Source of the DNA: a virus | Length of the DNA: 64,000 nt | IMG/VR virus record: IMGVR_UViG_3300042261_000588 | Span: 1 to 64,000 of that record | Reading direction: 5' to 3' (one strand) | Shown: positions 1 to 64,000 of the stretch, piece by piece | How positions within the stretch are numbered: the stretch's first letter is position 1 | How the letters are laid out: every line of letters starts with the position of its first letter | Program-made: the position numbers and the translations under genes | The notes under the pieces: model-generated | What the model saw: only the letters and a program-made list of their open reading frames with translations | Told to the model about the DNA's origin: nothing | The model's database searches: none

Positions 1-43
1 CCGAGGCGGAAGGACGTGGCAAGGTCACGCAAGTACTCGTGAC

Positions 44-101
44 GCCGAACGACAAAACTCAGTTGCAAGCGAAGTGAGTCAACTGGAGCGCCTTGTTGGC
101 G
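44..101 (-). mobile_element. attC-like recombination site 1 (array A)
   Basis: Minus strand reads CGCCAAC, 5-nt spacer, GCT[C]CAGT ... ACTGAGT, 6-nt spacer, GTTCGGC. This is attC geometry with the extra base at position 4 of L''. Confidence 0.7.
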
Positions 102-124
102 CTCCGCTTTGAAAGGAAACGACG

Positions 125-310
125 ATGAACAAGGAAGATGTGAAGATAAGTTTTGTATTCATCGTGCTTGCGCTGCTGGTTGTCGGGCCGTCGCTGTTGT
201 TGCTCATGCAGCCCTATTTAGAGGCGAGGGCGTTCAACAAGTTCACCAGCGGACCGAAGGCGACCTATTGGGACGCACTGTGGTCCGAATTGCGAGTGAT
301 GCCGAAATGA
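125..310 (+). CDS. small membrane-anchored hypothetical protein (cassette cargo)
   Basis: RBS AAAGGA, hydrophobic N-terminal stretch, lies between attC-like sites 1 and 2. Confidence 0.7.
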   Translation: MNKEDVKISFVFIVLALLVVGPSLLLLMQPYLEARAFNKFTSGPKATYWDALWSELRVMPK

Positions 311-582
311 GTAGCGCCGAACACCGTGCTCTCCGTTTCCGGGGAGCGAGGAGAACCGAAATGACCGCACCTGAAACGCCTGCCACTCCCCGGCATACGG
401 AGGAGCAAATGGTTCTGCACCCATATCAACGCATGTTCTTGGCCGCGCCTCCGAACGTGCAACTACGGCTCATGTACGGTCGCAAGGCAGGCCGCCAGTC
501 TTGGATGGAAATGCGTCGAATCTGCCAAGCGTATCTCGAAGAGTACATACAGAACACAAGGTTGAGGCTCCGAAATGAGTGA
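307..582 (+). CDS. hypothetical cassette ORF (alternative start 361 inside the attC loop)
   Basis: ATGA overlap with the upstream stop; GAGGAG RBS plus ATG361 lie within the palindrome loop. Confidence 0.55.
   Translation: MSSAEHRALRFRGARRTEMTAPETPATPRHTEEQMVLHPYQRMFLAAPPNVQLRLMYGRKAGRQSWMEMRRICQAYLEEYIQNTRLRLRNE
316..418 (-). mobile_element. attC-like site 2 (array A)
   Basis: + strand GCCGAAC ... GCTCTCCGT/CCGGGGAG ... CTCCCCGG/ACGGAGGAGC ... GTTCTGC; extra C at L'' position 4 on the minus strand. Confidence 0.75.
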
Positions 583-625
583 GCGAATCGAGCAGATGAA
601 GGTAGCATCGGACGCCTTGCTGGGT
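549..625 (-). mobile_element. attC-like site 3 (array A), one core mutated (GCT instead of GTT)
   Basis: ACAGAAC-5 nt-GTTGAGGCT ... AGCATCGGAC-5 nt-GCTGGGT; the gene junction ATGAGTGA lies in the loop. Confidence 0.55.
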
Positions 626-772
626 GTTCCTGACCCATGCAAGACGTGTTCCGACAGGAACCAAGACCCAGACGATCCTAAAACCAACTGCTACCACTGC
701 GGGCCTCCAGCGTGGGAATGCCATGACGTTTTCTTTGCGGACGACGATACACCCAACTTAGGGCTAAAGTAG
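575..772 (+). CDS. small Cys-rich hypothetical protein (cassette cargo)
   Basis: CxxC...CxxC; start inside attC-like site 3; cassette ends at ACACCCAAC 749-757. Confidence 0.6.
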   Translation: MSERIEQMKVASDALLGVPDPCKTCSDRNQDPDDPKTNCYHCGPPAWECHDVFFADDDTPNLGLK

Positions 773-826
773 CCAGATGCTTCTGGTACTGCTTGACGGG
801 AGGGAGAGGTCACCAAAAATTTTTTA

Positions 827-854
827 TTGTATTCTGGAAGGAATCTGGTAATGT
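827..854 (+). promoter_or_regulatory. sigma70-type promoter for the ncRNA/tmRNA cluster
   Basis: TTGTAT (827-832), 16 nt, TGn-TAATGT (849-854); AT-rich UP-like tract upstream. Confidence 0.5.
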
Positions 855-875
855 AATGATGACGAGTGGATAGAT

Positions 876-1069
876 GGACATCGGTATTCCGCTCGATGAT
901 GCAGGTTGCCTAGCTGCTGCAAGGTAGGAGCGATGTTCAACTCGGTAATCGTCGGCGAAACTGTTGATTGTTCTGGTTGCCAACCGAGTATAAAGAAGTG
1001 ACGTAACAATCTGCTGGAAGTAGGCTTAGTCCGAAACCTCTCATCGGGTGCATGAAAGCCCGACTGTTC
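876..1069 (+). ncRNA. candidate ~190-nt rod-shaped ncRNA (6S-like size and shape; class unassigned)
   Basis: Nested pairings 876-884/1060-1069, 891-899/1041-1049, 903-907/1035-1039, 908-912/1021-1025, 923-928/1010-1015, 940-946/983-989; no credible ORF. Confidence 0.45.
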
Positions 1070-1078
1070 TTTGATAAT

Positions 1079-1486
1079 GGGGGCGTAAGGTATTCGACGT
1101 GTGGTGTTGAAACCTGATGACATGCCGAGGACTCAGGTTGGCCTCGTAAATCTTTCCTGAAAAACACTAACAGGCAAAACTGTTGGATCGGTGACTCGCT
1201 GGTTCTTCGGTCCGGCTTCGGCTGCTCCGATGCTGGCGGCTGCTTAACAGCACACCTCCAAAACGCCAGAGTCTCCACGACATCTGGATGAGGATTAAAG
1301 AATGTGGGTGACGATCTGCAAAGACAGATGATACCGGGAATGAGACGCACCGGGGTAGATAGTCAAAGACATCTCGGAAAGACGGGATAGACCAAGTCCG
1401 GGGTCGATAAGAATCGTGAAGAAGCATGTGTATGTTAGGTAGTATGTGTCATGCGGACAGGAGTTCGACTCTCCTCGCCTCCACCA
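1079..1486 (+). ncRNA. ssrA: tmRNA
   Basis: 5' GGGGGCG pairs with 3' CGCCTCC-ACCA with a G3:U70 Ala determinant; T-arm AGGAG-TTCGACT-CTCCT; 5' TTCGAC motif; tag frame 1173-1247 encodes (A)GKTVGSVTRWFFGPASAAPMLAAA*. Confidence 0.96.
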
Positions 1487-1510
1487 TTTTTCTGAAAGTC
1501 GAAAAAAGTG

Positions 1511-1540
1511 TTGCAAACTTTCAGAGATAGAGAGTATAGT
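1511..1540 (+). promoter_or_regulatory. sigma70-type promoter upstream of the hairpin RNAs and tRNA
   Basis: TTGCAA-18 nt-TATAGT; the -35 box is enclosed by a 9-bp inverted repeat TCTGAAAGT (1491-1499)/ACTTTCAGA (1517-1525). Confidence 0.6.
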
Positions 1541-1542
1541 AT

Positions 1543-1638
1543 TCTTGTGAACTAATCAAACTCCTTCAGTGTTGAGATACTTCTATAGAAAAGACAGCGT
1601 TCTCAATGCGACTATTGGAGTTTGATTAGTTCACAAGA
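1543..1638 (+). ncRNA. candidate Y-like RNA 1
   Basis: Perfect 22-bp terminal stem, internal loop CC-TTCA-G / C-GACTATT-GG, 9-bp inner stem with G:U pairs; close to the Ro60 gene. Confidence 0.55.
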
Positions 1639-1641
1639 TTT

Positions 1642-1739
1642 GGTTGATGCCTTCAGTTTGTGGTTGGATGGACGCTTTAGCGGCCAAGATCAGAGATTTT
1701 AATGGGAAAAAACACCACAAACGTCTATCGGTGTCGGCT
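1642..1739 (+). ncRNA. candidate Y-like RNA 2
   Basis: 10-bp G:U-rich terminal stem, matching internal loop CC-TTCA-G / C-GTCTATC-GG, perfect 9-bp inner stem GTTTGTGGT/ACCACAAAC. Confidence 0.55.
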
Positions 1740-1745
1740 TTTGAT

Positions 1746-1822
1746 TGCGGGGTGGAGCAGCCAGGTAGCTTAGCAGGTTCATAACCTGAAGGTCGCAGGT
1801 TCAAATCCTGCCCCCGCTACCA
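1746..1822 (+). tRNA. tRNA-Met(CAT), initiator (fMet)-like
   Basis: 77-nt cloverleaf close to bacterial tRNA-fMet, 1:72 mismatch (U:U), A11-U24, encoded CCA. Confidence 0.95.
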
Positions 1823-1827
1823 ATCAA

Positions 1828-1868
1828 AGCCGGACATCTATAAAAGGATGTTCGGTTTTTTGTTTTTT
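1828..1868 (+). terminator. intrinsic terminator-like hairpin after the tRNA
   Basis: AGCCGGACATC/GATGTTCGGTT stem followed by T tracts. Confidence 0.6.
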
Positions 1869-1965
1869 AGGATGGCAATGTTCTATGTGGAACATTGATA
1901 ATAAGGGTGCCGTAAGGCACAGAATTGGTGGCAGAAATGTCACCTTCAAGGAGGATGATAGAAGA

Positions 1966-3720
1966 ATGAGCACGTTCAAGACGGTAGCGAGGAAGAGGGC
2001 TGCGGCGGCACGTCTGCCGAGCAACGCAAAGACTGTTACGGTCAACCGGGCAGGTGGAGTGGCGTTTGAGGTCTCTGACCCGGCGTTGAAGCTCATCACC
2101 ATGACTGGTGGTTCGTTTTTCGCAGAGCCGAAGTTCTATAATGCTGCGGTCTGTGTGCCGAAGCGTGGGACTGGTGGCAAGTTCGATAAGCTGGCCGAGA
2201 GGCTGGAGATCGTGGATGGCAAGCTGAAGGGCTTTATCACCTGTGATGAGCTCCCGGAAACTGCCCGTGAGGTGATTTCTACGGCTTTGGATGTTGCACG
2301 GGGTAAGACTCCCGAGGACATTCTGGCTATCGCCAACTGGCTTCGTAACGAGATGAACATCCGTTTGACCCCGCAGGTCTTATTGGTGTTGGCCTCTCAT
2401 GTTGATGGCACGAAGCCTTTGGTACGGAAGTACGCTCCGTACATCGTGAAGCGTCCGGACGAGGTGAAGACCTGTTTGCTGGTTCATCGGTTTCTGTTCG
2501 GACTGAAGAATCTGCCGAATAGTTTGGCTACCGGTCTGTCTGATGCGGTGGGTAAGTTCGGTGAGCGTGGACTGATGAAGTATGACGACACTGGCTTCCC
2601 GACTTGGAAGGACGTGCTTTGCTGGCTTCCTCGTAAGGCTGGTTGGCCTTTGAATGGTGAGGTTGCCAAGTATTTCATCACCGGGAAGATCGATGACCCT
2701 GCAAAGACTCCGATCATCGCCGCTCGTAAGGAGTTGGCGAAGAAGACGGTGTTTGACGATGAGGCTCGTGATCTGGCGAAGAAGTCACAGGTCAATTGGG
2801 AGGTCTTGCTGTCTCAATTCGGCAAGGAGAAGAATGCGGTGTGGTCGTTCCTGATCAACAATGGTCTGGTCGGTTACATGGCTCTTCTTCGTAACCTGCG
2901 GAACATCATAGAGGCGAAGGTTTCCAAGGATGTCATTCAGAAGGTGTCGGACAAGCTCTCGAACAAGGACGAGGTTGTGAAGTCGAAGCAACTGCCGTTC
3001 AGGTTCCTGTCTGCGAAGACGGCACTGGATGGGATGTCTGGCGAATTCGATCTTGCAGACTTATCGGAGGTCGAGGCAGCTATTGAACTAGCCGCAAACG
3101 AGTCATGTTACAATATCCCGGTTATTCCGGGTGAGACCATGCTGTTTGCTGATAACTCTGGTTCAATGACGAGTAACACTCTGTCTGAGAGGTCGGCTCG
3201 TGACTGTCGTGATGCAGCGAACATGCTTGCGGGAATCGCAGCCAAGGCGTGCGAGAGGGCATATTTATTCTCTTTCGGAACGAATGTGAAGGAGGTTCGC
3301 TTCGCCAAGACGAATACCGTTATGGGCGTCTGTGAGAAGGTGAAGAAGTCTGGTAATGGGGGTGGAACGAATGGTCATTTGTGCATTGAACACCTGATCA
3401 ATTCGGGTAAGACTCCGGCACGGGTAATCATCCTGACAGACTGCCAGATGTGGGTCGATTGTCAAAATGGTGGTGGTCAGCCGTTTGCAGATGCATGGGC
3501 GAAGTACAGGAAGTCAAGTAAGGCTGCGGCTGAGACTTGGCTCCACCTCGTTCACCTTAACGGGTACGGCGATGCTCCGGTTGATGCCGGGGATCATGTC
3601 AATCAAGTTGGAGGCTTCAGTGAGAAGATTTTCTCTATGATGCTTCAAGCCGAGGGCATTGGAGGAACGGTTGCTCTGCCGACAGTGGAGCAGGTTCGTG
3701 AGAAGTGGACCGTGAAGTAG
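1966..3720 (+). CDS. rsr: Ro60/Rsr-like TROVE + vWA RNA-binding protein
   Basis: N-terminal NRAGGVAF, WLRNEMNIR, KRPDE, GYMALLRNLRNI, KSKQLPFRFLSA; MIDAS DNSGS...GGTN...ILTD; RBS AAGGAGG before ATG1966. Confidence 0.93.
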   Translation: MSTFKTVARKRAAAARLPSNAKTVTVNRAGGVAFEVSDPALKLITMTGGSFFAEPKFYNAAVCVPKRGTGGKFDKLAERLEIVDGKLKGFITCDELPETAREVISTALDVARGKTPEDILAIANWLRNEMNIRLTPQVLLVLASHVDGTKPLVRKYAPYIVKRPDEVKTCLLVHRFLFGLKNLPNSLATGLSDAVGKFGERGLMKYDDTGFPTWKDVLCWLPRKAGWPLNGEVAKYFITGKIDDPAKTPIIAARKELAKKTVFDDEARDLAKKSQVNWEVLLSQFGKEKNAVWSFLINNGLVGYMALLRNLRNIIEAKVSKDVIQKVSDKLSNKDEVVKSKQLPFRFLSAKTALDGMSGEFDLADLSEVEAAIELAANESCYNIPVIPGETMLFADNSGSMTSNTLSERSARDCRDAANMLAGIAAKACERAYLFSFGTNVKEVRFAKTNTVMGVCEKVKKSGNGGGTNGHLCIEHLINSGKTPARVIILTDCQMWVDCQNGGGQPFADAWAKYRKSSKAAAETWLHLVHLNGYGDAPVDAGDHVNQVGGFSEKIFSMMLQAEGIGGTVALPTVEQVREKWTVK

Positions 3721-3741
3721 TCTTTACGGGTAAAACAAAAA

Positions 3742-3779
3742 GGGAGTTGATACTGGAAACGGTATTGACTCCCTTTTTT
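3742..3779 (+). terminator. intrinsic terminator of rsr
   Basis: 14-bp stem, GAAA loop, T6 tail. Confidence 0.9.
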
Positions 3780-3790
3780 CTTTATAGTAA

Positions 3791-3815
3791 TAATTCTTTG
3801 ATATTTTGTATATAG
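3791..3815 (+). promoter_or_regulatory. candidate phage late promoter motif
   Basis: TAATTCTTTGATA-N7-TATAG; similar copies at 6880, 15894 and 54500. Confidence 0.55.
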
Positions 3816-3865
3816 GTGTAGGATCGCACGGTCAAAAGATTGTTCAGAGAAAGGGAGGAATGATT

Positions 3866-4102
3866 ATGGTCTACAGGAGTAATCCGACGGATAAGCAGCA
3901 GAATGAAATCGAAGTAGCAGCCAATGAGGGCGGTATTCCCGTTCTGATGGATGCCAAGACGAGGGTTATTGGAAAGGCTTTGAACACGGCGCCTTTGAAG
4001 ACCAATCATGGTTCTGCGGTTGGTGGAGAGAGAAATAATGCTGGCGTTGTGATCCCGCATTCTGATCGTCCTGGAAAATTTGAAACTCCGGGTAAGGCGT
4101 AA
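3866..4102 (+). CDS. small hypothetical protein, paralog of 54541-54804
   Basis: RBS GGGAGG; YRxNxTDKQQ N-terminus and FxxPGK C-terminus shared with the paralog. Confidence 0.85.
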   Translation: MVYRSNPTDKQQNEIEVAANEGGIPVLMDAKTRVIGKALNTAPLKTNHGSAVGGERNNAGVVIPHSDRPGKFETPGKA

Positions 4103-4114
4103 AGGAGAATCGAC

Positions 4115-4369
4115 ATGATTATTCAGCGGAATGAAGTTAAGGTCGCTCAGGAACTGGTTGCTGTTGCGAAAGAGTTACAGGCATTGGGAATAGGGCAGGA
4201 TATGGCGGCTGATCCAGATGCAGTTGGTAAGCTGGCCGATAAGCTCTTGTCTCGTCTTGGTCCTGCTAAGTCTCATCCGCTTCGGACTTACGGCATAGTA
4301 GACCTTCGTCCGACAGACACGGTTGAACAGCTCGCTCGTGCTTGGGCAACGGTGCTTCTTGCTCAATAA
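4115..4369 (+). CDS. hypothetical protein with N-terminal VAQELVAVAKEL helix
   Basis: RBS AAGGAG; ORF track. Confidence 0.8.
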   Translation: MIIQRNEVKVAQELVAVAKELQALGIGQDMAADPDAVGKLADKLLSRLGPAKSHPLRTYGIVDLRPTDTVEQLARAWATVLLAQ

Positions 4370-4417
4370 CTAAGCAATTTTAGTCTCTAAGAGTGAGTGT
4401 AAGGCGGAGGAAGTGTT

Positions 4418-4849
4418 ATGGCATGGAACGGAGCCGGATCAAGTTGGCAGTATTCTCGTTGGGTGCGTAATGCATCTAGGAATGCTAGGATTACCAATCC
4501 AACTGGATTGGAAGAACTTCTGTATCGAGTTTGTGTGGCATCATTCTATGATCCCATTGCAAACACGGGTACAAGACCTTGGTTAAAAGAAGAGTATTTT
4601 AAGAGGGCAACGGCAGCGGCTGTCGGAAGTGCATATCAGTGCAATTTGGCTACTGAGCCTATTTCGGTCATAGTCGAATTGGTTGATGTGATAGGACGAG
4701 ACCTGAAGAGGCTTCCTGTCACTGACGCCGAGAAATCGGTTTTGGACGTTCTCGGATGGATTCAGGAGAGTACTCTTGCTATTCAGAGGCGTTTAGGAAC
4801 CGGAACTAGGTTCGGCGGTGTTGGTGGTTCGATAGTCACCGTTGTATAA
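4418..4849 (+). CDS. hypothetical (probable virion) protein
   Basis: RBS GGAGG; operon context. Confidence 0.8.
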   Translation: MAWNGAGSSWQYSRWVRNASRNARITNPTGLEELLYRVCVASFYDPIANTGTRPWLKEEYFKRATAAAVGSAYQCNLATEPISVIVELVDVIGRDLKRLPVTDAEKSVLDVLGWIQESTLAIQRRLGTGTRFGGVGGSIVTVV

Positions 4850-4860
4850 GGAGAAGAATT

Positions 4861-5067
4861 ATGGCAAGTAGAGAACTTATTCAGAATTCGTGTGACGCTA
4901 TCGTTCGGACCGCTACGATCACAGAGGCTGATTGTGATGCGCTGGCAGTTTCTTTGATAGCCAGAAATGCTGAATTGGCAGACCCCACAGTATACGATGC
5001 AGCATTCGTCACGCTAAATACCATCATGGTGTCTCTCGGGGCATCAACTTATGATCTTGGCAACTAG
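4861..5067 (+). CDS. hypothetical protein
   Basis: RBS AAGGAG. Confidence 0.75.
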   Translation: MASRELIQNSCDAIVRTATITEADCDALAVSLIARNAELADPTVYDAAFVTLNTIMVSLGASTYDLGN

Positions 5068-5233
5068 TGTGATTGCACGAGATGATCAAAGAGAAGTAAA
5101 CAATCTTCCCAAGTTGCACGGAGACCAGCAACATTTTGTATTCAGACATCGTGGATCGAAAGAACCATCGGTTACTGCAGGAGAAATTGAGGTTTTGAAG
5201 TCTAAGGTTCAGAGGGCATTGGACCTGACATAA
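5051..5233 (+). CDS. hypothetical protein
   Basis: Overlaps the upstream stop and fills the gap. Confidence 0.5.
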   Translation: MILATSVIARDDQREVNNLPKLHGDQQHFVFRHRGSKEPSVTAGEIEVLKSKVQRALDLT

Positions 5234-5314
5234 GGATTTCCGGCGACGTAAAGTCATCGGGAAACGGAGTTGGATGTTCTAACTTCGGAAGTATTAATAA
5301 GTATGGAGGATGCA

Positions 5315-6277
5315 ATGGCTACTACAGTAGCGAATGAGAAGTGGATTCTGACAGTCAAGGAACTTCACTTTGGATACTGCAAGGAAACATTCCGAGCAGG
5401 AGCAGTCATCGAACTGGATGAGTCTAATGGCAGGCTCATTATTGACGGTCGGCGTTTCAATGATACCCGTGACTTGGATGTTCTGAAACGTCATTCTCAA
5501 AACTTCCCGAATAATCCTTGGGTGATTCCTTATTCCGAAGAGGCGAAAGCGGAAGTCGTTGAGGCAATTCGTCCCAAGCCGGTGAGTCAGCAGAAGATTC
5601 TTAAGCCTGATCAGCAGATGCAGGTTATCAAGTCCGATCAGGACCTCAATGAGGAAATTGACATCAGTGCAACGAAGGTGTCGAAAATCAACTCTCTGGC
5701 CAAGGAAGCTGCCAGAGCCAAGGTCAAGACTGACGGCATGGAAATCATCCGTGGCGATGAGTCAGTCGAAGATCGTCTGGAGAGTCTGAAGGGTAAGACG
5801 GATATTGGCTCCATCGCAGAGAGGGCTCGTCTGAAGGCGACTGGTTCGGTAAAGATGGCTGTCGTCAAAGATGATAATCTAGGTGCTGGTTTCGTCGGCA
5901 AAGCTCATATGTCTATGAATGCCGGACAACACCTTCCTTCCAGAGAAGAAGCTGATGCCAAGAAAGAAGACGCTAAGGCGTTGGCCGATACCCGAAAGAA
6001 GGAATCTGCAAAGCTCAGAGGCAGAGCCGTAGTCGAAGGGGATGACCAAGTAGGTGCTCGTGTCGTAGAAGGCGATGGCGAGGCTCCCGAGGACATTGGT
6101 GAGGCTTCTGAACAGTCCACTATGGTATCCCAGAACGAGGGTCTAAAGGCTGAAAACGAGGCTCTGAAGGCTCGTTTGGACCGTTTGGAGAAGATGTTGA
6201 GTGCTCAAACGGCTCCAAAGGTTGATGCACCACGTCGTGGTCGTCCGCCGAAGAGTTTGGGCGAGGAATGCCGGTAA
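5315..6277 (+). CDS. hypothetical charged protein with C-terminal coiled coil and AT-hook-like RRGRPPK
   Basis: RBS GGAGG before ATG5315. Confidence 0.8.
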   Translation: MATTVANEKWILTVKELHFGYCKETFRAGAVIELDESNGRLIIDGRRFNDTRDLDVLKRHSQNFPNNPWVIPYSEEAKAEVVEAIRPKPVSQQKILKPDQQMQVIKSDQDLNEEIDISATKVSKINSLAKEAARAKVKTDGMEIIRGDESVEDRLESLKGKTDIGSIAERARLKATGSVKMAVVKDDNLGAGFVGKAHMSMNAGQHLPSREEADAKKEDAKALADTRKKESAKLRGRAVVEGDDQVGARVVEGDGEAPEDIGEASEQSTMVSQNEGLKAENEALKARLDRLEKMLSAQTAPKVDAPRRGRPPKSLGEECR

Positions 6278-6294
6278 TCACGGGGGAGTAATTC

Positions 6295-6588
6295 ATGCAG
6301 TTTCCATTTCAATGCAAGAAATGCGGGAAACGGTTTGATGGGGAGTACCCGATTGGTAAAGCACCACGGGTTACTCCCTGTCCTTCATGTAAAGGCACGG
6401 CAAACCGTATCTATGAAGGGCTGAGTCTCTCCGTAAAGGTAGGCGGAGATTTTATTCGTTCGTCTAAATTTGGAGAAGAGATGAAGGCTAAAAACTCGAA
6501 AGCCGCTTATAGACAAAAGGGTCGAAAGGCTCCAGTCCGCCTGGCAGCCTACGATCACGGTAACGGCGATGTTCGAGAAGTAAAATGA
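6295..6588 (+). CDS. FmdB-like zinc-ribbon protein
   Basis: FQCKKCGKRF...CPSC motif. Confidence 0.7.
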   Translation: MQFPFQCKKCGKRFDGEYPIGKAPRVTPCPSCKGTANRIYEGLSLSVKVGGDFIRSSKFGEEMKAKNSKAAYRQKGRKAPVRLAAYDHGNGDVREVK

Positions 6589-6601
6589 AGGAGAAGGCTG
6601 C

Positions 6602-6874
6602 ATGAATGAAGTAAATAGTTCTCCTGCGACTATCAGATTGTATCGTACATCCGATCTGTATTTCGCAGCATTCCTCTGCAGCCTCGATTTCCAGTTGAAG
6701 ACAACAGAAACTTCCAATACGCCGGATGGAGGCAAGAAGGTTGTCTTCGTGTTTGCTCTTCCTGACCAGGACCTTGCTAGGACAAAGGCAATGTATTTTG
6801 GAGGAACAGGAACAGTCAAGGCTCGTGTCTTCGTAGATCATTTGAGAAGCCTCAAGCAAATTTGCTACTGCTGA
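6602..6874 (+). CDS. DUF5659-like small phage protein
   Basis: YRTSDLYFAAFL...KVVFVF motif. Confidence 0.6.
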   Translation: MNEVNSSPATIRLYRTSDLYFAAFLCSLDFQLKTTETSNTPDGGKKVVFVFALPDQDLARTKAMYFGGTGTVKARVFVDHLRSLKQICYC

Positions 6875-6879
6875 TGTAA

Positions 6880-6904
6880 TAAATATCTGATACTTGGCAC
6901 ATAA
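6880..6904 (+). promoter_or_regulatory. candidate phage late promoter motif
   Basis: TAAATATCTGATA-N7-CATAA. Confidence 0.4.
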
Positions 6905-6916
6905 ATAGAGGTGCCA

Positions 6917-7329
6917 GTGATAGACAGATTAGACAGCATGGCTGCGAAAGTAGCCTTTCAGTTTTTTCGCAAAAGGGCAGCAAGAAGATTTGATCTTCGA
7001 TGCTGTCTTTTCTAATTTAAGGGAGAAGGATAGAGATTACAAGGATGGTCTTGAACAATCAGCCCGTGATTCTTTAAATAAAATGCTGATAAAAGACCTT
7101 ATTGGTAGAGGGCATGATGTCGTATCCGTCGAAATCAGCTTAGGGAAGTATCGTGGATCAAGGTTCGTTACTTCGGCAAAGGTAGCGGTTCGGTTGAAGG
7201 ACATGAAGGATGCAAAGATTTTGGTAAAGGAACTTCAACGGTATCATAGGCCGTTACTCATTGAAGTCATTTGAGGATGGAGTGGCGGTTTACAACACCA
7301 AAGCGGAGGGTAGCCGAAATGAAAGCTGA
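6917..7329 (+). pseudogene. frameshifted hypothetical gene whose 3' end is the cassette insertion site
   Basis: GAGG RBS + GTG6917 (MIDRLDSMAAKVAF); continuity needs +1 shifts at TTTTTTC (~6962-6968) and CTTC (~7233-7236); the final frame reads ...DGVAVYN at the AAC junction. Confidence 0.5.
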
Positions 7330-7380
7330 CGATTGCAAGACAACCACGGGTGAGGCTTACCCTCCCGAGCCTTGTTCGGC
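7290..7380 (-). mobile_element. attC-like site 4 (array B)
   Basis: TTACAAC...CGGAGGGTAGCC / GGCTTACCCTCCCG...GTTCGGC; two extrahelical bases; ATG7319 in the loop. Confidence 0.75.
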
Positions 7381-7600
7381 CTCATGGCGTTTCCGTGTGG
7401 CCTGCGTAGGTTCGCACATTGCCAAGAAATACGGTCTGCTCTGCGTTGACGAAACGCACGGTGGTCACGACCAGCATTACGGTTGGCCTATGCGGTCGAT
7501 AGGGCTGGAGTGGTCATGGCGGCGGAATACGTGGTTTGCAGGGTGGGTATTAAGGCCGAACACGGTGCTGAGGGGCGACGGCCCCGGAAAGGACGCATGA
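7319..7600 (+). CDS. hypothetical cassette ORF
   Basis: GGAGG RBS in the attC arm; stop within the next attC loop; GC-rich. Confidence 0.65.
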   Translation: MKADDCKTTTGEAYPPEPCSASWRFRVACVGSHIAKKYGLLCVDETHGGHDQHYGWPMRSIGLEWSWRRNTWFAGWVLRPNTVLRGDGPGKDA

Positions 7601-7653
7601 CTACACCAAACACGGGCGCCGGGGCCGTCGTACCCTCCGGCACATTGTTGGAC
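7555..7653 (-). mobile_element. attC-like site 5 (array B)
   Basis: GCCGAAC-5 nt-GCTGAGGGGCGACGGCCCCGG / CCGGGGCCGTCGTACCCTCCGGC-5 nt-GTTGGAC. Confidence 0.8.
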
Positions 7654-7830
7654 GATCTTGAAATCGCGCTCGACAAGATATTCTCCCGTAAACGCGAGAG
7701 ACTCATCACTGGCGGTCAAGTCGTCGGCATGAAAATGTGGCGCACTGAGTTCTCCGGACAGGAATACGGCGACGTGCTCGACAAGGTGAACGCGCTGCGT
7801 GACTCCATAGCGGCCAACATCAGACGATAA
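7597..7830 (+). CDS. hypothetical cassette ORF
   Basis: AAAGGA RBS and ATGA overlap inside the attC loop; uses the backbone stop after the AAC junction at 7818. Confidence 0.65.
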   Translation: MTTPNTGAGAVVPSGTLLDDLEIALDKIFSRKRERLITGGQVVGMKMWRTEFSGQEYGDVLDKVNALRDSIAANIRR

Positions 7831-7980
7831 GAAGGTTCAGATGGCGTATAGCAAGGCGTGGCAAATAACGCCTTTGGTTGGCGACGAGTTTCATACAGAT
7901 GGGCTAATAAATCACGATGGTTATGATTCTGGAATTTCACTTCGAGAAGTGAAGTGATGGAGAGAGGAAGGATGGTCGCA

Positions 7981-8724
7981 ATGAATAGTCGAGAGGATAT
8001 GATTGCAGACAGAGTTGCTCTGGAAGTTTCAGGGAGTGGACTCCCATTGATGGAAGATGATGAGTGGAAAGCTCTGAAACATCAAAAAGACGACAATTTC
8101 CAAAAGACAGAGCGAGATAAAGTTGAGAAACGCCGTATGATTCAGAAGAGGTTGCGTAGAAGAGAGTCATCTGAAATCCTGAAAGTTGCCAAGAGTCTTC
8201 TAGCCAAGAGAGAAATCCAAGACATTTTGAGATTGGCGAAGTCGGTGTTGTCTGGAACGGACACTCGGACAATTCGTGGGACAGGCTGGACAGAGCAGGA
8301 AGCCCTGAAGAATGCCTTGGCAGAGGATGAGCGGGAGTATGGGCACGGGGAAGGCTATGGGGGTGGATCAGGATCATTGAGAGCGGTTATTCGGAAGAAA
8401 GTGATTCGGGAACCGAAGAAGGCAAAGCGGGTGACAATCGAGAAGTTTCCGATACGGAAGGGGCCTGTTGAGAAACGATTTGTCTTGGAACGTCGGTGGG
8501 GTTTTGATCGTGATATGCCGATTGACCGTGATCCGAAGTATCGAGAAAGGTATGAGACGCAGGGACAGGTTCTTGCGGCTGCAAAGGAATTGGCACTTCA
8601 GTACGGCACGGAGTTGGTGATTACGCTGGAAGCCTTCTGTGTTGGGGATACCAAGCTGGCTATTGTGAAGCCGGAAGAGGCACAGACTGGCGAGTGGATG
8701 TTCGAGTGCGATTTCAGGAGTTGA
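7981..8724 (+). CDS. hypothetical protein with repeated ILK/RxAKS helices
   Basis: RBS GAGGAAGG; ORF track. Confidence 0.75.
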   Translation: MNSREDMIADRVALEVSGSGLPLMEDDEWKALKHQKDDNFQKTERDKVEKRRMIQKRLRRRESSEILKVAKSLLAKREIQDILRLAKSVLSGTDTRTIRGTGWTEQEALKNALAEDEREYGHGEGYGGGSGSLRAVIRKKVIREPKKAKRVTIEKFPIRKGPVEKRFVLERRWGFDRDMPIDRDPKYRERYETQGQVLAAAKELALQYGTELVITLEAFCVGDTKLAIVKPEEAQTGEWMFECDFRS

Positions 8725-8725
8725 T

Positions 8726-9529
8726 ATGTCGACATTCCCCGGAACATTCATTCCAACAGGGTTAGGGACGACGGCGAAGTTTAGTCATCTCGTTGATGAC
8801 TTGATGACGCCTCGTCTTATGGCTTTTCGTCAGATTCATATTGATGATGAGCCGTGCAATCTCAAGCCGGATCGGGTTACTTGGTACACCACTTTCGGGA
8901 ATTGGCTTCAAGGTGCTAATCTGACACTTCGTAAGAATGGCATGATGTTGGACATGACAACTGATGTCACAGATATAAACTATACTTATGGGACATTCAA
9001 GGCGGGAACGCCGGACTTGGATGGACAGAGGGCGTCTAGAGACACGGTGGAAGCGTCATATGTTTTTGATTACTTCACTCAGCCAGTTTTTGAAGGTTTT
9101 ATTACGGCGGCTGTAAGTGTCATCAATTCGACAGCAGTAGGACCAGCAACGAGTTATACAGTGGATTCAGCACCGACGAATTGGGAAGGTGTGATTGTTG
9201 ACTTGGCATATGCCATGTGCATGGAGAAGCTCTTGTTGGATTATGACTTATGGAGGTATCGTTTGGTATTTGCCATAGGTCCTAATGAGATGGAGGGTGG
9301 TGGAGGGGATATTGCCAGTCAGCTTACGACGCTCAAACAAAATGCAGAACAGAGGGCAGAAAAGGCGATGGACAACCCAAAATTCAAATGCGGGAATTAC
9401 CTGTCACCGCCTACATCTTTTTATTTCAATTCAATTCGTGGTCTTGGGGGTTCAAGAGGAGCACATGGAGTTCCTTTCTTGTCAGGCAGGCTAAGGGGAT
9501 GGAAAAGTAATCGAATTGGTGGAGTATGA
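8726..9529 (+). CDS. putative neck / head-tail adaptor protein
   Basis: DINYTYGTF...VEASYVFDYF beta domain plus helical adaptor-like C-terminal half; position in the morphogenesis module. Confidence 0.5.
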   Translation: MSTFPGTFIPTGLGTTAKFSHLVDDLMTPRLMAFRQIHIDDEPCNLKPDRVTWYTTFGNWLQGANLTLRKNGMMLDMTTDVTDINYTYGTFKAGTPDLDGQRASRDTVEASYVFDYFTQPVFEGFITAAVSVINSTAVGPATSYTVDSAPTNWEGVIVDLAYAMCMEKLLLDYDLWRYRLVFAIGPNEMEGGGGDIASQLTTLKQNAEQRAEKAMDNPKFKCGNYLSPPTSFYFNSIRGLGGSRGAHGVPFLSGRLRGWKSNRIGGV

Positions 9530-9573
9530 AGTGATTTATGGCGACTTGTATTGTGACAGATGTGAGGTGAGAT

Positions 9574-9966
9574 ATGGCAACTAATGCGATTCGATATAGT
9601 TTATCAACGTCTTTGTCGAATGGCTTTCTTTCTGATAACTATTCTGTTTCTTCTGGTTTGACGGCAGATCAGACGAATGCGAATATGGTTAGAAAAACAC
9701 AAACTCTTTTATCTGCTTCTGCACAAGGAGATTTACTAGATATTGGTGGTGTGACAGTTCCTGGAATGGCGATATTTTCAAATCTTGAGGCTGTCGTAGG
9801 CGGTAACTTCTGTGAGATTGGAATACAAGTTTCTGGAACATTTTATCCGTTCTTGAAGTTGCTTGGAGGACAGCAAAGTGGTCCTATGTTTCTTGGAGCT
9901 ACGACAATTTATGGGCGGGCTAATACTGGAAATGTGAAGTTGTTTTATATCATATACGACAGGTAA
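9574..9966 (+). CDS. putative small virion beta-sandwich protein
   Basis: RBS GAGGTG; composition. Confidence 0.6.
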   Translation: MATNAIRYSLSTSLSNGFLSDNYSVSSGLTADQTNANMVRKTQTLLSASAQGDLLDIGGVTVPGMAIFSNLEAVVGGNFCEIGIQVSGTFYPFLKLLGGQQSGPMFLGATTIYGRANTGNVKLFYIIYDR

Positions 9967-9975
9967 GGAAATCAA

Positions 9976-10266
9976 ATGGATTTTGGAAGAGAGGTAGAGG
10001 AGATCGGCAATCTGATGATGTCGGCTGCTTTGATTCAAGAGATTCGCCGTGAGGTTGCCACGGTGATGCGTGATGGTTTTATCGTATCTGATGGGATACA
10101 TCATCCTCTTGGAGGAGGCTATGATGTAGTCGTGCGTTGTGGATCAGAAGATCGTCTAGATGTATTTCGCAGGATAAGAGGGAAGATACAGGACGTGCAA
10201 GTGGAGAAGATTGCAGACGGTGTGCTTGGGATCAAGTCGGCTCGAAGGATGAGAGGAAGGCTATGA
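9976..10266 (+). CDS. hypothetical protein
   Basis: RBS AAGGA. Confidence 0.7.
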   Translation: MDFGREVEEIGNLMMSAALIQEIRREVATVMRDGFIVSDGIHHPLGGGYDVVVRCGSEDRLDVFRRIRGKIQDVQVEKIADGVLGIKSARRMRGRL

Positions 10267-12668
10267 GATTCTCATTTAAAGCATTGGTCATAACCTCAGT
10301 ATTGGCTTTTGTGTGGCCTGTATTGGCCGCTGATGTGACGAACAGTTTTGGAACCGTATTGGCTCGAAAAGTGTTGATTGGAACCGTCTCTAATCATTTT
10401 GAGGTAACTCAATCAATTACCAATGGTCTTGCCTCGACAAATTATGTGATTGAGGCTACCAATCCAATCCCTAGCTGGATAACCTCTGCGATTAACGCCG
10501 CGACGAACGGAATCCCGCACGGCTCGCTGTCTGGCATAGAAGGCGCGGGGACGCTGCACGTTTCGGCGGCAGAGACGAGCAAGGTTGCGACCGCATGGCA
10601 GAATCCATCAAGCGCAACCAACTGGACGTGGACCAAGACAGATACGGAAGTGACGCTGACAGGATATACCGGTCCGAATGAGGTGGTGATTCCTGATATG
10701 TTGGATGGGTTGCCGGTGACTGGGTTCGGGAATATATTTGAACTCAACGCTGTAATCACGCGTGTAACTGGTGGTGGGAATATCAGGTCAATCTCATTCA
10801 GAGCATTTACTTGGTGTTCTGAGTTATTGTGGATTGCGCTCCCCAATGTTACGACAATTGGAGACCAAGCATTTCAAAGCTGCATAAAGCTGGCGGATGC
10901 AAAATTCCCTAACGTCACGACCATTGGAGGCTATGCGTTTGGCTATTGCGGGGATGTAAGATTTGACCCTATGCCTAATGTCACTTCGGTTGGGACGTAT
11001 GCGTTCTATCAGTGCCAGGACATGGGATCAATGTACTTCTCAGGGAACGCACCAACAGAAGCACTTAATGTTTTCGATTTAGCTAATCCCAGCATTACCA
11101 ACTACGTCACCAACCCGACCGCCACTGGATGGGGTGCGACGTGGAACGGCAGACCGGTTGTGCGGTTGCCTGTCTACGCCAACCAATTTATCGGGGGAGG
11201 CGCAGGAGTGTCCAACGTGCCTATTGCTGGCGTGACCGGGCTGGCCGACGCGCTGGCGGGCAAGGTGTCCACCAACAACTTCCTCGGTTTGGTCAACGGG
11301 CTGTCTGTGCGCGATCCGGTCTTGTCGCTGGCGGTTGATGCAACAGGCCCGTATGCGACCGTTACGCCGTCGCCAGCCGGCCAGATTGAATACTGGTTCG
11401 GTCAATCAATTGTGCAGTACGGCACCAGCGTGGTGGTGCGGCTGACGGCGGGGACTACGAACACTCCTGCGCTCAACTATGTGTGCGCCTTGCCGAACGG
11501 GACGATTACGAATTACACGAGCTATCCGTACTTGACCAGCGGCACGGCGGCGGATGCGCGCGCAATGATGTTCGAGATTTTCCTGATGGACACCAACAGC
11601 ATCGTGGCTGGCAATGGCTACGCGATTAGGAGCTGGACGGAGAATGTGGAGAACCGGCGCGGGCTGGGGCGCGTGTCGTGGATCGGGGAGCGGGTGCGAC
11701 GGCTTCCGGCGATATGGGAGAGCGGCGTCCAGGCTTCTGTCTCGACGACCAACTCCAGCGTGACGGACGCTTACCTCACGACGACCGATGGCGTGGGTTG
11801 GCAAATGCACAGCCACACGATTCCAGCCAACACGAATCGGACAATGATGTGGGTGCTCAACTCGGCGTCGGGGTTCCGGGCAATCACGAATCTGAACGCT
11901 CTGACGGCACTGCCGAGCGGCGCGGCGATGTTCGGGTCGGTCGGGGATTGTCACGCGATCAATGTGTTTGCCTTTGTGGAGAGCGGAATCACGCCGAAAT
12001 CGACGCGCCTGATGCTCAATCTTTCGAGCGCGAGTTACACGGCTGGTCCTGCTTCGACTCGGCTGGCCAACTGTATCGCGGACGCCAGCAGTTACGATAA
12101 CACAGGCGTACCGGTTTACATGCAAGGGATGACAATCCGCATTGCCCGCATCGTGGTGCGGAGTGATGCGGCCGGCCGGACGTACTGGATTTATGACCGG
12201 CGCGGGCAGCCGTTGGGGACGGCGGGCGGCGGGGCGAGCGGTAGCGGGGAGAGCGATCCGATATTTGCGGCATGGCTTGCGAGCGCGGCGGAATCCATGC
12301 CGACGACCGAGCGCGTGTACACGCCGACGATCACGCAGGCGACGGCGGCGGGGATCACGAACACGATTGCGGTTGTGCCGACCAACAGAATCTATCGGCT
12401 GACCGTGACCAATTTGACCAGCGTGCTGGCCTTCGACCTGTCCGGGCTCAACATCGGCACGCAGGTAGCGGATTGGTCAACCATGATTACGGTCGCTCAT
12501 ACGAACGTGAGTTTCGCGTACCCGGCGACGAATGCGACGTTGCGTTACTTGTCCACGCCGACGGTCTCGACGACGCGCTCTAACCAACTGCTGCGGGCGA
12601 ATTGGCAGGCATACATCTGCAGCTTGGGCAAGACGAACATCATCTGCAATCAATGGGACTCGTTCTAA
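10263..12668 (+). CDS. signal-peptide-bearing fibre/adhesin-like protein with BspA-type LRRs
   Basis: MRFSFKALVITSVLAFVWPVLA signal; LTGYTGPNEVVIPDMLDGLPVT and repeated PNVTTIGxxAF; Thr/Asn-rich. Confidence 0.75.
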   Translation: MRFSFKALVITSVLAFVWPVLAADVTNSFGTVLARKVLIGTVSNHFEVTQSITNGLASTNYVIEATNPIPSWITSAINAATNGIPHGSLSGIEGAGTLHVSAAETSKVATAWQNPSSATNWTWTKTDTEVTLTGYTGPNEVVIPDMLDGLPVTGFGNIFELNAVITRVTGGGNIRSISFRAFTWCSELLWIALPNVTTIGDQAFQSCIKLADAKFPNVTTIGGYAFGYCGDVRFDPMPNVTSVGTYAFYQCQDMGSMYFSGNAPTEALNVFDLANPSITNYVTNPTATGWGATWNGRPVVRLPVYANQFIGGGAGVSNVPIAGVTGLADALAGKVSTNNFLGLVNGLSVRDPVLSLAVDATGPYATVTPSPAGQIEYWFGQSIVQYGTSVVVRLTAGTTNTPALNYVCALPNGTITNYTSYPYLTSGTAADARAMMFEIFLMDTNSIVAGNGYAIRSWTENVENRRGLGRVSWIGERVRRLPAIWESGVQASVSTTNSSVTDAYLTTTDGVGWQMHSHTIPANTNRTMMWVLNSASGFRAITNLNALTALPSGAAMFGSVGDCHAINVFAFVESGITPKSTRLMLNLSSASYTAGPASTRLANCIADASSYDNTGVPVYMQGMTIRIARIVVRSDAAGRTYWIYDRRGQPLGTAGGGASGSGESDPIFAAWLASAAESMPTTERVYTPTITQATAAGITNTIAVVPTNRIYRLTVTNLTSVLAFDLSGLNIGTQVADWSTMITVAHTNVSFAYPATNATLRYLSTPTVSTTRSNQLLRANWQAYICSLGKTNIICNQWDSF

Positions 12669-12669
12669 C

Positions 12670-13716
12670 ATGAGAACACTCACACTGACACTTTGCGCGA
12701 TGTCGCTGGCGGCGGCGGCGGTCTGGGCGGGGATCCCGAGCAGGATTGACCCGCTTGGGAAGCTGGGTGGCGACACCCATTTCACAATCACCTTTGTTTC
12801 CGGTACTCCGCCAACGACGCTCTCGCTGGGCGTCGGCGAGGCATACGCGGGACCGGCCACACCGTCGCAGGCTCTATACGACGCGGGCAATGGCGTGTGG
12901 ACGGCGTACACGAGCAACACGATTACGATGCGCGGGCGTTACATCAAGTTCCGTGGCGACTGGAGAAATGCAAGCGGTGCATATCAAAACATGTTCCACA
13001 CCTCGCTCACGAGTCCGACCTACACATGCGAGTTTTCGGGGACTCTCGACTACGCGGCTACGGCGGTGAATGCGTACAGAGCGATTTTTTCCAGCAACCC
13101 GCGGGTTACTGCTATGCGGACAAATCCGTTTCGGAAAATTACCGGAACGCCGACGGCAGGTATGTTTTTAGCATCCTTCATCAACATGTCTGGCTTGGTC
13201 GGGCCACTGCCTGACGGATTCATGGATACTTCGGCACTAACCGGGCCACCAGGGTCAGGCATGTTAGCTTACACCTGCTACGGCATGGTAAACGTGACAG
13301 GCCCACTGCCCGCCGGATTTATGGACACGTCGAGGCTAACCGGGCCGACAGCGGCGAACATGTTTAACAACGCCTGCAACAATATGTCCAACGTGACCGG
13401 CCCACTGCCTGACGGATTTTTGAGCGCCATCAATATGACCGGACCGCTAGCGGTGGGTGCGTACTACTACGCCTGCAACGGAATGGCAAAAATAACGTCA
13501 GGAGATTTCCAGATTCCCACGAACATCTCAATGACTGGCGGAAACATCGTTGGATCGTTGGACAGTGCATGGAGAAACATGCCACTGTGGGGCGGTCAGG
13601 TTTTTTGGGGCACGAATGTGATCCATACTGTGCTGACGCCAACGAATGATATCAATACGTTTGCCTCATCAACGAACGTGCCGGGATACGCCACGATGAG
13701 TGCGAACTGGAAGTAA
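12670..13716 (+). CDS. signal-peptide-bearing repeat (LRR-like solenoid) protein
   Basis: N-terminal signal ending AVWA; three ~40-aa repeats NxTGPLPxGFMDTSxLTGP. Confidence 0.75.
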   Translation: MRTLTLTLCAMSLAAAAVWAGIPSRIDPLGKLGGDTHFTITFVSGTPPTTLSLGVGEAYAGPATPSQALYDAGNGVWTAYTSNTITMRGRYIKFRGDWRNASGAYQNMFHTSLTSPTYTCEFSGTLDYAATAVNAYRAIFSSNPRVTAMRTNPFRKITGTPTAGMFLASFINMSGLVGPLPDGFMDTSALTGPPGSGMLAYTCYGMVNVTGPLPAGFMDTSRLTGPTAANMFNNACNNMSNVTGPLPDGFLSAINMTGPLAVGAYYYACNGMAKITSGDFQIPTNISMTGGNIVGSLDSAWRNMPLWGGQVFWGTNVIHTVLTPTNDINTFASSTNVPGYATMSANWK

Positions 13717-13731
13717 ATGGAGGACTCAATA

Positions 13732-14184
13732 ATGTACAGACTGAACGCAGACGGGACAATCACGGACTCGGCCAGCATACCGGAGAATCAATGCGAGTAT
13801 GGTGGGTTGGTGCGCGGGAACTTCTCCGCATTCATGGCGAGGCAACCGGTGGCGGAGCGGCAGGCCGAGGGATGGTACGAGTACCTCATCGAGGGCGACG
13901 TTGACCAGCCGACCGTTGACCCGATCACGGACGCGCTCATCGTGCCGCGCCCGGTTCCTGCCGCGCCCATGGTGGAGGCCGATCCGCTTATTCCATATGC
14001 CGATATGATTTCCAAATTCTCTGCTTTATGGGCAAGTCTTAATATTGGACCAGTGCCTTCTGATTGGTCTACGGCGATGGGGTTAGTGTCAGAACAACCA
14101 ATTGAGATACAAGTAAAATTATTAACGTATCGTGTTGCACTATCTCCTGTCTGGGATGTATTGTTAGAAAGGACTAATCAATGA
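13732..14184 (+). CDS. hypothetical protein (fibre assembly-like position)
   Basis: RBS GGAGG before ATG13732. Confidence 0.65.
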   Translation: MYRLNADGTITDSASIPENQCEYGGLVRGNFSAFMARQPVAERQAEGWYEYLIEGDVDQPTVDPITDALIVPRPVPAAPMVEADPLIPYADMISKFSALWASLNIGPVPSDWSTAMGLVSEQPIEIQVKLLTYRVALSPVWDVLLERTNQ

Positions 14185-14960
14185 GTGAATCAATATCTCT
14201 AACTACAAATGAGGAGTATTACTCTGGAACTTGGCAGGACATTCAGGATGTTCTCAGGGTTCTGAACATTGGCGAAGGTAAGATGGCTCAGGTCACTCAA
14301 TCGATGGTGAGTCGATATCAAGAGATGGTCGACAGGGACATAGATGCGTTACTCTCCGATGTTTACGCCGTACCAATAAGGGCGTATAATCAGGTGATTC
14401 AAGGAGGAAGTGGCTCTGGAACAACATCAGTTCCTGGATGGATGAATACTGGATCAGTAGCTATTCTGGCAGGAGAATCATCAGTTACTGTTTCTGGAAA
14501 GGCATGGATTAGTATTCCAACATCTATTGTCGTTTCAGTTGTGAAAGATACTGGAATTTTCAATCTCTATGCGACAGTCGACAATAGTTCGATTACGACA
14601 GATGGATTTACTGCGAATTTATCTGCTGAGGCTGATGCCGGATACTTTCTTTCGTATGTGGCTTCAAGGGAAGCAAGTACTCAGACCGTTGTTACTGGAG
14701 TGACAATCAAGGTGTTTCCAGGTGATGTTCGTAGGGCAGCTAGGTATTGGACTGCTGGACAGCTATTGATTAATGAGTTCCAACAACTTGAATCTAATAT
14801 TACGGAGCAGGCTACACAGATGGTATCAGATGCCAGAATGCAGGTATATGCAATGAGTCGTCCGAATCATCGTATTCCTGGGCAGCGTCGTAAGAGCAAT
14901 TTGAGTCGAACAATGCCTGCTAACTTACAACCGTCTGCATTCCCTGAGAGACCTTCGTGA
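14181..14960 (+). CDS. putative head-tail connector (gp6/gp36-like) with inserted beta domain
   Basis: YYSGTWQDI...VDRDIDALLSDVYAVP...FPGDVRRAARYWTAG pattern. Confidence 0.5.
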   Translation: MSESISLTTNEEYYSGTWQDIQDVLRVLNIGEGKMAQVTQSMVSRYQEMVDRDIDALLSDVYAVPIRAYNQVIQGGSGSGTTSVPGWMNTGSVAILAGESSVTVSGKAWISIPTSIVVSVVKDTGIFNLYATVDNSSITTDGFTANLSAEADAGYFLSYVASREASTQTVVTGVTIKVFPGDVRRAARYWTAGQLLINEFQQLESNITEQATQMVSDARMQVYAMSRPNHRIPGQRRKSNLSRTMPANLQPSAFPERPS

Positions 14961-14967
14961 GGGTTAT

Positions 14968-15291
14968 ATGAATAGGATAGCCTCTGAATTGATATTTCTT
15001 GCTTCGGAACTTCTTCCTCGAATTACGGCTACATTCACTAGGACGCCGAAGATCGAGGATCGGGATTTGTCCAGCATTCAGATGGATATTCAGAGATTCG
15101 TCGGAACACTGAGAAAGAACGAGGATTTGGAGTGCTTTGTCACTCGTAGGGATGATGGCAAGGTGATGGAGATAACCGTTGGTTTTACGGATCACGAGTC
15201 CATGAAGGGTATCATTGATGGTATGGCAACGATGCTTAAAAAACTCGGTAAAAGGTCTGGTGTCGATGTCAAGGTGACTGTAAAAAACTGA
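14968..15291 (+). CDS. hypothetical protein with N-terminal RIASELIFLASEL helix
   Basis: RBS GAGGG. Confidence 0.75.
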   Translation: MNRIASELIFLASELLPRITATFTRTPKIEDRDLSSIQMDIQRFVGTLRKNEDLECFVTRRDDGKVMEITVGFTDHESMKGIIDGMATMLKKLGKRSGVDVKVTVKN

Positions 15292-15344
15292 AGAAAAATC
15301 TTTAGAGATTTAAGAGGTGTATTATCTATACGAACCCTTCAAAT

Positions 15345-15896
15345 TTGATTACCACGCTGATCAATCTGTTAGATCGAAATTCTTTACAGATCAATCGGGT
15401 AGTTCAGTATTATCAGGGCAGTAGTAGGAAGCTCATGGTGCTGCCGGGGATGCGCAGGGTCATACCTGCCGATGCCTACCCGGTATTGGAGATAGAACCG
15501 GGGGATGTGCCTAACCAATGGGCTACTACGAGGTCGCAGAGGCCAAGGTATCAGTTTAGATGCACTCTGAGTGCGAAGATTGATAAGGAACAATTTGGAG
15601 TTGAGTATATCTGCACCTTGGGATCAGCAATTGTCGAAATTATGACAAGTCCTGAAAATCTTCAATTGCCTGTTGTGAATGAAACAAAATGGGATTTGAC
15701 AGGTGGGTTGTGCCAGACTTTCATCTTGGATAGTTTGGTAGACAGTGCGAATTATTCGGCTGACAAACAGGGTTCTATCAGAAAAGCGGAGTTCGACTGG
15801 TTTGCGGTGATTCATGAGCCTTATCCAGAAGCAAAATGGAGAGTCAATAGTTCTAGCACGCCAACTGTGATAAGACCGATAGTGCTTTCTTCATAA
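15345..15896 (+). CDS. putative tail completion/terminator protein (true start may be slightly upstream)
   Basis: IPADAYPVLEIEP motif; position before tail genes. Confidence 0.5.
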   Translation: MITTLINLLDRNSLQINRVVQYYQGSSRKLMVLPGMRRVIPADAYPVLEIEPGDVPNQWATTRSQRPRYQFRCTLSAKIDKEQFGVEYICTLGSAIVEIMTSPENLQLPVVNETKWDLTGGLCQTFILDSLVDSANYSADKQGSIRKAEFDWFAVIHEPYPEAKWRVNSSSTPTVIRPIVLSS

Positions 15897-15918
15897 TTAT
15901 TTGATATTTGACCTATAG
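15894..15918 (+). promoter_or_regulatory. candidate phage late promoter motif
   Basis: TAATTATTTGATA-N7-TATAG. Confidence 0.55.
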
Positions 15919-15946
15919 ATAGGAGTTTGGAAGAGAGACTATCCCT

Positions 15947-16186
15947 ATGAAGACGAACGGAGAAATACTAACTGGGTTGATGGATAAAGCCGTGGCTGAT
16001 GGTGAGATTCCGTATCAGTCTAATCGTGCTGCTGTTGTGGCTTTCGACATCAGAGAAGACCCTAAAGATGGACAGATTGAGTTGATGTCGATGTTTGAAG
16101 GTATCGATGTTTTCCTATCGGATTTAGAGCAAATCAGAGATGGCTTGGCAGTTGTTGCAAGGAAGGCTAGGTCCTATGTTCGATAG
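15947..16186 (+). CDS. hypothetical protein
   Basis: ORF track; follows promoter motif. Confidence 0.7.
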   Translation: MKTNGEILTGLMDKAVADGEIPYQSNRAAVVAFDIREDPKDGQIELMSMFEGIDVFLSDLEQIRDGLAVVARKARSYVR

Positions 16187-16460
16187 AACTGGAAAAGTAG
16201 GTCCTGCGTTCGTTAAGGTTGGAACGATAAGGGATATGAAAGCTGTTGCTGATAAACTCGGTATGGTTCGGGTAGCCATTCAGCAGATCAAGGAATCTGA
16301 AGAGGCGATGATGGATAAAGACATTAGCGACCGGGACTGGAGGGAGGCCGTTTTTCTGACCGTGAAGGCGGCTGAAAAGGGCAAAGATTGGTGTGAGGAT
16401 ACGATTGAGCTTTTGAATAAGATCAAGCGGAATTCAGAAGCCTATCTAAGGAGTTTGTAG
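16176..16460 (+). CDS. hypothetical helical protein
   Basis: RBS AAGGAAGG; overlaps the upstream stop. Confidence 0.7.
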   Translation: MFDRTGKVGPAFVKVGTIRDMKAVADKLGMVRVAIQQIKESEEAMMDKDISDRDWREAVFLTVKAAEKGKDWCEDTIELLNKIKRNSEAYLRSL

Positions 16461-17258
16461 ATGGCATTGGTGGATACAGCGACATTGATTGCAGTAGCAG
16501 ATCGAGCTGCCTATCAATATGGTCAGCTTCAGGATGCTTGTGCTGTTGTTCAGGCTGTAGGGAATGGGTATTACTTCGACCTAGTTTCCGTAACAGAAGA
16601 TGCAGATGTTGAAATTCCCTGTAACTCTGTTTATTATGATGTTGACCATGATCTTCAGGTTGATTTCATGGTCAAGAATGGGACGAGGCTCGCAGGCGTT
16701 ATAGGCGGAATGGAAGCCCACTTTAGTCGTGATAATGGATCAGGAGTGCCATTGCAGGTGGGTGGATGGGATGGGTATCTCACATCCAAGGACCAGCGGG
16801 TAAGCTATTACTTCGCCAAGTTATTTTTTGCAACACATGGGTTCTATATGTTGGCTAATAATGTCTTTTCGGAAAGCGAGGATCAATTTGCAAGATTGCA
16901 GGTTACAACTGGACCCGGCTTGACATACACAGACGGTGTGAATTATGGGACTGGTTCTGCGGCTAATCCGGCAAATGGGACATTCTATGCAGCAACTCAA
17001 TTAAAGGTGGTTGTGACGACAATGGGTGAGGCACAATTGGACGTGAGGCTGTCTGTGAAGGACCAAAACAATAATTTGACGACTATTGATGTGACGATAC
17101 CCGGTGGTTCACTGCCAGGGGCAGAAATATCAATTGGAACAACGACTGATCGGTTTCTTGACGTTACTGCAGCTATTTTCAATCCAGAAGGCTCTGCCGG
17201 GACTGTAGGAGATGATATAAAAGTGGTGAATCTTAAAGAGCGGCAGATTGCTCTTTAA
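16461..17258 (+). CDS. hypothetical virion protein
   Basis: RBS AAGGAG; structural-type composition. Confidence 0.75.
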   Translation: MALVDTATLIAVADRAAYQYGQLQDACAVVQAVGNGYYFDLVSVTEDADVEIPCNSVYYDVDHDLQVDFMVKNGTRLAGVIGGMEAHFSRDNGSGVPLQVGGWDGYLTSKDQRVSYYFAKLFFATHGFYMLANNVFSESEDQFARLQVTTGPGLTYTDGVNYGTGSAANPANGTFYAATQLKVVVTTMGEAQLDVRLSVKDQNNNLTTIDVTIPGGSLPGAEISIGTTTDRFLDVTAAIFNPEGSAGTVGDDIKVVNLKERQIAL

Positions 17259-17360
17259 ACTGTCATTTATTTTTTATATTTTCATCTATGTATAGAGTGG
17301 TAGGAGTTAGGCTGGAAAGAAAAGAGTTTTTACTAAAGAGGGAAGAAGGAGGATAGCTAT

Positions 17361-18467
17361 ATGGGTATGGGATATCAAGGATTTGTAAAATTTTACAGGA
17401 CTGGTCCGTCGTCAGACCCAATCGTTGTGTTGGCAACCAGTGCAACTGTCAATCTTGTTCTGGAGCCGATCACCTCACAGGCTGTGTGGGGTGCTGGCTG
17501 GTATAATGCAGCCGAAGCTCACTATGCAGATAATGCCGTTCGTTATGAAGGCAATATCGATCTAGAGCTTCAGATGGGTGCATCCGGTGGGTTCTGGAAC
17601 TTCTTGCATCAATTCATTGTGACGGCAAGAGCATATCCTCGATCACTGGAAATCAGTCCTGACGGGTCACATGTATACAAGTACCTGACAACTGGCACTT
17701 ATAATACGAACTATGATACGCAGGGTGCGTGGTGCCGTTCTGCGAACTTCTCCACATCAGAAGGTTCGTTTGTGACATGTTCTCTCGGTGTCGTGTCCAT
17801 TTTCAGGACGGAGAAAGACCCTATAGGTGGAACGAACTATTCAGCATTCAGTTACATTAAGCAGGTCAAGGGCGTGATTGCTTCGGACTGTTCGGTGTTG
17901 GCGTTGACGAATCCGTTGAATCCGTCGGGTAATAACGTTAATCCGATCCCATACTGGCGGACGAATGCCCAGTTGGGTGTTGGAACGTATCCTGGTCCGT
18001 TTGGAACGGTGACGTTGCCTCAAGCTGGAACGGAGACTGTGGATTGGAGTATTGATATTACCAACAACGAGAAGATTCTGTATACCTGCTCTGGCAGTCG
18101 TCTACCTCGTGCAGTGTTGATGGGTCCGATGGCTGTTAGCGGAAATGTGACGCTCTATCATCCGAATGGCGTGTTCGATCCGATTCTTGGTCCCGCAGGA
18201 ACTGGAACTTTGACTTCGCCATATGCCAGGGCAGAGAATACGTGGTTCCAAGTTGCGATCAATTATGGAACTGAAAATGTCAATACCTATATCGAGCTTC
18301 CGGCGGTGGTTATCGAGTCGGATGATTACAGCATACAGGGTGCGGAGAACATCACGAATCGTGCATTCGCGCTCAAGGGAATGGGTGGTCGTTGCAGTAG
18401 TATTACGACAACTTTGCCTCCTTGCATCATCTCTGACTATGCTGGTACGTTGCCGCCACCTCCCTGA
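17361..18467 (+). CDS. putative major tail tube protein (paralog 1)
   Basis: Strong RBS AGGAGG; tube-like beta motifs YEGNIDLE, DWSIDITNN, VSGNVTLY; upstream of chaperones and tape measure. Confidence 0.6.
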   Translation: MGMGYQGFVKFYRTGPSSDPIVVLATSATVNLVLEPITSQAVWGAGWYNAAEAHYADNAVRYEGNIDLELQMGASGGFWNFLHQFIVTARAYPRSLEISPDGSHVYKYLTTGTYNTNYDTQGAWCRSANFSTSEGSFVTCSLGVVSIFRTEKDPIGGTNYSAFSYIKQVKGVIASDCSVLALTNPLNPSGNNVNPIPYWRTNAQLGVGTYPGPFGTVTLPQAGTETVDWSIDITNNEKILYTCSGSRLPRAVLMGPMAVSGNVTLYHPNGVFDPILGPAGTGTLTSPYARAENTWFQVAINYGTENVNTYIELPAVVIESDDYSIQGAENITNRAFALKGMGGRCSSITTTLPPCIISDYAGTLPPPP

Positions 18468-18530
18468 TCAGTGATTAGATCAGTGGGTTAAGATGGTTGG
18501 TGTTCCCTTACGAAAAGTTGGGATGAATCG

Positions 18531-19415
18531 ATGCTAGGCTACGAGGGATATGTAAAGATTGGTAGTGTTTACGCTCTCGGGACAGGAACATCTGTTCCGA
18601 GGGCACGCACTCGGATAGACTCTCAGGGAGCTTATGGTGGTCAGCAAAAAACACCTGTAGCTAGTATTGGAATAGGAGCGCCGAGAGTTTATGGATGGCC
18701 GACATTCGATGGGTCAATCAATTTCGAGATAACCAAGGACATCTTTGCCGTTCTAAAGGCTTGGATTTATGACCGTGATGGTCAAAAAGATATACTGTTC
18801 TCTACGAGGAAGGATAATGAGCAGAAGTATGTTGATACGTTTTGGAATTCGATTTCGATTTCGGCACCTGAAGGTGGATTGTTAGATGGTTCATTAGGTT
18901 TTGTGGCGATTGATCAGGATACTTATGCCTATGGGACTCAGGGGATGCAGGGGTATACTGAAAACGAAGCAGGAGAAGGGTTGTTGTGTCCATTAGCGAC
19001 GGGAATGCCACCTCCGTTGAATGCGAGTGGAAATAATTGCAATCCAATTCCTTTCTGGAATTCAAAGGTTTTGTTTGGTACAGATGCACTTGACTTGCTT
19101 TCATGGAGTTTGGATTTCTCACAGGATGTGGTGAAGTTTCAGGCGTGTAATTATACAATTGGACCACAGGCACCAGCATATGTCGGTGTTGGTCCGATGA
19201 CAGTTTCATTAAGCGTGGCGTGGATGTGGATTACGAGCAACGCACCAGCTACTTATCCGGGAGATAGTGTGGCTGCTGCGACGGTGCAAATTGCTGATAC
19301 AAGTATTGGGTTGAAGAAGTTGGAGTTGCAAACCAGTTCGGATGACGTTCAATCTTCGGACTCGACAACTCCGGTTCAATTGGAGTATGCTGTTTATGAG
19401 CTAGATTCTCCATAA
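18531..19415 (+). CDS. tail tube-like protein (paralog 2)
   Basis: GYEGYVK, FDGSINFE, PIPFWNS, SWSLDFSQD, GPMTVS match paralog 1. Confidence 0.6.
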   Translation: MLGYEGYVKIGSVYALGTGTSVPRARTRIDSQGAYGGQQKTPVASIGIGAPRVYGWPTFDGSINFEITKDIFAVLKAWIYDRDGQKDILFSTRKDNEQKYVDTFWNSISISAPEGGLLDGSLGFVAIDQDTYAYGTQGMQGYTENEAGEGLLCPLATGMPPPLNASGNNCNPIPFWNSKVLFGTDALDLLSWSLDFSQDVVKFQACNYTIGPQAPAYVGVGPMTVSLSVAWMWITSNAPATYPGDSVAAATVQIADTSIGLKKLELQTSSDDVQSSDSTTPVQLEYAVYELDSP

Positions 19416-19549
19416 AGCGGAACTTAGGTTTTAACGAGTGGAAGCTCGGTATTATGATGAAATTACGATGTCAGATGAGGGCAGATGCACAGGCATCAAA
19501 TTGATGCCTTATTGTGTACTGCTCTTCTTTGTTTTCTAGGAGATAGATC

Positions 19550-20014
19550 ATGGCAATCGTGCAAGCAAAATCGCAAGAGCCTCGTGTTGATGAGAGGCTG
19601 ATGAAGCCGGGAAAGTTTGAGATCACTAATGATACGACTTTCACCGTGTGGATTCATGTCAAGGAGAGAGATGGCCGGTGGATTATTATGAGTGGTCCGG
19701 CCAAGGGCGTTGAATCCAACAATGTTGTTTTCCGCATGTGGACTTATGAAGAGATGATTGAGATGCGGAAGATGGCGACGACATACGATTCTCAGAAGCG
19801 GATTCATATGATTGACAACGATGCGTTGAACAGATTGAAGATACAGAGGCTCATGGTGTCATGGACGTTTGACAAGGACAATCCAAGGTTGAAGATTCAG
19901 CATGTAAACGGGGTGATGACGGATGAGGGATGGAATGCTTTTATCAGACTTCAACCGAATATCGGTTCTTACGTCATTGATGAGATGAACAAAGTTTATG
20001 AATTCAACGGCTGA
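19550..20014 (+). CDS. putative tail assembly chaperone (paralog 1)
   Basis: FRMWTYEEM...LMVSWT; position. Confidence 0.5.
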   Translation: MAIVQAKSQEPRVDERLMKPGKFEITNDTTFTVWIHVKERDGRWIIMSGPAKGVESNNVVFRMWTYEEMIEMRKMATTYDSQKRIHMIDNDALNRLKIQRLMVSWTFDKDNPRLKIQHVNGVMTDEGWNAFIRLQPNIGSYVIDEMNKVYEFNG

Positions 20015-20753
20015 AAATGCTGCTCGCCAGAAATGTGCGGAGTTGTTTGATCCTGAACGTGTTACGGTTCGGGTTAAGACTTCACGCCGTTTTGGATTCT
20101 GTTTGCCGGACAAGGACGGAGACGAAGAGCATACTGCTATTTTTGCAACAATGACGTTTGGCGACAATTATGCCATCGATCAGGCGACTTTATACGAGGT
20201 AGAAGTAGGAGAGCAATTAGGAAGTGGGAAGAAGATCACAACTCAAGTGTCTGATATTAATGAGTTCAAGAGGTTGATTGTCAAAAAGAATCTCTTGTCG
20301 TGGAGCTTGGACATTCCGATAGAGCGGGATCAATCAGGGTGGATGACATCGGATAGTTACTCTCGTGTATCCAGTGTTCCAGCACCGCTTCTTGAGGCTT
20401 TTGTAAGTGGTTTTGAGGAATCCATGGAAGTGTCTAACGAAGAAGAAGAGAAGATTTCAAGACAGTGTGCGATATTATTTTCTAAGTCAGGACATGGAGT
20501 AACGGACGCTTGTGAGGCAATAAGTCGTTTCTGCACTCTGGGTAACTTCTCTGAGAAGTTTGGAATCAATAGGGATTCGCTGCCAAAGATGCCTTACAAG
20601 GAGTTCCTGTTGTTGAAGATTGTGATCGCAAAGGAAAGCGATGCCTTGAGAGCTCAACAGCCAAAGAGTCATAGCGGAGCAGTGGGACAAAATGGAAGAT
20701 CGAGACCGAGTCGTAGTGTGAGGATACCGCTTCCAGGATCGGGTGGTGCATAA
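19998..20753 (+). CDS. putative tail assembly chaperone (paralog 2)
   Basis: FATMTFGD...LLSWS; C-terminal SLPKMPYKEF resembles chaperone tails. Confidence 0.5.
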   Translation: MNSTAENAARQKCAELFDPERVTVRVKTSRRFGFCLPDKDGDEEHTAIFATMTFGDNYAIDQATLYEVEVGEQLGSGKKITTQVSDINEFKRLIVKKNLLSWSLDIPIERDQSGWMTSDSYSRVSSVPAPLLEAFVSGFEESMEVSNEEEEKISRQCAILFSKSGHGVTDACEAISRFCTLGNFSEKFGINRDSLPKMPYKEFLLLKIVIAKESDALRAQQPKSHSGAVGQNGRSRPSRSVRIPLPGSGGA

Positions 20754-21541
20754 TGGTTCCAACAAAGAAAAGATTGGGTTATGGTGGATCGGCAACTGTT
20801 GATGGTCATCAGGTGTTGATTACATCTGGATCATTTTCAGAAGCCACATCAATCTCATACTTGAATATGATTTCAACCCCACCTAGTTCTGCAATGGCAG
20901 GGAGGGTAAAACATGCTGATGGAACGAGGGAATACACAGGATCATTGGCATTTGACATATACGATGATACCATGAGTTTGTTCGTTACTCCGGCGGGGCT
21001 ATTAGAACGATATTATTCATTTGATGTGGGTATTCACGATGGAGAGCAGAACTGGAAGATGAAGGGTTGTAAATTGACTTCATTGATCATATCAGGTGCG
21101 GCAGACGGATTATTGAATGCCCAATTGTCATTTATTGCGAAGGCAGGAGAAGCTATTGAGTCAGTCACAAATGCGTTTATAAGGGATACTGCGATTCCTT
21201 TTGGGTATTGGTATTCCGGAACAGGAACATCAGACGATATTGTGAATTGGAGTCTCACTATGAATCAGGAGGCTCAACTGATTTATAAGAACGAGAATTT
21301 AGTTGATCCAGCTTACATCAAGGTTGGATTGGTGAATTATGTTTTATCGGTAACATCATACAAGGCTTTGACTGCGCCAGCGACGATTAATATCGCAACA
21401 AAAAGTTTCACGTTGACAGGAGAGACAACGGGAAGGGGGTTCGCCTATGGCGGACTCACAAACCTCGGAACGTATAATTATACGTTCGAGACAAGTTCAA
21501 ACACAAACTCAAACTCTCTCGTGATTGCGGTTTCACCGTAA
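20753..21541 (+). CDS. tail tube-like protein (paralog 3)
   Basis: LGYGG, YTGSLAFD, FGYWYS, NWSLTMNQE. Confidence 0.55.
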   Translation: MVPTKKRLGYGGSATVDGHQVLITSGSFSEATSISYLNMISTPPSSAMAGRVKHADGTREYTGSLAFDIYDDTMSLFVTPAGLLERYYSFDVGIHDGEQNWKMKGCKLTSLIISGAADGLLNAQLSFIAKAGEAIESVTNAFIRDTAIPFGYWYSGTGTSDDIVNWSLTMNQEAQLIYKNENLVDPAYIKVGLVNYVLSVTSYKALTAPATINIATKSFTLTGETTGRGFAYGGLTNLGTYNYTFETSSNTNSNSLVIAVSP

Positions 21542-21565
21542 ATTACGATTGGGAGAAAGGGAAAT

Positions 21566-22204
21566 ATGAATACAGAAGCAGCAGCAGTTGAGAATGAAGC
21601 AGTTGAGACTCAGCCAGTTGAGGGACAAACTCAGAATATTGCCGTCAGAGCAGACCCGGATGAGGAGAAGCGTAGTGGGGTAATGGAATTGGCTCAGAAT
21701 CCAGAGGCGATTGCTGCCGAGACGGTAAAAGTCGTGAAGGAGAAGCCGGCTGCTAAGCCGTCGTTCTTCATCAAGAAGGCCGCTCGACATATTATCAAGC
21801 TGGATGTTTTGACGAGCAAGGAGGATGGTCGGGTTCTCAGCGTGTCAAAAACTGGATTGGGAATTGACTTCATAAAAGACTTCCCGTTCATGGTCCATAC
21901 CGAACTTACATTCGAGTTCTCGGTGCCTAATTATGAGGACATGAGCACATACAGGCAGCGTAGTTCTGTTTATCGCCGTGAAGCTCAACAGGTGATCGTT
22001 GACAAACTTCAGCTTCGGAACTTCATGTTGGTATGGCATCTGAAAGATTGGAATCTGACGGATGAGAATGGCAGTAAGGTTGATCTGATACTTGATCCAA
22101 ATGGATCGTTGTCAGAAGAATCTCTGGCTATGGTTTATGCAATATCGCCAACGCTTTTGGATGTCGTAATGACAATTTTTGAGAAGGAAGTGCTTCTCAG
22201 CTAA
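21566..22204 (+). CDS. putative tail assembly chaperone (paralog 3)
   Basis: FSVPNYEDM...LKDWNLTDENG; immediately before the tape measure. Confidence 0.55.
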   Translation: MNTEAAAVENEAVETQPVEGQTQNIAVRADPDEEKRSGVMELAQNPEAIAAETVKVVKEKPAAKPSFFIKKAARHIIKLDVLTSKEDGRVLSVSKTGLGIDFIKDFPFMVHTELTFEFSVPNYEDMSTYRQRSSVYRREAQQVIVDKLQLRNFMLVWHLKDWNLTDENGSKVDLILDPNGSLSEESLAMVYAISPTLLDVVMTIFEKEVLLS

Positions 22205-22221
22205 GTTGGTAGGAGGCAACA

Positions 22222-25200
22222 ATGCCCTTTAACACAGAAGACCTTGCCGATAAATTCGGATCAAGTGCTGAGGATATTCGGAAGAATCTCGATGGACTGA
22301 TCGAGAAAGCCGAAGACGCCGATAAGGCATTTGAGAGCCTGACTAAGCGGCAGGAATATGCCGTCAAGATTCAGGACAAGTTCGCAACGGCTATGACAGC
22401 ATCGTCGAAGTCGATGCTGTCATTTGGGCGTTCAGGAAATACGGCGGTAAGGGGCTTGAAGGCTGTGGGTGCGATCTCAAAGACAGTGGCATCGTCCTTG
22501 GGGTCCATCGGTGTAGGGGCTGGTGCTGCCGCTGGCGGATTCAAGGCATTATCATCTGAGGCGTCTTCCTTCACTTCTGACTTATCAAGAACAGAGAAAA
22601 GCGTTGCCGGATTTATTTCAAGCATCGGAGGGTTGGAGAAAAAGTTAAAGGGTATCAAGTCTGCCTCTATTCCAGTTGAAATGGTAGTTGGAAGTCTTTC
22701 GGCATTGGATGATATTGAGAAGAGGCTCAAGGCATTGTCAAAGAATGTGAAGGTTAAGATATCAACTGTTTCAGCAGGTGCGGCAAGTCAGCCTTCACCA
22801 AGTGTGGCACCGGCATCTGCTGGAGTAACTCAAAAGGCGGCTAAGGCGGCTAAGGCGGCTGCGGATAAACAGCAGGCATTACAACAACAGAGGTATGCCC
22901 TAGAAAGAGAATTAGAAAAAAAGTCTTCGTATAGCAATCCAGGATCGGATGAAATTCAGACTGCTAAAAAGAAAAACCAGGAGATTGGAAAGGCGGCAGA
23001 GTCTGCCAAGTATCGACAAGTTTCTGAATTCGTAAAAGGAATGGATGATGCTGCTGAGGCTGCATTCCTGTTAGATAAAAAGATAATGGGACTGGATAAG
23101 GCTGTTGAAAAACTCATTTCTAACAATCAAGAATTAGGACAAGAAGTCGTTCTCGCAATGGATAAAGCTGGGGAAGCTGTTGAGGAATTGTATTCCCCGT
23201 TGAATCAACTTCGGGAAAAGGGCGAGATGACTGTCAAGTCATTCAAGGATTTATTCAAAAAGGATATAGCCGGTGGTGCAGTCAAAGAATTGGAAGATTT
23301 TGCCGGTGGTGCCGGTAAGAGTGCAACAGGGATGACTGCTGCTGGTTTGGCTGTAGCTTATCTAACAACTAAGGTAGGTGATTTAGCTAGAAAGTTTGCA
23401 GATGCGGCTGTTGGATTGGCTAAGTATAAGACAGAGACGGCAGCTCTTGAACGTACGATCATTGGGATAAGCAAAGGTGGGTTGGATCAGATGCGTAAGC
23501 AACTTGATCTGACAAGAGCGGAAGCAGCGGGATTTTTTGAAGTTGTCAAGAAGGGTGCCAATGAGCTTGGTATGACTCAAGACAAGATCATGGAAGTTGC
23601 CAAGGCTTTGTCAGACACTTTTGGTGGAACACAGACGGAAAGACTTAAGCAGTATATTGATCTATTGGAGTCTATACCAACGATTGAGTCTGATCTCAAA
23701 GTGACGGCAAACATGGACGATCAAGCAGCGGCCATTTTTGCATTGGCTGAAGCAGGCAAGATGGAAGTGGTCATGGACCTTCAGGGGGCTGGACTTCTGG
23801 GTGGTCAGAAGGAGAAGAAGCCTGGTGCTGATATGGCGAATGCAGCGGCCAAGACGGCACGTGTGACAGAAGAAATTAACGATTTCCTACTGAACAAGTT
23901 GTTTCCGACTTTCGGACAGTATTTATCGGAGATTGTGTCTGGGCTCACACAAGTTGTTGCAGTAGCAGCAGCTACATTTTCGGCGTTTACTGCACTTGCT
24001 TTCCTCACTCGGGCTGCGACGGTATCCAATGTTACGACTCGGTGGGAAGCAACGAAGGTACTAGTTACAGCCATTGCGGCATCCGGAGGACTTGGAGGAG
24101 GTGGTAAGCTACCACGATTGCCGGGCGGAGGTGGATTTTGGAAAAACATGTTTGGTCCACTTGTCAAAATGTCCAAACCATTGTTGAAACTCGCGAAGGG
24201 ACTCAGTGTCGTCTCTATCGCGACACTTGCGGCGGAATATGGTTTCGGGAAACTTGAAGATCAACTGAATAAGACTGGAAATTCTTTCGGAGCAGCCGGA
24301 GCCAGTATTGGCAAGAGTGCCGCATCAATCGCAGGGTTTGCAGCAACAGGATTTATGATTGGTGCGGCATTTGGGGGTGTATTAGCTCCGATTGGTGCCG
24401 TAGCTGGGGCTCTGATTGGATTAGCTCTCGAATTTGATAATCTTAGCGAATCTGTTCCTACGCTTATAGAACGTTTTACTAAGGGTCCAAGGACGCCATG
24501 GGGCGAGGCGATAGCCAGAGATACAAATGAAAATATTTCAGCACATCAACAATCAAATAAGAAGTTGATGAAGTCTGGATTGGAATTGCAACGGACATTC
24601 AAGAAAATTGAAGCTGCGGCAAACAGTGATAAAAACAAGTTCTATGAAATGCAGAAGGAATTGGCTGGTTTGAAGATTGGAAATCTTAAGGACATCGGCG
24701 GAACTGCAGAAGGATTCAATTCCGCTGTTCAGGGGATGAGGGATGCGACTCGTAAACAATATGAGATGCAACTTGTAGATTTTAAAAAGCAGCGTGATGA
24801 GATCATGTCGAATGGAAAGCTCGACGCAGATGCAAGAGCCGCAGCCTTACAGAGATTGAATAAATATGAGTTGACGGCTACCAAGAATCTCGTTGATGGG
24901 CTGAATCAGGCTGTTGAGGCTTTGTTTAATACGCCGGGGATCATTCAGGCTGGATTGAAAAAGGAGATGGCCGGGAAGATGTTGGATTTTGCCGATATGG
25001 GAGGTATGTCTGGAGAGGAAATGAAAAAACTTCAGAAAGAACAGGAAAAAGAGAGACGAAATCAATCTAAGGGTGTCATCGAAGCTGCAACCAGCTCTGT
25101 TGTAGATATTGCCGCTATGTTTGAGGTGTTAAAAGAGAAAAAGAAGCAGGCTGAAGACGATATTTCCAGAACAGTAGAGGCTGCAAAAGGTTTGAGAAAC

Positions 25201-28200
25201 AATCCTTCTGAAGAGGAAAAGACGGCTGAAGACAATCTAAGGTCAGCAAGAAACGAAAGGGAATATGTACAAAAACAATATGAGGCATCTGGTGGATTTG
25301 TGAGTGGGGCTCAAAAAAAAGAAGCTGAGCTTGCCGAGATAAAGGCTAAGAATGAGTATGATCGTCTTCGTGAAAGGCGGATGCTGAAGGTTAAAATTGG
25401 AGGAAGGCTTTTTCGAAGCCAGAGGGATACGAAAGAAAGCAAGTCTGCTCTTGATGAAAATAAGACAGATCTGGAGACAACATCGAGTGCTATAGAAGCA
25501 GCTCAAAAAACCGTTACTGATAATATGGGAGTGAATACAGCATTAATGGCAAAGGAACTTGATGAAGCTCGAAAGAATGCGTTGAATAGGTTGAAGGTTG
25601 CTAAAGATAATGAGCGTGATGCGGTTAAAGATGGAAAAGGTCTAAAGATTGATCCTGCAAAAAAAGAATTGGAAGCCGCTCAAGGTGAAGTGGATGAAAT
25701 TAATGAACAGATGGATGAATTGAGGAAAAGCTTGTCTGCTAAAATTAGTAGTATGGATAAAACTCTAACTCAGAAGGAAATTGCCAGGATGGTCAATATT
25801 ATGACGGACTCAGAAGTCTCATTGGAAGATATGAATGAGGAACTTCTCCGGCATGCTGATTTTTGGAGTAAATATGAAGATGGAGTAAAAAAGAATACTG
25901 AGGCTATGGGGCAATTAGATGTGTTAAAAGAGCAGAAGGATTTACTTCAGAAGGAAAGAGCTCAATTAGAAGCCGTTGTTTCTTCTGAGAATGGAATCAA
26001 TGCGGCGCAGGAGACGATAAATAATTCCGTTAAACGTATCAATGATTTGACCCGAGAAGAAATAGAGTTTCAGAATTCAAAACTAACCGTTCTTGATGAG
26101 GAGATGAGGAACGCTCAAAGAAATGCAGATCAGTATGGTCGGATTGCCAAGGAGGAAGGTTTAGTTGGGGATGGAATCAAGGCTCAAAGTGATGCTGTTA
26201 AAGCACAGGTGGCTCTGGTCAGGGAGGGGGTCTCACATTATGAGGAGTTGGCGAAATCATTCGAAGATGGAAGTAAGGCATTAGAGGCATCTCTGCCAGA
26301 TTTAGTGAGAACCCGTAAAAAAGCACAGGAAGAATTAAATGCGCTTCCTGCTAATGCGAGTCAAGAAGATAGGCTTTCAAAACAGGGTGCTCTGGATGTC
26401 GCCAGAGCACGAGAAAATGACGCTCGGTCTCAAATTTCGAATCAGAAAAGGTTGGCTATTGAGGCTAGACAGTCAGCACTAGAATTGGAGGAGTCGCTCG
26501 GTAAGGCAGGAGATGGGATTAAAAATGCTCTTGATTCGTTTAATGCATCTTTGACTGGAATTCGTTTGAAAAATTTTGAAGACTATGCTGCTGTATTGGC
26601 AAATACGGCGGAGTATTATGGAGATGTGTCAGAAGCGGCAACAAAGAGTTTTGAAATAGTCAAGGCCACAGCAGAGGAAAGATATGCATTAGAAAGGCAA
26701 GCAATATCTGAAGGTCTAGAAGCAGATAGAGAGAAAAATATCGAGAAATTGTCTAGATACATGGGGAGTGAAGACGTTGCTGGTAAATCAGAAGAAGAAA
26801 AACAGGCATTGAAGGAGAAAAAGAAGGCTGATTTAGAAGCAGCGACACTATCTAAGTATCAATTGGATTTAGCCACAGTAGAACTCAATCGAATGAAGGA
26901 AGTTGTTGAGGGTGCAAAGAGGTCTGCTGATCTTAGATCATCCGAGGTTGATATTCAACAGGGATTGGTTGATGATGCCGCTTCATTCGCTTCTGAATTC
27001 GGTGGATCGTTTGCATCAATCCATGCTCTGCAACAGATGAATGTAGGATTGGCTCAGCAACAACTTGATATTGCTAAGCAATTCAGAGATCGGGTTCAGG
27101 AGACATATGAAGCTGCTGCCGGTGATGCTGAAAGGCAGGCTGCGGCTGGAATGGCATTGATGAAGGCAAATGCCGACGTGGCAACCAAGACCCTATCGTT
27201 GCGTCGTAAAGAACTGGGTGTCCAGAAGGACATCATGGATCGGTTATTGGGAAGAGTCTTTGGTGAGTTGAATGCCAACTTCGGAGCAAGAAGAGGCATG
27301 GGCTCCGATGTGGGCATCATGGGTGTCAAGGCAACTCGCATGAAGTCGGCTGCTGGTATCTATGTCAATGACGTTCCGGGTGGTAAGCCTGGAACCATAG
27401 CTGAACGTCAGGCAAAGAGGATGACTGGTGGTTTCACAGGTGGTGTATGGGGAGAAGGAGTTGGCACAGGTGGACCTCTGGATGAGTTGGCTAAACAGGG
27501 TGGTCCGATGGCTGAGGTAGCCAAGGCTCTTAGCAAGGGTCCTACGAGAGAGCAACAGGATGTCTTGGCTAACGCCATGTCTGGCACAGAGGCTAATACG
27601 GCGGGCATCCTTGCCGCTGTTACTGGTAGACCCTTAGGAGGAACAGGGGGCGGTCGTGCTGCCACAGCAACAGGCGCCGGTGGAGCTGTCACAGCAACAG
27701 GGGGTCGTGCCGCCACAGCAGCAACAGGGGGTAGTGCTGTCAAAACAGGGGGTAGTGCTGCCACAGCAGCAACAGGGGGTAGTGCTGTCAAAACAGGGGG
27801 TAGTGCTGCCACAGCTAAGACGGTGAATAATCAGACTAGTGTGGCAAAAGGTTTGAATCAGGCTACTGGTAGTGCGGCATCTAAATTCAAAGGACTGTCA
27901 GGAAATTACAATATCAGTAAGATGGCAGGATTGAAGACGGGAATCAGGGAGATGGGAGGATTGAAGACGGGAATCAGGGAGATGGGAGGATTGAAGACGG
28001 GAATCAGGGAGATGAGAGGATGGAAGACGGGAGGCTTGGATACTGGTGGATTCCGTCTGCGTGGAACAAAGGCGTCTAGCTTGGTTCCCCTTCGAACACG
28101 CAAGGCTACTGGTGGTATCCAGACACAAGGCGGTGGGTCGAAGGGAAGAAGTGTGTCGAGTGTCGGTTTGTCAACTTCGTCGAGGAATTCGGAACTGGCA

Positions 28201-28437
28201 AATAATGCAGCTAGAGCAGCCGTGGTCCCACAGTCCGTCGAACGAGCTATGAGTGTGGCTGGCGCAGGGACTGCGCCAAAAGAAGGGTCTGGATCAGGCG
28301 GGATGGAGATCAAGGGAGAGATGCTGGTCAAGTTCGACAATAAGGCATTTCGTGAAGTCATGGCACCTGTCGTTGTGAGGATTATGGGAGAGCCCGATGG
28401 CTCTAGAGTAATTCGTAGCACTGTATATGGGAATTGA
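22222..28437 (+). CDS. tail tape measure protein
   Basis: 2071 aa, Ala/Gly/Lys/Glu-rich helical protein with hydrophobic segments; canonical position. Confidence 0.85.
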   Translation: MPFNTEDLADKFGSSAEDIRKNLDGLIEKAEDADKAFESLTKRQEYAVKIQDKFATAMTASSKSMLSFGRSGNTAVRGLKAVGAISKTVASSLGSIGVGAGAAAGGFKALSSEASSFTSDLSRTEKSVAGFISSIGGLEKKLKGIKSASIPVEMVVGSLSALDDIEKRLKALSKNVKVKISTVSAGAASQPSPSVAPASAGVTQKAAKAAKAAADKQQALQQQRYALERELEKKSSYSNPGSDEIQTAKKKNQEIGKAAESAKYRQVSEFVKGMDDAAEAAFLLDKKIMGLDKAVEKLISNNQELGQEVVLAMDKAGEAVEELYSPLNQLREKGEMTVKSFKDLFKKDIAGGAVKELEDFAGGAGKSATGMTAAGLAVAYLTTKVGDLARKFADAAVGLAKYKTETAALERTIIGISKGGLDQMRKQLDLTRAEAAGFFEVVKKGANELGMTQDKIMEVAKALSDTFGGTQTERLKQYIDLLESIPTIESDLKVTANMDDQAAAIFALAEAGKMEVVMDLQGAGLLGGQKEKKPGADMANAAAKTARVTEEINDFLLNKLFPTFGQYLSEIVSGLTQVVAVAAATFSAFTALAFLTRAATVSNVTTRWEATKVLVTAIAASGGLGGGGKLPRLPGGGGFWKNMFGPLVKMSKPLLKLAKGLSVVSIATLAAEYGFGKLEDQLNKTGNSFGAAGASIGKSAASIAGFAATGFMIGAAFGGVLAPIGAVAGALIGLALEFDNLSESVPTLIERFTKGPRTPWGEAIARDTNENISAHQQSNKKLMKSGLELQRTFKKIEAAANSDKNKFYEMQKELAGLKIGNLKDIGGTAEGFNSAVQGMRDATRKQYEMQLVDFKKQRDEIMSNGKLDADARAAALQRLNKYELTATKNLVDGLNQAVEALFNTPGIIQAGLKKEMAGKMLDFADMGGMSGEEMKKLQKEQEKERRNQSKGVIEAATSSVVDIAAMFEVLKEKKKQAEDDISRTVEAAKGLRNNPSEEEKTAEDNLRSARNEREYVQKQYEASGGFVSGAQKKEAELAEIKAKNEYDRLRERRMLKVKIGGRLFRSQRDTKESKSALDENKTDLETTSSAIEAAQKTVTDNMGVNTALMAKELDEARKNALNRLKVAKDNERDAVKDGKGLKIDPAKKELEAAQGEVDEINEQMDELRKSLSAKISSMDKTLTQKEIARMVNIMTDSEVSLEDMNEELLRHADFWSKYEDGVKKNTEAMGQLDVLKEQKDLLQKERAQLEAVVSSENGINAAQETINNSVKRINDLTREEIEFQNSKLTVLDEEMRNAQRNADQYGRIAKEEGLVGDGIKAQSDAVKAQVALVREGVSHYEELAKSFEDGSKALEASLPDLVRTRKKAQEELNALPANASQEDRLSKQGALDVARARENDARSQISNQKRLAIEARQSALELEESLGKAGDGIKNALDSFNASLTGIRLKNFEDYAAVLANTAEYYGDVSEAATKSFEIVKATAEERYALERQAISEGLEADREKNIEKLSRYMGSEDVAGKSEEEKQALKEKKKADLEAATLSKYQLDLATVELNRMKEVVEGAKRSADLRSSEVDIQQGLVDDAASFASEFGGSFASIHALQQMNVGLAQQQLDIAKQFRDRVQETYEAAAGDAERQAAAGMALMKANADVATKTLSLRRKELGVQKDIMDRLLGRVFGELNANFGARRGMGSDVGIMGVKATRMKSAAGIYVNDVPGGKPGTIAERQAKRMTGGFTGGVWGEGVGTGGPLDELAKQGGPMAEVAKALSKGPTREQQDVLANAMSGTEANTAGILAAVTGRPLGGTGGGRAATATGAGGAVTATGGRAATAATGGSAVKTGGSAATAATGGSAVKTGGSAATAKTVNNQTSVAKGLNQATGSAASKFKGLSGNYNISKMAGLKTGIREMGGLKTGIREMGGLKTGIREMRGWKTGGLDTGGFRLRGTKASSLVPLRTRKATGGIQTQGGGSKGRSVSSVGLSTSSRNSELANNAARAAVVPQSVERAMSVAGAGTAPKEGSGSGGMEIKGEMLVKFDNKAFREVMAPVVVRIMGEPDGSRVIRSTVYGN
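27641..27813 (+). repeat. in-frame tandem repeats (TGGxAxxA), including a 48-bp duplication
   Basis: Repeated AACAGGGGGT(A/C)GTGC units. Confidence 0.85.
27921..28032 (+). repeat. 30-bp tandem repeat, ~3.7 copies (MGGLKTGIRE)
   Basis: GATGG(C/G)AGGATTGAAGACGGGAATCAGGGA repeated. Confidence 0.95.
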
Positions 28438-28440
28438 TAA

Positions 28441-30936
28441 ATGAGTAATCCAGTAGTTACATTTACAAATTCAATTAATGAGCCTTCTGACCCATCTACC
28501 GTCCGAAAGACGTATACGATGAAGTCGTTCGATAGTATCGATTTCTTCTTGTATAACGAAAATCAAAGTTCGGATAATTTTGATCCATCTGATATGGGGC
28601 AAGAATTTTATATATGGAGTCGTGTGGAAGATGAAATCGCTAAGCCAGCTTTCGTTACAACAGACAGTTGGAAAAGTATGAAGGCAGCACCTTCTGGGCT
28701 TATTACTCCAAATAATTCTGCTATGCCCAAACTCATAGGACCATCAACACTTTTAGTGGATAACGGGGTGAAATCCCCAAAGGGTGTGTTTGAGGCAATG
28801 ACGTGGAATGATGTTACGTCTGCATGGTATGATGGATTGAATTGGGTTCTGGACAAACTTAATTCGACTGTAATTGGAGCCGCATCTACGGAATGGTATA
28901 AGTATGGTCAAGTCGGATCACACTTTGGCTCTCAATATGTATTTATCAAGGCCAAGGATGATAGTCGTGGCGATAATACGATGGAGTTGTCATTAAAGTC
29001 TCCTGATAATCCAGTTACGGGAGATTGGGATAGCTCTCAGTTGGTGGTTGGTGGGGCATTTTCACTGATGTTGAATATTCTTGGAACTACTCCTGGAAAG
29101 GCACAGTCAAATGGAACAGATGGTATCAACCAGAATCAATGGAGTTTGGTTATCACATTTGGTCAAGTAACAATGACGATCACCAATGCAAGCACTATGA
29201 ATGTTCATATTGCAGGAGATGGGGATGGGAATGATACCTTAGTCAATCTGGCCGAAGGAGCGGCAAAGGAAGGTCCTCCTCAAATGGCTCACATTACGGA
29301 CAAGCCTCCTCTTCTCATCAATGTGTATCCGTGCTGGAACGGGATCATTGTCTCAAGTGGACAGCAGGATAGCCCTAATACGGTAAGATCGGCTGGAACA
29401 TTTTGTCGTAAGATCAAGTCTGCATCGATTCAAGTATCTCCTTATTCGACATGGTTCGACCCAACAAGTCCGAAGGATGTGGAAGTCAAGACGGATGGTG
29501 GAGCTACCGTTGTTGATTTTGGAACAACAATGAACGTTGTTGCCAAGAATTGTAGGTTCGAGATCGCATACTTACCGAGATTCTTTATCAAGTCTATGGC
29601 GTTAGATGGTTGGTTGTTACTTGGAACGGATACAACAGAGATTACATACGACTATCATGTTTATACGATTTATACGAAGAACGATGATAGTGATTGGGCT
29701 ATTGCACTTCCATCCCCTGTCAACTCTGGACATGCTGGAACGTTGGACGATATGTCGTATTTCTATATTCCATGGACGATGTCAACAGATTCTCAAACTC
29801 ATAAGCGTTATTCTGGAGAGTTGTTTGCATATATTCTTGAATCAAAAGAAACTAGGTCATATAGCATCAAGAATGGCAATGGCCATTTCGATATAACTTG
29901 GACTGGAGGTAGTCCTGGTGAGTCAGGAGCAACTGATTGGAAGAAGTTCATCAAGAGTGTTACGGTAACTATAGACAAGGATGGATCAAACGGGTCTATG
30001 GTTGTTGACAAGTATGGAGTTGCCGGACAGGAAGCTATTGCCAATCAGAGTATTGGGGCAGTCGTCCTGGAGGTTAATGGAGGAGTTGGTACGGTTGGTG
30101 GTAAGATTTTCTATGGATTGGGAATGGGAATCGCCAACTCCGAGTTATCCGGAGATTCGACATGGACAGTTCCTTTGATTGGACTAGAGAAGAAGCTTGA
30201 CGATATTGCGCTCATCAACGCTCCATTTATGGATGGCGAAACTCTTTCAACGGCAGTGGATTATCTTTGTCGTTATGCAGGCATCACATATAATATGGGA
30301 TCAGCAGATTCGGGAGTTGCTCTTTCAGCAACAGAAGAGGTCAATTCTGCACGGTTTGATTGGAAGTCTGGAACAACCGTTAAGACGGCTCTTGATGATG
30401 TTGTTGATGATGTGAAACATACCTATGTTGTCAGGGACGGCAAAATTTTCTTTTATGAGTTGGGGTTAGATGGTCTTCCGGTCTCATTGGGTCCAGATAG
30501 GTCTATTGGATACGATATGACGAATATGATGATGACCGACAAGACCCCAGACTTCGACAATCTAAGAAACTTTGTCGTGGCGATGGCTCTCCAGAATGTG
30601 CCTGAAGGTCAGGGAACGCAGACTAAAGCATCGACTTTTCCGATAATTGAGTCGAGGACTAAGCGTACAACCCCTGATATTCCTTGGGCGAAGTGTCTCG
30701 TAAAAGGATATCCTGGGGTATTGACTACTGATCAGTTATCTGCTATTGCTGACAACTTGGATAAGATCAGTTCCTCTTATGACTTAACAGGAAGGTTGTC
30801 AATTCCTGGCAATGCAGACATTAAGCCATTCGATAAATGGGGAACAGACTACATCATCAAGTCTGTGACTCATAATGTTGATTTAGAAGCAAAAACATGG
30901 ACGACGGATTTAGAATTCATGAGAAGGGGTGTATAA
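28441..30936 (+). CDS. putative baseplate hub / tail tip protein
   Basis: Follows the tape measure; C-terminal IPGNADIKPFD...YIIKSVTHNVD...WTTDLE hub-like motif. Confidence 0.6.
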   Translation: MSNPVVTFTNSINEPSDPSTVRKTYTMKSFDSIDFFLYNENQSSDNFDPSDMGQEFYIWSRVEDEIAKPAFVTTDSWKSMKAAPSGLITPNNSAMPKLIGPSTLLVDNGVKSPKGVFEAMTWNDVTSAWYDGLNWVLDKLNSTVIGAASTEWYKYGQVGSHFGSQYVFIKAKDDSRGDNTMELSLKSPDNPVTGDWDSSQLVVGGAFSLMLNILGTTPGKAQSNGTDGINQNQWSLVITFGQVTMTITNASTMNVHIAGDGDGNDTLVNLAEGAAKEGPPQMAHITDKPPLLINVYPCWNGIIVSSGQQDSPNTVRSAGTFCRKIKSASIQVSPYSTWFDPTSPKDVEVKTDGGATVVDFGTTMNVVAKNCRFEIAYLPRFFIKSMALDGWLLLGTDTTEITYDYHVYTIYTKNDDSDWAIALPSPVNSGHAGTLDDMSYFYIPWTMSTDSQTHKRYSGELFAYILESKETRSYSIKNGNGHFDITWTGGSPGESGATDWKKFIKSVTVTIDKDGSNGSMVVDKYGVAGQEAIANQSIGAVVLEVNGGVGTVGGKIFYGLGMGIANSELSGDSTWTVPLIGLEKKLDDIALINAPFMDGETLSTAVDYLCRYAGITYNMGSADSGVALSATEEVNSARFDWKSGTTVKTALDDVVDDVKHTYVVRDGKIFFYELGLDGLPVSLGPDRSIGYDMTNMMMTDKTPDFDNLRNFVVAMALQNVPEGQGTQTKASTFPIIESRTKRTTPDIPWAKCLVKGYPGVLTTDQLSAIADNLDKISSSYDLTGRLSIPGNADIKPFDKWGTDYIIKSVTHNVDLEAKTWTTDLEFMRRGV

Positions 30937-31139
30937 TGAAGAAGTCACTTCAGTGGTTCACTCGAAATTCTCAACAAGTAGTTATGGCAAAGGTTTCTTC
31001 TATTCCTACTATAGCAAGGACTGGACCGTCGAATAGAAATTCTTCTGTCGATGTCGTGACGAAGAAGCCGGGAGAAAATATATTCATTGTTGGTGAGTCT
31101 GAGGTTGGTGGAGAAGATCGTGTTGGAGGGAATCAATGA
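30936..31139 (+). CDS. small hypothetical baseplate-region protein
   Basis: TAATG overlap; FIVGESEVGG motif. Confidence 0.65.
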   Translation: MKKSLQWFTRNSQQVVMAKVSSIPTIARTGPSNRNSSVDVVTKKPGENIFIVGESEVGGEDRVGGNQ

Positions 31140-32035
31140 ATAAGAATCAGTATAAGCAACGAACGAAGCAATTTGGTATTCCAGTGCCGGGATGGAAAGA
31201 TGGCATCTGGCCAGAATTGGAGCTTCTGAAGTGGCAGATGGTCGAAAATATGCTCATGGCAGCGATGCGTGGTAATGTCAATGCCGTATTTAGGGAAGGC
31301 AATATCCAGATCAAGAAGGATAGTGATGGAACGTATTCCGTGTTGCTTACATCGACTGGCAATGAGCCGTCTGTTCAGGGAACGGTTGGAGGAGCTTACT
31401 TCGATCCGAGTCGGTCTATAATCTGGTCTGGATTAGAGGCTGGGAGTTCATACTATTTGTATGTCAAGGGTTCAGAGAATACATTTCAAGATGAAACGGC
31501 TGTCGTTCCTGTTTCATCCACAACTCGAATAACTATGAAATATGTGACATTGATAGCAAAAGCAGATTTGACTGGTGATAAGTATGAGATTGATAGGAAC
31601 CCTCCAGGAAAGCTGAATGCTCGTGATCTGGCACAACATGTCTTGGATTTCGATAATCCACATGGCGATAAATTGACTCAAGATGAGATTCTCGTCCGGA
31701 ATCATCTGGCAATCGGTGACGAGAATGATGCAGATATAGATATTGATGTGAATGGTAAGGAGTATCATTTCTCGGCATCCAGATTGGTTTCAGTTCTATC
31801 TACTAGATCAGAAGTGGTAGATTTCGCTTCTGGCGGACTGGCTGGAACGGTGATTTCTATTACTGGAAAAGTTTTGTTTGCAAATACTGTCAGAACTGGC
31901 AATGGAGGGACTGTAGGTGAGGTGTCTATTGGGTTTTACGGGATAGACCAGACAGTAGAATCTCCAAACCAAATCGTCGTCAGGAATGAAGGCGATATTG
32001 GAATTTCGATGAGAGCAATAATAATTTGTGAGTGA
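31136..32035 (+). CDS. hypothetical tail/baseplate protein
   Basis: ATGA overlap; HVLDFDNPH fibre-like motif. Confidence 0.7.
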   Translation: MNKNQYKQRTKQFGIPVPGWKDGIWPELELLKWQMVENMLMAAMRGNVNAVFREGNIQIKKDSDGTYSVLLTSTGNEPSVQGTVGGAYFDPSRSIIWSGLEAGSSYYLYVKGSENTFQDETAVVPVSSTTRITMKYVTLIAKADLTGDKYEIDRNPPGKLNARDLAQHVLDFDNPHGDKLTQDEILVRNHLAIGDENDADIDIDVNGKEYHFSASRLVSVLSTRSEVVDFASGGLAGTVISITGKVLFANTVRTGNGGTVGEVSIGFYGIDQTVESPNQIVVRNEGDIGISMRAIIICE

Positions 32036-32913
32036 TTATGTCTACATGGACAAAAGAAAAGAAAGAGTTGTTCTATCATATCGCTCGACAGGCGGAGATA
32101 GTAGTCGTCAAGGATAAAGATGTTGTTGCATTTGTATCCGAAGCTATTGGATTGACAGGCACTCAGGGTACGCAAGGACTCGAAATTTATAGAGGGAATC
32201 CGGATGAGACTGGGTCGCAGGGATATCTGATGTGGTCTGAAGACGATCCAGCGCCTATTTTACCTTCTGAGAGAGTGCTTTTGTGGGCTCGAATATCGGG
32301 TTCTGATTTGGTCTCCGGATTTAGATGGGTACCGTATACTATTTCATCTGACCCTGATGAAACAGCAGTTAAACCTCTTCGAGAGTGTTATTCCCCTCGG
32401 GTTACTTATGATAGAACTAGTAACATGCTGCACTTATGGTTCTGGACGAATGTGAGTTGGAATTATACCGGAACGGAATATAATGAGGCAAATATTGTTC
32501 CAATTGGATATAAGGATTATAATGGTCTAATCAATACGGCTGAAGATAAGATGACGTGTAAGAGAGTCTTGTGTTATGCAGTAGGCCAATTTGGACATTA
32601 CTGGATCAATGGAGGATTGTTGGAAGGCTATCAAGGAGCCTTGGGACTTCAGGGCGTTCAGCAAGCGCAATATGACATGATTCCCGTTTTCACTAGGCCG
32701 GTGATTATTACTAATTATCCTGTCACTGGATTGTCGGATGCTCCAGGATTAATAACGGATGGTTGGTATGATGCATTACAAGGGTTTCAAGGTGTGCAAG
32801 CGGATAATATCTCGATCAACAAGAATACTACCGACAAGCTACAGATATATGGCTGGGAAACTGGCTTACCGTTAGCAGCCAAATCAATCGCTCAAATCCT
32901 AATGGGGTTATAG
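32032..32913 (+). CDS. hypothetical tail protein with short G-x-Q motifs
   Basis: GTQGTQG, GYQGALGLQG, QGFQG. Confidence 0.7.
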   Translation: MIMSTWTKEKKELFYHIARQAEIVVVKDKDVVAFVSEAIGLTGTQGTQGLEIYRGNPDETGSQGYLMWSEDDPAPILPSERVLLWARISGSDLVSGFRWVPYTISSDPDETAVKPLRECYSPRVTYDRTSNMLHLWFWTNVSWNYTGTEYNEANIVPIGYKDYNGLINTAEDKMTCKRVLCYAVGQFGHYWINGGLLEGYQGALGLQGVQQAQYDMIPVFTRPVIITNYPVTGLSDAPGLITDGWYDALQGFQGVQADNISINKNTTDKLQIYGWETGLPLAAKSIAQILMGL

Positions 32914-32914
32914 A

Positions 32915-35821
32915 ATGGCATTTAAGCTAATAACCCGTGTAGTCAAAAGTGGGGTAGTCTCGCTTGAGTATCTGCCATTAGCCCCTCTTACTGCTGGTTC
33001 CGCACACCCGCATTTGATGCCTGCGGTTGGTCCGTTATTTAAACATGGACATACATCTGCCATTGACCCTGCCATTCTTGTTCCAGAGCAATATGTGGAA
33101 GACCACGTTCACGATCTCGCAGGGTTCAAAAAACATACTCATCAGGTTGTTTTTGGTGATCATGTTGCCCATTCGCACGATAGCTCAGCCACAACGCATA
33201 AACACGAAGTTAGGTATGAGAGTAAGATTTACAAGTATTCTGTAACCCATATCACTGGTACAGATGAGCCAGTAGTTACCGAAGATGTTGGTGCGTCCGC
33301 TGCGTTTTACGTGCCTAAAGCAGACGGTGCATTATCAGCCGACACAACTTCTGAAACCATTGATGTTGCGTTGCGTGAGTGTCGAGACTTTGCCAACCCT
33401 ACAGTTGCTGAAAGTGAGCTAGACGGCGAGCAAACTGTAGATGGGACTACAGGCCCCTCTACAGCCCCTATTTACGCTAGGTATGAGATAGGTGATGCAG
33501 AGGTTAGTGCTGTTGGCACAGGGGGGCAATCTACCTCTTCTGATATGCACAAAGGGGTTATTGGAGCCTCACCGACAGTCAAGGTAACTACTGATGGGGA
33601 AAATAATAAGCTAGTTCAAGTGGATAGTGAGGGTAAGGTTGCCAGGTATTATGTCACTGGAGCCTATGATCCTGGGATAAATGCTTTATATACCAGATAT
33701 CTCGATACTAATATGTATGATGACCCAACGCATTCAAAAAGTATTGTAGTCTACCCTCATGTTATTAACATTTCGACCATTGTTAATGAGGGAGCTGATA
33801 CAAGCTACCTAAATGTATACTACAAAACCAGTTTAGATGATGTAGCTGGTGGTTATTCAAATTATCAGCATAACGATATTTTGACCGTAACAAACTCCAC
33901 GATTAATCCTCCGTCTGTGAACCTTGCTGGCAATTATGTAGTTACTGATGGCCATCTTGTTGAGTATGATACTTGGGCAGAAGGCGAGCTAGAAACTAAA
34001 ATACAGTTCGAGGATGGTACTGGTTTCGTGCTATCTCAGTATGATTATGGCACTGAAACTTATATTCCAAAATTCAAAAAAGTAACTACTGAATTTTGGA
34101 ACGCTACTGGAGAATATGTCGGTGTGGCTCCTGTTACTGGTTCTGTTATTGTTACCAGCACACCTATCACTGGTAATGTAAAGGCCAAATATGAGACGCC
34201 ACCTACCATAAAATATTCACAAGTTCAAGCGTTTAATCCTCTTCCGCACGAACACGATTTAACTGCTACACCAACTTTCTCCGACTTAACGCACGATCAT
34301 ATAGGAACTGCTGACTACATACATTCACATGGTGCATCTGTGCCAACCCATACGCACGAGTTTACCACTACTGTAGTTACTGACCACACACATAATGTAG
34401 AGATAACAGACCATTCGCACGAGCCTGTCCTTGCGGGTATATGGGATCACATTGATGTTTTGAGCAATGTTACGTTTGTCCGGGAGGATGAATTATCGCC
34501 TTGGGTTCTGGATAGCGTGGATACGGTTTCAGTACCATATCCAAGACCTACTGTTGGAGCGGAGGTAGCCGATGTTGAGTGGCCAGTTGGCAAGGCCGAG
34601 GACGTTGTGCTAGTAGTTGAATCCAGCGCACCACTCATTACTGCGGTAAACTTGACTTCCGCATTAGCGGTAGGAACTGGGGCGAATAGGTTTGTTACAG
34701 GTATATATACCATACCTGATATTCCCTACGAGTCAGACGCTTATGTGGCTGGTAGCCCGGAAGTAGCTTGGCAGGCTGTGGATAAAACTGTAGCTGCGAC
34801 GCATATTGGGGTTATTGGCGCAGTAGCAGGAACCGACGAGCAAAAGTCATTGGTAAGTCCGTATGACGAATTACACCAATTTTTGGCTAGAGAAGATGAT
34901 GGGGTTCTAGTCAGGGTTAAGTGTGGTAAATTGCCGTCTGGAGTAGCACATAGCCATACATACACAAACATAATCTACAATCTGCCTGATCATGGCCACG
35001 CCCTACGAGTTCATGGGCATACTGTAGAAGATTGGTATCTGCCATATAACCATACGCACGAACTGATATATGGTTATCCGCATACACATCCTGACTTAAC
35101 GGGTTTTGATACCTCAACACATACACACGGCAAAATTAGCTGTGATGATGGGAAACATACCCATGATGTTAATTTTAAGTTCTTAACAGCATGGCCTTAT
35201 GCAAGCGGGATTAAAAATGTGGTTGGTGACACATTTAATCTAATATGGTCAACCCACAATGTTTTATGCCCAGACCTGGCAAGCACTGATTTAACTGTTG
35301 AAACTGGTGTTGCCATAGTAGAAGAGGCGGACAGGTTTATTGGGCACGTTATAGTGAGTGGAACTATCAACCCTGATATGACAGGTAGTTACCAGACACA
35401 AGGTGACTCGTTACAGTATTGGCACGATGGATATTTAACTCCCCCAACTGCGTATTATATGCTAGTTGGTGTACCTGACGTTAGGTGGGGGCTACTATCT
35501 CCGCCTGATAGGGTTTTTGAAAAAGCATGGGATGCCGGCAATCCAGTTGGCACATACACTCCAACTGAAGGGACGGGAACTCCAGTTGTTAGTCTATACG
35601 ACGGTATGTCCATTGTCAGCGTATCTAACTCTAACGTGGCGTCTATTAACCCGTATTTTGCTACAGCTACATTAAGCGGGTACACAACAGTATCCGACGA
35701 TCCATTGTACTCTGGTTCTGCTGACCCGCACCCAGTTGAAGCCATAATGTATGCAGAAGGCGGGGCTGTGTCAGTAACTATGTCCGGGGTAGTTGCTGAT
35801 AAAATGCATTCAGGGATTTAG
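32915..35821 (+). CDS. His-rich tail fibre-like protein
   Basis: Three clusters of HxH motifs typical of metal-coordinated trimeric fibres. Confidence 0.7.
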   Translation: MAFKLITRVVKSGVVSLEYLPLAPLTAGSAHPHLMPAVGPLFKHGHTSAIDPAILVPEQYVEDHVHDLAGFKKHTHQVVFGDHVAHSHDSSATTHKHEVRYESKIYKYSVTHITGTDEPVVTEDVGASAAFYVPKADGALSADTTSETIDVALRECRDFANPTVAESELDGEQTVDGTTGPSTAPIYARYEIGDAEVSAVGTGGQSTSSDMHKGVIGASPTVKVTTDGENNKLVQVDSEGKVARYYVTGAYDPGINALYTRYLDTNMYDDPTHSKSIVVYPHVINISTIVNEGADTSYLNVYYKTSLDDVAGGYSNYQHNDILTVTNSTINPPSVNLAGNYVVTDGHLVEYDTWAEGELETKIQFEDGTGFVLSQYDYGTETYIPKFKKVTTEFWNATGEYVGVAPVTGSVIVTSTPITGNVKAKYETPPTIKYSQVQAFNPLPHEHDLTATPTFSDLTHDHIGTADYIHSHGASVPTHTHEFTTTVVTDHTHNVEITDHSHEPVLAGIWDHIDVLSNVTFVREDELSPWVLDSVDTVSVPYPRPTVGAEVADVEWPVGKAEDVVLVVESSAPLITAVNLTSALAVGTGANRFVTGIYTIPDIPYESDAYVAGSPEVAWQAVDKTVAATHIGVIGAVAGTDEQKSLVSPYDELHQFLAREDDGVLVRVKCGKLPSGVAHSHTYTNIIYNLPDHGHALRVHGHTVEDWYLPYNHTHELIYGYPHTHPDLTGFDTSTHTHGKISCDDGKHTHDVNFKFLTAWPYASGIKNVVGDTFNLIWSTHNVLCPDLASTDLTVETGVAIVEEADRFIGHVIVSGTINPDMTGSYQTQGDSLQYWHDGYLTPPTAYYMLVGVPDVRWGLLSPPDRVFEKAWDAGNPVGTYTPTEGTGTPVVSLYDGMSIVSVSNSNVASINPYFATATLSGYTTVSDDPLYSGSADPHPVEAIMYAEGGAVSVTMSGVVADKMHSGI

Positions 35822-35969
35822 TTTACTATGAAATGAGTTTTGGAGTTCGACGTGTATAATTGTTTAAAGCATGGTGAGTGTTCATTGAAGTTGAAAGTTC
35901 GGGATATGAGTATTTGTTCTTGTAGTGATTACAAAGAAGTGGTGAAGTCTTTAAGCGTGAGGATTATTT

Positions 35970-36461
35970 ATGCCAATTGTGCTTTATGATGCGAGTCAGT
36001 TACATCCGGACGACCTGAATGGGATACTGGAGTCCGAGACGCAGTTATGCGGTATTGTGAACAATTATCCCGTAAGGAGATCAGCCGTGCCTTTTGAACC
36101 GATGGACATTTATGCAAATGACGACAGGACACTCAGAGTCTATGTCAAGACACCCGATCTGAATATCGTGAATCTGACCGGGGCACAGGGGCTTCTAACC
36201 GTCAAAACGGACAAGGATGCCACATCTGCAGTCATCACTAAAACGACCGCTTCCGAAACACAAGGAGAGATTGGATCAGCAGATCAGGGAGAGATGTTTT
36301 TCTATCTCGTGCCTACTGATACGGCATCGTTACCCATTCGCCAATATGTCTATGATGTTAAGGTGACATTATCTACTGGTAAAAAATATACCGTATTGGA
36401 GGGTGTCATCAACTTGATCGCTCCAGTCGGATTACATGGTGTCATCAATGAAGCCGGATAA
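35970..36461 (+). CDS. BppU N-terminal-like baseplate/structural protein
   Basis: IVNLTGA...LVPTDTASL...YVYDVKV...YTVLEG motif. Confidence 0.65.
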   Translation: MPIVLYDASQLHPDDLNGILESETQLCGIVNNYPVRRSAVPFEPMDIYANDDRTLRVYVKTPDLNIVNLTGAQGLLTVKTDKDATSAVITKTTASETQGEIGSADQGEMFFYLVPTDTASLPIRQYVYDVKVTLSTGKKYTVLEGVINLIAPVGLHGVINEAG

Positions 36462-36463
36462 TC

Positions 36464-36493
36464 CTGCAAGCTCGGATCAATTCTGAGTATAAT
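36464..36493 (+). promoter_or_regulatory. sigma70-type promoter of the replication module
   Basis: CTGCAA-18 nt-TATAAT before RBS AGGAGG. Confidence 0.5.
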
Positions 36494-36516
36494 AGGGGAG
36501 CAGCGCAGGAGGTCTT

Positions 36517-39360
36517 GTGGCTTTTTTGAGTGTTGATTCAACAAATTCTTTGGTCGTATATGACGCTTACAATCATAGAGCCGTCATTGGCGATCTTGGT
36601 GGATACTGGGATGCCGATAAAAAGGCATGGGTAATCGTATTCACAATTGCCAATCTAGAAGGACTCTTGGATGCCATTCCTGATATTTCTGTGTCTGAAG
36701 ACCTGTCGAATAAGGTCAAGGAGCAGATGGAGAAGGAGGCTAAGCTCGAAAAACTAAGGGCTATGTCGAAGCAGGATGTTCCAGTGAGTCTTCGCATTCC
36801 TGGTATGAAGTTGCCATTGTATAACTATCAGAGGCTTGGGGTTATGTATGCGGCAACGAATCGGGTTGGACTGCTTCTAGCGGACGAAATGGGACTTGGC
36901 AAAGCCGAAGTTGTTGATAATCAAGTATTTACAACTACAGGACGCCGCAGGATAGGGAGCTTGAAGATTGGAGATAATGTAATAGGGAAAGACGGAAAAC
37001 CCCATTGTGTTGTTGGCGTTTATCCACAGGGGATGCAAGATATTTATCGGGTTTGGTTCAATGATGGGTTTTACCTAGATGTTGGACCAGAACACCTGTG
37101 GGAAGTAAGGTCAAACAACCAACACAACAAAAAAAGAACATCGAAGGGTGTTGTGTTATCGATGAGTCAACTTCTTGACAAGAATGGAGTTTCAAATAGG
37201 GTTGGCGAGGGACACAACAGAGATAAGGTATATGAGTTCAAGACATATTACAAGAAGTCTAACGGCGACAACAGTTGGGTAATACCAATGGTTGATGTTA
37301 TTGATTTTGAAAAAAAAGAAGTTTTGATGGACTCGTATCTTCTGGGAGTGTGGCTTGGAGATGGGCATATCTGTAAGAACGGGCATGTAATATTGAGAAT
37401 GCTAAAGACGGACTTGGAAGATATGCCTATTGGCGGGAAGACCCTATCCGGTAAGCGACCACATGTGCAATCTGTTTCGTTTGACATGTATAAAAAAGAG
37501 TTGGTCAATCTTGGTTTAAACGGAAAGAGAGCTTGGGAAAAGTTCATACCTGTCGACTATAAATACAATTCTGAAGAAGTAAGACTTGGAATCATTCAGG
37601 GGTTGATGGATACAAATGGTCATGCGGCAGATGGTGAGACCGAGTTTTCGACCAGTTCCAAGCAGTTGTGTGACGATGTGGTTGAGATTGTTCAAACGCT
37701 TGGCGGTATTGCAAGAGTGAGGACGAAAATACCGACATATTGGCATAAGGGAGTAAAGAAGACGGGAAGGACATCGTATAGGGTCAACATCAAGTTGCCT
37801 TCTGGTGTTGTTCCGTTTCGTCTATCTAGAAAGATTGCGGACTATGACATGTGCCGTAAGTATGCCCCTGAGCGATATATTTGTAATATTGAAAAACTCG
37901 CAGAAAAGAAAGAAACGGTTTGCATCTCAGTCGATGCGCCTGATAATCTTTATGTCACGGAACATTGTATTGTCACTCATAATACCCTCCAGGCTATCGG
38001 AACATCTCTATTCCTGAAGGCTTATGCTGGAGCCACAAAGGCACTCATTGTCACTCCGGCTTCACTCAAATTCAACTGGCCGTTGGAGATAGAAAAGTTT
38101 ACGGATGAGAAGTATGTAGTAATTGATGGAACACCCGAGGAGCGTGTCGCTCAATGGCTTCGTGAGGATGTGTTCTTTTACGTGGTCAACTTCGAGTTGT
38201 TGTTGGAGGACTTGTTCGGAGGTAGAAAGTTTAGAGAAAAGAAGGGTGAGTCAGACGAGGATAAGGAGAAAAGGCTTGCTAGGCATGAGAAGATTTCTGT
38301 TAAGGCTAAACAGAGGAGAGGAATACTAGACAGAGTTCGTAATAGAGTATGGGATATTATTGCAGTTGATGAGGCGCAGGCGATCCGACATCATTCTTCG
38401 AGCAGGACTAGGAATTTGAAGGAGTTGAAGGCCAAGTGTAGGATGGCTCTTACGGGAACTCCGATGGATGGAAGGCTTGAGGAGTTGCACAGTCTGATGC
38501 AGTTCGTGGCTCCTGGATTGCTCATGTCAAAGACTAGGTTCTTTCAACGGTATGTCGAGACCGACTTCTGGGGCAGGGTTACGGGATACAAGTGCATCGG
38601 CGAAGTATCACAGAAGATTCAGCCGTTCTTTCTTAGAAGGCTCAAGAAAGATGTGTTGAAGGATTTGCCTGACAAGGTTTATCACAACCGTATTGTTTCG
38701 ATGGATGCCAGTGAGCATAAAATTTATAAGTCTATTGCAGAGCAGGGGCATGAGGCGACAGAAGACGCTCTTGCCGTTGTTGCATTGATCAGGTGTAAAC
38801 AGTTCTGCAATTTGCCTAAGATGGTTGATCCTTCATGTACGACGAGTTCCAAGCTGGATGAATTCAAAGATGTAGTCGACGAGGTTGTGCTTCAAAATGG
38901 ACACAAGGCATTGATATTCAGCCAGTATAAGGAGATGCTGGATGTCATTGTGTCGGAATTGGAAAAGATGGGTATCAAGTATCTCAGAATTGACGGGGAT
39001 ACGCCTACAATACAGCGTGCTTCTATGCAGAAGCAGTTTAATGAGGATAAAGCTATTGACGTGATGGTTGGAACTGAGGCAATGTCTACTGGATTGAACT
39101 TCCAGTCTGCGGATTATGTCATCAACTATGATGATAACTGGTCTCCATCTATTATGGCTCAGCGTGAAGACAGAGCGCATCGGAATGGGCAGAGGAATGT
39201 GGTGACTATCGTGAACTTTATATGCCAAGACACAATCGAAGAGAGAATTCGTGGAGTAATCTATGCAAAGAGTCGAATGTCATCACAAGTTCTTGGTGAC
39301 GAGACTGAAGAACATATCCTGAAAAGATTGGGTCCTAAAGATTTGGCCAAACTATTGTGA
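36517..39360 (+). CDS. SNF2-family helicase with intein
   Basis: LYNYQ, LLADEMGLGK|T, DEAQ, LTGTP, LIFSQY, GLNFQ, QREDRAHRNGQ. Confidence 0.93.
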   Translation: MAFLSVDSTNSLVVYDAYNHRAVIGDLGGYWDADKKAWVIVFTIANLEGLLDAIPDISVSEDLSNKVKEQMEKEAKLEKLRAMSKQDVPVSLRIPGMKLPLYNYQRLGVMYAATNRVGLLLADEMGLGKAEVVDNQVFTTTGRRRIGSLKIGDNVIGKDGKPHCVVGVYPQGMQDIYRVWFNDGFYLDVGPEHLWEVRSNNQHNKKRTSKGVVLSMSQLLDKNGVSNRVGEGHNRDKVYEFKTYYKKSNGDNSWVIPMVDVIDFEKKEVLMDSYLLGVWLGDGHICKNGHVILRMLKTDLEDMPIGGKTLSGKRPHVQSVSFDMYKKELVNLGLNGKRAWEKFIPVDYKYNSEEVRLGIIQGLMDTNGHAADGETEFSTSSKQLCDDVVEIVQTLGGIARVRTKIPTYWHKGVKKTGRTSYRVNIKLPSGVVPFRLSRKIADYDMCRKYAPERYICNIEKLAEKKETVCISVDAPDNLYVTEHCIVTHNTLQAIGTSLFLKAYAGATKALIVTPASLKFNWPLEIEKFTDEKYVVIDGTPEERVAQWLREDVFFYVVNFELLLEDLFGGRKFREKKGESDEDKEKRLARHEKISVKAKQRRGILDRVRNRVWDIIAVDEAQAIRHHSSSRTRNLKELKAKCRMALTGTPMDGRLEELHSLMQFVAPGLLMSKTRFFQRYVETDFWGRVTGYKCIGEVSQKIQPFFLRRLKKDVLKDLPDKVYHNRIVSMDASEHKIYKSIAEQGHEATEDALAVVALIRCKQFCNLPKMVDPSCTTSSKLDEFKDVVDEVVLQNGHKALIFSQYKEMLDVIVSELEKMGIKYLRIDGDTPTIQRASMQKQFNEDKAIDVMVGTEAMSTGLNFQSADYVINYDDNWSPSIMAQREDRAHRNGQRNVVTIVNFICQDTIEERIRGVIYAKSRMSSQVLGDETEEHILKRLGPKDLAKLL
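36904..37983 (+). mobile_element. class 3 intein (360 aa) with LAGLIDADG domain, inserted in Walker A
   Basis: Starts with Ala after GK, ends THN|T; W in EHLW, C in VCISV, T in VTHN; LLGVWLGDG and IIQGLMDTNG motifs. Confidence 0.9.
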
Positions 39361-39368
39361 GGTAATCA

Positions 39369-41072
39369 ATGTCGAGTTTTCATGATACGGTAGACCTGGA
39401 ACGGGCATTTCTTAAAGCTGTTACGAGCAGCATCATCATGGCTCGTTCTTATATTCATCAAGGTCGTGAGGAAATGTTTACCTCCGATCCCCGGAAGTTC
39501 ATCTTTGTTTTAGCAACGATGTCTTTAAATGATGCCAATTCTCTTTTGACTCGGCAGGTCTATGAATACGAGGTGAGATCAAGAGCAATTGACGAGGCAG
39601 ATTTCATTGGTGAGTGGAACATGATAGATGGTGTGTCGTCAGCCGATTCGCCAGAAGCTCTCTTGGCAAAGATTCGGGATGCTGATACGGGTCGTAAAGC
39701 ATTGAGGTTGTCAGAAGACGCCATTGATATGTTGTCGAAGGGCAGGATCAAAGAAGCTGTAGCATTTTTGAAGCGAGAAGCGATGATGATCGGTGGTAGT
39801 GATAAGGGGGATCGCCCTATGCTGCCACTATCAGACATGACACTTAGAATAAATCTGTATAAGGATCGTCTGGAGCATCCTGAAAAATATCAAGGACTGA
39901 AGATTGGATTTCCGACATTTGACAAATTTACTGGAGGATTGTTCCCCGGTGAGTTGACATTGATTGCGGGCGTTACGGGTCTTGGTAAGTCGACGCTTTG
40001 TCGTGCTATCGCCAGAAATATTGTTACTCTAAATGGTGCAAAAAATGTACTTCATGTTGCCAACGAGGAATATCTAGAGCAGGTTCAATATAAGTATGAT
40101 GCTTTGTTTATGGGTTTTTCATATTCCGACTTCAAGCAGGCGAGACTTAGTGAAGATGCGTTGGATCGTTGGCAGAAATTCATGCAGAAGGAAATGAAGG
40201 AATCTGGAGCCGGACAGATTTTTGTCAAGGAAGTTCCGGCATTTACGGATGTGTCTTTGGTCGAACAGCAATTCCGTATTCTGGAGAATCGTGGAATACC
40301 TATTCATGCTATCGTTATTGACCATCTCCCGCATGTGAAGCCGATAGAAGAGGCATGGGGTGAGAATGATGAGAGATTCAAGGCTGCCGTAGATTGTAAA
40401 GAGTTGGCTCGTGCGTTGAGAGTCCCTGTTGTAACTCCGACGCAGGCAGCCACAGAGGTTGAAAAGAAGCAGACGGCTGGTAAAAGAGCAGGCAAACTGG
40501 ATGTGTATGGCTCCAAGGGGCAGGTTCATGTCGCCAATACCTTTCTCATTATCACATATAGGGGCACGGACGATACTCAACAGGATTTGGAAGATTATCT
40601 TCGTGATGTCTATTGGTTGTGTGATGCTAAGAAAAATCGTGATGGACCACCGTTTTACTTTATGGCTAAACATAGGGTCAGGGATGGCTTTGTGGAGGAA
40701 ATCGTAGACCCTAGTAAGAAACCTCATAAAGAAGCCGCAGACGGGGTAAATTCAGCATTAGCGGAGGCAGAGGGCAATGATAAGGCTCCTACGGCTACTG
40801 CCTTGCCAGCGGCTTCTAATGCCCCTTCTAATCTCAATACGGGGCTACGAGACGCTCAGATGGCTTTTGTGGAGGCTATAGAGGGCAATCTTGAGGGAGA
40901 GGATGAGGTTCCAGCAGTTTCCGGTTTAGAGTCTCAGGGTATCGATTCGATCTTGTCAGAGGCGGCTGGAGAGGTGATGGGAGATATAAATCCTCCGATT
41001 CAAGAACCCGATGCTCCAAAATCAATGAGAGATAAAATTCGTGCCGCAAAGATTCCAATTCCGGGAGTATAA
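39369..41072 (+). CDS. dnaB: DnaB-like replicative helicase
   Basis: GFPTFDKFTGGLFPGELTLIAGVTGLGKS, IVIDHL, CKELARALRVPVV, KNRDG. Confidence 0.9.
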   Translation: MSSFHDTVDLERAFLKAVTSSIIMARSYIHQGREEMFTSDPRKFIFVLATMSLNDANSLLTRQVYEYEVRSRAIDEADFIGEWNMIDGVSSADSPEALLAKIRDADTGRKALRLSEDAIDMLSKGRIKEAVAFLKREAMMIGGSDKGDRPMLPLSDMTLRINLYKDRLEHPEKYQGLKIGFPTFDKFTGGLFPGELTLIAGVTGLGKSTLCRAIARNIVTLNGAKNVLHVANEEYLEQVQYKYDALFMGFSYSDFKQARLSEDALDRWQKFMQKEMKESGAGQIFVKEVPAFTDVSLVEQQFRILENRGIPIHAIVIDHLPHVKPIEEAWGENDERFKAAVDCKELARALRVPVVTPTQAATEVEKKQTAGKRAGKLDVYGSKGQVHVANTFLIITYRGTDDTQQDLEDYLRDVYWLCDAKKNRDGPPFYFMAKHRVRDGFVEEIVDPSKKPHKEAADGVNSALAEAEGNDKAPTATALPAASNAPSNLNTGLRDAQMAFVEAIEGNLEGEDEVPAVSGLESQGIDSILSEAAGEVMGDINPPIQEPDAPKSMRDKIRAAKIPIPGV

Positions 41073-41120
41073 TAGGCAAAGAAGGAATGCTATTGGGGCA
41101 ATCCGGTAACAATTAGGAGA

Positions 41121-42128
41121 ATGGGCATGACACAGGCAGTTGAACACGCATTGATTCGGCATCAGGAGATCGGAACGTCATTTGAAGGAGTTTATTATGT
41201 CGAGAGTGCGTTCGTTAAGCAGACGGTTCAGAAGAAGGATTTCACGGACCTCATGTTGCGGGACAGGTCTGGGGCACGGAATGTCAAATATTGGGGTCGG
41301 GTCGACGGAGTGGGAAAGGGTGATTACGTCTTCATCGCCGCCAACGTCGAAGAATACCAGAGCCATCCCAGTATCATCGCAAAGAATATCGAGAAAGCGG
41401 ATGTGCCGGAAGACTTGTCTCCGTTTATTCCCGTTTATGATGAGAATGGAGCGAGTGATAACGCTTCCCGCTTTGACTCGATCCGGGCAGAACTCGCTGA
41501 TATCGAGACAGTTACTGGCAATCAAACAGCAGGATTGATTGTTGATGAGGTTTACAAAAACTCAACATTTTTCTCCAAATTTATCGTATCACCGGGGAGT
41601 GGGCGTTCGCATTACGGTCGTCAAGGCGGATTGCTGGCGAATACCGTTCGTGTGGCTGCGGCAAGTCTTTTAGGAGCAGATTCCTATGGACTGGATGAGC
41701 AGGAGAAGGCAGTACTTCTGGCTTCGGCATTGCTCTCCCGGATCGGTGCAATTGAGGCGTTTGAGTTTCAGGATTGTATGCCCGTTGTGACGAAGAAGGG
41801 AATGCTTCTCGGGATCAACAATCTGACCATGAGCCGTATTTCGTCAGCTCTCAAGCGTGTCGTGTCTACTCTGAGCAAGGAAGGTAAGGCGGTAGACAAT
41901 GAAATTGTGATTCGGATTCTTCATGCGGTCACATCCCATGACGGGGTTTGCGTGAAGCCGATGACGAAAGAGGCGATGGTCCTGAATGCGGCTTTCAAGA
42001 CTGATGCCGAGATCGTGGATGCGATGGACTTCATTGCCGCCGACTTGAACAAGACGGAAGAGTTCACTGCATGGGACCCGTCAATGGGTCGCAAGTATTA
42101 CACTGGCAGCGTAAAGAGTGTTGAGTGA
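41121..42128 (+). CDS. YhaM/Cbf1-like OB-fold + HD-fold protein with degenerate metal ligands
   Basis: N-terminal LMLRDRSG OB fold; SHYGRQGGLLANT, LLSRIG (in place of LLHDIG), SHDG, PMTKEA. Confidence 0.75.
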   Translation: MGMTQAVEHALIRHQEIGTSFEGVYYVESAFVKQTVQKKDFTDLMLRDRSGARNVKYWGRVDGVGKGDYVFIAANVEEYQSHPSIIAKNIEKADVPEDLSPFIPVYDENGASDNASRFDSIRAELADIETVTGNQTAGLIVDEVYKNSTFFSKFIVSPGSGRSHYGRQGGLLANTVRVAAASLLGADSYGLDEQEKAVLLASALLSRIGAIEAFEFQDCMPVVTKKGMLLGINNLTMSRISSALKRVVSTLSKEGKAVDNEIVIRILHAVTSHDGVCVKPMTKEAMVLNAAFKTDAEIVDAMDFIAADLNKTEEFTAWDPSMGRKYYTGSVKSVE

Positions 42129-42131
42129 TTT

Positions 42132-42314
42132 GGAGACCGAGAGCAGCGAGGGCTGAGCGGCATTAAGACGTAGCTAGAGGTCAACGCCTCTACTGACGGG
42201 TTTCAAGCCCGAAGGTATGCGTAATTTGAGCCGAGTATTCCGGCTTCGCAGGCGGGAGAATAATCGGCGTCGGCGTCATCTGGCATCAGAGCGACATGGC
42301 ATCTCTCGGTTCTT
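42132..42314 (+). ncRNA. candidate ~180-nt structured RNA upstream of primase
   Basis: Closing stem GACCGAGAG/CTCTCGGTT; internal hairpins TAGAGG/CCTCTA, CGGGT/GCCCG, AGCCG/CGGCT. Confidence 0.45.
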
Positions 42315-42330
42315 CATTGATTCGGATAAT

Positions 42331-43419
42331 ATGGAAGCAGGGATCAGAGAGCGAGACCGTTACAAGGATATTTCTTGGTTGATGCCCAGCATCGACTTGG
42401 AAAAGGTCTTTGAACAGCTTGGCATCTTGGTTGATCATAAGAGTGGCTGCCAGATAAGGGCGTTTTGTCCTGACCATCATCTATTCACTGGCAGGAAACC
42501 GTCAGATCCTAATTGGACGATCAATACAGAAACAGGAGAGACGTTCTGTTTCACAGAGGCGAGAGGAAGCAATCTCGTCTTTACTGTTTGTCGTCTTCTC
42601 AAGAAAGAGCCGGATGAGGTTGCTAGGTTTCTGACGGGCAAGGACACGACCGAGTTCGCTGAAATGAGGATGGCTGCTGCCAAGTTGAAGGTTGCGAAGA
42701 TATTCAAGACGAAAGAGGATGAGAGCAAGGAATTGATGCCAATCAAGGGTTTGGATGCGATAGTCAAAGATATTGCAAGTCCAAAGATGTCTGAAATGGC
42801 ATATCAGTTTTTTATCCATCCACCCGGCAAAAAGTATCCTACAAATATCAATCGTGAGACGGTAGATCGGTATCGCGTATTCGAGAGGACATGGGGGTTC
42901 TACGCCAATCGTATTGTCATTCCATATTTTATGCGGAAAGAGATTGTTGGGTTCTGTGCGATAGACCTACTTGGCAAGGAGGCATGGAAAAAGGCTCATC
43001 CCGTGTTAGACGAAAAACAATATAGAAAGGTGAGATACCCGGAGAATTTTCAGTCCACGGAGTGTCTGTTTGGGTTCGATGATTGCCAGAAGGGTGCTGA
43101 ATTCGTTATCGTGACAGAGGGGGCCAGAGAGGTGATGAAGCTCACTCAGGAGGGCTTTCCTGCTGTAGCTATTTTAGGATCATACATCAGCAAGACACAT
43201 CGATTGTTGTTGGCTGAGTTGTGTCCTAAACGGATCATCCTGATGTTCGATGGAGATGATGCTGGCGTGGCGATTACGACTCGTGCCGCAGATGCCTTGA
43301 CAGGTGGAGGGGTTTATTCAAAGTCGACGGTTCAGAAGTGTTTTTTACCTAAAGGAAGGGACCCCAAGACCTTGGATAGGAACGACTTGAATCATCTTAT
43401 TGAAAAGGGAAAGATTTGA
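42331..43419 (+). CDS. dnaG: DNA primase (Zn-binding + TOPRIM)
   Basis: CPDH...CF, RIVIP, VTEG, FDGDDAG, DP motifs; start uncertain. Confidence 0.88.
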   Translation: MEAGIRERDRYKDISWLMPSIDLEKVFEQLGILVDHKSGCQIRAFCPDHHLFTGRKPSDPNWTINTETGETFCFTEARGSNLVFTVCRLLKKEPDEVARFLTGKDTTEFAEMRMAAAKLKVAKIFKTKEDESKELMPIKGLDAIVKDIASPKMSEMAYQFFIHPPGKKYPTNINRETVDRYRVFERTWGFYANRIVIPYFMRKEIVGFCAIDLLGKEAWKKAHPVLDEKQYRKVRYPENFQSTECLFGFDDCQKGAEFVIVTEGAREVMKLTQEGFPAVAILGSYISKTHRLLLAELCPKRIILMFDGDDAGVAITTRAADALTGGGVYSKSTVQKCFLPKGRDPKTLDRNDLNHLIEKGKI

Positions 43420-43512
43420 GTTGTTGATTTGACGAACATCTGATATTTTGTATCTTGTTTTAAGGCCGTATTGGCTAATGTGTCGATATTCGACGAAAAA
43501 ACTAGGAGGCAT

Positions 43513-44433
43513 ATGAACGGGCAAATTGGGCTGTCTTCGTCTATTTCTAATTCTTCCGAGCGGGTTTCCGTTCGTGATCAAATCAAGCGGATAAAGTCTG
43601 AAATTTTCCAATCTGCGAAAGCTGTTTCAGTCTTTGTTCCTCCTCCTCCTCCTTCTGAATCGGAAAAGAAAATATCGATTCAAGAACTTTTGGCGCAGAT
43701 TAAAAAGTCGTATCTAGACGATTTGGCGGCAGGAGTTGGATTACTTCCTATCGTTGATGATTCAAATCATGGTGTCGAACTGACAAGAGACCAGATTGCC
43801 GTTGCTGTCGCATTGGATATGTCTGGCAAAAAGCCGTTGTCTATGAAAGATCGTCTTCGGTATAACACGATGCTATATGATTCGATTCGTAATCTTGTTT
43901 ATCTTCGGGCATCTCGTTATTCTGTCACATGTCCAGAGGAATCCGTTGATGATCTGGCTCAAGAGTGTATGTTTCAGATTCTTAAGAAGCTCCATGGTTT
44001 CAATCCGAAACGTGGAGCTTTTTCAACATGGTCGTGGTACGTTTGTACGGGAACGATGAATCGGAAATATCGGAATGGTCAGAAGAGTAGAAAAGCCATC
44101 GTGTCTGCTGGTCATTTCGTAGACGAAGATGGGAACAGCATGTTGGAGAATCTCCCTGAGAGCCCACTTGAAGGAGTGCAAAGTCATGAGTGTCAAGGAA
44201 TCATGGCGAATGAGATCATGGATTCAGTAAGGGAATTGGCAGGGAACTATCCTGAACAAAAACAGCTAATTTTTGAGATATTTGGCAATCCTGATTCTGA
44301 ACAGTTTGTCATGCCGAGTAATATTAACGTGTCGGAATCTGCCAAGGCCATAGGAATGAAGTATAGTCGGGCACACTCTTTTTTCAAAACGGTTATCCGT
44401 CCGTTCTTTCAGAAGCAGTTGGCGGGGTGTTGA
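43513..44433 (+). CDS. phage sigma70-family sigma factor
   Basis: Region 2 DDLAQE...FNPKRGAFSTW; C-terminal HTH SESAKAIGMKYSRA; RBS AGGAGG. Confidence 0.75.
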   Translation: MNGQIGLSSSISNSSERVSVRDQIKRIKSEIFQSAKAVSVFVPPPPPSESEKKISIQELLAQIKKSYLDDLAAGVGLLPIVDDSNHGVELTRDQIAVAVALDMSGKKPLSMKDRLRYNTMLYDSIRNLVYLRASRYSVTCPEESVDDLAQECMFQILKKLHGFNPKRGAFSTWSWYVCTGTMNRKYRNGQKSRKAIVSAGHFVDEDGNSMLENLPESPLEGVQSHECQGIMANEIMDSVRELAGNYPEQKQLIFEIFGNPDSEQFVMPSNINVSESAKAIGMKYSRAHSFFKTVIRPFFQKQLAGC

Positions 44434-44874
44434 ATGTCAAATACATTATGGGCAAAACATCATTATGCCAAATGTTTCGGGTTTTGGGTTGTATCTGAAT
44501 TGGAGTGTGTCAAGTGTGCTCTATCCGAAAGTTGTGAAAAAAGGACTAAAGCTAAAGTAGAAGAAGTTGATCGCTCTAAGGATTCGGATGTAGATACAGA
44601 GGCAGATGGGAATGTAGAATCAGAAGAGGTTCCAGTACTTTCTCCTTTAAACTATCTAATTCAAAGTCTTGCTGGTAAGTTTGATCAGGAAACAGATGAG
44701 AAGGAGAATGCTATTCTTCATAAGTTTCGTAATAATGGAAGAACAGTGATTGCTGTTGCCATAGGAGCTTATGGGAAAATCAAGATCGTTTCTGTAGTCA
44801 AGAATACGTCTAAAGTATTCGACAAATTAGAAAGCATTGATGAGGTTGAGTCAGTGCTAAAGGAGATGTTGTGA
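44434..44874 (+). CDS. hypothetical protein with N-terminal 4-Cys zinc finger
   Basis: CFG-x7-ECVKC-x5-C. Confidence 0.75.
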   Translation: MSNTLWAKHHYAKCFGFWVVSELECVKCALSESCEKRTKAKVEEVDRSKDSDVDTEADGNVESEEVPVLSPLNYLIQSLAGKFDQETDEKENAILHKFRNNGRTVIAVAIGAYGKIKIVSVVKNTSKVFDKLESIDEVESVLKEML

Positions 44875-45773
44875 GGACGATTGAATATCCTTGGTATCAC
44901 CCACCATTTTCTGAATATAATGCAGCACAGGCAACAGCGATACCATTTCTTGATAAGGATGTGAATCTTGTCATTTCTTTTGCTACGGCAGCAGGAAAGA
45001 CTGTGCTTGCGGAATGTGCGATGGCTTTTCATTTAGCGAATCGTGAAGATTGCAGGGTTGCATATGTTTGTCCGTTCAAGAGTTTGGCTTCTGAGAAACT
45101 CAAGGCGTGGACGGAAGAGCAGCAACTTGGAAAGTATGGATTGGCACTCTGGTCCAGTGATAGCAAGGATGATGGTAGGGATGGAAGACTGACCGTTTCG
45201 ACATTGGAGTCGTTTGACATGAAGACTCGGTCGAAGGCATGGAAGGACTGGATGGAAAGTTTTGATTGTGTCGTTTTTGATGAGTCGCATATTGTTGGGG
45301 ATGATGTAAGAGGTGGTGCAATGGAGGCAGCAGTGATGCGGCTAACCGATTTAAATCCCAGAGCAAGGATCGTGTTTTTGTCGGCGACGATGGGTAATTC
45401 CGGGGATTTGGCAAAATGGGTAAAGTCTCTCAATGGTAAACCTACAAAGTGTATTACGAGTTCATGGAGACCGACCAAGGTAAAAATGGAGTATCATCTG
45501 GTAGATGGTCACGATGAAAAGACAAGCAAGGCGGTAGAACTGGCAACTCAATCAGCTTCTCGTAAGACATTGGTGTTTGTTCATTCAAAGGTGACAGGAA
45601 GCAAGATTGTAAAGAGTTTACGGTCAACGGGAGTACGTGCTGTATTTCATAATGCTTCTTTGTCTTCTGCGAAGAGGAGAAAGATTGAGGAAGCATTCAA
45701 TAGTCCAACATCTGGACTCAATGTTTGTGTGAGTACATCGACATTGGGTGCTGGGGTCAATATGGGAGGGTGA
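44871..45773 (+). CDS. Ski2/Hel308-like SF2 helicase, N-terminal half (motifs Q to V)
   Basis: YNAAQ, ATAAGKT, DESH, LSAT, FVHSK, FHNA, TSTLGAGVN. Confidence 0.88.
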   Translation: MRTIEYPWYHPPFSEYNAAQATAIPFLDKDVNLVISFATAAGKTVLAECAMAFHLANREDCRVAYVCPFKSLASEKLKAWTEEQQLGKYGLALWSSDSKDDGRDGRLTVSTLESFDMKTRSKAWKDWMESFDCVVFDESHIVGDDVRGGAMEAAVMRLTDLNPRARIVFLSATMGNSGDLAKWVKSLNGKPTKCITSSWRPTKVKMEYHLVDGHDEKTSKAVELATQSASRKTLVFVHSKVTGSKIVKSLRSTGVRAVFHNASLSSAKRRKIEEAFNSPTSGLNVCVSTSTLGAGVNMGG

Positions 45774-45774
45774 T

Positions 45775-46368
45775 GTGGAAAAGACAATTCAACTTGAAGC
45801 ATTGAAGGTAGAGTGTTTGGCGTGTCGTCGTTGCAAAATCGGCGGGCAGATGATTTCTGGAAAGTTTCTTGGAAATGTCTTTTCCAACATGAATTGTACT
45901 GCGGAGTACATGGTTGTTGGTCAGAATCCCGGATCGGAAGAGACTGAGAAGTGTGAGCCATTTGTCGGAATTTCCGGGAAGATGTTTGACCAGTTAGTTG
46001 AAGAGGTCATGGAGATGAAACGATCCATGTTCTACATCTCCAATACGGTTCGTTGCTATACTCCCGGAAATCGAAAACCAACAATGGAAGAGGTGTCAAA
46101 CTGTCGGTATTTCATGGACTTGGAGATTCAAGCACTTCGACCAAAGGTGATTATCACGCTTGGTGGTCCGGCATTTGAGCAGGTTACGGGCATTCATGGC
46201 ATTATGAAGCATCATGGAAAGCCTGAATTCTCTCCTCGGTACAAGGTTCCTGTATTTCCATTACTGCACCCGAGTCCGATAAATTTGAATGACCCGGCGA
46301 AGATGGAGTTATTTGTGGCTGACCTTGTATTGCTGGAGGAGTTTATCAAGAATGGATGTGTTCTGTGA
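45775..46368 (+). CDS. uracil-DNA glycosylase family 4-like
   Basis: CxxC Fe-S motif, VGQNPG, EPFVG, SNTVRC, HPS. Confidence 0.88.
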   Translation: MEKTIQLEALKVECLACRRCKIGGQMISGKFLGNVFSNMNCTAEYMVVGQNPGSEETEKCEPFVGISGKMFDQLVEEVMEMKRSMFYISNTVRCYTPGNRKPTMEEVSNCRYFMDLEIQALRPKVIITLGGPAFEQVTGIHGIMKHHGKPEFSPRYKVPVFPLLHPSPINLNDPAKMELFVADLVLLEEFIKNGCVL

Positions 46369-46634
46369 GACGCGTGGACCCATGGTCAATCTACAGAGAT
46401 GTTGATGAGTTCCTGACGGACATGAGAGAAGGAACATTGAAGGAGGGGTTCACATTATCACAGTTAGCGTGGGATGGATTGATGGAAAAGGTGAATGCTG
46501 ACTCTGTGTTCGCTGACGAGATTGTTGCCAATGGGGTCTTATTACTCATGGCTACGCATTCAAAGTCCGAGATTGACGGGTTGATGTCATTAGCAGAGGT
46601 GTGTTACGGGCAGGAAGGACAGGTGGATGCTTGA
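46356..46634 (+). CDS. hypothetical protein
   Basis: ORF track; tight packing. Confidence 0.65.
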   Translation: MCSVRRVDPWSIYRDVDEFLTDMREGTLKEGFTLSQLAWDGLMEKVNADSVFADEIVANGVLLLMATHSKSEIDGLMSLAEVCYGQEGQVDA

Positions 46635-46636
46635 AA

Positions 46637-46996
46637 ATGACTTTGCCGAACATTGTTCATTGGTGGAGATTTACCCGAATCAGATTATGGATGAAATCGT
46701 TGGGATATTGGAAACAGTATTGGGGGATTGTGTGGAAGTCTAGGTTACACCAGAAAGCGTGTATAATGGGTGCAAAAGATGTTGTGCCGGTGAAGGTTGG
46801 TCTTGGGCTTATTTCTCCTTATGCTGGACTCGTTGAGGTTCGAGAGTTTGAGGATTTGCAACAAAGATGGAAAGAATGGGAAAGGGAGAGATTGTTTATC
46901 GGTGCGGCACAAGACCACCCGGATGGAATCTTAGCCGAGAGTGGTGAGGACATGGTTTGCATGACGAGTGAGGAGTTTGAACACTGGTATGGCTGA
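46637..46996 (+). CDS. hypothetical Trp-rich protein
   Basis: ORF track; tight packing. Confidence 0.6.
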   Translation: MTLPNIVHWWRFTRIRLWMKSLGYWKQYWGIVWKSRLHQKACIMGAKDVVPVKVGLGLISPYAGLVEVREFEDLQQRWKEWERERLFIGAAQDHPDGILAESGEDMVCMTSEEFEHWYG

Positions 46997-48002
46997 CGTT
47001 GTTATAGTGGTAGGCACGAAGCGGGGGAAGGAGAATGTATCCCCGATAGAGATCAAGCAGATGGTGGGTCGGGCTGGTCGCAAGCATGGTTGTGAGACAG
47101 CCTTAGCTCATGTTCTGGTCGAGGATGATCGTATAGACGAGGTTCAGGAGGGGTTGGATCATGGCACTAATATGGATGTTCATTCCTCGTTCAGTGATAC
47201 TGACAGATTGATCTTTCATTTGATGCCGGAAATAGCGGCGGAACGTGTTGTAAACGTAGATACGGCTACAAAGTGGTATTCTAGGAGTCTAGCGTCTTTT
47301 CAGGGGCGGAATGTTGACTTCCACAAGGTCTTTGACAAGATGTTTGAGATGGGGGCGATAAAGCTTGAACCATCGGATAATGTTCGTCCAACGAGGGCTG
47401 GAAAGATTGCGGCTGATCTCTATTTTCATCCCGGAGACGTACAGGCGTGGTTGAATAACTTTACTCGGATTTTCGAGATGGGTTTGGAAAATGACAATGC
47501 GGCGATGGCATGGGCATTGGGAACTAGGATTCATACGAAGTGTCATGGAGACTTTGCAGATCATCGATTTGTAATCAATGAGTGCAAGAGTGCTCTTCCG
47601 TTAGGGTTGGAAATGGAGCCGGGAACAGTGACTCAAGTAGTATTGTGGTGGTGTTCGATGGGTGGTCCTCCTGTTGGTAAAATGAAAAATCAGATGCTCG
47701 AATTGAGGGAAGACATTGGAAGGATCAAGAGGGCATTGGCAAGACTGGATAAAGAAGTCGCTGGTTGGAATAGAATCGGATTTTTTGATGATGTCGAGTT
47801 GATGGTTCGTAAGGGGATCAATACAACACTGCTAGATTTATGTAAACTTCCAGGAATTACGAAAGGAAGAGCGGATTTCTTGTATAATGTAGGTGTGAGG
47901 GACATTCATGGGATTGCAGAGGCTCTTCCTAATATCGAGGATGATATTGACGAGCCATTCAAGGCGGCATTGAAGGAGATTGTTAGTGGTATTCGGAAGT
48001 AG
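46989..48002 (+). CDS. Ski2/Hel308-like helicase, C-terminal half (motif VI, winged helix, HhH)
   Basis: ADVVIV...QMVGRAGR; PTRAGKIAADLY; LCKLPGITKGRA; own RBS GAGGAG. Confidence 0.85.
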   Translation: MADVVIVVGTKRGKENVSPIEIKQMVGRAGRKHGCETALAHVLVEDDRIDEVQEGLDHGTNMDVHSSFSDTDRLIFHLMPEIAAERVVNVDTATKWYSRSLASFQGRNVDFHKVFDKMFEMGAIKLEPSDNVRPTRAGKIAADLYFHPGDVQAWLNNFTRIFEMGLENDNAAMAWALGTRIHTKCHGDFADHRFVINECKSALPLGLEMEPGTVTQVVLWWCSMGGPPVGKMKNQMLELREDIGRIKRALARLDKEVAGWNRIGFFDDVELMVRKGINTTLLDLCKLPGITKGRADFLYNVGVRDIHGIAEALPNIEDDIDEPFKAALKEIVSGIRK

Positions 48003-48435
48003 AGCCGTTGAAGCGTGTATCCGGGATTGGTCTTCAGGGACGGTTGATGAAGGCAATATCCGCAACTTGCTCAAATGCAGGGACGTGAACGTTACTGGGA
48101 TGGAAGAGTACTTGAGTAAATCTCATCCGTCGGAAGTACGTTGGGCTGCTGCACGGGTATTGATGGAAAAGGGACAGGCGAAGGAAGTCGTTGCTGCGGC
48201 GATGCTTTCACAGGATCGGGAATCTATACTGTCCTTGTTGAGTCTACTGGGAAAGAACAAAGTCGGTATCGATGCTTTGGAAAGTCTTATTTCTTCCGAG
48301 GATACAATGGTTAGGGATGCGGCGATAGAAATGTTTAGAAGGGCTGGCAAGGTGGATGTCATCTTCCCATTGATTTTTGATAGTGATGATGGAGTCGTGA
48401 AAAGGATTAAACGGTACATCAATGAAGCGGGATAA
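47986..48435 (+). CDS. HEAT-repeat-like protein
   Basis: EVRWAAARVL, DTMVRDAAIE, DGVVKR. Confidence 0.65.
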   Translation: MVFGSRAVEACIRDWSSGTVDEGNIRNLLKCRDVNVTGMEEYLSKSHPSEVRWAAARVLMEKGQAKEVVAAAMLSQDRESILSLLSLLGKNKVGIDALESLISSEDTMVRDAAIEMFRRAGKVDVIFPLIFDSDDGVVKRIKRYINEAG

Positions 48436-49141
48436 TGTAGATAGACATGCGGTTCCAGAAAATCGGCTTGAACGGTTCATGGGGATTGTATACTCTTTAG
48501 TGGAGCCATTCGGGGTGGAAGAAGTTCCCGAAGTCTTTCATTATGTAGAGTTACTAGGACAAGCCATTGAAAGGCACATTGTGGAATCCAGACTTGTTGG
48601 TTCTCCACAAGGTCGTCTTGCTTCAGACCGTAGAAAGTTTATTTCAATTTTTAAGAACCGTTATTTATCTGTGACTGATATAGAATATTCTCGTGTCATA
48701 ACAGGAGTTGATGGCAGGCTCATCAATCAATTGAATAAGGTGTTGACAGACAATGGGTTTGAAGTGGACGAGTATCTGACATGGTTATTTGATACTTTTC
48801 TGGCAGAGAATCAGAAGTTCAATCCTCCAACAATTAAGCTTTCTTGCGGTAATTTTGTTGTAGAGAAGTTCCTCTATGAGCATAAGGATAAGATAAAGCA
48901 GCGTCGGGAGGACAAGATTAGGAAGAAGGAGTCTCTTGATCTGATTTCAAGAGCAAGAGTCTTAATTCGTTCTGGAGACGAGGCAATAAAAATAAAAGTT
49001 GTAGAAGTGCTTAAAGGTTATCGAGATGGGGGTATAATGTTGGAGAAGATGAGATCGGAAATTGAAGGAATGGAAAAGGCACTGCGAAATTCGCAACTGG
49101 CAAAAGGGCAAAAACAAGGAGGAAACGATGGGATTGTTTGA
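48422..49141 (+). CDS. hypothetical replication-region protein
   Basis: ORF track; tight packing. Confidence 0.75.
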   Translation: MKRDNVDRHAVPENRLERFMGIVYSLVEPFGVEEVPEVFHYVELLGQAIERHIVESRLVGSPQGRLASDRRKFISIFKNRYLSVTDIEYSRVITGVDGRLINQLNKVLTDNGFEVDEYLTWLFDTFLAENQKFNPPTIKLSCGNFVVEKFLYEHKDKIKQRREDKIRKKESLDLISRARVLIRSGDEAIKIKVVEVLKGYRDGGIMLEKMRSEIEGMEKALRNSQLAKGQKQGGNDGIV

Positions 49142-49730
49142 AAATATGAAGTCTTCTATTGACGGTCTAGGACAGATCGAATTGTCCGGTATCAAGTTGG
49201 AGTCTGCGGATTCCAGACTTTTGGACGTTGGAACGCTTGACTTGGATAAGCATGTTGCGATGCAGCCTTCGGCAATCGCTTATTTCGGAGCTATGAAGAA
49301 AGAGGCGGCTCGTCGGTTAGACATGTTAAAGAGGAATAAGGATCGTTGGGAGAAGAAGTGTTGGGCACTTGCAAAGGCAGCAGTTCTTTCAGGAACAACC
49401 GTTTCGTGGAAACCAACACTCGCTGACATCGAAGCTCGTTTCATTACAGATAACGAGAGAGATATTGAAGCATGGGATACGCAGATGGAAAGGGCACAGG
49501 AAGAGTTGGACACATTGGACGCTTGGTATGAAGGATGGCGTCAAAAGTCTTTCGCCCTGCAACAACACGTTGCAATCGAAGAAGATGAGAGGTTCAATGG
49601 TTCAAGTTCAATGAAAGGAGGTGACGGGGGAATAGAACAGCGGCATTCGGGCGGAATCGCAGAAAAACCACTTTCGAGTGACAAACTTCGTGAAGTCCGG
49701 GATATAATGAAAAGGAAGAGATTGGGATGA
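49128..49730 (+). CDS. UvsY-like recombination mediator (putative)
   Basis: Long helical protein with QPSAIAYFG...TLADIEA...QKSFAL, next to SSB and RecA. Confidence 0.5.
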   Translation: MGLFENMKSSIDGLGQIELSGIKLESADSRLLDVGTLDLDKHVAMQPSAIAYFGAMKKEAARRLDMLKRNKDRWEKKCWALAKAAVLSGTTVSWKPTLADIEARFITDNERDIEAWDTQMERAQEELDTLDAWYEGWRQKSFALQQHVAIEEDERFNGSSSMKGGDGGIEQRHSGGIAEKPLSSDKLREVRDIMKRKRLG

Positions 49731-49784
49731 CTTCATTCAGGCCGTGTGGTTTGGAAAGTCAGACGTATAACAGAGTAGGCCTGG

Positions 49785-49823
49785 GGCAACAAGGCAACTA
49801 GGCAAACAAGGCAACAAAGGCAA
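49785..49823 (+). repeat. five GGCAA repeats at 8-9 nt spacing before the SSB RBS
   Basis: GGCAA at 49785, 49793, 49801, 49810 and 49819. Confidence 0.85.
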
Positions 49824-49835
49824 GAGGAGATCAGT

Positions 49836-50963
49836 ATGAGCGTGTTAGACAGGTTGACGAAAGCACAAGCGTCTCGTCCGCAGGGCGGGACCTTTCAAAA
49901 GGTCAAGGGTATCTTCCATAACTGGAAGGTAGGAGTAAATCGGATTCGTCTGGTTGGTGACTATACGGAGGTGAGAACACATTTCATCGCTCCGTCGCAA
50001 AAGTCGCAAAAGAGGAAGGATCGTGGTTTGTGCATGGCAACGGCATTCCAAGGTAACGATAAGATTCCACAAGTCATCAACTGCCCCGATTGGGATATCG
50101 CCCTAGAGCGTCCCAAGAAGGAAAAGAGTTGCCCTATCTGCAAGTTGAATGCGGTTGCTAAAGCGGTTCTCGCAGAAAAGCCGAGTGCCGAAGAGAAGGA
50201 GTTCTTCGAGAATCTGCGGGCTGCTTCTCGGGCGACGAATACACTCAAGTGGAATATCATTGATCGTGACGACCCGTTTGTCGAAGTGGATAACGACGGT
50301 AAGACTGAGAGGGTTCTGGGATTCAAGATTGCTTCTGTTGGAGCGGAAGCCTTCAAAGATATCACCGGAATCTACATGCAGCTCGGGTATGACATCAATG
50401 AACCTGACAAGGGAATCGACATCGAGGTCACTCGGGATGATAAGGGTGCTCGCACGACTTACTCTGCTCGTCCGGTTATTGAGGGCACATCTCTCAAGGT
50501 GACGCCGCTCACAAAGGAAGAGAGAGCATTGGCACTCCATGATCTCAAGGTTCGTTGTGGACGGCAGACTGAAATCGACAAGATCGTGAATGCTCTTCAC
50601 GACGATCTTCGTCAGATCATTTCCGTTGACGTGACGGAAGAAGAACCTGATGTTGATGCTGCGGTTGAGGAAGCTGTGGCTGAAGTTTCAACGCCTGATC
50701 CTGCACCTCGTCCGACGACTCAGGCTCCTAAGACTGCGGCTCCGACGGCTCGTCCTGCGGCTCCTGCGGCTCCTGCGGCTCCGACGGCTCGTCCTGCGGC
50801 TCCGACAGCGAGTAAGGTGCCTGCGTCAGTGTTGGATAGACTCCAGAAGAAGCCTACCGTGGCTAATGCCGTGGTCGAAACTCCTGAGGATGAAGCACTT
50901 CTGGAAGCCATTGAGGGGGACGGCGACGGACTTCTCGGTGGCGATTCGATAAAAAAAAATTAA
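49836..50963 (+). CDS. gp32-like single-stranded DNA-binding protein (short form; -1 frame extends to 51160)
   Basis: NRIRLV, CPICK, NIIDRDD, DPxKGxDIxVTR-like motif, Pro/Ala linker and acidic tail. Confidence 0.75.
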   Translation: MSVLDRLTKAQASRPQGGTFQKVKGIFHNWKVGVNRIRLVGDYTEVRTHFIAPSQKSQKRKDRGLCMATAFQGNDKIPQVINCPDWDIALERPKKEKSCPICKLNAVAKAVLAEKPSAEEKEFFENLRAASRATNTLKWNIIDRDDPFVEVDNDGKTERVLGFKIASVGAEAFKDITGIYMQLGYDINEPDKGIDIEVTRDDKGARTTYSARPVIEGTSLKVTPLTKEERALALHDLKVRCGRQTEIDKIVNALHDDLRQIISVDVTEEEPDVDAAVEEAVAEVSTPDPAPRPTTQAPKTAAPTARPAAPAAPAAPTARPAAPTASKVPASVLDRLQKKPTVANAVVETPEDEALLEAIEGDGDGLLGGDSIKKN

Positions 50964-51166
50964 CCTCGGTTGAGGATGGTGCGGCTCCGGTTAAAACGGT
51001 GTCCGCACCAGTTTCTGATAAGGCTGCGGTTAAGACTCAAGTCGAATCTCCAATCAGTGTCAGTCCATCCGATTATGTCTGTTTCGGGACTATCGACAAG
51101 AGTCACCCGGAGTGTCAGAAGTGTCAGAACAACACACTGTGTGAAGAAGCGACGAAGTAAAATTGC

Positions 51167-51196
51167 GGGAGGCGGTTGGGCAACCGACCGTCTCCC
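51167..51196 (+). promoter_or_regulatory. GC-rich GCAA-tetraloop hairpin between SSB and recA
   Basis: GGGAGGCGGTTGG-GCAA-CCGACCGTCTCCC; weak U tail. Confidence 0.6.
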
Positions 51197-51213
51197 GTTC
51201 TTGGGAGGATTTT

Positions 51214-52353
51214 ATGGCTAAAAGAGAAGTGAAAGAATTTGTAGATGAGCGGTCTGAAAGGATTGGCAAAATCTGCAAGATAATCAATGCTGGTACGTTC
51301 GGCGGAGAGAACAAAGATGCCGTAACATGGCTTGGTTCTCGCGAAGCAGTGTCAATTGAACGTTTCCCATCTGGTGATCCCAGTTTGGATGAGGCTCTTG
51401 GTGGTGGTTGGCCTAAAGGCCGATTCATAGAAATATACGGCTCCGAGTCCGGTGGTAAAACGACATTGGCTCTACACGCTATAGTCGAGCATCAGAAGAA
51501 GTATCCCGATGAGGATTGTGCTCTGATCGATACTGAGTATACATTTGACGAGCTATATGCTTCGGCAGTTGGCGTCAATACGAAGTATCTGATTGTGCAT
51601 CAACCCGATTCTGGCGAACAGGCATTGAACATCCTCAAGTTGTTGATGCAGAATGGAGTGAAGTGTATTGTCGTTGACTCTGTGGCTGCTCTGACAACGA
51701 AGGCGGAACTTGAAGGTGACATTGGCGATATGCATGTTGGTCAGCAAGCTCGTTTGATGAGTGGTGCCCTGCGTCAGTTGGGTGCTGTGGCTGGAAATAC
51801 GAATTCCACGGTGTTCTGGACAAACCAGATGCGAGACAAGATCGGCGTGACGTGGGGTGAGAAGACCACAACGCCTGCTGGTCGAGCTCTTCGCTTCTAT
51901 GCCTCGATTCGTGCCCATATCTGTGCCATTGGAAAGATCAAGGAGAAGATTAACGGCGAGGATGTGGTCGTTTCATCGAGAAATAAAGTGGATGTGAAGA
52001 AAAACAAGACAGCGCCGCCTTTCAGGGTCGCTGAGTTCTGTATCTCGTTCGGACATGGTATCGATAAGGTCGCCGGGATACTGGATATGGCAATGGCTAT
52101 GAAGGTCGTTACCAAGAAGGGTTCGTGGTTCAGTTGTGGAACAGAACAGCTTGCTCAGGGTCGTATTCAAGTGCTAGACTTGATGCGCAAGAATGATGTT
52201 CTCACTCAGGGAATCCTCGAAAAGATTGAAGCGGCTAAGGCGGCTGGCGTCGTTCCAGAAGAAGAGCCTGATGTCGAGAAGGCAGTGAATAAGGGAGAAG
52301 ACCCTGACGCTATCGACGGAGCTGAGGAAGGGGCGGAAGTTCAAGATGTCTAG
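51214..52353 (+). CDS. recA: RecA recombinase
   Basis: GSESGGKTT, VVDSVAAL, QARLMS, NQMRDKIG, GRALRFYAS, KNKTAPPF. Confidence 0.97.
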   Translation: MAKREVKEFVDERSERIGKICKIINAGTFGGENKDAVTWLGSREAVSIERFPSGDPSLDEALGGGWPKGRFIEIYGSESGGKTTLALHAIVEHQKKYPDEDCALIDTEYTFDELYASAVGVNTKYLIVHQPDSGEQALNILKLLMQNGVKCIVVDSVAALTTKAELEGDIGDMHVGQQARLMSGALRQLGAVAGNTNSTVFWTNQMRDKIGVTWGEKTTTPAGRALRFYASIRAHICAIGKIKEKINGEDVVVSSRNKVDVKKNKTAPPFRVAEFCISFGHGIDKVAGILDMAMAMKVVTKKGSWFSCGTEQLAQGRIQVLDLMRKNDVLTQGILEKIEAAKAAGVVPEEEPDVEKAVNKGEDPDAIDGAEEGAEVQDV

Positions 52354-52404
52354 CTCTAGGATTCAATTGTTTAGCGTATAAAACATTGGAATGTAAGGAG
52401 AGAG

Positions 52405-53322
52405 ATGAGCAATCCCAAGCTGCTACTGATTGATGGCAATAACATGAGTCATCGTGTCTTCTGGACGCATCAGGAGCTTCAATATAAGGGTAGGTATACG
52501 GGAGTCTTGTTCGGGTTCTTCAAGCAATTGATTTACCTTCGCAAGAAGTTCCCGGATCACTACATGATTATTGCTTGGGATCGTGGATATGCTCGTCGTA
52601 AAGCCGAGTCACAAGCCGGTGTTGCGGCGGGCATTATCCCTTCTGCTTACAAGGAACAACGGGAGACGGCTAGAGCAGAGGCTGATCCTAAGAAGTTAGA
52701 AGAACTAGAGTCTTTGAAGACTCAGATGGATCAACTTCGACATGAAGTACTTCCGTTGGTTCGATGCACTCAAGCGATTATAGATGGCACCGAGGCTGAT
52801 GACATTATCTATTCGTATTGTCAATATGCTCATAAGTGGGGTGGGCAAGCTATTGTTGTTTCTTCGGACAAGGACTTCTATCAGGTGCTGGGGATAGGAC
52901 CAGAAATCTCTATTTATGACGCCATGAAGGATGAGTCATGGACAGCGGAAAGAGTTCGGATGGAGTTTGCATTTGACCCTGGGCTATGGGTTGATTTTGG
53001 GGCATTGCAGGGCGACAAGGGAGACAATATTTGGGGAGTCGACGGATGGGGTCCAAAAACTGCCGGAGACTATGTTCGTCAATATGGGAACATTGAGTCT
53101 ATATTAGCCGGAGTTCGTGAGAAGCCCAAAAAGTCAAAGAAGGAGCAGCAACTTCTGGATAGTATTCCAAGGATCAATCTAGCATTTTCTCTAAAAAAGA
53201 TGGATGGGGTTCCTCACGTTCCTATGCCTCGTTGTGGCAATAAAGACTCGAAGACACTTCTTGATAAATTCTTGGAACTTGGATTTATAAGTTTGGTAAA
53301 GGAAGTCAAGCTGCTGACATGA
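52405..53322 (+). CDS. 5'-3' exonuclease / flap endonuclease (Pol I N-terminal-like)
   Basis: LLIDGNN, EADD, SSDKDFYQ, GDKGDNI, GWGPKTA. Confidence 0.92.
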   Translation: MSNPKLLLIDGNNMSHRVFWTHQELQYKGRYTGVLFGFFKQLIYLRKKFPDHYMIIAWDRGYARRKAESQAGVAAGIIPSAYKEQRETARAEADPKKLEELESLKTQMDQLRHEVLPLVRCTQAIIDGTEADDIIYSYCQYAHKWGGQAIVVSSDKDFYQVLGIGPEISIYDAMKDESWTAERVRMEFAFDPGLWVDFGALQGDKGDNIWGVDGWGPKTAGDYVRQYGNIESILAGVREKPKKSKKEQQLLDSIPRINLAFSLKKMDGVPHVPMPRCGNKDSKTLLDKFLELGFISLVKEVKLLT

Positions 53323-53930
53323 GTACGGGGAAATACATAGCCCTTCGTACAAAGGCAATGGTCTTGAAGGACGTTGGTGGATATGAAATTGCCAAGGCAG
53401 AGTTAAACCCGGTATTTTTTGAGGAGTTTGTAGGTAATGTTCTTGAAAATGACTATCTTCCTACTGTAATATGGGAACCGTTTGCAGGACATACTGGTAA
53501 AAGTCGAACACAGGATTTTGCACAGGGGATATCTTTAAAGTTGGTATCTTTCGATATTGAACCTTCAGACGATAGAGTTGTGATGGCGGACTCTACTGTG
53601 ACAGGACCTGGGGAAATGGTTGGAGGGGTGTTCTTTCATCCTCCGTATTTTGGGACTATGCCATTATCTCATGATGGTCGGGACATATCTCTGATCGGTA
53701 AATGGGATGAGTATGTTGTAGCATTGTCGAAGACGGTTAGGATAGCGAGTTTGGTGACGGCGGAAGGCGGGCTTGTGTGTGCGGTTGGGCGCGATTATCG
53801 GCATGGAGGCAAGCGCATACGACTCGACTATGAATATTTGAAGATGTTCGAGAAAGAGTATTTCGAGGTAGAATCAGTTATGGAGAGTGAGCCGGATGTG
53901 GCTATTGTGTTTAGGAAAGTAGGTTGTTAA
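53319..53930 (+). CDS. amino-methyltransferase-like protein (atypical HPPY motif)
   Basis: WEPFAG motif I, SFDIE, FFHPPY. Confidence 0.6.
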   Translation: MSTGKYIALRTKAMVLKDVGGYEIAKAELNPVFFEEFVGNVLENDYLPTVIWEPFAGHTGKSRTQDFAQGISLKLVSFDIEPSDDRVVMADSTVTGPGEMVGGVFFHPPYFGTMPLSHDGRDISLIGKWDEYVVALSKTVRIASLVTAEGGLVCAVGRDYRHGGKRIRLDYEYLKMFEKEYFEVESVMESEPDVAIVFRKVGC

Positions 53931-54502
53931 TGAGTATGCGATTGGGAATTTGTGGCAGTGCAGGAACAATGAAAAGCACCTTGGCAGAAGGAGTGGCTAC
54001 CGCCTTGGGTATTCCAAACCTAAAGTCTCGGGAGATTACCGAGGACATTCTTCGTAGGGATGGATATAATTATGGTTCAGGGATTCAGATTGAGAGGTTC
54101 TTGGCTAACACCGGGCGACAGAATGAGATTCTGAGGCGAACAATAGAACAGCAATCCGTTCCAGATTTCGTGACGGATCGGACGGTGATTGATCTGACTG
54201 CCTATGCTGTGTGTGAGATGCATCATTCGGATGCTTCGGCACTAAGAAGGATCGTTGATACATGTCGGAAGAATGTTTCGGTATACACCCATCTTTTCTT
54301 CTGTCCGTGGGTGGATGCTTCGGTTTCTGCCACAGGGAAAAGAACACTGAATCCTTGGTATCAATACCTTATCCATCTGACTGAGCGTGGGATTTTGGAT
54401 GAATGGGGATGTAAGTATCATATTCTCGTTGCCGAAGGTCGGGAGAAGAGGCTAGAGGAGATCATATCATTCTTTAAGACTGATGTGCCTAAAGAACCAT
54501 AA
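53930..54502 (+). CDS. P-loop nucleotide kinase (AAA_28/NMP kinase-like)
   Basis: GSAGTMKST; FVTDRTVID. Confidence 0.8.
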   Translation: MSMRLGICGSAGTMKSTLAEGVATALGIPNLKSREITEDILRRDGYNYGSGIQIERFLANTGRQNEILRRTIEQQSVPDFVTDRTVIDLTAYAVCEMHHSDASALRRIVDTCRKNVSVYTHLFFCPWVDASVSATGKRTLNPWYQYLIHLTERGILDEWGCKYHILVAEGREKRLEEIISFFKTDVPKEP

Positions 54503-54525
54503 TTCTTTAATAAGTGATCCTATTG
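54500..54525 (+). promoter_or_regulatory. candidate phage late promoter motif
   Basis: TAATTCTTTAATA-N8-TATTG. Confidence 0.5.
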
Positions 54526-54540
54526 TAGGAGGAGAAACTT

Positions 54541-54804
54541 ATGAGCTATAGGAAGAATGTGACTGACAAGCAACAGGGTGATGTCGAGGCAGCTACCGCC
54601 GATTCGGCAAATCGTTTTGCTTGGTTTGATGGAAAGGCGATTCAGACTGGGGCGACAAAATCCATTCCAGCACTAGACCTTCAGGGACAAGGAAATACGG
54701 GCGGGATTTCGACAAGCTCGAAGAGAGCAATTCCCGGAAGTGGTGCTGTAATCGGTTCTCATAATGATAATCCATCTCGGTTTGATAGCCCCGGGAAAGT
54801 GTAA
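54541..54804 (+). CDS. small hypothetical protein, paralog of 3866-4102
   Basis: RBS AGGAGG; shared terminal motifs. Confidence 0.85.
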   Translation: MSYRKNVTDKQQGDVEAATADSANRFAWFDGKAIQTGATKSIPALDLQGQGNTGGISTSSKRAIPGSGAVIGSHNDNPSRFDSPGKV

Positions 54805-54811
54805 AAATTTT

Positions 54812-54853
54812 TTCACAATTTGTCATGCCGTGAGTATAATAAGGCATGACAAA
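54812..54853 (+). promoter_or_regulatory. sigma70 promoter with 11-bp inverted repeat around the -10 box; probably leaderless
   Basis: TTCACA-17 nt-TATAAT; TTTGTCATGCC/GGCATGACAAA; ATG 5 nt after the -10 box. Confidence 0.65.
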
Positions 54854-55769
54854 GTTTTTATTTTTTACCGATTTGCATACGGCTGGTGAAAACCCACGCC
54901 ATCGAATAGATAACTTCCCGAAAACCATCGTAGAAAAGTTACGGGAAGTATATTCCATCGCCAAGAAGGAAAACTGCGATTTCGTAGCCTTCGGGGGTGA
55001 TTGGAACAACTACTATCGCCTCTTCAATTACGATGTTCTATCGGATCAGATGGACATCGTCTGTGGTGCAGGTTTGCAGACATATTTAGTCGTAGGAGAA
55101 CATGACATCTATGGACACAATATGGACACATACAAGTCGTCCACATTGGCATTTTTTATTCGTAGATGCGGAAGGATGACGGTGTTATGGGAGCCGACAG
55201 AGGTTGCTGGTGTGGTGCTGCATGGAAAGCATGAGCCAGATAAGATGCCTGAAATGTTGGCTAGACCTAAAGACATTTCAAAGACAAACATCATGGTTTG
55301 TCACGAGCTGATAACATGCAATGATGCTCCATTTGAAATGATAAAGACGGATACTCTTAGGAATACTGGATTCGATCTGATAGTGTCAGGGGACTTGCAT
55401 GATGGGTATCCGACTCATCAGGTTGACGGGACGTGGTTTTGCAATCCTGGAAGCCTGGTTCGTCGTGCCACATCAGATGCTTGGAGACATCCGCAAGTTG
55501 CCATCGTGACAATCGAGAAGGGTAAAGACCCCAATATCGAGCTTCGGAGATTGTCGTGTGCGAAGGATGGTTCCGAAGTATTTGGAGAGAGTATCGCCGA
55601 AGTAGCCAAGTCTGGAGATATTGACGCTTCCGTGTTTGCCAAAGAACTTCTTCAGTTTGAGGCAGAGTCAACGGACGTATATGAACTTGTGCAAAAGGTT
55701 GGACGCAAGGCAGGACTTCGAGAGGAAGTCTTGAAGTATCTAGCATCAAAACAGATTCCTTTCGACTAA
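54846..55769 (+). CDS. Mre11/SbcD-like metallophosphoesterase nuclease
   Basis: DLH, GGD, GEHD, CHE, SGDLH, NPGSL. Confidence 0.85.
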   Translation: MTKFLFFTDLHTAGENPRHRIDNFPKTIVEKLREVYSIAKKENCDFVAFGGDWNNYYRLFNYDVLSDQMDIVCGAGLQTYLVVGEHDIYGHNMDTYKSSTLAFFIRRCGRMTVLWEPTEVAGVVLHGKHEPDKMPEMLARPKDISKTNIMVCHELITCNDAPFEMIKTDTLRNTGFDLIVSGDLHDGYPTHQVDGTWFCNPGSLVRRATSDAWRHPQVAIVTIEKGKDPNIELRRLSCAKDGSEVFGESIAEVAKSGDIDASVFAKELLQFEAESTDVYELVQKVGRKAGLREEVLKYLASKQIPFD

Positions 55770-55784
55770 TGGAGGCCGGGGACT

Positions 55785-56936
55785 ATGAATGACAAAAGAG
55801 AGAGAAGTGTTATTAGCCCAAGGTCGACGCATGAAGATGAATTCCGTGGTTTTGGCGATGACCTGCTTCATAAAGAAGAGTCGGAACAGGATGATGCAAT
55901 CAAAGTCACCGAGAAGGGTCAACGAGTTAAAAAGACATTGAGACAGAAAGCTCTCAGGGTCATGCTTAAGCGTGCAGGGATTAAGAATATTCCGACTATT
56001 GAGCAGATTTTTGAAGGTAAGACTGGACCTAAAATCTCAATCACTGAGATCGGATTCATTTCCCATGATAAACAGTCCGATCCTCTTCTTGCCGAACTGA
56101 GTCAGGAGTTCAATGAAAGGAATAGGCTAAATCGGGACGAGATTCTCAAGAGTCGGATATTGGCTGTTGGATCGGAGATATTCAAGGCTGGAAGGATGTT
56201 GACTCCTATTCATGTTTTCCATGATGCCAGCACTGGTGGTATCGAATGTATCAGTGGGCGTCATCGTTTGGCATTTATTGCCATAGTTTATGGTTCTGGC
56301 GTCAAGGTTCCGGTATATATTGAGAATTTGACTCTGATGGCTGCTAGGGAGGCCGTGGCGGTAGCCAATGACTCTAGACCGATCAAAGCCTTGGAGAGGG
56401 CGTCCTATGCCATCCTTAGGGCTGCTGGCGGGGATACTGAGTCTAATAGAGATAGGATATACGAAAAGATGTCCTCTCATAAACCCGACATAGGCAAGTA
56501 TTGTGTTCATGCCGTCATTGACAAGGGACATCCGGCAAAACTGACTTTCAAGCTATCTGAGCTGTCTTCTCGTCGAGACGGAGGGATAACGACAGTCAGT
56601 AACATCGAGGAATTCTGGTGCGAGGCTCTACTGAGAAAGAAGGGTATGACACGCAAAGAGTTCGAGGTTGGACTATTGCAATCGGTGAAGTTTCTAAATG
56701 CCTTCGTGGAGGCAATTCAGAAATTGCCAGGATTCGATTCAGATCAGCATTTGACTGCGAACATGATGTCCGCCATTGGGCGTTACTATAATGATCGTGC
56801 CGGTATGATGGCAGATGTCGAGCCATTAGCTTCCAGAGTTGTGAAAATTGGACAGACGACAAGAAAATCTTTCCCAGAGTTATATGAGGCAGTAGTTGGG
56901 AAAGAAAATATTTTCCAGAGTGATACGAGACGGTAG
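55785..56936 (+). CDS. ParB/Srx N-terminal-like domain protein
   Basis: LTPIHV...ECISGRHRL motif. Confidence 0.6.
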   Translation: MNDKRERSVISPRSTHEDEFRGFGDDLLHKEESEQDDAIKVTEKGQRVKKTLRQKALRVMLKRAGIKNIPTIEQIFEGKTGPKISITEIGFISHDKQSDPLLAELSQEFNERNRLNRDEILKSRILAVGSEIFKAGRMLTPIHVFHDASTGGIECISGRHRLAFIAIVYGSGVKVPVYIENLTLMAAREAVAVANDSRPIKALERASYAILRAAGGDTESNRDRIYEKMSSHKPDIGKYCVHAVIDKGHPAKLTFKLSELSSRRDGGITTVSNIEEFWCEALLRKKGMTRKEFEVGLLQSVKFLNAFVEAIQKLPGFDSDQHLTANMMSAIGRYYNDRAGMMADVEPLASRVVKIGQTTRKSFPELYEAVVGKENIFQSDTRR

Positions 56937-56948
56937 GATGGATCACTC

Positions 56949-57953
56949 ATGAAGAGATTTGGATACGATAAGGATACGGGATCGCTATTCTCTTGGGATC
57001 AAGATTTTCTGTTCGAGGGGAGTGGGAAGGTCGTACCAGAGGGAGCCTTTGTATCTGAAGATCGAATAAGGGATGAGATGACTGGATGCGCATTCATGTC
57101 CGGATGGACTGGCAAATGTATTGTCATCTCTTCGGATGGAGAGACTGATCATGCCAGTCTACTTGGATTTGTTTTTAAGGAAGGGTATCTTTTCAAAGGA
57201 TTGGATGTAGATCAGGAAGAATTGAAGAAGATGTCCGTTGGAATTCCTATTTGTGTTTGTGGCAGTGTAGTTCTTTCTGCCGAAAAGATAGCTAGTTTGT
57301 GTGCCTTGTATCCCAATTCGAGGATGTATGTTTGTCCTTTGGTGTATGGGTTGTCAGCATTAGGCGTCTTGGTTCGTAACGCCGATAAGACATTTTCGCC
57401 ACGGAGGATGCAAATTACTTGCGAAAACAAGGAGCCAATTGATGCCGAATTCAAGGAGTTCGACACAAAGTTGGATGGTGATGGTTTGGGCAGGATGGCT
57501 GACTTGGTGACTCATGGATTGTTGGTCGTGAATGAGATGAAGACTGTGCAGGGAGTTTCACCTTTCTTTGGGAAGACGTTGCACAGGGATTGGATGCCAG
57601 GAAGTCAGGTCATCGTTCGTCGGGCGGAGATAGACTCTCTCTTTCCGCAGGTTCCGATTTCTGCAAAAGACTATGCGGCAACATCTGTTTTTGTGAAAAT
57701 GAAGACAACGGATCAATTTAGGGATGCGGCAGGGTATAATGAACCGTTCGTGGATGTAGTGGTTTCGACAGACTATCTTCCTGAATTAAGTACATTCATG
57801 CGGTTTTACAAGACATTCTCAGGGAGAGGGTTTGTTTTCGTTTCAGAGCAGAATCTGGTTCGACACAAAGAGATCGTTCCGGTGTTTAGAGCCAACAAGG
57901 CTTACCGGGTTCTAAGGGGAAAGTATGAAAACTGTAAGGCTTTCGGGAAATGA
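56949..57953 (+). CDS. hypothetical protein
   Basis: ORF track. Confidence 0.75.
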   Translation: MKRFGYDKDTGSLFSWDQDFLFEGSGKVVPEGAFVSEDRIRDEMTGCAFMSGWTGKCIVISSDGETDHASLLGFVFKEGYLFKGLDVDQEELKKMSVGIPICVCGSVVLSAEKIASLCALYPNSRMYVCPLVYGLSALGVLVRNADKTFSPRRMQITCENKEPIDAEFKEFDTKLDGDGLGRMADLVTHGLLVVNEMKTVQGVSPFFGKTLHRDWMPGSQVIVRRAEIDSLFPQVPISAKDYAATSVFVKMKTTDQFRDAAGYNEPFVDVVVSTDYLPELSTFMRFYKTFSGRGFVFVSEQNLVRHKEIVPVFRANKAYRVLRGKYENCKAFGK

Positions 57954-57995
57954 GGAGATTGTTATGCACAATAAGGCGATATGGAAAGAGGAGCA

Positions 57996-60900
57996 ATGAG
58001 CAATCTTTCTGACTTCTATGTTGAAAATAAGACTCCTAATTCGGACAAGATTCAACTTGAGAAGAACATCCTCTTCGTAGTTCCTGAGAAAGGACACGAC
58101 ATATCGGGAGTTCTTGCTGAGTTTGGATTGTCTCGTTTCGAGATTGCACTGACATGGCCGAAATCTTCAGTATCGATACTCGATGAGATTGAGGCTGTTG
58201 GGGCAAAAGTGGTTTTACAGTTGGACTGTCAGTTGTCCATGAAGTATCCCGTTATCAACAGTCAGAAGCTTGAAACACTCGAACCGTTCAAGGCTCGTGT
58301 ATCCAAGGAGATTGCCGATCAGTTCGTTGGACTTCATCATCACGACGAGTTCAGTATCAAGGATGGACTCGGTACTGTTTCAAGTCTTGTTAAGTTATTG
58401 AAAGCTCAGAGACGTTCATTCTGTTGTATCACCAATCATGGTAGTGTTGGCGGATGGATCAAGCAATATAATGCTTGCAAGAAAGCCGGAATCAAGGCCA
58501 TTTTCGCCATGGAGGCATATACCTCAAACTATCGTGGAGCCGATCCAGAGATAAAGAAGGCTCATCGTTCGGCTAATCATCTTGTTCTCCTTGCCAATAC
58601 AGAAGAAGGGTTTTTCAACATCATTCGTATTCATAATGATGCTCAGCTCAATGGTTTCTACTACACTCCAAGGGTCAATCGGGAGGCTTTGGAGAAGTGG
58701 GGCAAGGGAATTATCGCCACATCAGCTTGCATGGCGGGAGAGCTGTCTAGGCTTCTCATGGATGGCAAAGAGGCAGAAGCCAAGGAGATGTGGGAGTTTC
58801 ATTCGAGGGTCTTCGACGCTTTCTATGTTGAGATTCAGATTATCGAAATGGAAGAACAGAGAGAGGCAAATCGTCGGTTGATTAAGTTTGCTCGGAATGT
58901 TGGAGCACCCATTGTAGTCACATTGGACTCTCACTATTTAGACCCGGAATATTCATCAACTCATGATGTTCTGATGTGTCTTCGTCAGAAGAAAACGCTC
59001 GTAGACAAGCGTGAGAAAGATGATGTCTGGAGTTTCGATGTCAAAAATCTTTTCTATCGAGATGCAGATTCCGTGAGAGACGTATTTGAGAATGGTTGGA
59101 CAGATGACAATGGAGAGTATCACTATCCTTTCAAGGATGGTGTATTTACAGAGGAAGTTTTTGCTGAGGCGATGGAGAATACATTGAAGATCGCTAGGGG
59201 AACAAAAGAGATTACATTGGACTCAAAGATCAAGCTCCCCCAGCTTTATGATAATGGAAAGGAAGTTCTTCGCAAGAAGGTCAATGCCGGTTTTACAGCT
59301 CGCGGGTATATGAAGAAACCAAACCGGGATGAATATGTAAGTAGGCTCAAGTACGAGTTTGACATCATTACAAAAACTGGATGGTGCGATTATTTTCTAA
59401 CGATGGAGAGGATTGTGGCAGATGCAAGAAAAGAATTCGGAGAATGGGCGTGGGGATATGGCAGGGGATCATCGGCATCTTCGTTGGTCGTAAATTGTCT
59501 CGGTATTACCGATATTGATCCAATAGAGTACGGCCTTATTTTTGAAAGATTCCTAGATTATTCCAGACCAGACCCTCCAGACATAGATGTGGATGCAGAT
59601 CCACGTATTCGCGATTGGATTAAAAGGCACATCGTGGAAGTTTTTGGAGAGAATAAAGTCTGCTCGATTGGCACTTATGCGACATACAAGACTCGTGCCG
59701 TCATCTTGGACGTTGCAAGGGCACTTGGAGAAAATCTAGCAGAAGTTAGTGCCGTGACTAAAAGAATTGAACCGCTGAGAGCATTTGAGGATGGGGCCGG
59801 AGAAGAGTTCAAAGTGGATCAGATGGACTTCGATGTCCTTTGCGAGCACTATCCAGAGTTGAAGGCTTACTTTGATCAGCACCCGGAAGTTAGAACACAT
59901 TCAGAGATACTTAGAAATCAAGTCAAGAATATGGGGACTCATGCTGGTGGTGTCATCGTGTCAGACCTTGACCTTAAGGATCGAATTCCCGTATGTCGAG
60001 ATAAGAGTGGTCAGATTGTTTCAACATGGGGGGAATCCGGCAATGTCCAGGAATTGAGTGCCGTTGGTCTTGTAAAACTAGATTTGCTCGGATTGAAGAC
60101 GTTGTCTGTCATTTCTGACTGCGTCAAGATGATTGAGAACACAACCGGGCAACATATAGCCAGGGCCGACATTCCCATTAGTGATCGCGAATCGATATTG
60201 AAGGGATCAAAAAAGGATTTGGTCGGTATATTTCAGTTTGAAAATCCTGTTACAAAACCGATTGCTGATGCGGTTGGTATGGAATCGTTGATGGACGTTG
60301 CCGTCGTAACATCTTTGATTCGCCCAGGGCCAATGGATGCAATGATCGATGGTGTCAGGATGCCGATGGAGTACGCACGTCGTAAGCACGGAGGAGAGTA
60401 TAAATCCCCGGAGTTTATTAAGACGGCACTGTCTAATACTCATTCACTATTGGTTTTCCAAGAAGACACGATGAATCTAGCTCGCGTGTTGGCCGGATAC
60501 TCGCCGTTAGAAGCAAATCGGCTTAGAAAATCAGTCGGAAAAAAGATTCGAGAATTGATGATTTCGATGCGTGATAGCTTTATTAACGGGGCAAAACCGA
60601 GAATAGATTCTGGAGAAATCACACTAGTAGAAGTCGAGGATATGTGGAGCCAGATTGAGAAGTTTTCTGGGTACGGGTTTGCAAAACCACACGCCGTTGC
60701 CTATGGAGCCATTACGACGGTTGAATTGTGGTTGAAGTACAACTTCCCCATTCAGTTCTGTACTGCTCTTCTCAACAATACGAAGCTAGGAAAGAAAAAG
60801 CACGGGTCAGATAATGTTCTCGTGGACTACATCAATTATGCTCGCAGGCGTGAAATTCCAGTTCTTGTTCCTGACATCAATATGAGTAGAGACGAATTCA

Positions 60901-61940
60901 GTATTGAAGGTGACTCGATTCGTTTTGCATTAGGACATGTAAAGGGTGTTGCCACGGCAGCAAAACTTATTGAAGCCTTTCAGCCTTTCACTGGTATGAA
61001 GGACTTCTATGACCGGGTTAAGGTAGTTGATGACGAAGATGATGATACGGTCACGGAAGTGGCCGATGGTGAGGCCGGAGTAAAAGAGGATACAGAGACA
61101 GAGCCGACTATTAAAACACCGAAGAAGGTCGCTGTTCGGCGTCCTAATCGTAGGGTGGTAGAGACTCTGATTGCGGCTGGCGCTTTTGATAGATTCGGCA
61201 CTCGAAACGAGATGTCGATGGAATACTGGCGTCTTTGCAGGAAGCCGACAAAGAAGGATCGTCTGGCTCTAAAGGTCTTGGAAGCAGAAGAGGCCGTTAA
61301 AGAGGCTGCGTTGGCCCTAGTGACGGCACAACAGAGTGGTGTCGAAAAGGACATCAAGAAGGCGACAAAGGCACTCTCCAAGGCAGAGGAGAGAGTGGTT
61401 AAGACTAAGCAAGCGATCATTGACGACGACAAGGTTGACAAGGTGATTGCCGATAGTCAAAAAGATGAAGGCGCAGCGGAAGAGGTAATTAAGAAGGCGA
61501 GTAAGGATTTGCCTCCAGAAGACAAGACTGTTGAGGAATGGCAAGAAGCAGAAGCCGAAGTTCTTGGTCTATGCCTGTCTCGTCCGATGCTTTACAAGGA
61601 GTATGAGGACCGGATTCAGAAAGAGGGCTGGCATCTGATTTCTGAAATAGACCCATCACAAAAGAGGGTGATGGTGTTTGGAGAGATCATGGAGGTAAGG
61701 CAGCAAATCTCAAAGGCTGGGAACTCCATGCACGTCGTTCAGTTGTCTGATGGTCTGGATACGATGAATTTCTTCGTCTTTCAGGGCGGATGGGATTTTT
61801 TCAAGGATAACTTCCGCACAGGGTATATTGGGGCAGTGCCACTGGCTAAATTTGACGATGATGGAAACTCTGACAATTCAAAGAAGCAAACTAGGTTCTT
61901 TGATGACCGTGGCAAGTGTATAATACTCAAGAAGGGTTAA
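57996..61940 (+). CDS. dnaE: DNA polymerase III alpha subunit
   Basis: PHP HHHDEFS...DSHY; GRGSS; FERFL; PDIDVD; HAGG; KLDLLG; IRPGP; FSGYGFAKPHA; C-terminal OB fold. Confidence 0.96.
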   Translation: MSNLSDFYVENKTPNSDKIQLEKNILFVVPEKGHDISGVLAEFGLSRFEIALTWPKSSVSILDEIEAVGAKVVLQLDCQLSMKYPVINSQKLETLEPFKARVSKEIADQFVGLHHHDEFSIKDGLGTVSSLVKLLKAQRRSFCCITNHGSVGGWIKQYNACKKAGIKAIFAMEAYTSNYRGADPEIKKAHRSANHLVLLANTEEGFFNIIRIHNDAQLNGFYYTPRVNREALEKWGKGIIATSACMAGELSRLLMDGKEAEAKEMWEFHSRVFDAFYVEIQIIEMEEQREANRRLIKFARNVGAPIVVTLDSHYLDPEYSSTHDVLMCLRQKKTLVDKREKDDVWSFDVKNLFYRDADSVRDVFENGWTDDNGEYHYPFKDGVFTEEVFAEAMENTLKIARGTKEITLDSKIKLPQLYDNGKEVLRKKVNAGFTARGYMKKPNRDEYVSRLKYEFDIITKTGWCDYFLTMERIVADARKEFGEWAWGYGRGSSASSLVVNCLGITDIDPIEYGLIFERFLDYSRPDPPDIDVDADPRIRDWIKRHIVEVFGENKVCSIGTYATYKTRAVILDVARALGENLAEVSAVTKRIEPLRAFEDGAGEEFKVDQMDFDVLCEHYPELKAYFDQHPEVRTHSEILRNQVKNMGTHAGGVIVSDLDLKDRIPVCRDKSGQIVSTWGESGNVQELSAVGLVKLDLLGLKTLSVISDCVKMIENTTGQHIARADIPISDRESILKGSKKDLVGIFQFENPVTKPIADAVGMESLMDVAVVTSLIRPGPMDAMIDGVRMPMEYARRKHGGEYKSPEFIKTALSNTHSLLVFQEDTMNLARVLAGYSPLEANRLRKSVGKKIRELMISMRDSFINGAKPRIDSGEITLVEVEDMWSQIEKFSGYGFAKPHAVAYGAITTVELWLKYNFPIQFCTALLNNTKLGKKKHGSDNVLVDYINYARRREIPVLVPDINMSRDEFSIEGDSIRFALGHVKGVATAAKLIEAFQPFTGMKDFYDRVKVVDDEDDDTVTEVADGEAGVKEDTETEPTIKTPKKVAVRRPNRRVVETLIAAGAFDRFGTRNEMSMEYWRLCRKPTKKDRLALKVLEAEEAVKEAALALVTAQQSGVEKDIKKATKALSKAEERVVKTKQAIIDDDKVDKVIADSQKDEGAAEEVIKKASKDLPPEDKTVEEWQEAEAEVLGLCLSRPMLYKEYEDRIQKEGWHLISEIDPSQKRVMVFGEIMEVRQQISKAGNSMHVVQLSDGLDTMNFFVFQGGWDFFKDNFRTGYIGAVPLAKFDDDGNSDNSKKQTRFFDDRGKCIILKKG

Positions 61941-61959
61941 AACAAAAAAGGAGGAAGGC

Positions 61960-62313
61960 ATGATCGAGAAGGGAACAGTGTTGCGTTGTAAGACGCAGAC
62001 GTTTGGAGATACGTTTGGAATTGTTTTGTGGGAGGTCGTTGAGACCGGGCTTCAAGCACCTGAGAAGGGACGTGAGAATCAAAAGGATGGTGTGAAGGTT
62101 GTCATGCTTGGTGGTTCTGGAGCCAATGCAAGGTCGGGAATTACGCTGACGGACTCCGAGGCTCATATTCAGCAGGACATTGATGCTGGTATTACCACCA
62201 TCGTTCCGTCTGACAAGCGAGAGGATATGCTTCTGAGTATCAAAAAGATGGTGAAGAGTGCGGGTGTTGGCAATATGCCCAAGCACTGTGGAGCCGGAGT
62301 CATCGAAATCTAG
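61960..62313 (+). CDS. hypothetical protein
   Basis: RBS AGGAGG. Confidence 0.8.
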   Translation: MIEKGTVLRCKTQTFGDTFGIVLWEVVETGLQAPEKGRENQKDGVKVVMLGGSGANARSGITLTDSEAHIQQDIDAGITTIVPSDKREDMLLSIKKMVKSAGVGNMPKHCGAGVIEI

Positions 62314-62327
62314 GGGGATCCATCATC

Positions 62328-62861
62328 ATGAGATGTCTTAATTGCGGAAAAGAGTTGTCGACGGGTGATGCTCCGAACAGTGCATTTTGCCGACAATGCC
62401 AAGATATTGGCACTTCGAAGCATTCTATGTCATTTGTAGCCGGGTGTGCAGGATGTGCAAGAGAATACGGTGGAGGGGCGATATGTTCACATTGCACACG
62501 AAATCCGATACACAAAGACATGTGGACCCAGAGATGTCGAGGTTGGATTTCATACGACTTTCACACGACACCACCCAGCGTGACGACTGTCCGCGAATTG
62601 GCATCACCGACTGGTTCGGGCTGCTACGCGCCAGAGCATCACGGACGCTGCTGCTGCAACTGCCGCTACCATCTTCGCGACCACTCGCACCCGCTCACGG
62701 ACGGCGGACGAATCACCGCGCAGCGCGGGTGGTTATGCAGCCCGCCTGAACTCGATGCAGCTTTCAGCGGTTGGTCCGAACATGGAATGTGCGAAATGCA
62801 CGATAGCCCGAATCACGAACGGGGCTGCTCACCCTCGGGCGGCCAAGGAGAAACGCCATGA
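62328..62861 (+). CDS. Cys-rich chimeric ORF (backbone N-terminus fused to cassette-derived C-terminus)
   Basis: Multiple CxxC motifs; GC shift near 62560 and half attC-like site ending GTTCGGG at 62620. Confidence 0.5.
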   Translation: MRCLNCGKELSTGDAPNSAFCRQCQDIGTSKHSMSFVAGCAGCAREYGGGAICSHCTRNPIHKDMWTQRCRGWISYDFHTTPPSVTTVRELASPTGSGCYAPEHHGRCCCNCRYHLRDHSHPLTDGGRITAQRGWLCSPPELDAAFSGWSEHGMCEMHDSPNHERGCSPSGGQGETP

Positions 62862-62913
62862 CAAAACCGAAACGCCAGCGGGCCTCCCGTAGCGGTGAAG
62901 CGGCTTGTTCGGC
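62814..62913 (-). mobile_element. attC-like site (array C)
   Basis: CACGAAC-6 nt-GCTCACC ... GGTGAAGC-5 nt-GTTCGGC; AAGGAG RBS and ATGA junction in the loop. Confidence 0.75.
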
Positions 62914-63118
62914 AGATACCATCCGCATGAACTGGTTGGAAACGGTATCGTGCAAAATATACGGTGTCGCGGTTCCGAGTGGCGACATTACCGTTCTGGA
63001 ATGGGATACGGATGGACACACCGAACGCACAGCCGAGGCCGCTACGCTTCGAGACGCGATTGACGCCGCAATGCTGATGCCGAACATGAGGCTTGAGGAA
63101 CGGAGCGCAGCGGAATGA
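62858..63118 (+). CDS. hypothetical cassette ORF
   Basis: DTIRMNWLE...TLRDAIDAAM; start and stop both lie inside attC loops. Confidence 0.7.
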   Translation: MTKPKRQRASRSGEAACSADTIRMNWLETVSCKIYGVAVPSGDITVLEWDTDGHTERTAEAATLRDAIDAAMLMPNMRLEERSAAE

Positions 63119-63145
63119 CGAATAGCCTCGACTCTCTGGTTGGTC
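63079..63145 (-). mobile_element. attC-like site (array C)
   Basis: Minus strand GACCAAC-5 nt-AGT[C]GAGG ... CCTCAAG-6 nt-GTTCGGC. Confidence 0.65.
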
Positions 63146-63663
63146 TTTCCGGGTTCCGCACGATTGTGGCTGACCCGCCGTGGCCGATCAAGTGGCAGCG
63201 CAACGCCGGGATCGGGAAGCGAGAACTTGACTACCCGACAATGCCGATAGCAGAAATGTGCCTGCTTCCTGTGCGCGAGTTGGCCGACAAGGACGGTTGC
63301 ACGCTGTTTTTGTGGACGACGAACGCCTTTCTTCAGGAGGGGCTAGGCATCGTGAAGGCGTGGGGGTTCACCTATGAAATGCTCTATACATGGTGCAAGA
63401 ACAACGGCATGGGCGGACATCCACGATGCGCCACAGAACACATGATTATCGCCGTACGAGGAACACCAAAGCGTGGAGACAGACACGACCCCATGACGTT
63501 GAACTGGGGTGTGTTTCCGCTTGGCAAACACAGCGAGAAGCCTGAAGCCGTGCAAGACATGATCGAACGGATTACAGAGGGGCCACGGCTCGAACTGTTC
63601 GCCCGTCGCGTCAGGCCGAACTGGGTTTGCTGGGGTAACGAGGTAGAGGCTAACCATGTATGA
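63115..63663 (+). CDS. MT-A70 family N6-adenine methyltransferase (cassette cargo)
   Basis: IVADPPW, YPTM, LFLWTT, WGF, HSEKP, LELFAR, WGNE. Confidence 0.92.
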   Translation: MTNSLDSLVGLSGFRTIVADPPWPIKWQRNAGIGKRELDYPTMPIAEMCLLPVRELADKDGCTLFLWTTNAFLQEGLGIVKAWGFTYEMLYTWCKNNGMGGHPRCATEHMIIAVRGTPKRGDRHDPMTLNWGVFPLGKHSEKPEAVQDMIERITEGPRLELFARRVRPNWVCWGNEVEANHV

Positions 63664-63815
63664 CAAACGGGTTTGTCTCCGTGGGCACAAACGAAGTGCA
63701 ACATGCCATGGATAAAGATTCCTATGTCAAGGGTGCCAACGATGCGCTGGACGGAATTATGCTTCTAGACCTTGAGCAACGGTTGCAGGGACGAATCGAA
63801 ATTGGGAAACAATGA
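63660..63815 (+). CDS. small hypothetical protein
   Basis: ATGA overlap with the MT-A70 stop; 51 aa; below the ORF-track threshold. Confidence 0.35.
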   Translation: MTNGFVSVGTNEVQHAMDKDSYVKGANDALDGIMLLDLEQRLQGRIEIGKQ

Positions 63816-63867
63816 CCGAGGTTGTTTGTGCGAGATTAAACATTAAACGATCAAAAATAGGAGACGT

Positions 63868-64000
63868 ATGAAAAATCGAATTGTGATTGTAACAGCTATC
63901 ATTATAGTTTATGGCGTATTTGCACAGGAGCCTATCAAGGTTGATCTGTCAGAGATGGTGGGTTCGCCAGCGGCGATGATCGCACCACCAATTACTAACT
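63868..64000 (+). CDS. signal-peptide-bearing protein, runs off the window edge
   Basis: RBS AGGAG; MKNRIVIVTAIIIVYGVFA. Confidence 0.6.
   Translation, partial: MKNRIVIVTAIIIVYGVFAQEPIKVDLSEMVGSPAAMIAPPITN

Follow-up and report, generated by a model that had tools for sequence, protein, structure and literature searches.

Clusters of attC sites in phages that carry no integrase were published in 2023 (Qi et al., PMC9892861). In Tetrasphaera phage TJE1, three attC sites were predicted and two of these were tested with IntI1, and 5/6 of the phage sites tested recombined with this integrase (PMC9892861). Phage attC clusters have been reported only since 2023, from few isolates and mostly in the usual orientation. 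The IntI-mediated insertion of cassettes outside att sites (attG, isolated attC) has also been described (Loot et al., bioRxiv 10.1101/2022.09.11.507474).

The DNA analysed here, referred to as the window, comprises bases 1-64000 of a 143,854-base IMG/VR virus contig (class linear; completeness estimate 67%), and the locus of interest, array A, occupies the extreme start of this contig, within the first ~760 bases. Bases 44-757 are considered to be, with good probability, attC-type cassettes at the end of an integrase-less cluster (CALIN) in an uncultured freshwater phage. As in the TJE1 cluster (PMC9892861), attC sites lie between small accessory genes of a phage without intI, and the model scores are similar (23-29 bits in TJE1; 23.5 bits for site 1 of array A and ~30 bits elsewhere in the contig). 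In TJE1, however, the genes are encoded on the attC top strand, each with its attC behind it, whereas here all sites are inverted and the genes start in or just after their own attC and usually cross AA|C into the next.

With the cassettes of class 1 and sedentary chromosomal integrons, the elements have in common the R''/L''/L'/R' order, the spacer lengths, the extra L'' base (a bottom-strand G), the AAC/GTT cores and a GTT-side end complementary to the far AAC-side end; the units also appear, from sequence comparison, to be exchanged at G|TT, in keeping with the integron crossover G|TTRRRY. Unlike those integrons, the locus comes without IntI, a recognisable attI or a Pc promoter, its cassettes are very small (202-272 bp) with bottom-strand genes, the core AAC is a codon, and stop, RBS and start all come from the attC. 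Integrase-less attC clusters of phages and cassette insertion outside att sites are already known. The uniform inversion of the sites relative to the genes in eight independent contexts is new, as are the use of the crossover core and the attC as in-frame coding sequence, and the comparative evidence for movement of cassettes between phage-borne arrays. If an integrase acts on these sites, phages would gain a site-specific means of collecting and reshuffling small accessory genes, and the phage and bacterial cassette pools could be linked.

The attC-like elements of array A

Matches were sought with an attC covariance model, R1, made from 14 different class 1 attC sites of plasmid arrays (dfrA1, aadA1, VIM-1, aacA4, cmlA5, dfrA16, CARB-2, IMP-4, qacG2, catB3, dfrA14, dfrA12, gcuF and aadA2), with the pairing of the R box, the L box plus extra base and four further pairs set manually. 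R1 is purpose-built and represents class 1 sites only, and its E-values are rough. Across 79 kb of plasmid loci used as a first control, only real attC sites were matched, on the right strand and with zero false matches in the backbone; the single off-strand match (14.6 bits) lay on the gcuF attC itself. Two more plasmid arrays, examined for an independent bacterial control, contributed no new cassettes. As a second control, the genome of TJE1 gave exactly three matches, just after orf1-orf3 (23.4, 29.0 and 26.6 bits), and these are the three attC sites of its published cluster. The folding probability of the real and TJE1 sites was 0.85-0.96, and that of strong sites in the contig and its relatives 0.70-0.98.

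Three elements had been described in the earlier note as imperfect palindromes with attC geometry on the minus strand, and all three are present there with the boxes and spacers claimed. The elements and the core that closes the array are as follows, with boxes in plus-strand coordinates.

44-101, minus strand: attC-like site 1, model match 44-100; R' 44-50 (GCCGAAC), spacer 51-56, L' 57-63, loop, L'' 82-89 (extra G on plus), spacer 90-94, R'' 95-101 (GTTGGCG); predicted crossover between 49 and 50
316-418, minus strand: attC-like site 2, a 103-nt imperfect palindrome; R' 316-322 (GCCGAAC), spacer 323-327, L' 328-334, L'' 399-406 (extra G on plus), spacer 407-411, R'' 412-418 (GTTCTGC); predicted crossover between 321 and 322
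549-625, minus strand: attC-like site 3, decayed; R' 549-555 (ACAGAAC), R'' 619-625 (GCTGGGT); predicted crossover between 554 and 555
751-757, minus strand: lone R'-type core (plus-strand ACCCAAC), closing array A; crossover between 756 and 757

Site 1 reads CGCCAAC / AAGGC / GCTCCAGT ... ACTGAGT / TTTGTC / GTTCGGC on the minus strand; the 8-nt L'', in which position 4 holds an additional C, comes after a spacer of 5 nt, and the 7-nt L' before one of 6 nt. Its minus-strand score of 23.5 bits (E 0.0012 for the entire window with filters off) is the top match in 64 kb and, as measured by the home-made, class 1-only model R1, is level with the attC sites of TJE1 (23.4-29.0 bits); the opposite strand gave no model match up to E 10. 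The recombinogenic form of site 1 has a folding probability of 0.05, and an 8-bp GC hairpin at 85-105 competes with the site 1 fold. Site 2, which reads GCAGAAC / CATTT / GCTCCTCC ... GGAGAGC / ACGGT / GTTCGGC on the minus strand, was matched at exactly 316-418 on that strand with 9.1 bits (E 0.12 in 1.1 kb, E 7 in 64 kb), a score that taken alone is at background level and not significant. It is the only element that folds as one long hairpin (DNA MFE -18.4/-20.8 kcal/mol), with a folding probability of 0.45, while sites 1 and 3 have no single hairpin as their minimum-energy structure (MFE -7.8 and -6.5).

Site 3 carries a weak L box and the mutated core that the earlier note had reported, GCT in place of GTT on the plus strand at 619-621, and gave no attC-model match in the window. 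Its ortholog at 858-935 of a second locus, L010, retains the GTT core and scores 29.7 bits. Two changes separate site 3 from this ortholog; both are synonymous in ORF3, and together they abolish the core and one L-box pair. When the elements were put to the covariance model, as had been proposed, support was thus obtained for site 1 and, by way of its ortholog, for site 3, but not for site 2 or for site 3 in the window itself. Given the poor folding of site 1, the weak model match of site 2 and the lost core of site 3, array A is probably an old, partly fixed end of the cluster.

The box rules of attC sites were also examined directly. The outer minus-strand boxes read CGCCAAC / GTTCGGC at site 1 and GCAGAAC / GTTCGGC at site 2 (6/7), as expected of R boxes; those of site 3 do not in the window, where the core is AGC, but do in the L010 ortholog. 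Sites 1 and 2 both show the L-box and spacer polarity of attC: position 4 of L'' holds the extra C, and the spacers measure 5+6 nt in site 1 and 5+5 nt in site 2. Each GTT-side end had further been claimed to match the next AAC-side end. All three pairings are present; 619-627 against 749-757 (8/9; 9/9 in L010) and 95-103 against 313-322 (9/9 with one extra base) are specific, and 412-420 against 547-555, at 7/9, is not above cross pairs. Genome-wide, 63 GTT...AAC pairs with at least 8/9 complementarity were found versus ~38 in shuffled sequence.

Within 600 bp, site 1 is accompanied by the weaker sites 2 and 3, with no integrase nearby; this is the arrangement of a CALIN, although site 1 alone in array A would pass if each site had to reach a strict threshold. 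On the whole 143.8-kb contig R1 found nine full-length matches, 9/9 on the minus strand, seven of the contig's minus-strand matches lying between 129 and 142 kb; the top contig matches are 141681-141752 (30.7 bits) and 142201-142267 (29.6 bits). The prediction that the plus strand would be the attC bottom strand agrees with this strand distribution. The contig thus belongs to a large uncultured phage with at least nine attC-type sites. R1 matched neither the palindromes at 62.8-63.1 kb and 78 kb nor anything in five related TROVE-gene loci (69 kb in total).

A simple AAC...GTT scan, based on 6/7 R-box pairing plus folding, returned 41 candidates on the contig and was set aside, as real sites and noise were not separated; the heptamers GCCGAAC and GTTCGGC are enriched only ~2-3-fold. 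That the palindromes and the AAC/GTT matches are chance products of a region of small genes might be argued from these 41 candidates and from sites 2 and 3, neither of which is significant alone. We regard this explanation as hardly credible, given the E-value of site 1, the E-values of 1e-5 to 1e-9 for orthologous and paralogous sites, the restriction of all matches to one strand, the control DNA without matches and the breakpoints at the predicted bases described below.

Small genes and the coding use of the attC-like sites

The proposed cassettes, their genes and the adjoining sequence are listed below.

1-77, plus strand, frame 3: 3' end of an upstream ORF, with its stop at 75-77, inside site 1
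50-321: proposed cassette 1, containing ORF1
125-310, plus strand: ORF1, 61 aa, small membrane protein
322-554: proposed cassette 2, containing ORF2
361-582, plus strand: ORF2, 73 aa, with its start in the loop of site 2 and RBS GAGGAG at 349-354
555-756: proposed cassette 3, containing ORF3
575-772, plus strand: ORF3, 65 aa, two CxxC pairs, with its start in the loop of site 3
after ORF3: ~300 non-coding bases, then the tmRNA
1079-1486: tmRNA, followed by tRNA-Met and a Ro60-like TROVE/vWA gene

ORF1 has homologs in six clusters (56-74% identity), and the contigs of four of these clusters place it in four different genomic contexts; its differences from these homologs fall 14/5/24 on the three codon positions. 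ORF3 has homologs in six further records, namely L010-L012 (one sequence), the protein record P0003 and L040-L043, with mismatches distributed 3/4/15; no relative of ORF3 was found in the viral contigs searched. The sole homolog of ORF2 is P0011 (74 aa), with 53% identity over query residues 36-84, ending ..QN, and the alignment with P0011 favours ATG 361 as the probable start of ORF2 over the ATGs at 307 and 409. No Pfam or PHROG family was assigned to ORF1-3. The plus-strand ORFs, to which the genes had been assigned in the earlier note, are real and under coding selection, because most of the differences from homologs are third-position changes. The genes being on the plus and the sites on the minus strand, the attC bottom strands lie on the plus strand, and the top strand is antisense to the genes.

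The junctions between these genes follow one pattern. In the upstream ORF, which is called as a gene on L013 (identical DNA with 67 extra bases upstream), AAC 48-50 is in frame as Asn and the protein ends ..VTPN|DKTQLQAK before the stop. In ORF2, AAC 553-555 is read as Asn and the stop lies 27 nt beyond the boundary, giving the end ..YIQN|TRLRLRNE; in ORF3, AAC 755-757 is Asn and a 4-residue tail and stop come from the flank (..DTPN|LGLK). In ~19/24 attC matches over all loci, the R'-box AAC lies within the longest upstream open frame, and the stop follows 4-26 codons after the AAC, six such stops being independently called gene ends. The tail after the AAC often begins Asn-Ala, because the attC consensus GGCGTT becomes AAC-GCC when read from the opposite strand. 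The following gene then starts within this attC or shortly beyond it (RBS 349-354 with ATG 361; ATG 575), and ATG 575 of ORF3 overlaps the stop of ORF2. Since both the stop and the next start are placed in or just after it, the attC works as a coding junction between genes. The sites are inverted relative to the genes uniformly, in eight independent contexts.

This coding use raises the question of whether the hairpins are instead translational-coupling elements of the mRNA, with units shuffled by homologous or illegitimate recombination at conserved junctions and the likeness to attC being convergent. The elements contain stop, RBS and start, CCGAAATGA(GT) recurs at 302, 356 and 570, the arms pair with SD-like GAGG/GGAGG, AAC and the next GCC are in frame as Asn-Ala, and the contig is without a recombinase, all of which would fit such a role. 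In addition, the promoter-terminator cassettes of T4-type phages offer a precedent for junction-mediated shuffling (PMC2839356). We nevertheless consider this explanation unlikely. The elements score as high as the published attC sites of TJE1 and do so on a single strand, down to the 5/6-nt spacer asymmetry and the extra L'' base; site 1 stands 25 nt upstream of the ORF1 start without RBS or start; and an RNA role and a DNA role can coexist. The breakpoints described in the next section bear on the same point.

Under the preferred reading, that of attC-type cassettes, array A would consist of three small cassettes (~50-321, 322-554 and 555-756), in each of which a small gene comes after an attC site and is encoded on the strand opposite to it. 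The coding plus strand of the phage would carry the attC bottom strands, which are the strands that an integron integrase folds and cleaves, and units would be exchanged at G|TT on the minus strand, equivalent to AA|C on the plus strand. AAC would usually be in frame as Asn in the upstream gene, with the attC giving a short tail and stop and the same attC supplying the RBS and start of the next gene, so that the cassettes would plug into a translationally coupled operon. Integrons do not usually have bottom-strand genes that extend over cassette boundaries, and this runs contrary to the cassette reading. That one layout recurs in eight independent contexts may point to selection for such a system rather than to stray bacterial cassettes. 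We put forward, tentatively and as the less probable part of our interpretation, that freshwater viruses possess a distinct, phage-adapted integron cassette defined by a bottom-strand gene, an AA|C crossover in an in-frame Asn codon and an attC that forms the junction. If this were true, any unit could be inserted or swapped with the coupled operon unbroken.

Comparison of proposed cassette boundaries among related loci

The sole DNA similarity between the window and L010 is 558-757 (88.5% identity), with unrelated genes on the flanks; its left limit lies immediately behind AAC 553-555 and its right limit precisely at AAC 755-757. On the minus strand of L010 attC matches were found at 178-252, 858-935 and 1061-1130 (21.0 bits), of which the last two bound the shared block. 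The heptamer of the lone core at 751-757 opens the attC at 1061-1130 of L010, and the homology stops exactly there; in the window, non-cassette sequence and the tmRNA gene follow this core. The block common to the window and L010 runs from the C of one AAC to the AA of the following one and so corresponds to a single cassette, as predicted by the minus-strand model. The ORF3 unit accordingly has, in L010, both junctions at AAC and an attC on either side, as expected of a mobile cassette, and in four more ORF3 contexts and in the ORF2 homolog the similarity ends at the same Asn codon.

In L040-L043, a minus-strand attC match lies over the N-terminus of the ORF3 homolog (34.5, 32.4, 16.5 and 11.7 bits), and the similarity to ORF3 stops at the Asn of TPN, where the next attC begins in L040. 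The left edge of similarity to the more distant ORF3 homologs falls inside the attC (residues 9-10), not at AAC. The locus of the ORF2 homolog, L044, has three minus-strand attC matches (35.6, 19.1 and 13.5 bits), and the similarity stops at QN, where an L044 attC match begins. An ORF1 homolog in L014 belongs to an array with attC matches of up to 40.2 bits; L014 and the window both carry GTTGGCG ~30 nt before the gene begins and a CGCC(G)AAC behind its stop codon. Four further loci (three distinct contexts) with an ORF1 homolog gave no attC match. The proposal that the phage carries small genes as cassettes is well served by these comparisons, in which the ORF3 unit lies between attC sites in L010 and the homologs of ORF1, ORF2 and ORF3 lie in further arrays inverted in the same way. 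Overall, the integron interpretation of the earlier note is largely supported.

A second kind of comparison was provided by a 521-bp block at 7298-7818, which follows TACAAC (to 7297) inside a backbone gene and is missing from the closest relative, L003. L003 reads TACAAC-ATTAGGTAG directly, while the block in the window ends in CCAAC and is followed by ATCAGACGATAA. Two weak minus-strand attC matches occur at the block, at 7292-7380 (spanning the left junction) and 7605-7653 (inside). Set against the empty site in L003, the block has the appearance of an insertion at AA|C. Indel boundaries at the AAC cores, which the earlier note had named as a check, were therefore found in both cases, the L010 block (553-555 to 755-757) and 7298-7818 versus L003. 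Both cases also speak against mRNA coupling elements as the sole explanation, since the breakpoints are exact at AA|C and the relative has no junction element at the site within the backbone gene. Unit movement accordingly has comparative support of two kinds, in that the same cassettes occur in several arrays and one putative insertion can be set against an empty site.

The two-unit block after TACAAC inside a backbone gene, and the junction 756|757 with no attC beyond it, resemble the cassettes at non-att places described by Loot et al. (bioRxiv 10.1101/2022.09.11.507474). Their insertions were in bacterial genomes with supplied IntI1, whereas here the genome is that of a phage and the event is deduced by comparison.

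Contigs from the same lakes matched stretches of attC only (48-97, 315-414, 360-412 and 561-623), one match ending at base 50. No excision or circular junction was seen when contigs from four lake runs were compared with 1-1100, where a single joint of the type 'goes back 47' (94 to 48) was recorded.

Recombinase search and genomic setting

No tyrosine recombinase (PF00589, E<=1) was matched in the 143.8-kb contig, and neither a serine recombinase nor a Y1 (HUH) transposase was found in this contig, which is 67% complete by estimate; a tyrosine recombinase was likewise absent from the two related virus records searched. The statement that the window holds no integrase gene is therefore correct, while the further suggestion of a recombinase encoded outside the window found no counterpart elsewhere in the 143.8-kb contig. 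A complete integron (intI, attI and Pc) is not present, there being no tyrosine recombinase on the contig. The recombinase acting on the cassettes would be a host IntI or an enzyme whose gene lies in the third of the phage genome that the contig lacks.

A different possibility is that the sites are real folded single-strand recombination sites used by a non-integron recombinase and resemble those of integrons only in form. IntI is absent from the contig and from the related records searched, and the uniform inversion and unusual coding use of the sites in all eight contexts would suit a separate system. This possibility is judged highly improbable: serine recombinases and Y1 (HUH) transposases are absent as well, sequence and geometry closely match class 1 attC (AACAA ... 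GGCGTT), and 5/6 such predicted phage sites are IntI1 substrates (PMC9892861).

The plus strand carries the overwhelming majority of the longer open frames of the contig, GC skew is >0 throughout, and helicase, primase and SSB genes of phage type are present. Lagging-strand-template orientation favours attC folding and excision in bacteria (PMC5371416). The recombinogenic strand is the G-rich strand of the phage; should GC skew indicate the direction of replication, this plus strand would serve as lagging-strand template.

No terminator-like sites were found at the three array A elements, and no promoter-like sites either, the single promoter-like match being at 793-820. PeSLs reportedly consist of promoter and stem-loop terminator motifs, and gene shuffling without a dedicated site-specific recombinase is said to have been proposed for them. 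An early promoter and a stem-loop terminator flanking the module are lacking at the three elements. The PeSL cassettes of T4-type phages (Arbiol et al. 2010, PMC2839356) and array A are alike in their small accessory genes within a large phage of lytic type, repeated structured motifs and module swapping. In contrast to PeSLs, the array A elements agree with attC in both sequence and geometry, and their breakpoints fall at a fixed AA|C.

At gathering thresholds, Rfam returned only the tmRNA and one tRNA in the window, with no curated family on the array A elements. A phage collection searched with bases 1-4000 gave no relative except for tRNA matches. Bases 1-860 are missing from the seven relatives reached via the Ro60-like (TROVE) gene, so that these provide no empty site for array A. 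The public runs containing contig DNA are lake and freshwater metagenomes. The tmRNA, tRNA and TROVE gene are retained in the seven relatives.

A 521-bp block and its empty site

Compared with its closest relative, L003, the window has an extra block within a backbone gene. The attC model, a covariance model built here from 14 class 1 attC sites, gave two weak matches at this block, both on the minus strand.

Window 7298-7818: extra block, 521 bp, directly after TACAAC
Window 7292-7380 (minus strand): weak attC match spanning the left junction of the block
Window 7605-7653 (minus strand): weak attC match within the block

The right end of the block reads CCAAC, after which comes ATCAGACGATAA. 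L003 is without the block and reads TACAAC-ATTAGGTAG, and therefore displays the empty site.

Further attC matches and repeats on the contig

Toward the opposite end of the contig, at contig 129412-142267 (L036 5412-18267), the attC model identified seven further minus-strand matches, including two textbook-like matches almost identical to each other.

Contig 141681-141752 (minus strand): textbook-like attC match, 30.7 bits, folding probability 0.96
Contig 142201-142267 (minus strand): textbook-like attC match, 29.6 bits, folding probability 0.70

This cluster may run on over the contig ends into array A (window 44-757). At site 1 of this array, a joint from position 94 to 48, going back 47 positions (window 48-94), was present in one contig in each of two lake runs, and may represent a head-to-tail pair of site-1-like copies or an assembly effect arising from the repeat family.

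Two direct repeats flank an 81-aa ORF.

Contig 77994-78052 (L001 3995-4053): repeat copy, 59 nt, AAC...GTT ends
Contig 78292-78350 (L001 4293-4351): repeat copy, 59 nt, AAC...GTT ends

The copies are 90% identical and share a common reading frame, with the translation ..AHSRAVASRGEAGCS; neither was matched by the attC model.

ORF1 family and tmRNA region

ORF1 (window 125-310) is a member of a small membrane-protein family with conserved QPYFEARAFNKFTSGPKATYWDALW..LRV.PK. The family (L014-L024) occurs in several contig contexts that are unrelated to one another, and in some of these there are genes of phage type (terminase, primase-helicase, RusA). No attC match was found near the ORF1 homologs in three of four contexts.

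Window 1079-3720: tmRNA, tRNA-Met and Ro60-like TROVE/vWA protein
Window 1546-1635: 90-nt hairpin between tmRNA and tRNA-Met, perfect 19-bp stem TGTGAACTAATCAAACTCC / GGAGTTTGATTAGTTCACA

The phage tmRNA tag is AHLQNARVSTTSG. Most of the seven relatives found via the TROVE gene (L003-L009) match the window at the DNA level around the tmRNA and tRNA, and one of the seven, L004, also carries a twister-P5 ribozyme match (3448-3524). Non-coding window 868-936, 5' of the tmRNA, is 87% identical to L004 and L005 (3945-4013), the neighbouring sequence being unconserved.

Follow-up and report, generated by a model that had tools for sequence, protein, structure and literature searches.

A GC-rich block of 522 bp in a phage genome probably consists of two integron-type cassettes that were inserted at a three-base AAC/GTT secondary site within a conserved phage gene, presumably by an IntI-type recombinase. 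We analyzed a window of 64 kb, the first part of an IMG/VR phage record of 143,854 bp which has an estimated completeness of 67%, an overall GC content of 47%, and all of its genes on the + strand. The block (7297-7818) has a GC content of ~58%, compared to ~43% in the flanks (ranges of 0.57-0.65 and 0.35-0.48, respectively), and comprises two cassettes, in each of which a small gene follows a hairpin of attC type (Table 1).

Both ends of the block, as read from the sequence, carry the same triplet: the left junction is TTTAC-AAC (7289-7296) and the right junction is AAC-ATCAGACGATAA (7816-7830). Within the block, GTTCGGCCT (7374-7382) and AGGCCGAAC (7553-7561) are reverse complements at 9/9 positions, and GTTGGACG (7647-7654) matches CGGCCAAC (7811-7818) at 7/8 positions. 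The first-pass annotation of the window had proposed this 522-bp insertion and the self-matches of the cassette ends; when the sequence was re-read, all coordinates and strings of the block were found in place and both self-matches were recovered. A scan for promoters and terminators gave only chance-level results. A second GC-rich block, at 10263-14181, entered the genome between two genes.

Table 1 Features of the insertion and related sites in window coordinates. G1 and G2 are relatives of the phage.
Feature	Position	Strand	Description
Host gene, 5' part	6911..7296	+	130-aa conserved phage protein; pseudogene here, with two 1-nt insertions
Target triplet AAC	7294..7296	+	Asn codon of ...VYN (minus strand GTT); left member of the 3-base repeat pair around the insert
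Putative attC site S1, hybrid	7290..7380	+	Backbone TTACAAC in place of the 5' box; geometry read from the sequence
Cassette 1	7297..7561	+	265 bp: S1 hairpin, ORF A body, 5' box GCCGAAC; bounds set by the AAC triplets
ORF A	7319..7600	+	93 aa; starts in the S1 loop; TGA overlaps the ORF B ATG in the S2 loop
Putative attC site S2	7555..7653	+	GCCGAAC ... CGACGGCCCCGG / CCGGGGCCGTCG ... GTTGGAC
Cassette 2	7562..7818	+	257 bp: S2 hairpin, ORF B body, 5' box GGCCAAC
ORF B	7597..7830	+	77 aa; two predicted helices; ends ...AAN, then host IRR*
Lone 5' box GGCCAAC	7812..7818	+	Closes the insert; no hairpin after it
Displaced host gene 3' end, ATC AGA CGA TAA	7819..7830	+	Aligns with ATT AGG TAG (G1) and ATC AGG TGA (G2)
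S2-like family site	316..418	+	Opening bases GCCGAACACCGTGCT resemble those of S2; SD and ATG in the loop
Further family site	44-101	+	Same family as 316..418
Second cluster	62814..63621	+	Sites 62814-62913 and 63079-63145; lone box 63615-63621

The insertion point lies two codons ahead of the stop of the host gene, between ...VAVYN and IRR*. Using the interrupted gene and a conserved neighbouring gene, we found three relatives of the present record (G0), namely G1 (L002), G2 (L003), and G3 (L017), with amino acid identities of 78% for G1, 63% for G2, and less for G3, whose GC content is 64%. G0 is collinear with G1 and G2 genome-wide at ~72% identity (blastn), and no match was found among the INPHARED phages (blastn). 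All three relatives keep an uninterrupted 130-aa homologue, ending in ...VAVYNIR* (L002), ...AEYNIR* (L003), and ...ASYNIR* (L017), in agreement with the YN[IV]R ending that had been predicted. When the block is excised in silico, the host gene ends ...EDGVAVYN-IRR* in frame 1 and the MAFFT alignment of the window continues without a break over the end of the gene in G1 and G2, which confirms the earlier proposal that removal of the block restores an in-frame gene end. The host-gene match between G0 and G1 terminates exactly at 7297 (blastn), and the junction reads TAC AAC / ATC AGA CGA TAA in G0 versus TAC AAC ATT AGG TAG in G1, which places the breakpoints relative to the relatives at the AAC triplets by both blastn and MAFFT, as first proposed. 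The corresponding place is TAC AAC ATT in G1 and TAT AAT ATC in G2, and GAT-GTT-GTA is the minus-strand sequence of the empty site. The exact string of the empty junction, GTTTACAACATCAGACGATAA, has no match in IMG/VR.

The host gene had been annotated from 6917 as a backbone gene. Its conservation in the relatives bears this out, but in G0 it is not one open frame: two single-base insertions with respect to both G1 and G2, near 6963-6968 (a T run) and near 7249-7253, make it read frame 2, then 0, then 1. In tblastn it is the sole partial match among the ~55 conserved genes, with query residues 16-112 aligned in a single frame, and the ~55 others give full-length, single-frame matches. Two Logan contigs from independent runs, L024 (SRR35144456) and L025 (SRR27007106), match G0 at 100% identity over 2319-7651 and 6699-7651, respectively, and span both frameshifts and the left junction. 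Assembly indel errors are ruled out as the cause of the frameshifts by the ~55 intact genes and by these identical contigs. With both 1-nt frameshifts confirmed by two sequencing runs that are independent of each other, the G0 lineage carries the host gene as a pseudogene; this gene probably lost its function through the insertion and then decayed. Neither the host gene nor ORF A or ORF B belongs to a Pfam family. The host gene is located at the edge of a hypervariable stretch in which the relatives carry different genes, among them HNH/GIY-YIG endonucleases. The right junction is present in the IMG/VR contig only, both Logan contigs stopping at 7651, which suggests that the sequence downstream of S2 may vary in natural populations. 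This end point falls inside the 3' box of S2 (GTTGG|AC).

[quoted passage not shown] S1 follows this order on the + strand: TTACAAC, a 6-nt spacer, L' GCGGAGG, the loop, L'' CCTC-C-CGA, a 5-nt spacer GCCTT, and the 3' box GTTCGGC. The loop contains a Shine-Dalgarno sequence (SD), GGAGGG, and the ATG of ORF A, and downstream of the loop comes CTTGTTCGGCC. S2 is a 99-nt imperfect palindrome whose 3' arm is 2 nt longer than its 5' arm, with an A/T bulge after a 5-bp stem; its loop contains the SD GGAAAGGA and the ATG of ORF B, which overlaps the TGA of ORF A (ATGA). The paired boxes are GCCGAAC / GTTGGAC in S2 and (TTAC)AAC / GTTCGGC in S1. Folded as DNA, S2 reaches -29.9 kcal/mol (z = -3.96; 0/200 shuffles as good) and ranks second among the AAC...GTT palindromes of the genome; the fold of S1 alone is no better than that of shuffled sequences (z = 0.46), with 6/7 L pairs in the window and 7/7 in the copies of this site carried by contigs L027 and L028. 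Two other types of insertion were considered and ruled out: a group I/II intron or structured RNA, as Rfam, which has no attC model, gives no match in 6800-8000 at E<=10, and an intein, as the host frame meets a stop 10 codons into the block.

Contigs L027 and L028 both carry a complete S1-type attC (TTTCCGAAC...GTTCGGCC), 95.5% identical over 7294-7381, which has its own CCGAAC box and matches a strict attC geometry. Their similarity to the window starts exactly at AAC and stops after GTTCGGCC, both flanks being unrelated. The complete copy indicates that S1 of G0 is a normal attC whose 5' box has been replaced by backbone sequence at the cleavage triplet. In L027 and L028 the site precedes a different gene, so that the similarity also breaks at the 3' (GTT) box, which could mean either that attC subfamilies are common to several cassettes, as in Vibrio arrays, or that both boxes recombine.

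The genes of the two cassettes are arranged in an unusual manner with respect to these sites. As the sites match the bottom-strand geometry of attC, the coding strand would be the strand cut by integron integrases, the reverse of classical cassettes, and the cassette genes start in the hairpin loop. AAC is read as a codon by a long upstream frame in 13/15 AAC boxes (binomial estimate ~3e-5), and a stop follows 4-25 codons after AAC, in the next hairpin or in the backbone. ORF A reads CCG AAC as ...PN. The host AAC is itself an in-frame codon, and the host frame therefore ends at the built-in stop of S1 (...VYN-TKAEGSRNES*). The same tail, TKAEGSRNES*, also closes an unrelated upstream gene in L028. 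ORF B shows a clear codon-position signal (GC1/GC2/GC3 = 0.60/0.35/0.69). The AF2 models of ORF A (pLDDT 38) and ORF B (pLDDT 59) are both of too low quality for a fold search, and the ESM Atlas gives no usable match for ORF B.

S1 and S2 belong to a family of sites found across the genome, whose boxes recur on the + strand only, with other members at 44, 316, 62814, 63079, 77995, 78293, 80488, ~129.6 kb, 137306, 137573, 141681, and 142201. The family box consensus is GCCGAAC or GGCCAAC with TTGTTCGGC or TTGTTGGGC; position 4 of the 5' box is often a G where a Y is expected, which makes it a near-canonical R' match. There are 4 copies of TTGTTCGGC on the + strand and none on the - strand, for 0.48 expected. 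A strict bottom-strand pattern, AAC-6-L'7...L''4+1+3-5-GTT, has 8 matches on + and 1 on -, with a shuffle mean of 0.9, one of the 8 being an alternative register within S2. L'' has 8 nt (4 pairs, one unpaired base, and 3 pairs) and the loops range from ~20 to ~45 nt. The extrahelical base is mostly A or C, with the usual G in two sites; in site 137573-137679 we see, by eye, G16, a 6-bp stem, and T24, and a second extrahelical base (T23/24) is clear in that site only, being missing from the sites other than this one and S2. By their boxes and geometry, which follow the canonical layout with a near-canonical R', S1, S2, and the other members of the family would thus be integron attC sites. The relatives G1, G2, and G3 do not have this family.

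Other clusters in the genome end in the same way as the block. Lone-box endings also occur at 63615-63621 and 80692-80698 (genome coordinates), and the clusters at 62.8 and 80.5 kb both have a degenerate first 5' box and a lone last 5' box. Of the 78-kb cluster the start was read, and its first 5' box is likewise degenerate (GCAGAAC). The cluster at 62.8 kb encodes an 86-aa ORF and an MT-A70 DNA methyltransferase (63115-63663), with ATGA overlaps in the loops, and the methyltransferase has no alternative in-frame start ahead of its DPPW motif. The 62.3-64.3 kb region is missing from G3.

Both cassette genes have relatives in other surroundings, on further metagenome contigs. Those of ORF A, P0010 (60%), P0011 (65%), and L036, have different hairpins ahead of them and are conserved to ...PN, after which they diverge; a further homologue of cassette 1, in L026, matches 7371-7582. 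HMMER matches of ORF B are P0002 (74%), P0003 (64%), P0005, and P0006. The ORF B relatives in L019 (74%), L020 (64%), and L021 (43%) are conserved to ...N (AAC), with different sequence beyond: an unrelated in-frame tail, a methyltransferase cassette, or another site of the family. L019 matches 7587-7819, the 5' arm of its hairpin not being conserved, L020 matches from 7645, and in all three contigs the similarity stops at the ...CAAC box. A distant relative of ORF B in L022 (45%) lies outside a cassette context and does not have the terminal N. L021, L026, and L036 are GC-rich arrays of family sites. The first-pass annotation had taken the cassettes for mobile elements, which is supported by these relatives with other neighbours and by the end of the similarity at AAC in the closer ones. 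No relatives of ORF A or ORF B were found, within search reach, in 185,579 species genomes, which suggests that the cassette pool is phage-borne or belongs to uncultured organisms. In JGI metagenomes the relatives amount to one short array, L036, and exact-protein look-up of ORF B and of a downstream gene of 255/256 aa gives no other contigs.

IntI1-3 insert cassettes at 5'-GWT-3' genome sites, which has been proposed as the origin of two-cassette CALINs (bioRxiv 10.1101/2022.09.11.507474). The present insertion appears to be of this attG type, with a 5'-GWT-3' target outside att sites, a single crossover, and an empty site that can be reconstructed. The earlier suggestion of integration at a minimal GTT secondary site is thus strengthened by both junctions at AAC, the family of sites with attC geometry, and the empty site. 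We propose a single crossover on the bottom strand, between a cassette circle and a GTT site in double-stranded DNA, as the source of the observed ends: it would have taken place at AA|C, the bottom-strand cleavage point of integron integrases, leaving a hybrid first site (TTACAAC and the cassette hairpin) and, at the other end, a GGCCAAC box on its own. Both backbone junctions are indeed the AA|C of the first and last attC, to the nucleotide. The block would then be, in effect, a two-cassette CALIN placed in the phage backbone, and its layout, with S1 and S2 starting 265 bp apart, a lone box after them, and no integrase nearby, looks like that of a CALIN. A cassette gene would run to the next ...AAC, read it as Asn, and take its stop from the next hairpin or from the host gene.

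The 143,854 bp, an estimated ~67% of the genome, do not contain a complete integron with intI, attI, and Pc by the array. Searches of this sequence for tyrosine recombinases, IntI, serine recombinases, and Y1 transposases gave no match, with none for PF00589 and TIGR02249 at E<=1. The insertion may be attributed to an IntI-type tyrosine recombinase provided by the host, by a co-infecting element, or by the missing third of the phage. We see a smaller chance, perhaps worth keeping in mind, that phages keep their own pool of 'backwards' cassettes, moved by a phage-associated or novel recombinase acting at both boxes, and not by an accidental IntI. The attC hairpin would then double as translation punctuation, with the in-frame AAC marking the end of the coding sequence proper to the cassette, and such cassettes could drop into any in-frame Asn codon near a gene end and be expressed at once.

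The main rival of insertion by a site-specific recombinase is microhomology-driven illegitimate recombination, which would have copied a piece of the cassette array of another phage, with AAC as a 3-bp microhomology and no site-specific enzyme, a route raised for phage CALINs by Qi et al. (PMC9892861). The three-base identity is also the expected trace of such an event, and the missing recombinase in the 143,854 bp, the hypervariable stretch with HNH/GIY-YIG endonucleases that the host gene borders in relatives, and the second GC-rich block, which entered between two genes, all fit with it. We nevertheless regard it as unlikely, given that in the first and the last attC alike the junction lies exactly at the canonical triplet for cleavage, that the 6-nt spacer and the L' box are intact at the left end, that the 80.5-kb cluster ends likewise, and that AAC is in frame at 13/15 boxes.

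A hairpin-specific transposase acting on single strands (IS200/IS605 or RAYT type), which inserts next to a short target on its 3' side, would explain hairpin-bounded, strand-specific elements and the TTAC directly ahead of AAC, which is the target of IS608. Such a transposase is nonetheless very improbable here, as PF01797 (Y1 transposase) is absent from the 143,854 bp, the attC geometry with AAC/GTT boxes is not that of subterminal transposon hairpins, and the units form arrays with shared boxes, other clusters not being preceded by TTAC. Hardly any weight can be given to an ancestral block precisely deleted in each of the three relatives or to an assembly chimera, even if IntI is known to excise genome-inserted cassettes precisely (bioRxiv 10.1101/2022.09.11.507474) and the right junction is seen in the IMG/VR contig only, the Logan contigs breaking at 7651: all three relatives (78%, 63%, and lower identity) keep the intact YNIR* end, the composition of the block is foreign, two independent runs give the same left junction, and an assembly chimera would have to join twice at AAC, each time in frame.

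Insertion of two integron-type cassettes at a three-base site, the reading that we favour, can be compared with several known systems. The sites share with classical arrays (class 1, Vibrio) the R' and R'' boxes with AAC/GTT, a 5-6 nt spacer, an extrahelical base in the L box, and a variable loop, as well as cassette ends that are mutually complementary and attC subfamilies common to unrelated cassettes. They differ from them in that intI, attI, and Pc are missing, the genes are on the opposite strand and without their own stop, reading AAC as a codon, and the attC precedes its gene and supplies its ribosome site and start. The T4-type PeSL modules are also small accessory modules bounded by stem-loops in hyperplastic regions and exchanged between phages; they consist of an early promoter and a stem-loop, are thought to recombine by homology, and have no AAC/GTT boxes or attC geometry, unlike the cassettes described here.

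Virulent phages are known to contain CALINs with methyltransferase cargo (Qi 2023, PMC9892861). The similarities with these are small cassettes bounded by attC, a phage genome that has no integrase near them, and the recurrent DNA methyltransferase cargo, represented here by the MT-A70 cassette, and GTTRRRY-like motifs at boundaries are discussed in that work too. The cassettes of TJE1 and PH101 are described there only as co-directional, like typical bacterial arrays, with the gene strand unstated, whereas our genes are on the bottom strand of attC and start in the hairpin loop. Our locus also differs by its empty site in three relatives and its insertion within a gene, and its sites are recognized from their geometry in the sequence.

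Integron cassettes are already known from a few phages, with attC clusters in virulent ones (Qi 2023), and so is attG insertion (Loot 2022/23); what is new here is a verified empty site of an in-gene insertion, with the uninterrupted gene kept in three relatives, and, in other contigs, a complete counterpart of the hybrid site that is nearly identical to it. Such a natural insertion, in a phage whose relatives keep the empty site, is the missing field evidence that phages can acquire cassettes through three-base sites, and do not only carry pieces of integrons from bacteria. From the layout one can see how a cassette without a promoter could become expressed wherever it has landed in a phage operon and that the cost of insertion can be the loss of the target gene, and the locus offers concrete sites and primers to test which integrase acts on phage DNA during infection. 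A close parallel is given by the attG pathway (bioRxiv 10.1101/2022.09.11.507474) and earlier events at secondary sites, with the same three-base target (GTT, here on the minus strand), the same single crossover at AA|C, and the same product, a two-cassette CALIN far from any integron and within a coding sequence. That pathway was described from experiments in E. coli with IntI1-3 and from a census of bacterial genomes, whereas the present case would be a natural event in a phage.

The Logan contigs L024 (SRR35144456) and L025 (SRR27007106), assembled from separate SRA runs, match the window with 100% identity, and each of them ends at exactly position 7651, within the 3' box of S2 (region 7621-7651), the attC-type site that forms the second hairpin of the two-cassette block. 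This shared end point suggests a branch in the assembly graph, and with it a variable sequence 3' of S2 in natural populations.

Further along the genome, outside the window, a small backbone gene may be interrupted by a 198-bp unit; the two pieces of the gene, ...ICGKLIAK and SEWEDTGIVWAFQ..., are in the same frame. This unit could be a second in-gene insertion. A hairpin-encoded leader peptide is common to the genome at ~129570-129665 (MTETNTTRAAGSSA...) and to positions 606-706 of L026 (MTDTNATRAAGSSA...), a separate contig carrying a GC-rich array of sites of the same attC-like family, and may represent a further case of attC subfamily sharing between cassettes. Two of the sites contain short hairpins, GGAGCGCC-TTGTT-GGCGCTCC and GGAACGCC-TTGTT-GGGCGTTCC, which look like terminators that overlap the 3' box. 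The backbone genes on either side of the 3.9-kb GC-rich block are merely 43 bp apart in G1 and G2, two related phage contigs. The coordinates of these features, together with the RNA genes and the TROVE/Ro60-like protein of the phage, are listed in the table.

Features of the phage and of related contigs (genome, whole 143,854-bp record; L002, G1; L003, G2)
Feature	Coordinates	Remarks
tmRNA	window 1079-1486	tag AHLQNARVSTTSG*
tRNA-Met	window 1746-1822	
TROVE/Ro60-like protein	window 1885-3720	611 aa; Pfam match listed for the identical contig L024
GC-rich block	window 10263-14181	~60% GC; 3 genes of 843, 394 and 155 aa (ORF list)
Short perfect GC hairpin, TTGTT loop	window 85-110	
Short perfect GC hairpin, TTGTT loop	genome 137132-137157	
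198-bp unit	genome 80498-80698	GCCGAAC at its end
Extra genes of L002	2144-2899, 3224-3862	
Extra genes of L003	1886-2842, 3207-3851, 4947-5693	

Additional length also occurs inside homologues of window genes. Compared with window 36517-39360, the G1 homologue (51096-54839) contains ~360 additional residues (551-911) without a counterpart in the window gene; these residues could represent either an intein or a domain insertion. The homologue of window 57981-61940 in G3, a third related contig, is likewise ~1.15 kb longer internally.

The small conserved genes of this region are flanked in G1 and G2 by additional genes that the window lacks. The neighbourhood of these small conserved genes is an insertion hot spot for selfish elements. 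From motifs read by eye, the extra genes look like free-standing endonucleases of the HNH and GIY-YIG types.

Follow-up and report, generated by a model that had tools for sequence, protein, structure and literature searches.

The locus around position 7,300 of a phage genome carries imperfect palindromes in which the stop codon of one small gene lies next to the start codon of another, and it raises the question of whether these palindromes are recombination sites and, if so, to which of the two genes each site belongs. The window analyzed here is the first 64 kb (64,000 nt) of the 143,854-bp IMG/VR virus record IMGVR_UViG_3300042261_000588, the completeness of which is estimated at 67%. The backbone of the record has its genes on the plus strand, a GC content of 47%, and a strongly positive GC skew, and it encodes, e.g., the alpha subunit of DNA polymerase III, a 2,071-aa protein, a tmRNA, and a tRNA-Met. 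Embedded in this backbone are GC-rich islands (55 to 65% GC) of small genes. Three of them lie in the window (1-790, 7296-7892, and ~62,400-63,654) and contain a total of eight attC-type imperfect palindromes, and about 10 further sites are distributed over the rest of the record (B1, B2, 80488, C1, 137088, B3, C2, D1, D2, and C3). It is highly probable that the islands represent integrase-less integron-type cassette arrays (CALINs) inserted into phage backbone genes, with an attC site heading each gene. The features of the window arrays are as follows.

Array A (island 1-790)
44..101, plus strand: attC-type site S0, boxes GCCGAAC ... GTTGGCG; in-phase stop TGA (75-77) in the loop, next start ATG125 3' of the site
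125..310, plus strand: cassette ORF of 61 aa with a hydrophobic N-terminus, without family match
316..418, plus strand: attC-type site S1, boxes GCCGAAC ... GTTCTGC; GAGGAG and ATG361 in the apical region, extra bases of the 3' arm at positions 17 and 23-25
361..582, plus strand: cassette ORF, C-terminus ...IQN|TRLRLRNE
549..632, plus strand: attC-type site S1c, boxes ACAGAAC ... GTTCCTG, AAC being an Asn codon; ATG575 and stop 580-582 in the loop (ATGAGTGA at 575-582)
575..772, plus strand: cassette ORF of 65 aa, C-terminus ...TPN|LGLK
751..757, plus strand: lone half-site ACCCAAC in phase 0 (Pro-Asn), read from the sequence

Array at 7296-7892
7290..7380, plus strand: attC-type site S2, first of the array, 3' box GTTCGGC; GGAGGG, ATG7319, and in-phase TGA (7327-7329) within the 5' arm and loop
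7319..7600, plus strand: cassette ORF1 of 93 aa, C-terminus ...RPN|TVLRGDGPGKDA
7555..7653, plus strand: attC-type site S3, boxes GCCGAAC ... GTTGGAC, dG -29 kcal/mol; AAAGGA and ATGA (7597-7600) in the loop, extra bases of the 3' arm at positions 15/16 and 22/23
7597..7830, plus strand: cassette ORF2 of 77 aa, C-terminus ...AAN|IRR
7812..7883, plus strand: weak third site S3b, boxes GGCCAAC ... GTTGGCG; stop TAA (7828-7830), AAGAAGG, and ATG7841 in the interior
7841..7957, plus strand: remnant of a backbone gene

Array C (~62,400-63,654)
62814..62913, plus strand: attC-type site S4, boxes CACGAAC ... GTTCGGC; AAGGAG and ATGA (62858-62861) in the loop
62858..63118, plus strand: cassette ORF of 86 aa, C-terminus ...MLMPN|MRLEERSAAE
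63079..63145, plus strand: attC-type site S5, boxes GCCGAAC ... GTTGGTC; ATGA (63115-63118) in the loop
63115..63663, plus strand: cassette ORF for an MT-A70 family DNA methyltransferase, C-terminus ...EAN|HV
63648..63654, plus strand: lone half-site GGCTAAC in phase 0

The palindromes share a common plan, i.e., a 7-nt box ending in AAC, an unpaired spacer, an imperfect stem, a loop of 3 to 38 nt, the return arm, a second spacer, and a box beginning with GTT. Sixteen sites were folded with AAC forced onto GTT, and the 3' arm was numbered from the last base of the GTT box. Both triplets were present and paired in 16/16 sites, the spacer beside the R box left 2 to 8 nt unpaired per arm, and the stems comprised 10 to 30 pairs; the palindromes reported by the first-pass annotation are thus real. 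The prevailing boxes are GCCGAAC, GCCCAAC, or GGCCAAC with GTTCGGC, GTTGGGC, or GTTGGAC. Relative to the consensus RYYYAAC ... GTTRRRY, the 5' box frequently has a G instead of Y as its fourth base, and the boxes of array-first sites are backbone derived (TTACAAC and GCAGAAC; CAC in contig L075). The sites are 56 to 108 nt long, compared with 57 to 141 nt for attC sites, and have a variable terminal structure. A net extra base is found on the 3' arm of the coding strand at position 15-17 in 13/16 sites, and 9/16 sites have a further one at position 22-25 (in 8 of them with a T among the extra bases); D1 exhibits A16, a 6-bp stem, and T23 exactly. These positions match the extrahelical bases G16 and T23/24 of the attC bottom strand, for which an optional base at position 20 has also been described (Nivina 2016 [PMC5027507]). 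The base at position 16 is mostly A here, whereas classical sites usually have G.

Tetrasphaera phage TJE1 was processed with the same script as a control. In TJE1, a methylase gene precedes the site at 1016-1075 and ends within it, and the extra bases of this site, C16 and A23, fall on the 5' arm of the coding strand. Therefore, the numbering is right, TJE1 is classical, and the coding strand of the phage studied here corresponds to the bottom strand; because the boxes and extra bases lie on the coding strand, the genes are assigned to the attC bottom strand. A covariance model (R1) that was built from nine plus-strand sites points in the same direction. The training sites scored 60 to 67 bits versus 14 to 18 bits on the reverse strands, and S0, which also belongs to the training set, scored 46 bits on the plus strand. 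Matches outside the training set were S4 (21.8 bits on the plus strand), C2, 80488, 137088, and six sites in L075, all of them on the coding strand, and the E values of the curated sites ranged from 1e-5 to 1e-13. TJE1 was matched on the minus strand, opposite to its genes, and the model misses the long-loop sites S1, S1c, S2, and S3. Strand stability slightly favored the plus strand (14/21 sites), which is not decisive, and a rule-based hairpin scan of the whole contig with loose thresholds was too noisy for a strand call (bulge on the 3' arm in 9 cases versus 9 on the 5' arm).

Each window array consists of two or three sites with a spacing of 57 to 270 nt, i.e., at least two clustered attC sites and no integrase, and this classification as CALINs, in the sense of IntegronFinder, rests on our own covariance model and folds. 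The 143,854-bp record, L075 (28 kb), and contig L004, all three of which are incomplete, yielded no match to the tyrosine recombinase family PF00589. The arrays are classified as CALINs because no integrase was found; a complete integron, with intI, attI, and Pc adjoining the array, was not present. An Rfam search returned the tmRNA and one tRNA as the only matches.

The crossover point was located by comparison with relatives. A search of IMG/VR with two flanking proteins yielded none, and the useful ones were obtained from a metagenome collection and a protein look-up. Contig L090 is syntenic with the window (85 to 93% amino-acid identity). The DNA of both is identical at 103/115 positions up to ...TTTACAA (...GGTTTACAA) and at 35/99 thereafter, and the break falls at AA|C, C7296 of the window standing against a T in L090. 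In place of 7296-7892, the relative has 177 nt of an AT-rich backbone gene. According to this alignment, S2 is composite, with TTACAA being backbone derived and the sequence from C7296 onward being cassette derived. In the unrelated contig L103, a near-identical site of the S2 type has the TTCCGAAC box in full. At its right end, the insert of the window shows no clean AA|C joint, and about 177 nt of backbone were lost. The stretch of S3b has no homology to L090, and in the gene remnant at 7841..7957 the start and the first ~17 codons are new, while the sequence from ~7893 on (DGLINHDGYDSGISLREVK) matches L090; the start in the loop of S3b now heads the leftover 3' part of a backbone gene. A second break was found with contig L093, which is identical to the genome at 26/30 positions up to ...GCAGCAGAA (own position 78000) and at 23/57 thereafter, a breakpoint that rests on only ~30 nt of good upstream homology. 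This break also falls at AA|C (C in the genome versus G in L093), and the L093 gene continues for 40 codons. Both contigs originate from one metagenome, sample 3300028283, and probably belong to the same phage. The exact AA|C breaks against these relatives therefore point to a cassette composed of C + attC + gene body + ...AA.

The borders of the arrays have a corresponding appearance. They open with a hairpin whose first bases look backbone-like (TTACAA or GCAGAA; CAC in L075), and they close with lone xxxAAC half-sites (751-757, 63648-63654, and 78515-78523). Judged by sequence, the half-site at 751-757 is probably the right end of array A, with the GC content dropping after ~780, and the one at 63648-63654 is probably the right end of array C. 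For the left border of the latter array, the distant relative L100 proved too diverged to be informative.

The codon phase distinguishes the two sides of the sites. AAC is an in-frame Asn codon of the upstream ORF at S1c, S3, S3b, S5, B3, C1-3, D1, D2, and the L004 site, and phase 0 was also found in L075 (7031, 8501, 9012, and 9284), at one L103 site, and at two L102 sites; the backbone gene entering the array-first site B1 is in AAC phase as well. With a chance expectation of 1/3 per site, the whole phase rule has a P value of <1e-6. Genes outside this class have their stop 0 to 10 nt before the site (S1, B2, and L075 7400 and 8094); at S1 this distance is 10 nt, and the ORF at 361..582 has an alternative start, ATG307, that overlaps the upstream stop as ATGA. 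The out-of-phase entries are backbone genes at array-first sites (S2 and L075 6780). S4 is ambiguous, since its folded 5' box is out of phase 0, with an in-phase CCGAAT 7 nt upstream. Loop-started genes cross the GTT box in all three phases, and a joint that genes have to cross is seen on the AAC side only.

The modularity of the sites can be seen in several comparisons. The homology of C1 and C3 begins at CAAC, spans the site, and continues into the same downstream ORF, whereas the ORFs preceding them are unrelated. C2 and S2 recur, with different flanks, in L075 and L103, respectively. ORF1 consists of 21 attC-coded residues (1-21) and a conserved body (22-82); its homologues align from residue 22, directly after the GTT box that encodes Cys-Ser-Ala, to ...Pro-Asn and differ on either side. 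P0134, a homologue of the gene starting at 62858, has kept the attC-coded leader and differs from ...MLMP|N onward. The PHROG homology of the window gene begins at residue 14, as does the MT-A70 domain of the methyltransferase. The classical layout, with the gene on the top strand and upstream of its own attC, was not observed; instead, the bottom strand carries the genes, and their starts are found within the heading attC or shortly 3' of it.

The first-pass annotation had proposed that the loops carry the junction between two translated genes. The codons and Shine-Dalgarno sequences on which it relied (361, 575, 7319/7327, 7597, 62858, and 63115) are all present, and in 6/8 window sites (S1c, S2, S3, S3b, S4, and S5) the loop indeed holds both a stop and the next start. 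The junction has the form ATGA or ATGN4TGA, and in S3b the stop and start lie a few bases apart; S1 has only a start in its apical region and S0 only a stop. The two motifs occur 7 times in 217 nt of apical loop versus 1.7 times expected from the window-wide rate (P = 0.0016). The proposal is confirmed for the window. Exceptions occur beyond it: the hairpins of B1, B2, and B3 contain no junction, and the junction of D1 and D2 is situated in the 3' arm. The short 60-nt sites B1 and B3 have an ATGA ~20 nt 3' of the hairpin, and at B2 the upstream gene terminates before the site and the next start follows it. The recurring peptide ends that had been listed, i.e., PN, QN, and AN before the stop and LLG, LLD, LVG, and CSA after the start, were all recovered and are the AAC and GTT boxes translated in frame.

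It had also been suggested that the ORF upstream of an incoming cassette receives its stop from that cassette, which also brings the start of its own gene. Four independent lines, the geometry, the AA|C breakpoints, the AAC phase, and the modularity, support this idea and settle the polarity. For such a cassette, attC has to form the 5' end, and the crossover has to lie on the AAC side of attC. A backbone ORF that enters an array-first site may be out of phase, e.g., at S2, where a small backbone frame in another phase is fused in frame with ORF1 instead of terminating. At B1, the backbone gene is cut at a Lys codon and now has an attC-coded tail, whose stop overlaps the cassette start. From the ATGA overlaps we infer translational coupling. 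RNA folds place the Shine-Dalgarno sequence of S2, S1c, and C2 entirely in paired regions and that of S3, S4, S1, S5, and S3b in the open loop; strict coupling is not implied because it is paired in only some of the sites, and these folds suggest that the hairpin may present the start as often as it hides it. A crude consensus scan of the plus strand (6900-8000 and 62200-63900) revealed no sigma-70-like promoter or T-tract terminator at the sites, which would fit read-through transcription from the backbone.

Taken as a mechanism, the recombinogenic bottom strand of attC would be the coding strand of the phage, and because the coding strand is the bottom strand, each site would undergo crossover at its 5' end, namely, at AA|C. 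The mobile unit would run from this C through the attC and the gene body to the next ...AA. Its heading attC would carry a stop in AAC phase, which closes the gene entering from the left, together with the Shine-Dalgarno sequence, the start, and the first 13 to 21 codons of its own gene. The cassette gene would have no stop of its own and end with ...x-Asn, and the next attC or the backbone would add a short tail and a stop, which usually overlaps the next start as ATGA; backbone-supplied stops lie 3 to 5 codons after lone half-sites. Because the crossover triplet has a constant codon phase, any order of cassettes would result in properly terminated and restartable genes. Recombination would be catalyzed by the integron integrase of the host or of a coinfecting element, transcription would come from the phage backbone, and translation would be coupled. 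By analogy with attC x attG insertion, a host IntI acting on the phage is the simplest reading. That phages maintain their own mirror-image integron cassettes, in which the hairpin heads the gene and doubles as the translation junction and the crossover is locked to an Asn codon, is a more tentative proposal, which we consider quite conceivable but somewhat more likely to fail than to hold.

The same sites and layout might also be served by a phage-borne tyrosine recombinase that is Xer-like or of the integron type, the gene of which would reside in the third of the genome that is missing or in a coinfecting phage. The genome is only 67% complete, A16 instead of G and GCCGAAC instead of RYYYAAC could point to an enzyme of different specificity, site families of this genome recur in unrelated phage contigs, and the B/S4 motif has no extended similarity in 185,579 species genomes. 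We nevertheless regard this alternative as rather unlikely, given that no recombinase of this family is present in the three (incomplete) records, that the geometry fits IntI substrates position for position, and that published phage attC sites were recombined by IntI1. The palindromes could, without any site-specific recombination, mainly be linkers at the RNA or junction level, i.e., start-presenting hairpins or PeSL-like boundaries for homologous recombination. The sites are predicted to be transcribed and translated, their RNA folds have energies of -19 to -54 kcal/mol and place the AUG in the apical loop, G-T pairs are more frequent on the plus strand (27 versus 13), and junction modules common to unrelated genes are just what a linker model predicts. 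Not expected under such a model are the invariance of the AAC/GTT boxes, the location of extra bases at precisely 16 and 23/24, and breaks against relatives at the single phosphodiester AA|C, and the consensus scan revealed no sigma-70-like promoter or T-tract terminator on the plus strand at the sites; this explanation is therefore improbable.

A conventional orientation, in which the plus strand is the attC top strand, the crossover lies at G|TT, and the gene starts belong to the upstream cassette, would account for the fact that AAC...GTT is read in the direction of the genes, as in classical arrays, and for the occurrence of the same attC-coded leader on different gene bodies with a switch at the GTT box. 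The latter observation loses weight, as it is normal in chromosomal integrons that one attC type is common to different cassettes. The extra bases are moreover on the wrong arm for a top strand, as judged by the TJE1 control, the arrays open with backbone-AA|C-hairpin and not with a lone G|TT, and loop-started genes cross GTT in three phases, while AAC is phase locked. Taken together, this orientation is very improbable. A loose scan for AAC...GTT hairpins produced ~70 weak candidates in 144 kb, which speaks for chance palindromes in GC-rich coding DNA. As an explanation of the curated sites, chance has already been refuted: they agree in sequence, geometry, and strand and recur in other contigs, and neither their covariance E values (1e-5 to 1e-13) nor the phase rule (P < 1e-6) is compatible with it.

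The favored reading, arrays of cassettes that are headed by their attC, extends beyond this genome. Unrelated GC-rich phage contigs contain sites of the B type (L004), of the S2 type (L103), and similar to C and S4 (L102), and the C2 type is part of a seven-site array in L075. Because these site families recur in unrelated phage contigs, the design is not peculiar to one phage. The gene of the B cassette has no detectable similarity to the L004 gene located upstream of the same site type. Among 185,579 species genomes of bacteria and archaea, the 3'-end motif of B/S4 had 65 matches versus ~70 expected by chance, none of them with extended similarity, and the viral contigs contained one real match, L004. 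A scan with the 5'-end motif of S1/S3 yielded only chance matches in coding DNA.

CALINs in virulent phages, including methyltransferase cassettes, have previously been reported, and the attC sites of TJE1 recombine with IntI1 (Qi 2023). Since phage CALINs have been published, the occurrence of attC arrays in a phage is already known. TJE1 resembles the phage studied here in its attC-type sites between small genes, the absence of a nearby intI, short arrays, DNA methyltransferase cassettes, AAC/GTT boxes, and extra bases at 16 and 23. It differs in gene polarity: each TJE1 gene is located upstream of its own site and on the attC top strand, whereas the genes of this phage, L075, L004, L102, and L103 occupy the bottom strand and have their starts within the site. 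The TJE1 paper gives no account of a codon-phase locking of the crossover triplet or of starts in the loop. Inverted gene polarity, a translation junction in the loop, and a codon-phase-locked crossover triplet were not found in the literature searched. Classical attC sites (Bouvier 2009 [PMC2727003]; Nivina 2016 [PMC5027507]) likewise fold from a single strand and have R and L boxes, an unpaired spacer in the center, extrahelical bases, and a variable terminal structure; their crossover is at AA|C of the bottom strand, as it probably is here, and classical integrons also have one gene per cassette. Unlike them, the arrays described here lack integrase, attI, and Pc, the gene polarity is inverted, the variable terminal structure is the translation junction, and the cassette gene has no stop of its own. 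IntI has furthermore been reported to insert cassettes at non-att genome sites (attC x attG), giving rise to SALINs and small CALINs (Loot et al., bioRxiv 10.1101/2022.09.11.507474). As in our arrays, one to three cassettes are integrated into ordinary genes, off the platform, and at a minimal target motif. This insertion was shown in Escherichia coli chromosomes with IntI1 and would have to be extended to a phage genome here, and the top-strand targets here, A|TT and C|TT, deviate from the GWT consensus of attC x attG.

The PeSL (promoter-early stem-loop) cassettes of T4-type phages, which Arbiol et al. are said to have described in 2010, reportedly are small accessory genes that are flanked by stem-loop junctions and shuffle between phages; PeSLs are said to carry an early promoter and are thought to act via homologous recombination. 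The sites studied here resemble them as repeated stem-loop junction elements that flank small accessory phage genes. Unlike PeSLs, they have no promoter match, and they show attC geometry and single-bond breakpoints.

Integron cassettes are usually described as promoterless and dependent on the promoter of the platform, with the attC site behind the gene. In this phage, the same recombination chemistry is apparently used in reverse, with an attC site that precedes the gene and carries its translation signals and a crossover that is locked to the codon phase. If this is true, it explains how phages insert and express small accessory genes in the middle of an operon, e.g., methyltransferases and small proteins that may counter host defenses. 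It would also provide a boundary rule for phage cassettes, namely, an AA|C joint with Asn in phase, and it predicts a strand preference that is testable in an attC x attI assay. Should the mirror-image reading be correct, insertion into any translated gene in phase would result in a terminated upstream protein and a restarted cassette protein. Such cassettes would be silent in a bacterial integron because they are antisense to Pc, and they would be expressed only in the operons of phages.

The 9-mer CCGAAATGA occurs four times in the window (positions 302, 356, 570 and 7314), against about 0.25 copies expected, and every copy sits at a gene junction. Three copies lie inside the loops of the attC-type palindromes S1 (316-418), S1c (549-632) and S2 (7290-7380), and the remaining one is placed just 5' of S1. 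The 9-mer resembles the box GCCGAAC followed by ATGA; it may represent a common loop motif or the leftover of a half-site. Directly downstream of array A, the cassette island at 1-790, the phage encodes a tmRNA (1079-1486), with the tag peptide AHLQNARVSTTSG, and a tRNA-Met (1746-1822).

Two features are notable near the ends of array C (ca. 62,400-63,654). The ORF at 62328-62861 encodes a Cys-rich protein of 177 amino acids that is chimeric in composition, i.e., an AT-rich N-terminal zinc-ribbon part contrasts with a GC-rich remainder, and an in-phase GCTCCGAAC within it (62369-62377) could be the left border of the array. At the other end, a perfect mini-palindrome, GACAAAC-GG-GTTTGTC (63662-63677), which contains AAC and GTT, begins 8 nt past the lone half-site closing the array and may be a piece of its original target. 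Two further cassette genes, with the DNA methyltransferase motifs NPPY and DPPF, are located at 141698-142944 of the whole phage record (G000), flanked by the attC-type sites D1 and D2; together with the MT-A70 gene of array C, this phage carries three methyltransferase cassettes.

Additional repeats and junction modules are present in G000:

68931-68965, AT-rich intergenic repeat, copy 1
69563-69597, copy 2
71807-71837, copy 3
73449-73474, copy 4
132182-132213, copy 5
133026-133058, copy 6
138873-138904, copy 7
141541-141584, copy 8
129184-129218, 35-nt junction-like module, first copy
143519-143553, 35-nt junction-like module, second copy

The AT-rich repeats (ca. 35 nt, 84-100% identity) are unrelated to the attC sites and could be regulatory. 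The 35-nt module, which starts with (A/G)AACAC, contains a small hairpin and ends with CAAGGAG directly before the start codon, precedes two small genes unrelated to each other and looks like a second, shorter type of junction module. The largest GC-rich island (133051-136850, 61-65% GC), with larger ORFs and internal repeats of 125-165 nt at 135754-136580, is not obviously composed of cassettes. The interval that separates the SbcC-like gene from the conserved gene following it (G000 77670-78623) corresponds in the close relative L093 to positions 7298-9360, where 2 kb of wholly different small genes are present, a methyltransferase among them; the interval is a hyperplastic spot, more than mere cassette insertion.

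In the seven-site array of the unrelated phage contig L075, the 3' arm of the attC at 7031-7138 codes for the hydrophobic leader MNIRTTLAAALAVLSIALLALA of a cassette gene, which looks like a signal peptide. An attC is therefore able to supply a functional-looking N-terminus.

Follow-up and report, generated by a model that had tools for sequence, protein, structure and literature searches.

The window analysed here comprises the first 64,000 nucleotides of a large lake phage record of 143,854 nt. Toward its end, the plus strand encodes four genes: ORF177 (62328–62861), ORF86 (62858–63118), a gene for an MT-A70 N6-adenine methyltransferase (63115–63663) and ORF51 (63660–63815). There is no intergenic room since all four overlap through ATGA. 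The region lies 3' of the DNA polymerase III alpha gene and forms a sharply bounded GC island of approximately 1.1 kb, with a GC content of 57–63% and a GC3 of 0.60–0.67 versus a GC3 of 0.38–0.46 in the flanks. Three relatives share the same backbone (PolIII alpha, orf117 and glycosyltransferases), and the contents of this slot differ in each of them. A blastn search of positions 60000–64000 against GenBank phages returned no match.

The island may be considered in terms of three units that two attC-like imperfect palindromes, C1 (62814–62913, CACGAAC ... GTTCGGC) and C2 (63079–63145, GCCGAAC ... GTTGGTC), would separate. The two palindromes are 165 nt apart. The first unit would start at an R'-type core, GTTCGGGCT (62614–62622), and encodes the conserved core of a small phage protein rich in Cys and His (62619–62804, CCCNC ... 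GMCEMH). It ends in AGCCCGAAT (62805–62813), an R''-type end in tandem with the R'' of C1. The second unit, ORF86, lies between GTTCGGCA (62907–62914) and TGCCGAAC (63078–63085). The third is the methyltransferase gene, which is bounded by GTTGGTCTT (63139–63147) and a lone R''-type core, GAGGCTAAC (63646–63654), where the array ends and the GC content drops; low-GC backbone resumes from 63655. Each of these short motifs, and CACGAAC at 62814–62820, was found where an earlier sequence-only reading of the window had placed it.

ORF177 is a chimeric frame: its low-GC N-terminal part (approximately residues 1–90, with CxxC pairs) runs in frame into the Cys-rich domain carried by the cassette. The GC content climbs from about position 62560, and GC3 is 0.38 for 62328–62561 versus 0.65 for 62562–62861. 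The C-terminal part is up to 86% identical to free-standing proteins of 59–134 aa; no relatives of the N-terminal part were found in the homolog search. At the DNA level, the Cys-rich genes in L013 and L015 are homologous from about 62619 onward. To the left of 62614, GC-rich DNA and homology to P0121 continue, and P0121 shares the residues SPTGS immediately upstream of the core. Homologs of the Cys-rich gene were identified at 32 IMG/VR loci, most of them without matching ends. In L045 the gene is a canonical compact cassette, and in L025/L026 its ends are inverted over 10 nt, and no hairpin is evident beside them. Protein-atlas look-ups returned no function for the Cys-rich protein or for ORF86. 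The latter (86 aa) matches phrog_37882 weakly and has a single relative, L020, at 42% identity.

Imperfect palindromes of the form AAC...GTT recur over the 143.8-kb phage record, and C1 and C2 are members of this family. Alignment of ten sites with MAFFT followed by RNAalifold gave no consensus structure because the loops vary in length, and half-site position-weight profiles were therefore used in place of a covariance model. The profiles of the two halves were anchored and were trained on the other sites of the genome, leaving out C1 and C2, and the sites were called with these profiles. With the halves of each site 60–100 nt apart, C1 ranked 1/2803 for its 3' half and 10/1718 for its 5' half, and C2 ranked 4/1718 for its 5' half and 9/2803 for its 3' half. 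Both attC-like sites proposed by the sequence-only reading are hence members of the genome-wide family when judged by a profile built from other sites. That reading had also proposed a half site ending at 62620. Its core is present, but the 16 nt upstream score weakly (rank 70/2803), and the GC-rich stretch left of the core (62565–62613) may, at a weak level of support, be the truncated 3' arm of a head site. When the genome was scanned crudely for hairpins of the AAC...GTT type, the hits included many unrelated hairpins but not the control site B3.

The sites are also related by sequence. C1 shares sequence with the sites at 77995, 78293, 137307 and 141681, and its spacing from CACGAAC to GCTCACC equals that of site D2. 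The GTT of C2 lines up with the corresponding cores in L010 and L007. Distant arrays have site bodies (the stretch between AAC and GTT) of conserved sequence, and these bodies form long bulged hairpins with the layout of attC. The loop of C1 contains the ORF177 stop codon, a ribosome binding site (AAGGAG) and the ORF86 start (ATGA at 62858); similarly, the loop of C2 contains the ORF86 stop, a ribosome binding site and the methyltransferase start (ATGA at 63115). With respect to the cores, AAC and GTT are invariant among the sites. GGCTAAC fits the consensus RYYYAAC / GTTRRRY. GCCGAAC, CACGAAC, GTTCGGC and GTTGGTC depart from it at position 4 or 6, and the commonest pair in this genome, GCCGAAC / GTTCGGC, departs at position 4. 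The canonical attC cores GCCTAAC, GTTAGGG and GTTAGCC are present in relatives.

An attC site is expected to be an imperfect palindrome of some 57–141 nt with the fold of a bulged hairpin. The minimum-energy fold of C1 (100 nt) is one long hairpin closed by CGAAC/GTTCG, with a z-score of -0.9 that is no better than shuffled sequences. For C2 (67 nt), only a 6-bp inner stem (GAGGCT/AGCCTC) was predicted, and the z-score of +1.8 is worse than shuffles. The compact sites B3, D2 and G of the same genome, which served as positive controls, gave z-scores from -3.1 to -5.3. Compact sites stand out from background by folding energy; the large-loop sites C1, L010 and L008 do not.

A further feature is found in the boxes across each gene. 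Genome-wide, the GTT box that precedes a gene is complementary to the AAC box that follows it, with runs of 9, 9, 9, 8 and 7 nt in five of the 12 neighbours. Within a single site, the two boxes match over at most 5 nt, and non-adjacent box combinations reach a run of at least 7 nt in 8% of cases. The complementarity is neighbour-specific with a permutation P of 0.0004. In the island, the self-matching ends described by the sequence-only reading hold for ORF86, where GTTCGGCA and TGCCGAAC match perfectly and supply the 8-nt case of the genome-wide rule, and for the Cys-rich unit, where GTTCGGGCT and AGCCCGAAT are complementary at 8/9 positions (GTTCGGGCT and ATCACGAAC at 7/9). For the methyltransferase unit they do not hold to the same extent: GTTGGTCTT and GAGGCTAAC form 6/9 Watson-Crick pairs, or 5/7, with a perfect run of just 3. 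All three mismatches are transitions, and the pair reaches 9/9 only when G:T pairs on the plus strand are allowed, in agreement with the wobbles noted earlier.

CACGAAC had been taken for an extra core following a mutated one. It is instead the structural left box of C1 with a D2-like spacing, and for this reason AGCCCGAAT is the extra element. AGCCCGAAT and the adjoining R'' of C1 together amount to a scar or duplication of 7 nt at AA|C; as can be read directly from the letters, the sequence without TCACGAA would complement the 62614 box at 9/9 positions.

The methyltransferase gene is real and intact, as had been proposed. Its product of 182 aa matches Pfam PF05063 over the whole profile (positions 1–172 of 172, E 7.9e-28, 98 bits against a cut-off of 23.9) and phrog_359, annotated as a DNA methyltransferase (E 4.9e-51). 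The motif ADPPWP at residues 19–24 aligns to the DPPW of METTL3, the catalytic domain of which is the nearest solved structure. Adenine methylation is the predicted activity, and the substrate may be either DNA or RNA. Metagenome relatives are up to 80–83% identical, and the best match among sequenced phage isolates, from Gordonia phages, is just 43–44% identical. None of the close relatives is cultured, and most are carried on cassettes.

A comparison with these homologs had been suggested as a check of the cassette reading. The homologs are not syntenic and occur in varied gene contexts, and 9–10 independent metagenome relatives (57–82% identity) have their own perfect GTT.../...AAC ends of 7–12 nt at homologous positions. 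Examples include GTTAGGGGTCAC/GTGACCCCTAAC (12 nt), GTTATGGGCA, GTTAGGTGGC, GTTATAAGCT and GTTCTCTGCC (10 nt each), and the shorter GTTATACC and GTTCGACA (8 nt each). In a control for such ends, the probability of a run of at least 8 nt was 0.005, and runs of at least 10 nt occurred in 0/3000 trials. The distance from GTT to the DPPW codons is 26–59 nt in the homologs and 33 nt in the window; at the other side, the homologs' own ...TAAC end lies 4–46 nt past the residue equivalent to the 63646–63654 core. The homologs are flanked by attC-like sites that hold the methyltransferase ATG inside their loops. In L008, L010 and L011 the same site body lies upstream of one MT-A70 gene in three contexts, and the DNA that precedes the AAC box differs between identical MT-A70 genes. 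Mobility between GTT/AAC ends is a property of this MT-A70 clade.

Neither outer junction of the array is canonical: a complete site is present at neither end, and the right edge consists of the core alone. Beyond the right edge, the backbone orphan frame ORF51 overlaps the methyltransferase stop (ATGA); a search of 1.8 billion representative proteins returned no relative of it. ORF51 shares its frame with ORF177, and removal of 62614–63654 fuses it to the N-terminal part of ORF177 as a continuous frame of 148 aa. Since neither the N-terminal part of ORF177 nor ORF51 has homologs and the slots of the three backbone relatives are otherwise filled, this join is left as what may be a one-in-three coincidence. 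With regard to the enzyme that might have moved the units, no match to PF00589 (tyrosine recombinase) was found in the 143,854-nt record, which is approximately 67% complete; the profile was detected in 14/14 control genomes.

Several other explanations may be weighed against a cassette array. The GC-rich block of three genes could have arrived by illegitimate or homologous recombination as an ordinary mosaic island, with the inverted matches arising by chance or as by-products of coding. The 57 inverted pairs counted within 1.6 kb, the ATGA overlaps that leave no room between genes, the shuffle-like folding of C1 and C2, and the irregular outer junctions are all what such an island would present. 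It leaves unexplained, however, how both halves of C1 and C2 rank near the top of profiles trained without them, how boxes come to complement their neighbours specifically (P = 0.0004), and how 9–10 independent MT-A70 homologs each acquired perfect ends of 7–12 nt; an origin of this kind is quite improbable. Chance inverted repeats in an ordinary island had been a candidate and were dropped in view of the shared site sequences, the across-gene box matches, the leave-out ranks and the homolog ends. Still less probable is that the palindromes are expression elements, such as translational-coupling hairpins, attenuators or terminators, that are kept for regulation and not for recombination. The stop codon, ribosome binding site and start in each loop and the ATGA coupling of all the genes would suit that role. 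A regulatory hairpin requires its own arms to be paired, whereas the outer boxes here pair better across the neighbouring gene, and the DNA left of the AAC box differs beside identical MT-A70 genes.

It is also unlikely, if somewhat less so than either of these, that the units are bounded by GTT...AAC terminal inverted repeats and moved by a transposase or a recombinase of a non-integron type, in which case the palindromes would be abutting ends with a spacer. The lone cores without site bodies at the array termini, the inverted ends lacking an evident hairpin in L025/L026, the missing integrase in the record and a start codon placed inside the site, unlike in classic cassettes, would all be accommodated. 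Against this stand the AAC-GTT bodies that are conserved between distant arrays and fold with an attC layout, and the canonical attC cores of relatives; target-site duplications were not noticed in flanks read by eye. Taken together, the island is probably a short run of three integron-type gene cassettes, at 62614–63654, in a variable slot 3' of the DNA polymerase III alpha gene, and the cassette reading first made from the letters is supported. Such an array is a CALIN, a cluster of attC sites that lacks an integron-integrase, and CALINs are already known from phages.

Sequence comparison establishes the genome-wide site family, the across-gene complementarity rule and the mobility of the MT-A70 clade, and recombination of C1 and C2 by an integron integrase is putative. 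In the proposed mechanism, each unit has GTTnnnn on its left and, complementary to it, nnnnAAC on its right, a trace that would be left behind by a crossover within the box of an attC-like site in its folded form. The mover may be an integron-integrase-like tyrosine recombinase supplied in trans. The site would travel with the gene downstream of it, the crossover taking place at AA|C on the plus strand. The phase from ATG to GTT varies between sites (0, 1 and 2), with the result that most combinations would be broken if the crossover fell at G|TT. Travel of the site with its downstream gene is favoured by the occurrence of the same site bodies in three contexts, and the homogeneous sites of a classical array would fit these data too. 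Since the site loops carry stop, ribosome binding site and start, the cargo (a Cys-rich protein now fused to a backbone frame, an 86-aa protein and an intact MT-A70 enzyme) would be expressed together with the phage replication genes from a single operon with translational coupling. A broader and more speculative proposal, which should be held only tentatively, is that large lake phages keep phage-adapted cassettes. These would be site-plus-gene units with a 5' site that provides the ribosome binding site and start, would be folded and cut at AA|C on the coding (plus) strand, and would be exchanged between phages as a counter-defence toolkit in which methyltransferases are prominent, by a trans-acting recombinase that is perhaps not a classical integron integrase.

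Integron cassettes are the best-understood route by which single genes are traded among bacteria, and they were reported in phages only in 2023. From this array and its many metagenome relatives, one MT-A70 clade appears to circulate as single-gene cassettes among uncultured phages. Such a trade would let phages quickly alter their DNA methylation pattern and evade host restriction; the enzyme encoded here may shield phage DNA in this way. The presence of stop, ribosome binding site and start inside a recombination site suggests how a cassette with no promoter of its own could be expressed from any position that it reaches in a phage operon. Sites C1 and C2 and one enzyme are provided as concrete targets for bench work.

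In a classical attC site, the type that IntegronFinder looks for (bioRxiv 10.1101/030866), the order of elements is R''-L''...L'-R', and the crossover occurs at G|TTRRRY of the folded bottom strand. Like classical integron cassettes, the units described here are associated with imperfect palindromes of 60–100 nt with AAC...GTT ends, their first bases complement the inverse core at the far end, and their genes are promoterless and in one orientation. The compact sites in L045 and at 77995 and 78293 of this genome also have the classical layout. Unlike a classical integron, no integrase or attI is in view. A classical cassette holds its gene wholly between R' and R'', followed by a non-coding attC, whereas the starts at 62858 and 63115 and their ribosome binding sites lie in site loops. 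Moreover, the evidence favours the site and its downstream gene as the unit, and the outer junctions lack a complete site.

The closest comparison is with the CALINs of temperate and virulent phages described by Qi, Rajabal, Ghaly, Tetu and Gillings (2023, Front Microbiol 14:1091391; PMC9892861). Those arrays include DNA methyltransferase cassettes, have sites that are recombined by IntI1, and have boundaries at which lone or inverted GTTRRRY motifs were noted (PMC9892861). The present array resembles them in having at least two attC-like sites, no integrase nearby and cassettes in one direction. It differs in that its cargo includes an MT-A70 family enzyme, its sites overlap coding sequence (stop, ribosome binding site and start in the loop) and head a gene instead of trailing it, the commonest cores are GCCGAAC/GTTCGGC, and the host is a large phage with several such arrays. 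Recombination by IntI1 was demonstrated for the published sites; for those described here it is putative.

In the attG route, IntI inserts cassettes at minimal 5'-GWT-3' sites inside ordinary genes (bioRxiv 10.1101/2022.09.11.507474). This would suit an array that sits inside a phage reading frame; however, the product expected from that route has one complete attC at one end, which is present at neither end here, and the reconstructed junction has no evident GWT. Finally, like the orphan MT-A70 methyltransferases of phages (PF05063; phrog_359), the enzyme is a single small DPPW protein with no endonuclease partner adjoining. It departs from them in its distance from phage isolates, which match at just 43–44%, and in having close relatives that are uncultured and carried mostly on cassettes.

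Array C, at 62614-63654, is composed of three units carrying a Cys-rich protein, ORF86 and an MT-A70 protein, and is probably a phage-borne, integrase-less cassette array that delivers an intact MT-A70 methyltransferase. The sequence-only reading had proposed MT-A70-delivering cassettes here; every motif it listed was found where it had been placed, and profile ranks, box complementarity and the ends of homologous units support it.

The source record (143,854 nt, estimated to be ~67% complete, with the window as its first 64 kb) has a GC content of 47% and carries nearly all genes on the + strand. A DNA polymerase III alpha gene (57981-61940, 1319 aa) lies just upstream of the array C region, and the next gene (61960-62313) encodes a conserved 117-aa protein. 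Both genes, as well as the glycosyltransferase-like genes from 64350 onward, also occur in three related viral contigs (L002, L003 and L004; PolIII alpha 47-70% identical). Between the 117-aa gene and the glycosyltransferase-like genes each contig holds different genes, thus the slot that array C occupies varies within a conserved backbone. In L004, the polymerase match (8001-13230) covers 5.2 kb versus 4.0 kb and the frame restarts at 10654, which suggests an insertion such as an intein, intron or homing-endonuclease gene; a LAGLIDADG-like ORF is found at 16387-17232 of that contig.

The array coincides with a GC island (~62570-63655, GC 57-63%) in which third-position GC is 0.60-0.67, compared to 0.38-0.46 in both flanks. 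Four + strand reading frames are linked through ATGA overlaps: ORF177 (62328-62861), ORF86 (62858-63118), the MT-A70 gene (63115-63663) and ORF51 (63660-63815). Each unit begins with a GTTnnnn box and ends with an nnnnAAC box. The Cys-rich unit extends from GTTCGGGCT (62614) to AGCCCGAA(T), the ORF86 unit from GTTCGGCA of site C1 (62907) to TGCCGAAC (63085), and the MT-A70 unit from GTTGGTCTT of site C2 (63139) to GAGGCTAAC (63654). The predicted membership of 63115-63663 in the MT-A70 family is solid, with matches to PF05063 across the whole profile (E 7.9e-28) and phrog_359 (E 4.9e-51), a DPPW motif, and METTL3 as the nearest solved relative. Database comparisons of the Cys-rich protein and ORF86 yielded no assignable function.

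The inverted matches at array C were initially read as chance. The proposed sites fall within coding sequence, 57 inverted pairs were found in 1.6 kb, and folding against shuffled sequence gave a z of about 0 for C1 (62814-62913) and +1.8 for C2 (63079-63145); site B3 (7554-7653) folds with a z of -3.6 to -4.9 and the sites at 78293 and 141681 with -3.1 and -5.3. This reading was abandoned since C1 is similar in sequence, beyond shape, to sites 15-80 kb away. A side-by-side comparison of the genome's sites defined C1-type ends as AAC-N6-GCTCACC (5') and GGTGAAGC-N3-TTGTTCGGC (3'). Anchored profiles of the two halves, trained on 11-13 sites without array C, were then scored against every AAC and GTT of the genome (2803 3'-half and 1718 5'-half candidates). 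C1 ranked 1/2803 for its 3' half and 10/1718 for its 5' half, and C2 ranked 9/2803 and 4/1718, respectively. The halves are spaced 60-100 nt in both sites, and by our estimate chance alone would give fewer than 0.03 such ranked pairs in the genome. Both attC-like sites proposed from the sequence are thus recognised by a profile built without them. The half site proposed at 62614 has its core but ranks only 70/2803, and the right-end core GGCTAAC shows no similarity past the core in the profile comparison. CACGAAC (62814-62820), noted earlier as an extra core, is present; however, from its spacing to GCTCACC it is the true left box of C1, and the extra box is the tandem AGCCCGAAT. The tandem inverse-core heptamers CCCGAAT and CACGAAC occupy 62805-62820; if TCACGAA were removed at the AA|C point, the remainder would be a perfect 9/9 complement to the box at 62614. 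Comparable doubled cores (GCCGAAATGA then GCCGAAC) occur at ~299-322 and 7312-7320.

If crossover takes place inside the box, the AAC box after a gene should be complementary to the GTT box before it, more so than the two boxes within one site are to each other, and this signature was tested. Perfect runs over 12 neighbouring pairs in the genome were 3, 9, 5, 5, 8, 3, 9, 4, 9, 3, 7 and 4, while boxes of the same site never exceeded 5 and non-adjacent combinations reached at least 7 in 8% of cases. Partner shuffling gave P = 0.0004 for neighbour-specific complementarity. The self-matching ends claimed for all three units hold for ORF86 (8/8, the 8-nt run among the 12 pairs) and the Cys-rich unit (8/9 to AGCCCGAAT), but the MT-A70 unit reaches only 6/9. 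All three mismatches between its boxes (63139-63147 and 63646-63654) are transitions, and the boxes pair fully on the + strand with G:T allowed, but not on the - strand. This fits decay or + strand selection, with a random chance of ~0.04.

Elsewhere the three genes do not form a conserved block; MT-A70 and Cys-rich relatives, each ~80% identical, sit in unrelated contexts. For MT-A70, the longest perfect GTT.../...AAC inverted run close to both gene ends was measured in 20 loci from a metagenome scan plus L005, L007 and L008. In the comparison that the sequence-only reading had suggested, homologs at different loci, in 9-10 independent contexts, are flanked by such ends, each with its own perfect run of 7-12 nt: 12 nt in L008, L053 and L054 (GTTAGGGGTCAC / GTGACCCCTAAC); 10 nt in L058 (GTTATGGGCA), L060 and L061 (GTTAGGTGGC), L062 (GTTATAAGCT) and L005 (GTTCTCTGCC); 8 nt in L007 and L055 (GTTATACC) and L068 (GTTCGACA); and 7 nt in L059 (GTTATAC). 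In equal-length random spans of this phage, runs of at least 8 arose in 0.5% of trials and of at least 10 in 0/3000. The GTT lies 26-59 nt upstream of the DPPW codons in homolog loci and 33 nt in the window; direct DNA alignments place it on the window's GTTGGTC, and the right ends align likewise. The flanks of L058, L005, L068 and L053 are attC-like palindromes with the methyltransferase start codon in loops or arms, which is the layout of C2.

The Cys-rich gene (62619-62804) and loci L021-L052 form a small Cys/His-rich family of ~60-100 aa with invariant CCCNC ... SxW.EHG.CE, found on 32 or more IMG/VR viral contigs. The family has no Pfam or PHROG match and probably consists of metal-binding phage proteins. 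On a 23.6-kb viral contig (L045:2378-2750) the gene is a textbook compact cassette, GTTAGCC ... GGCTAAC, in which a ribosome binding site and ATG follow the GTT box and a stop comes directly behind the AAC box; the attC-like sites on either side are 57 nt long and nearly identical. L025 and L026 carry it with 10-nt ends. Since most of the 32 IMG/VR homologs have no comparable matching ends, the family is only sometimes cassette-borne.

The C1 and C2 loops contain a stop codon, a ribosome site (AAGGAG and GGAG, respectively) and an ATG. The ATG-to-GTT distance has phase 1 in C1 but 0 in C2, with all three phases among the genome's sites; a classical G|TT crossover would therefore split starts from bodies in incompatible frames. 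In L008, L010 and L011 an identical MT-A70 gene and upstream site are preceded by three different sequences left of the ...AAC box, a pattern that a classical array with homogeneous sites could also produce. Together, the phase variation and the differing left sequences favour a moving unit made up of a site and the gene downstream of it, with the + strand crossing over at AA|C; the attC would then lie in inverted orientation to its gene. The ~67% complete record encodes no tyrosine recombinase, so the recombinase, if any, would have to be supplied in trans.

Both outer junctions are non-canonical. Left of 62614, GC-rich DNA and similarity to the homologous protein P0121 (SPTGS) continue for ~15-50 nt; the Cys-rich gene, which no longer has a start of its own, is joined within ORF177 to a low-GC backbone frame. 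On the right, the backbone restarts immediately past ...AAC. Under the inverted model, this would most simply be read as one precise end and one truncated head site. With exactly the 1041 nt of 62614-63654 taken out, the low-GC ORF177 N-terminal part continues into ORF51 in a single 148-aa frame (62328-62613 joined to 63655-63815), possibly an interrupted backbone gene; no homologs of either part were found. Cassettes are also known to insert outside att sites, at minimal GWT sites (bioRxiv 10.1101/2022.09.11.507474), an origin that the junctions seen do not fit.

The MT-A70 gene is intact, has no endonuclease partner, and is in the same orientation as, and translationally coupled to, replication genes. 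Methyltransferases are recurrent cargo in this record, L008, L007 and L005. Outside the window, an N6_N4_Mtase gene at record positions 142,201-142,941 (L019:18201-18941) has its ATG (~142,249) inside an attC-like site and GTTGGGC / GCCCAAC ends with a 7/7 match to the neighbouring site; it is a second predicted methyltransferase cassette of the same phage. L008 carries an N6_N4_Mtase after MT-A70 and L007 a second MT-A70 gene. L005 (1879-3410) and L006 come from a siphovirus-like context with a DnaB helicase upstream and a terminase downstream; here an MT-A70 gene whose ends match over 10 nt precedes an attC-like site, behind which lies another, longer MT-A70-like gene. The obvious putative role of the enzyme would be to shield phage DNA against host restriction, as proposed for phage cassette methyltransferases (PMC9892861).

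In 2023, attC clusters lacking an integrase were described in temperate and virulent phages, with DNA methyltransferase cassettes among them and recombination by IntI1 proven (PMC9892861). Array C probably belongs to this kind, and the homologs add metagenome-wide evidence for the methyltransferase. Compared to the published clusters, array C has an enzyme of the MT-A70 family as cargo, its sites overlap gene junctions and are placed at gene heads, its commonest cores are GCCGAAC/GTTCGGC, and it resides in a large phage holding several such arrays.
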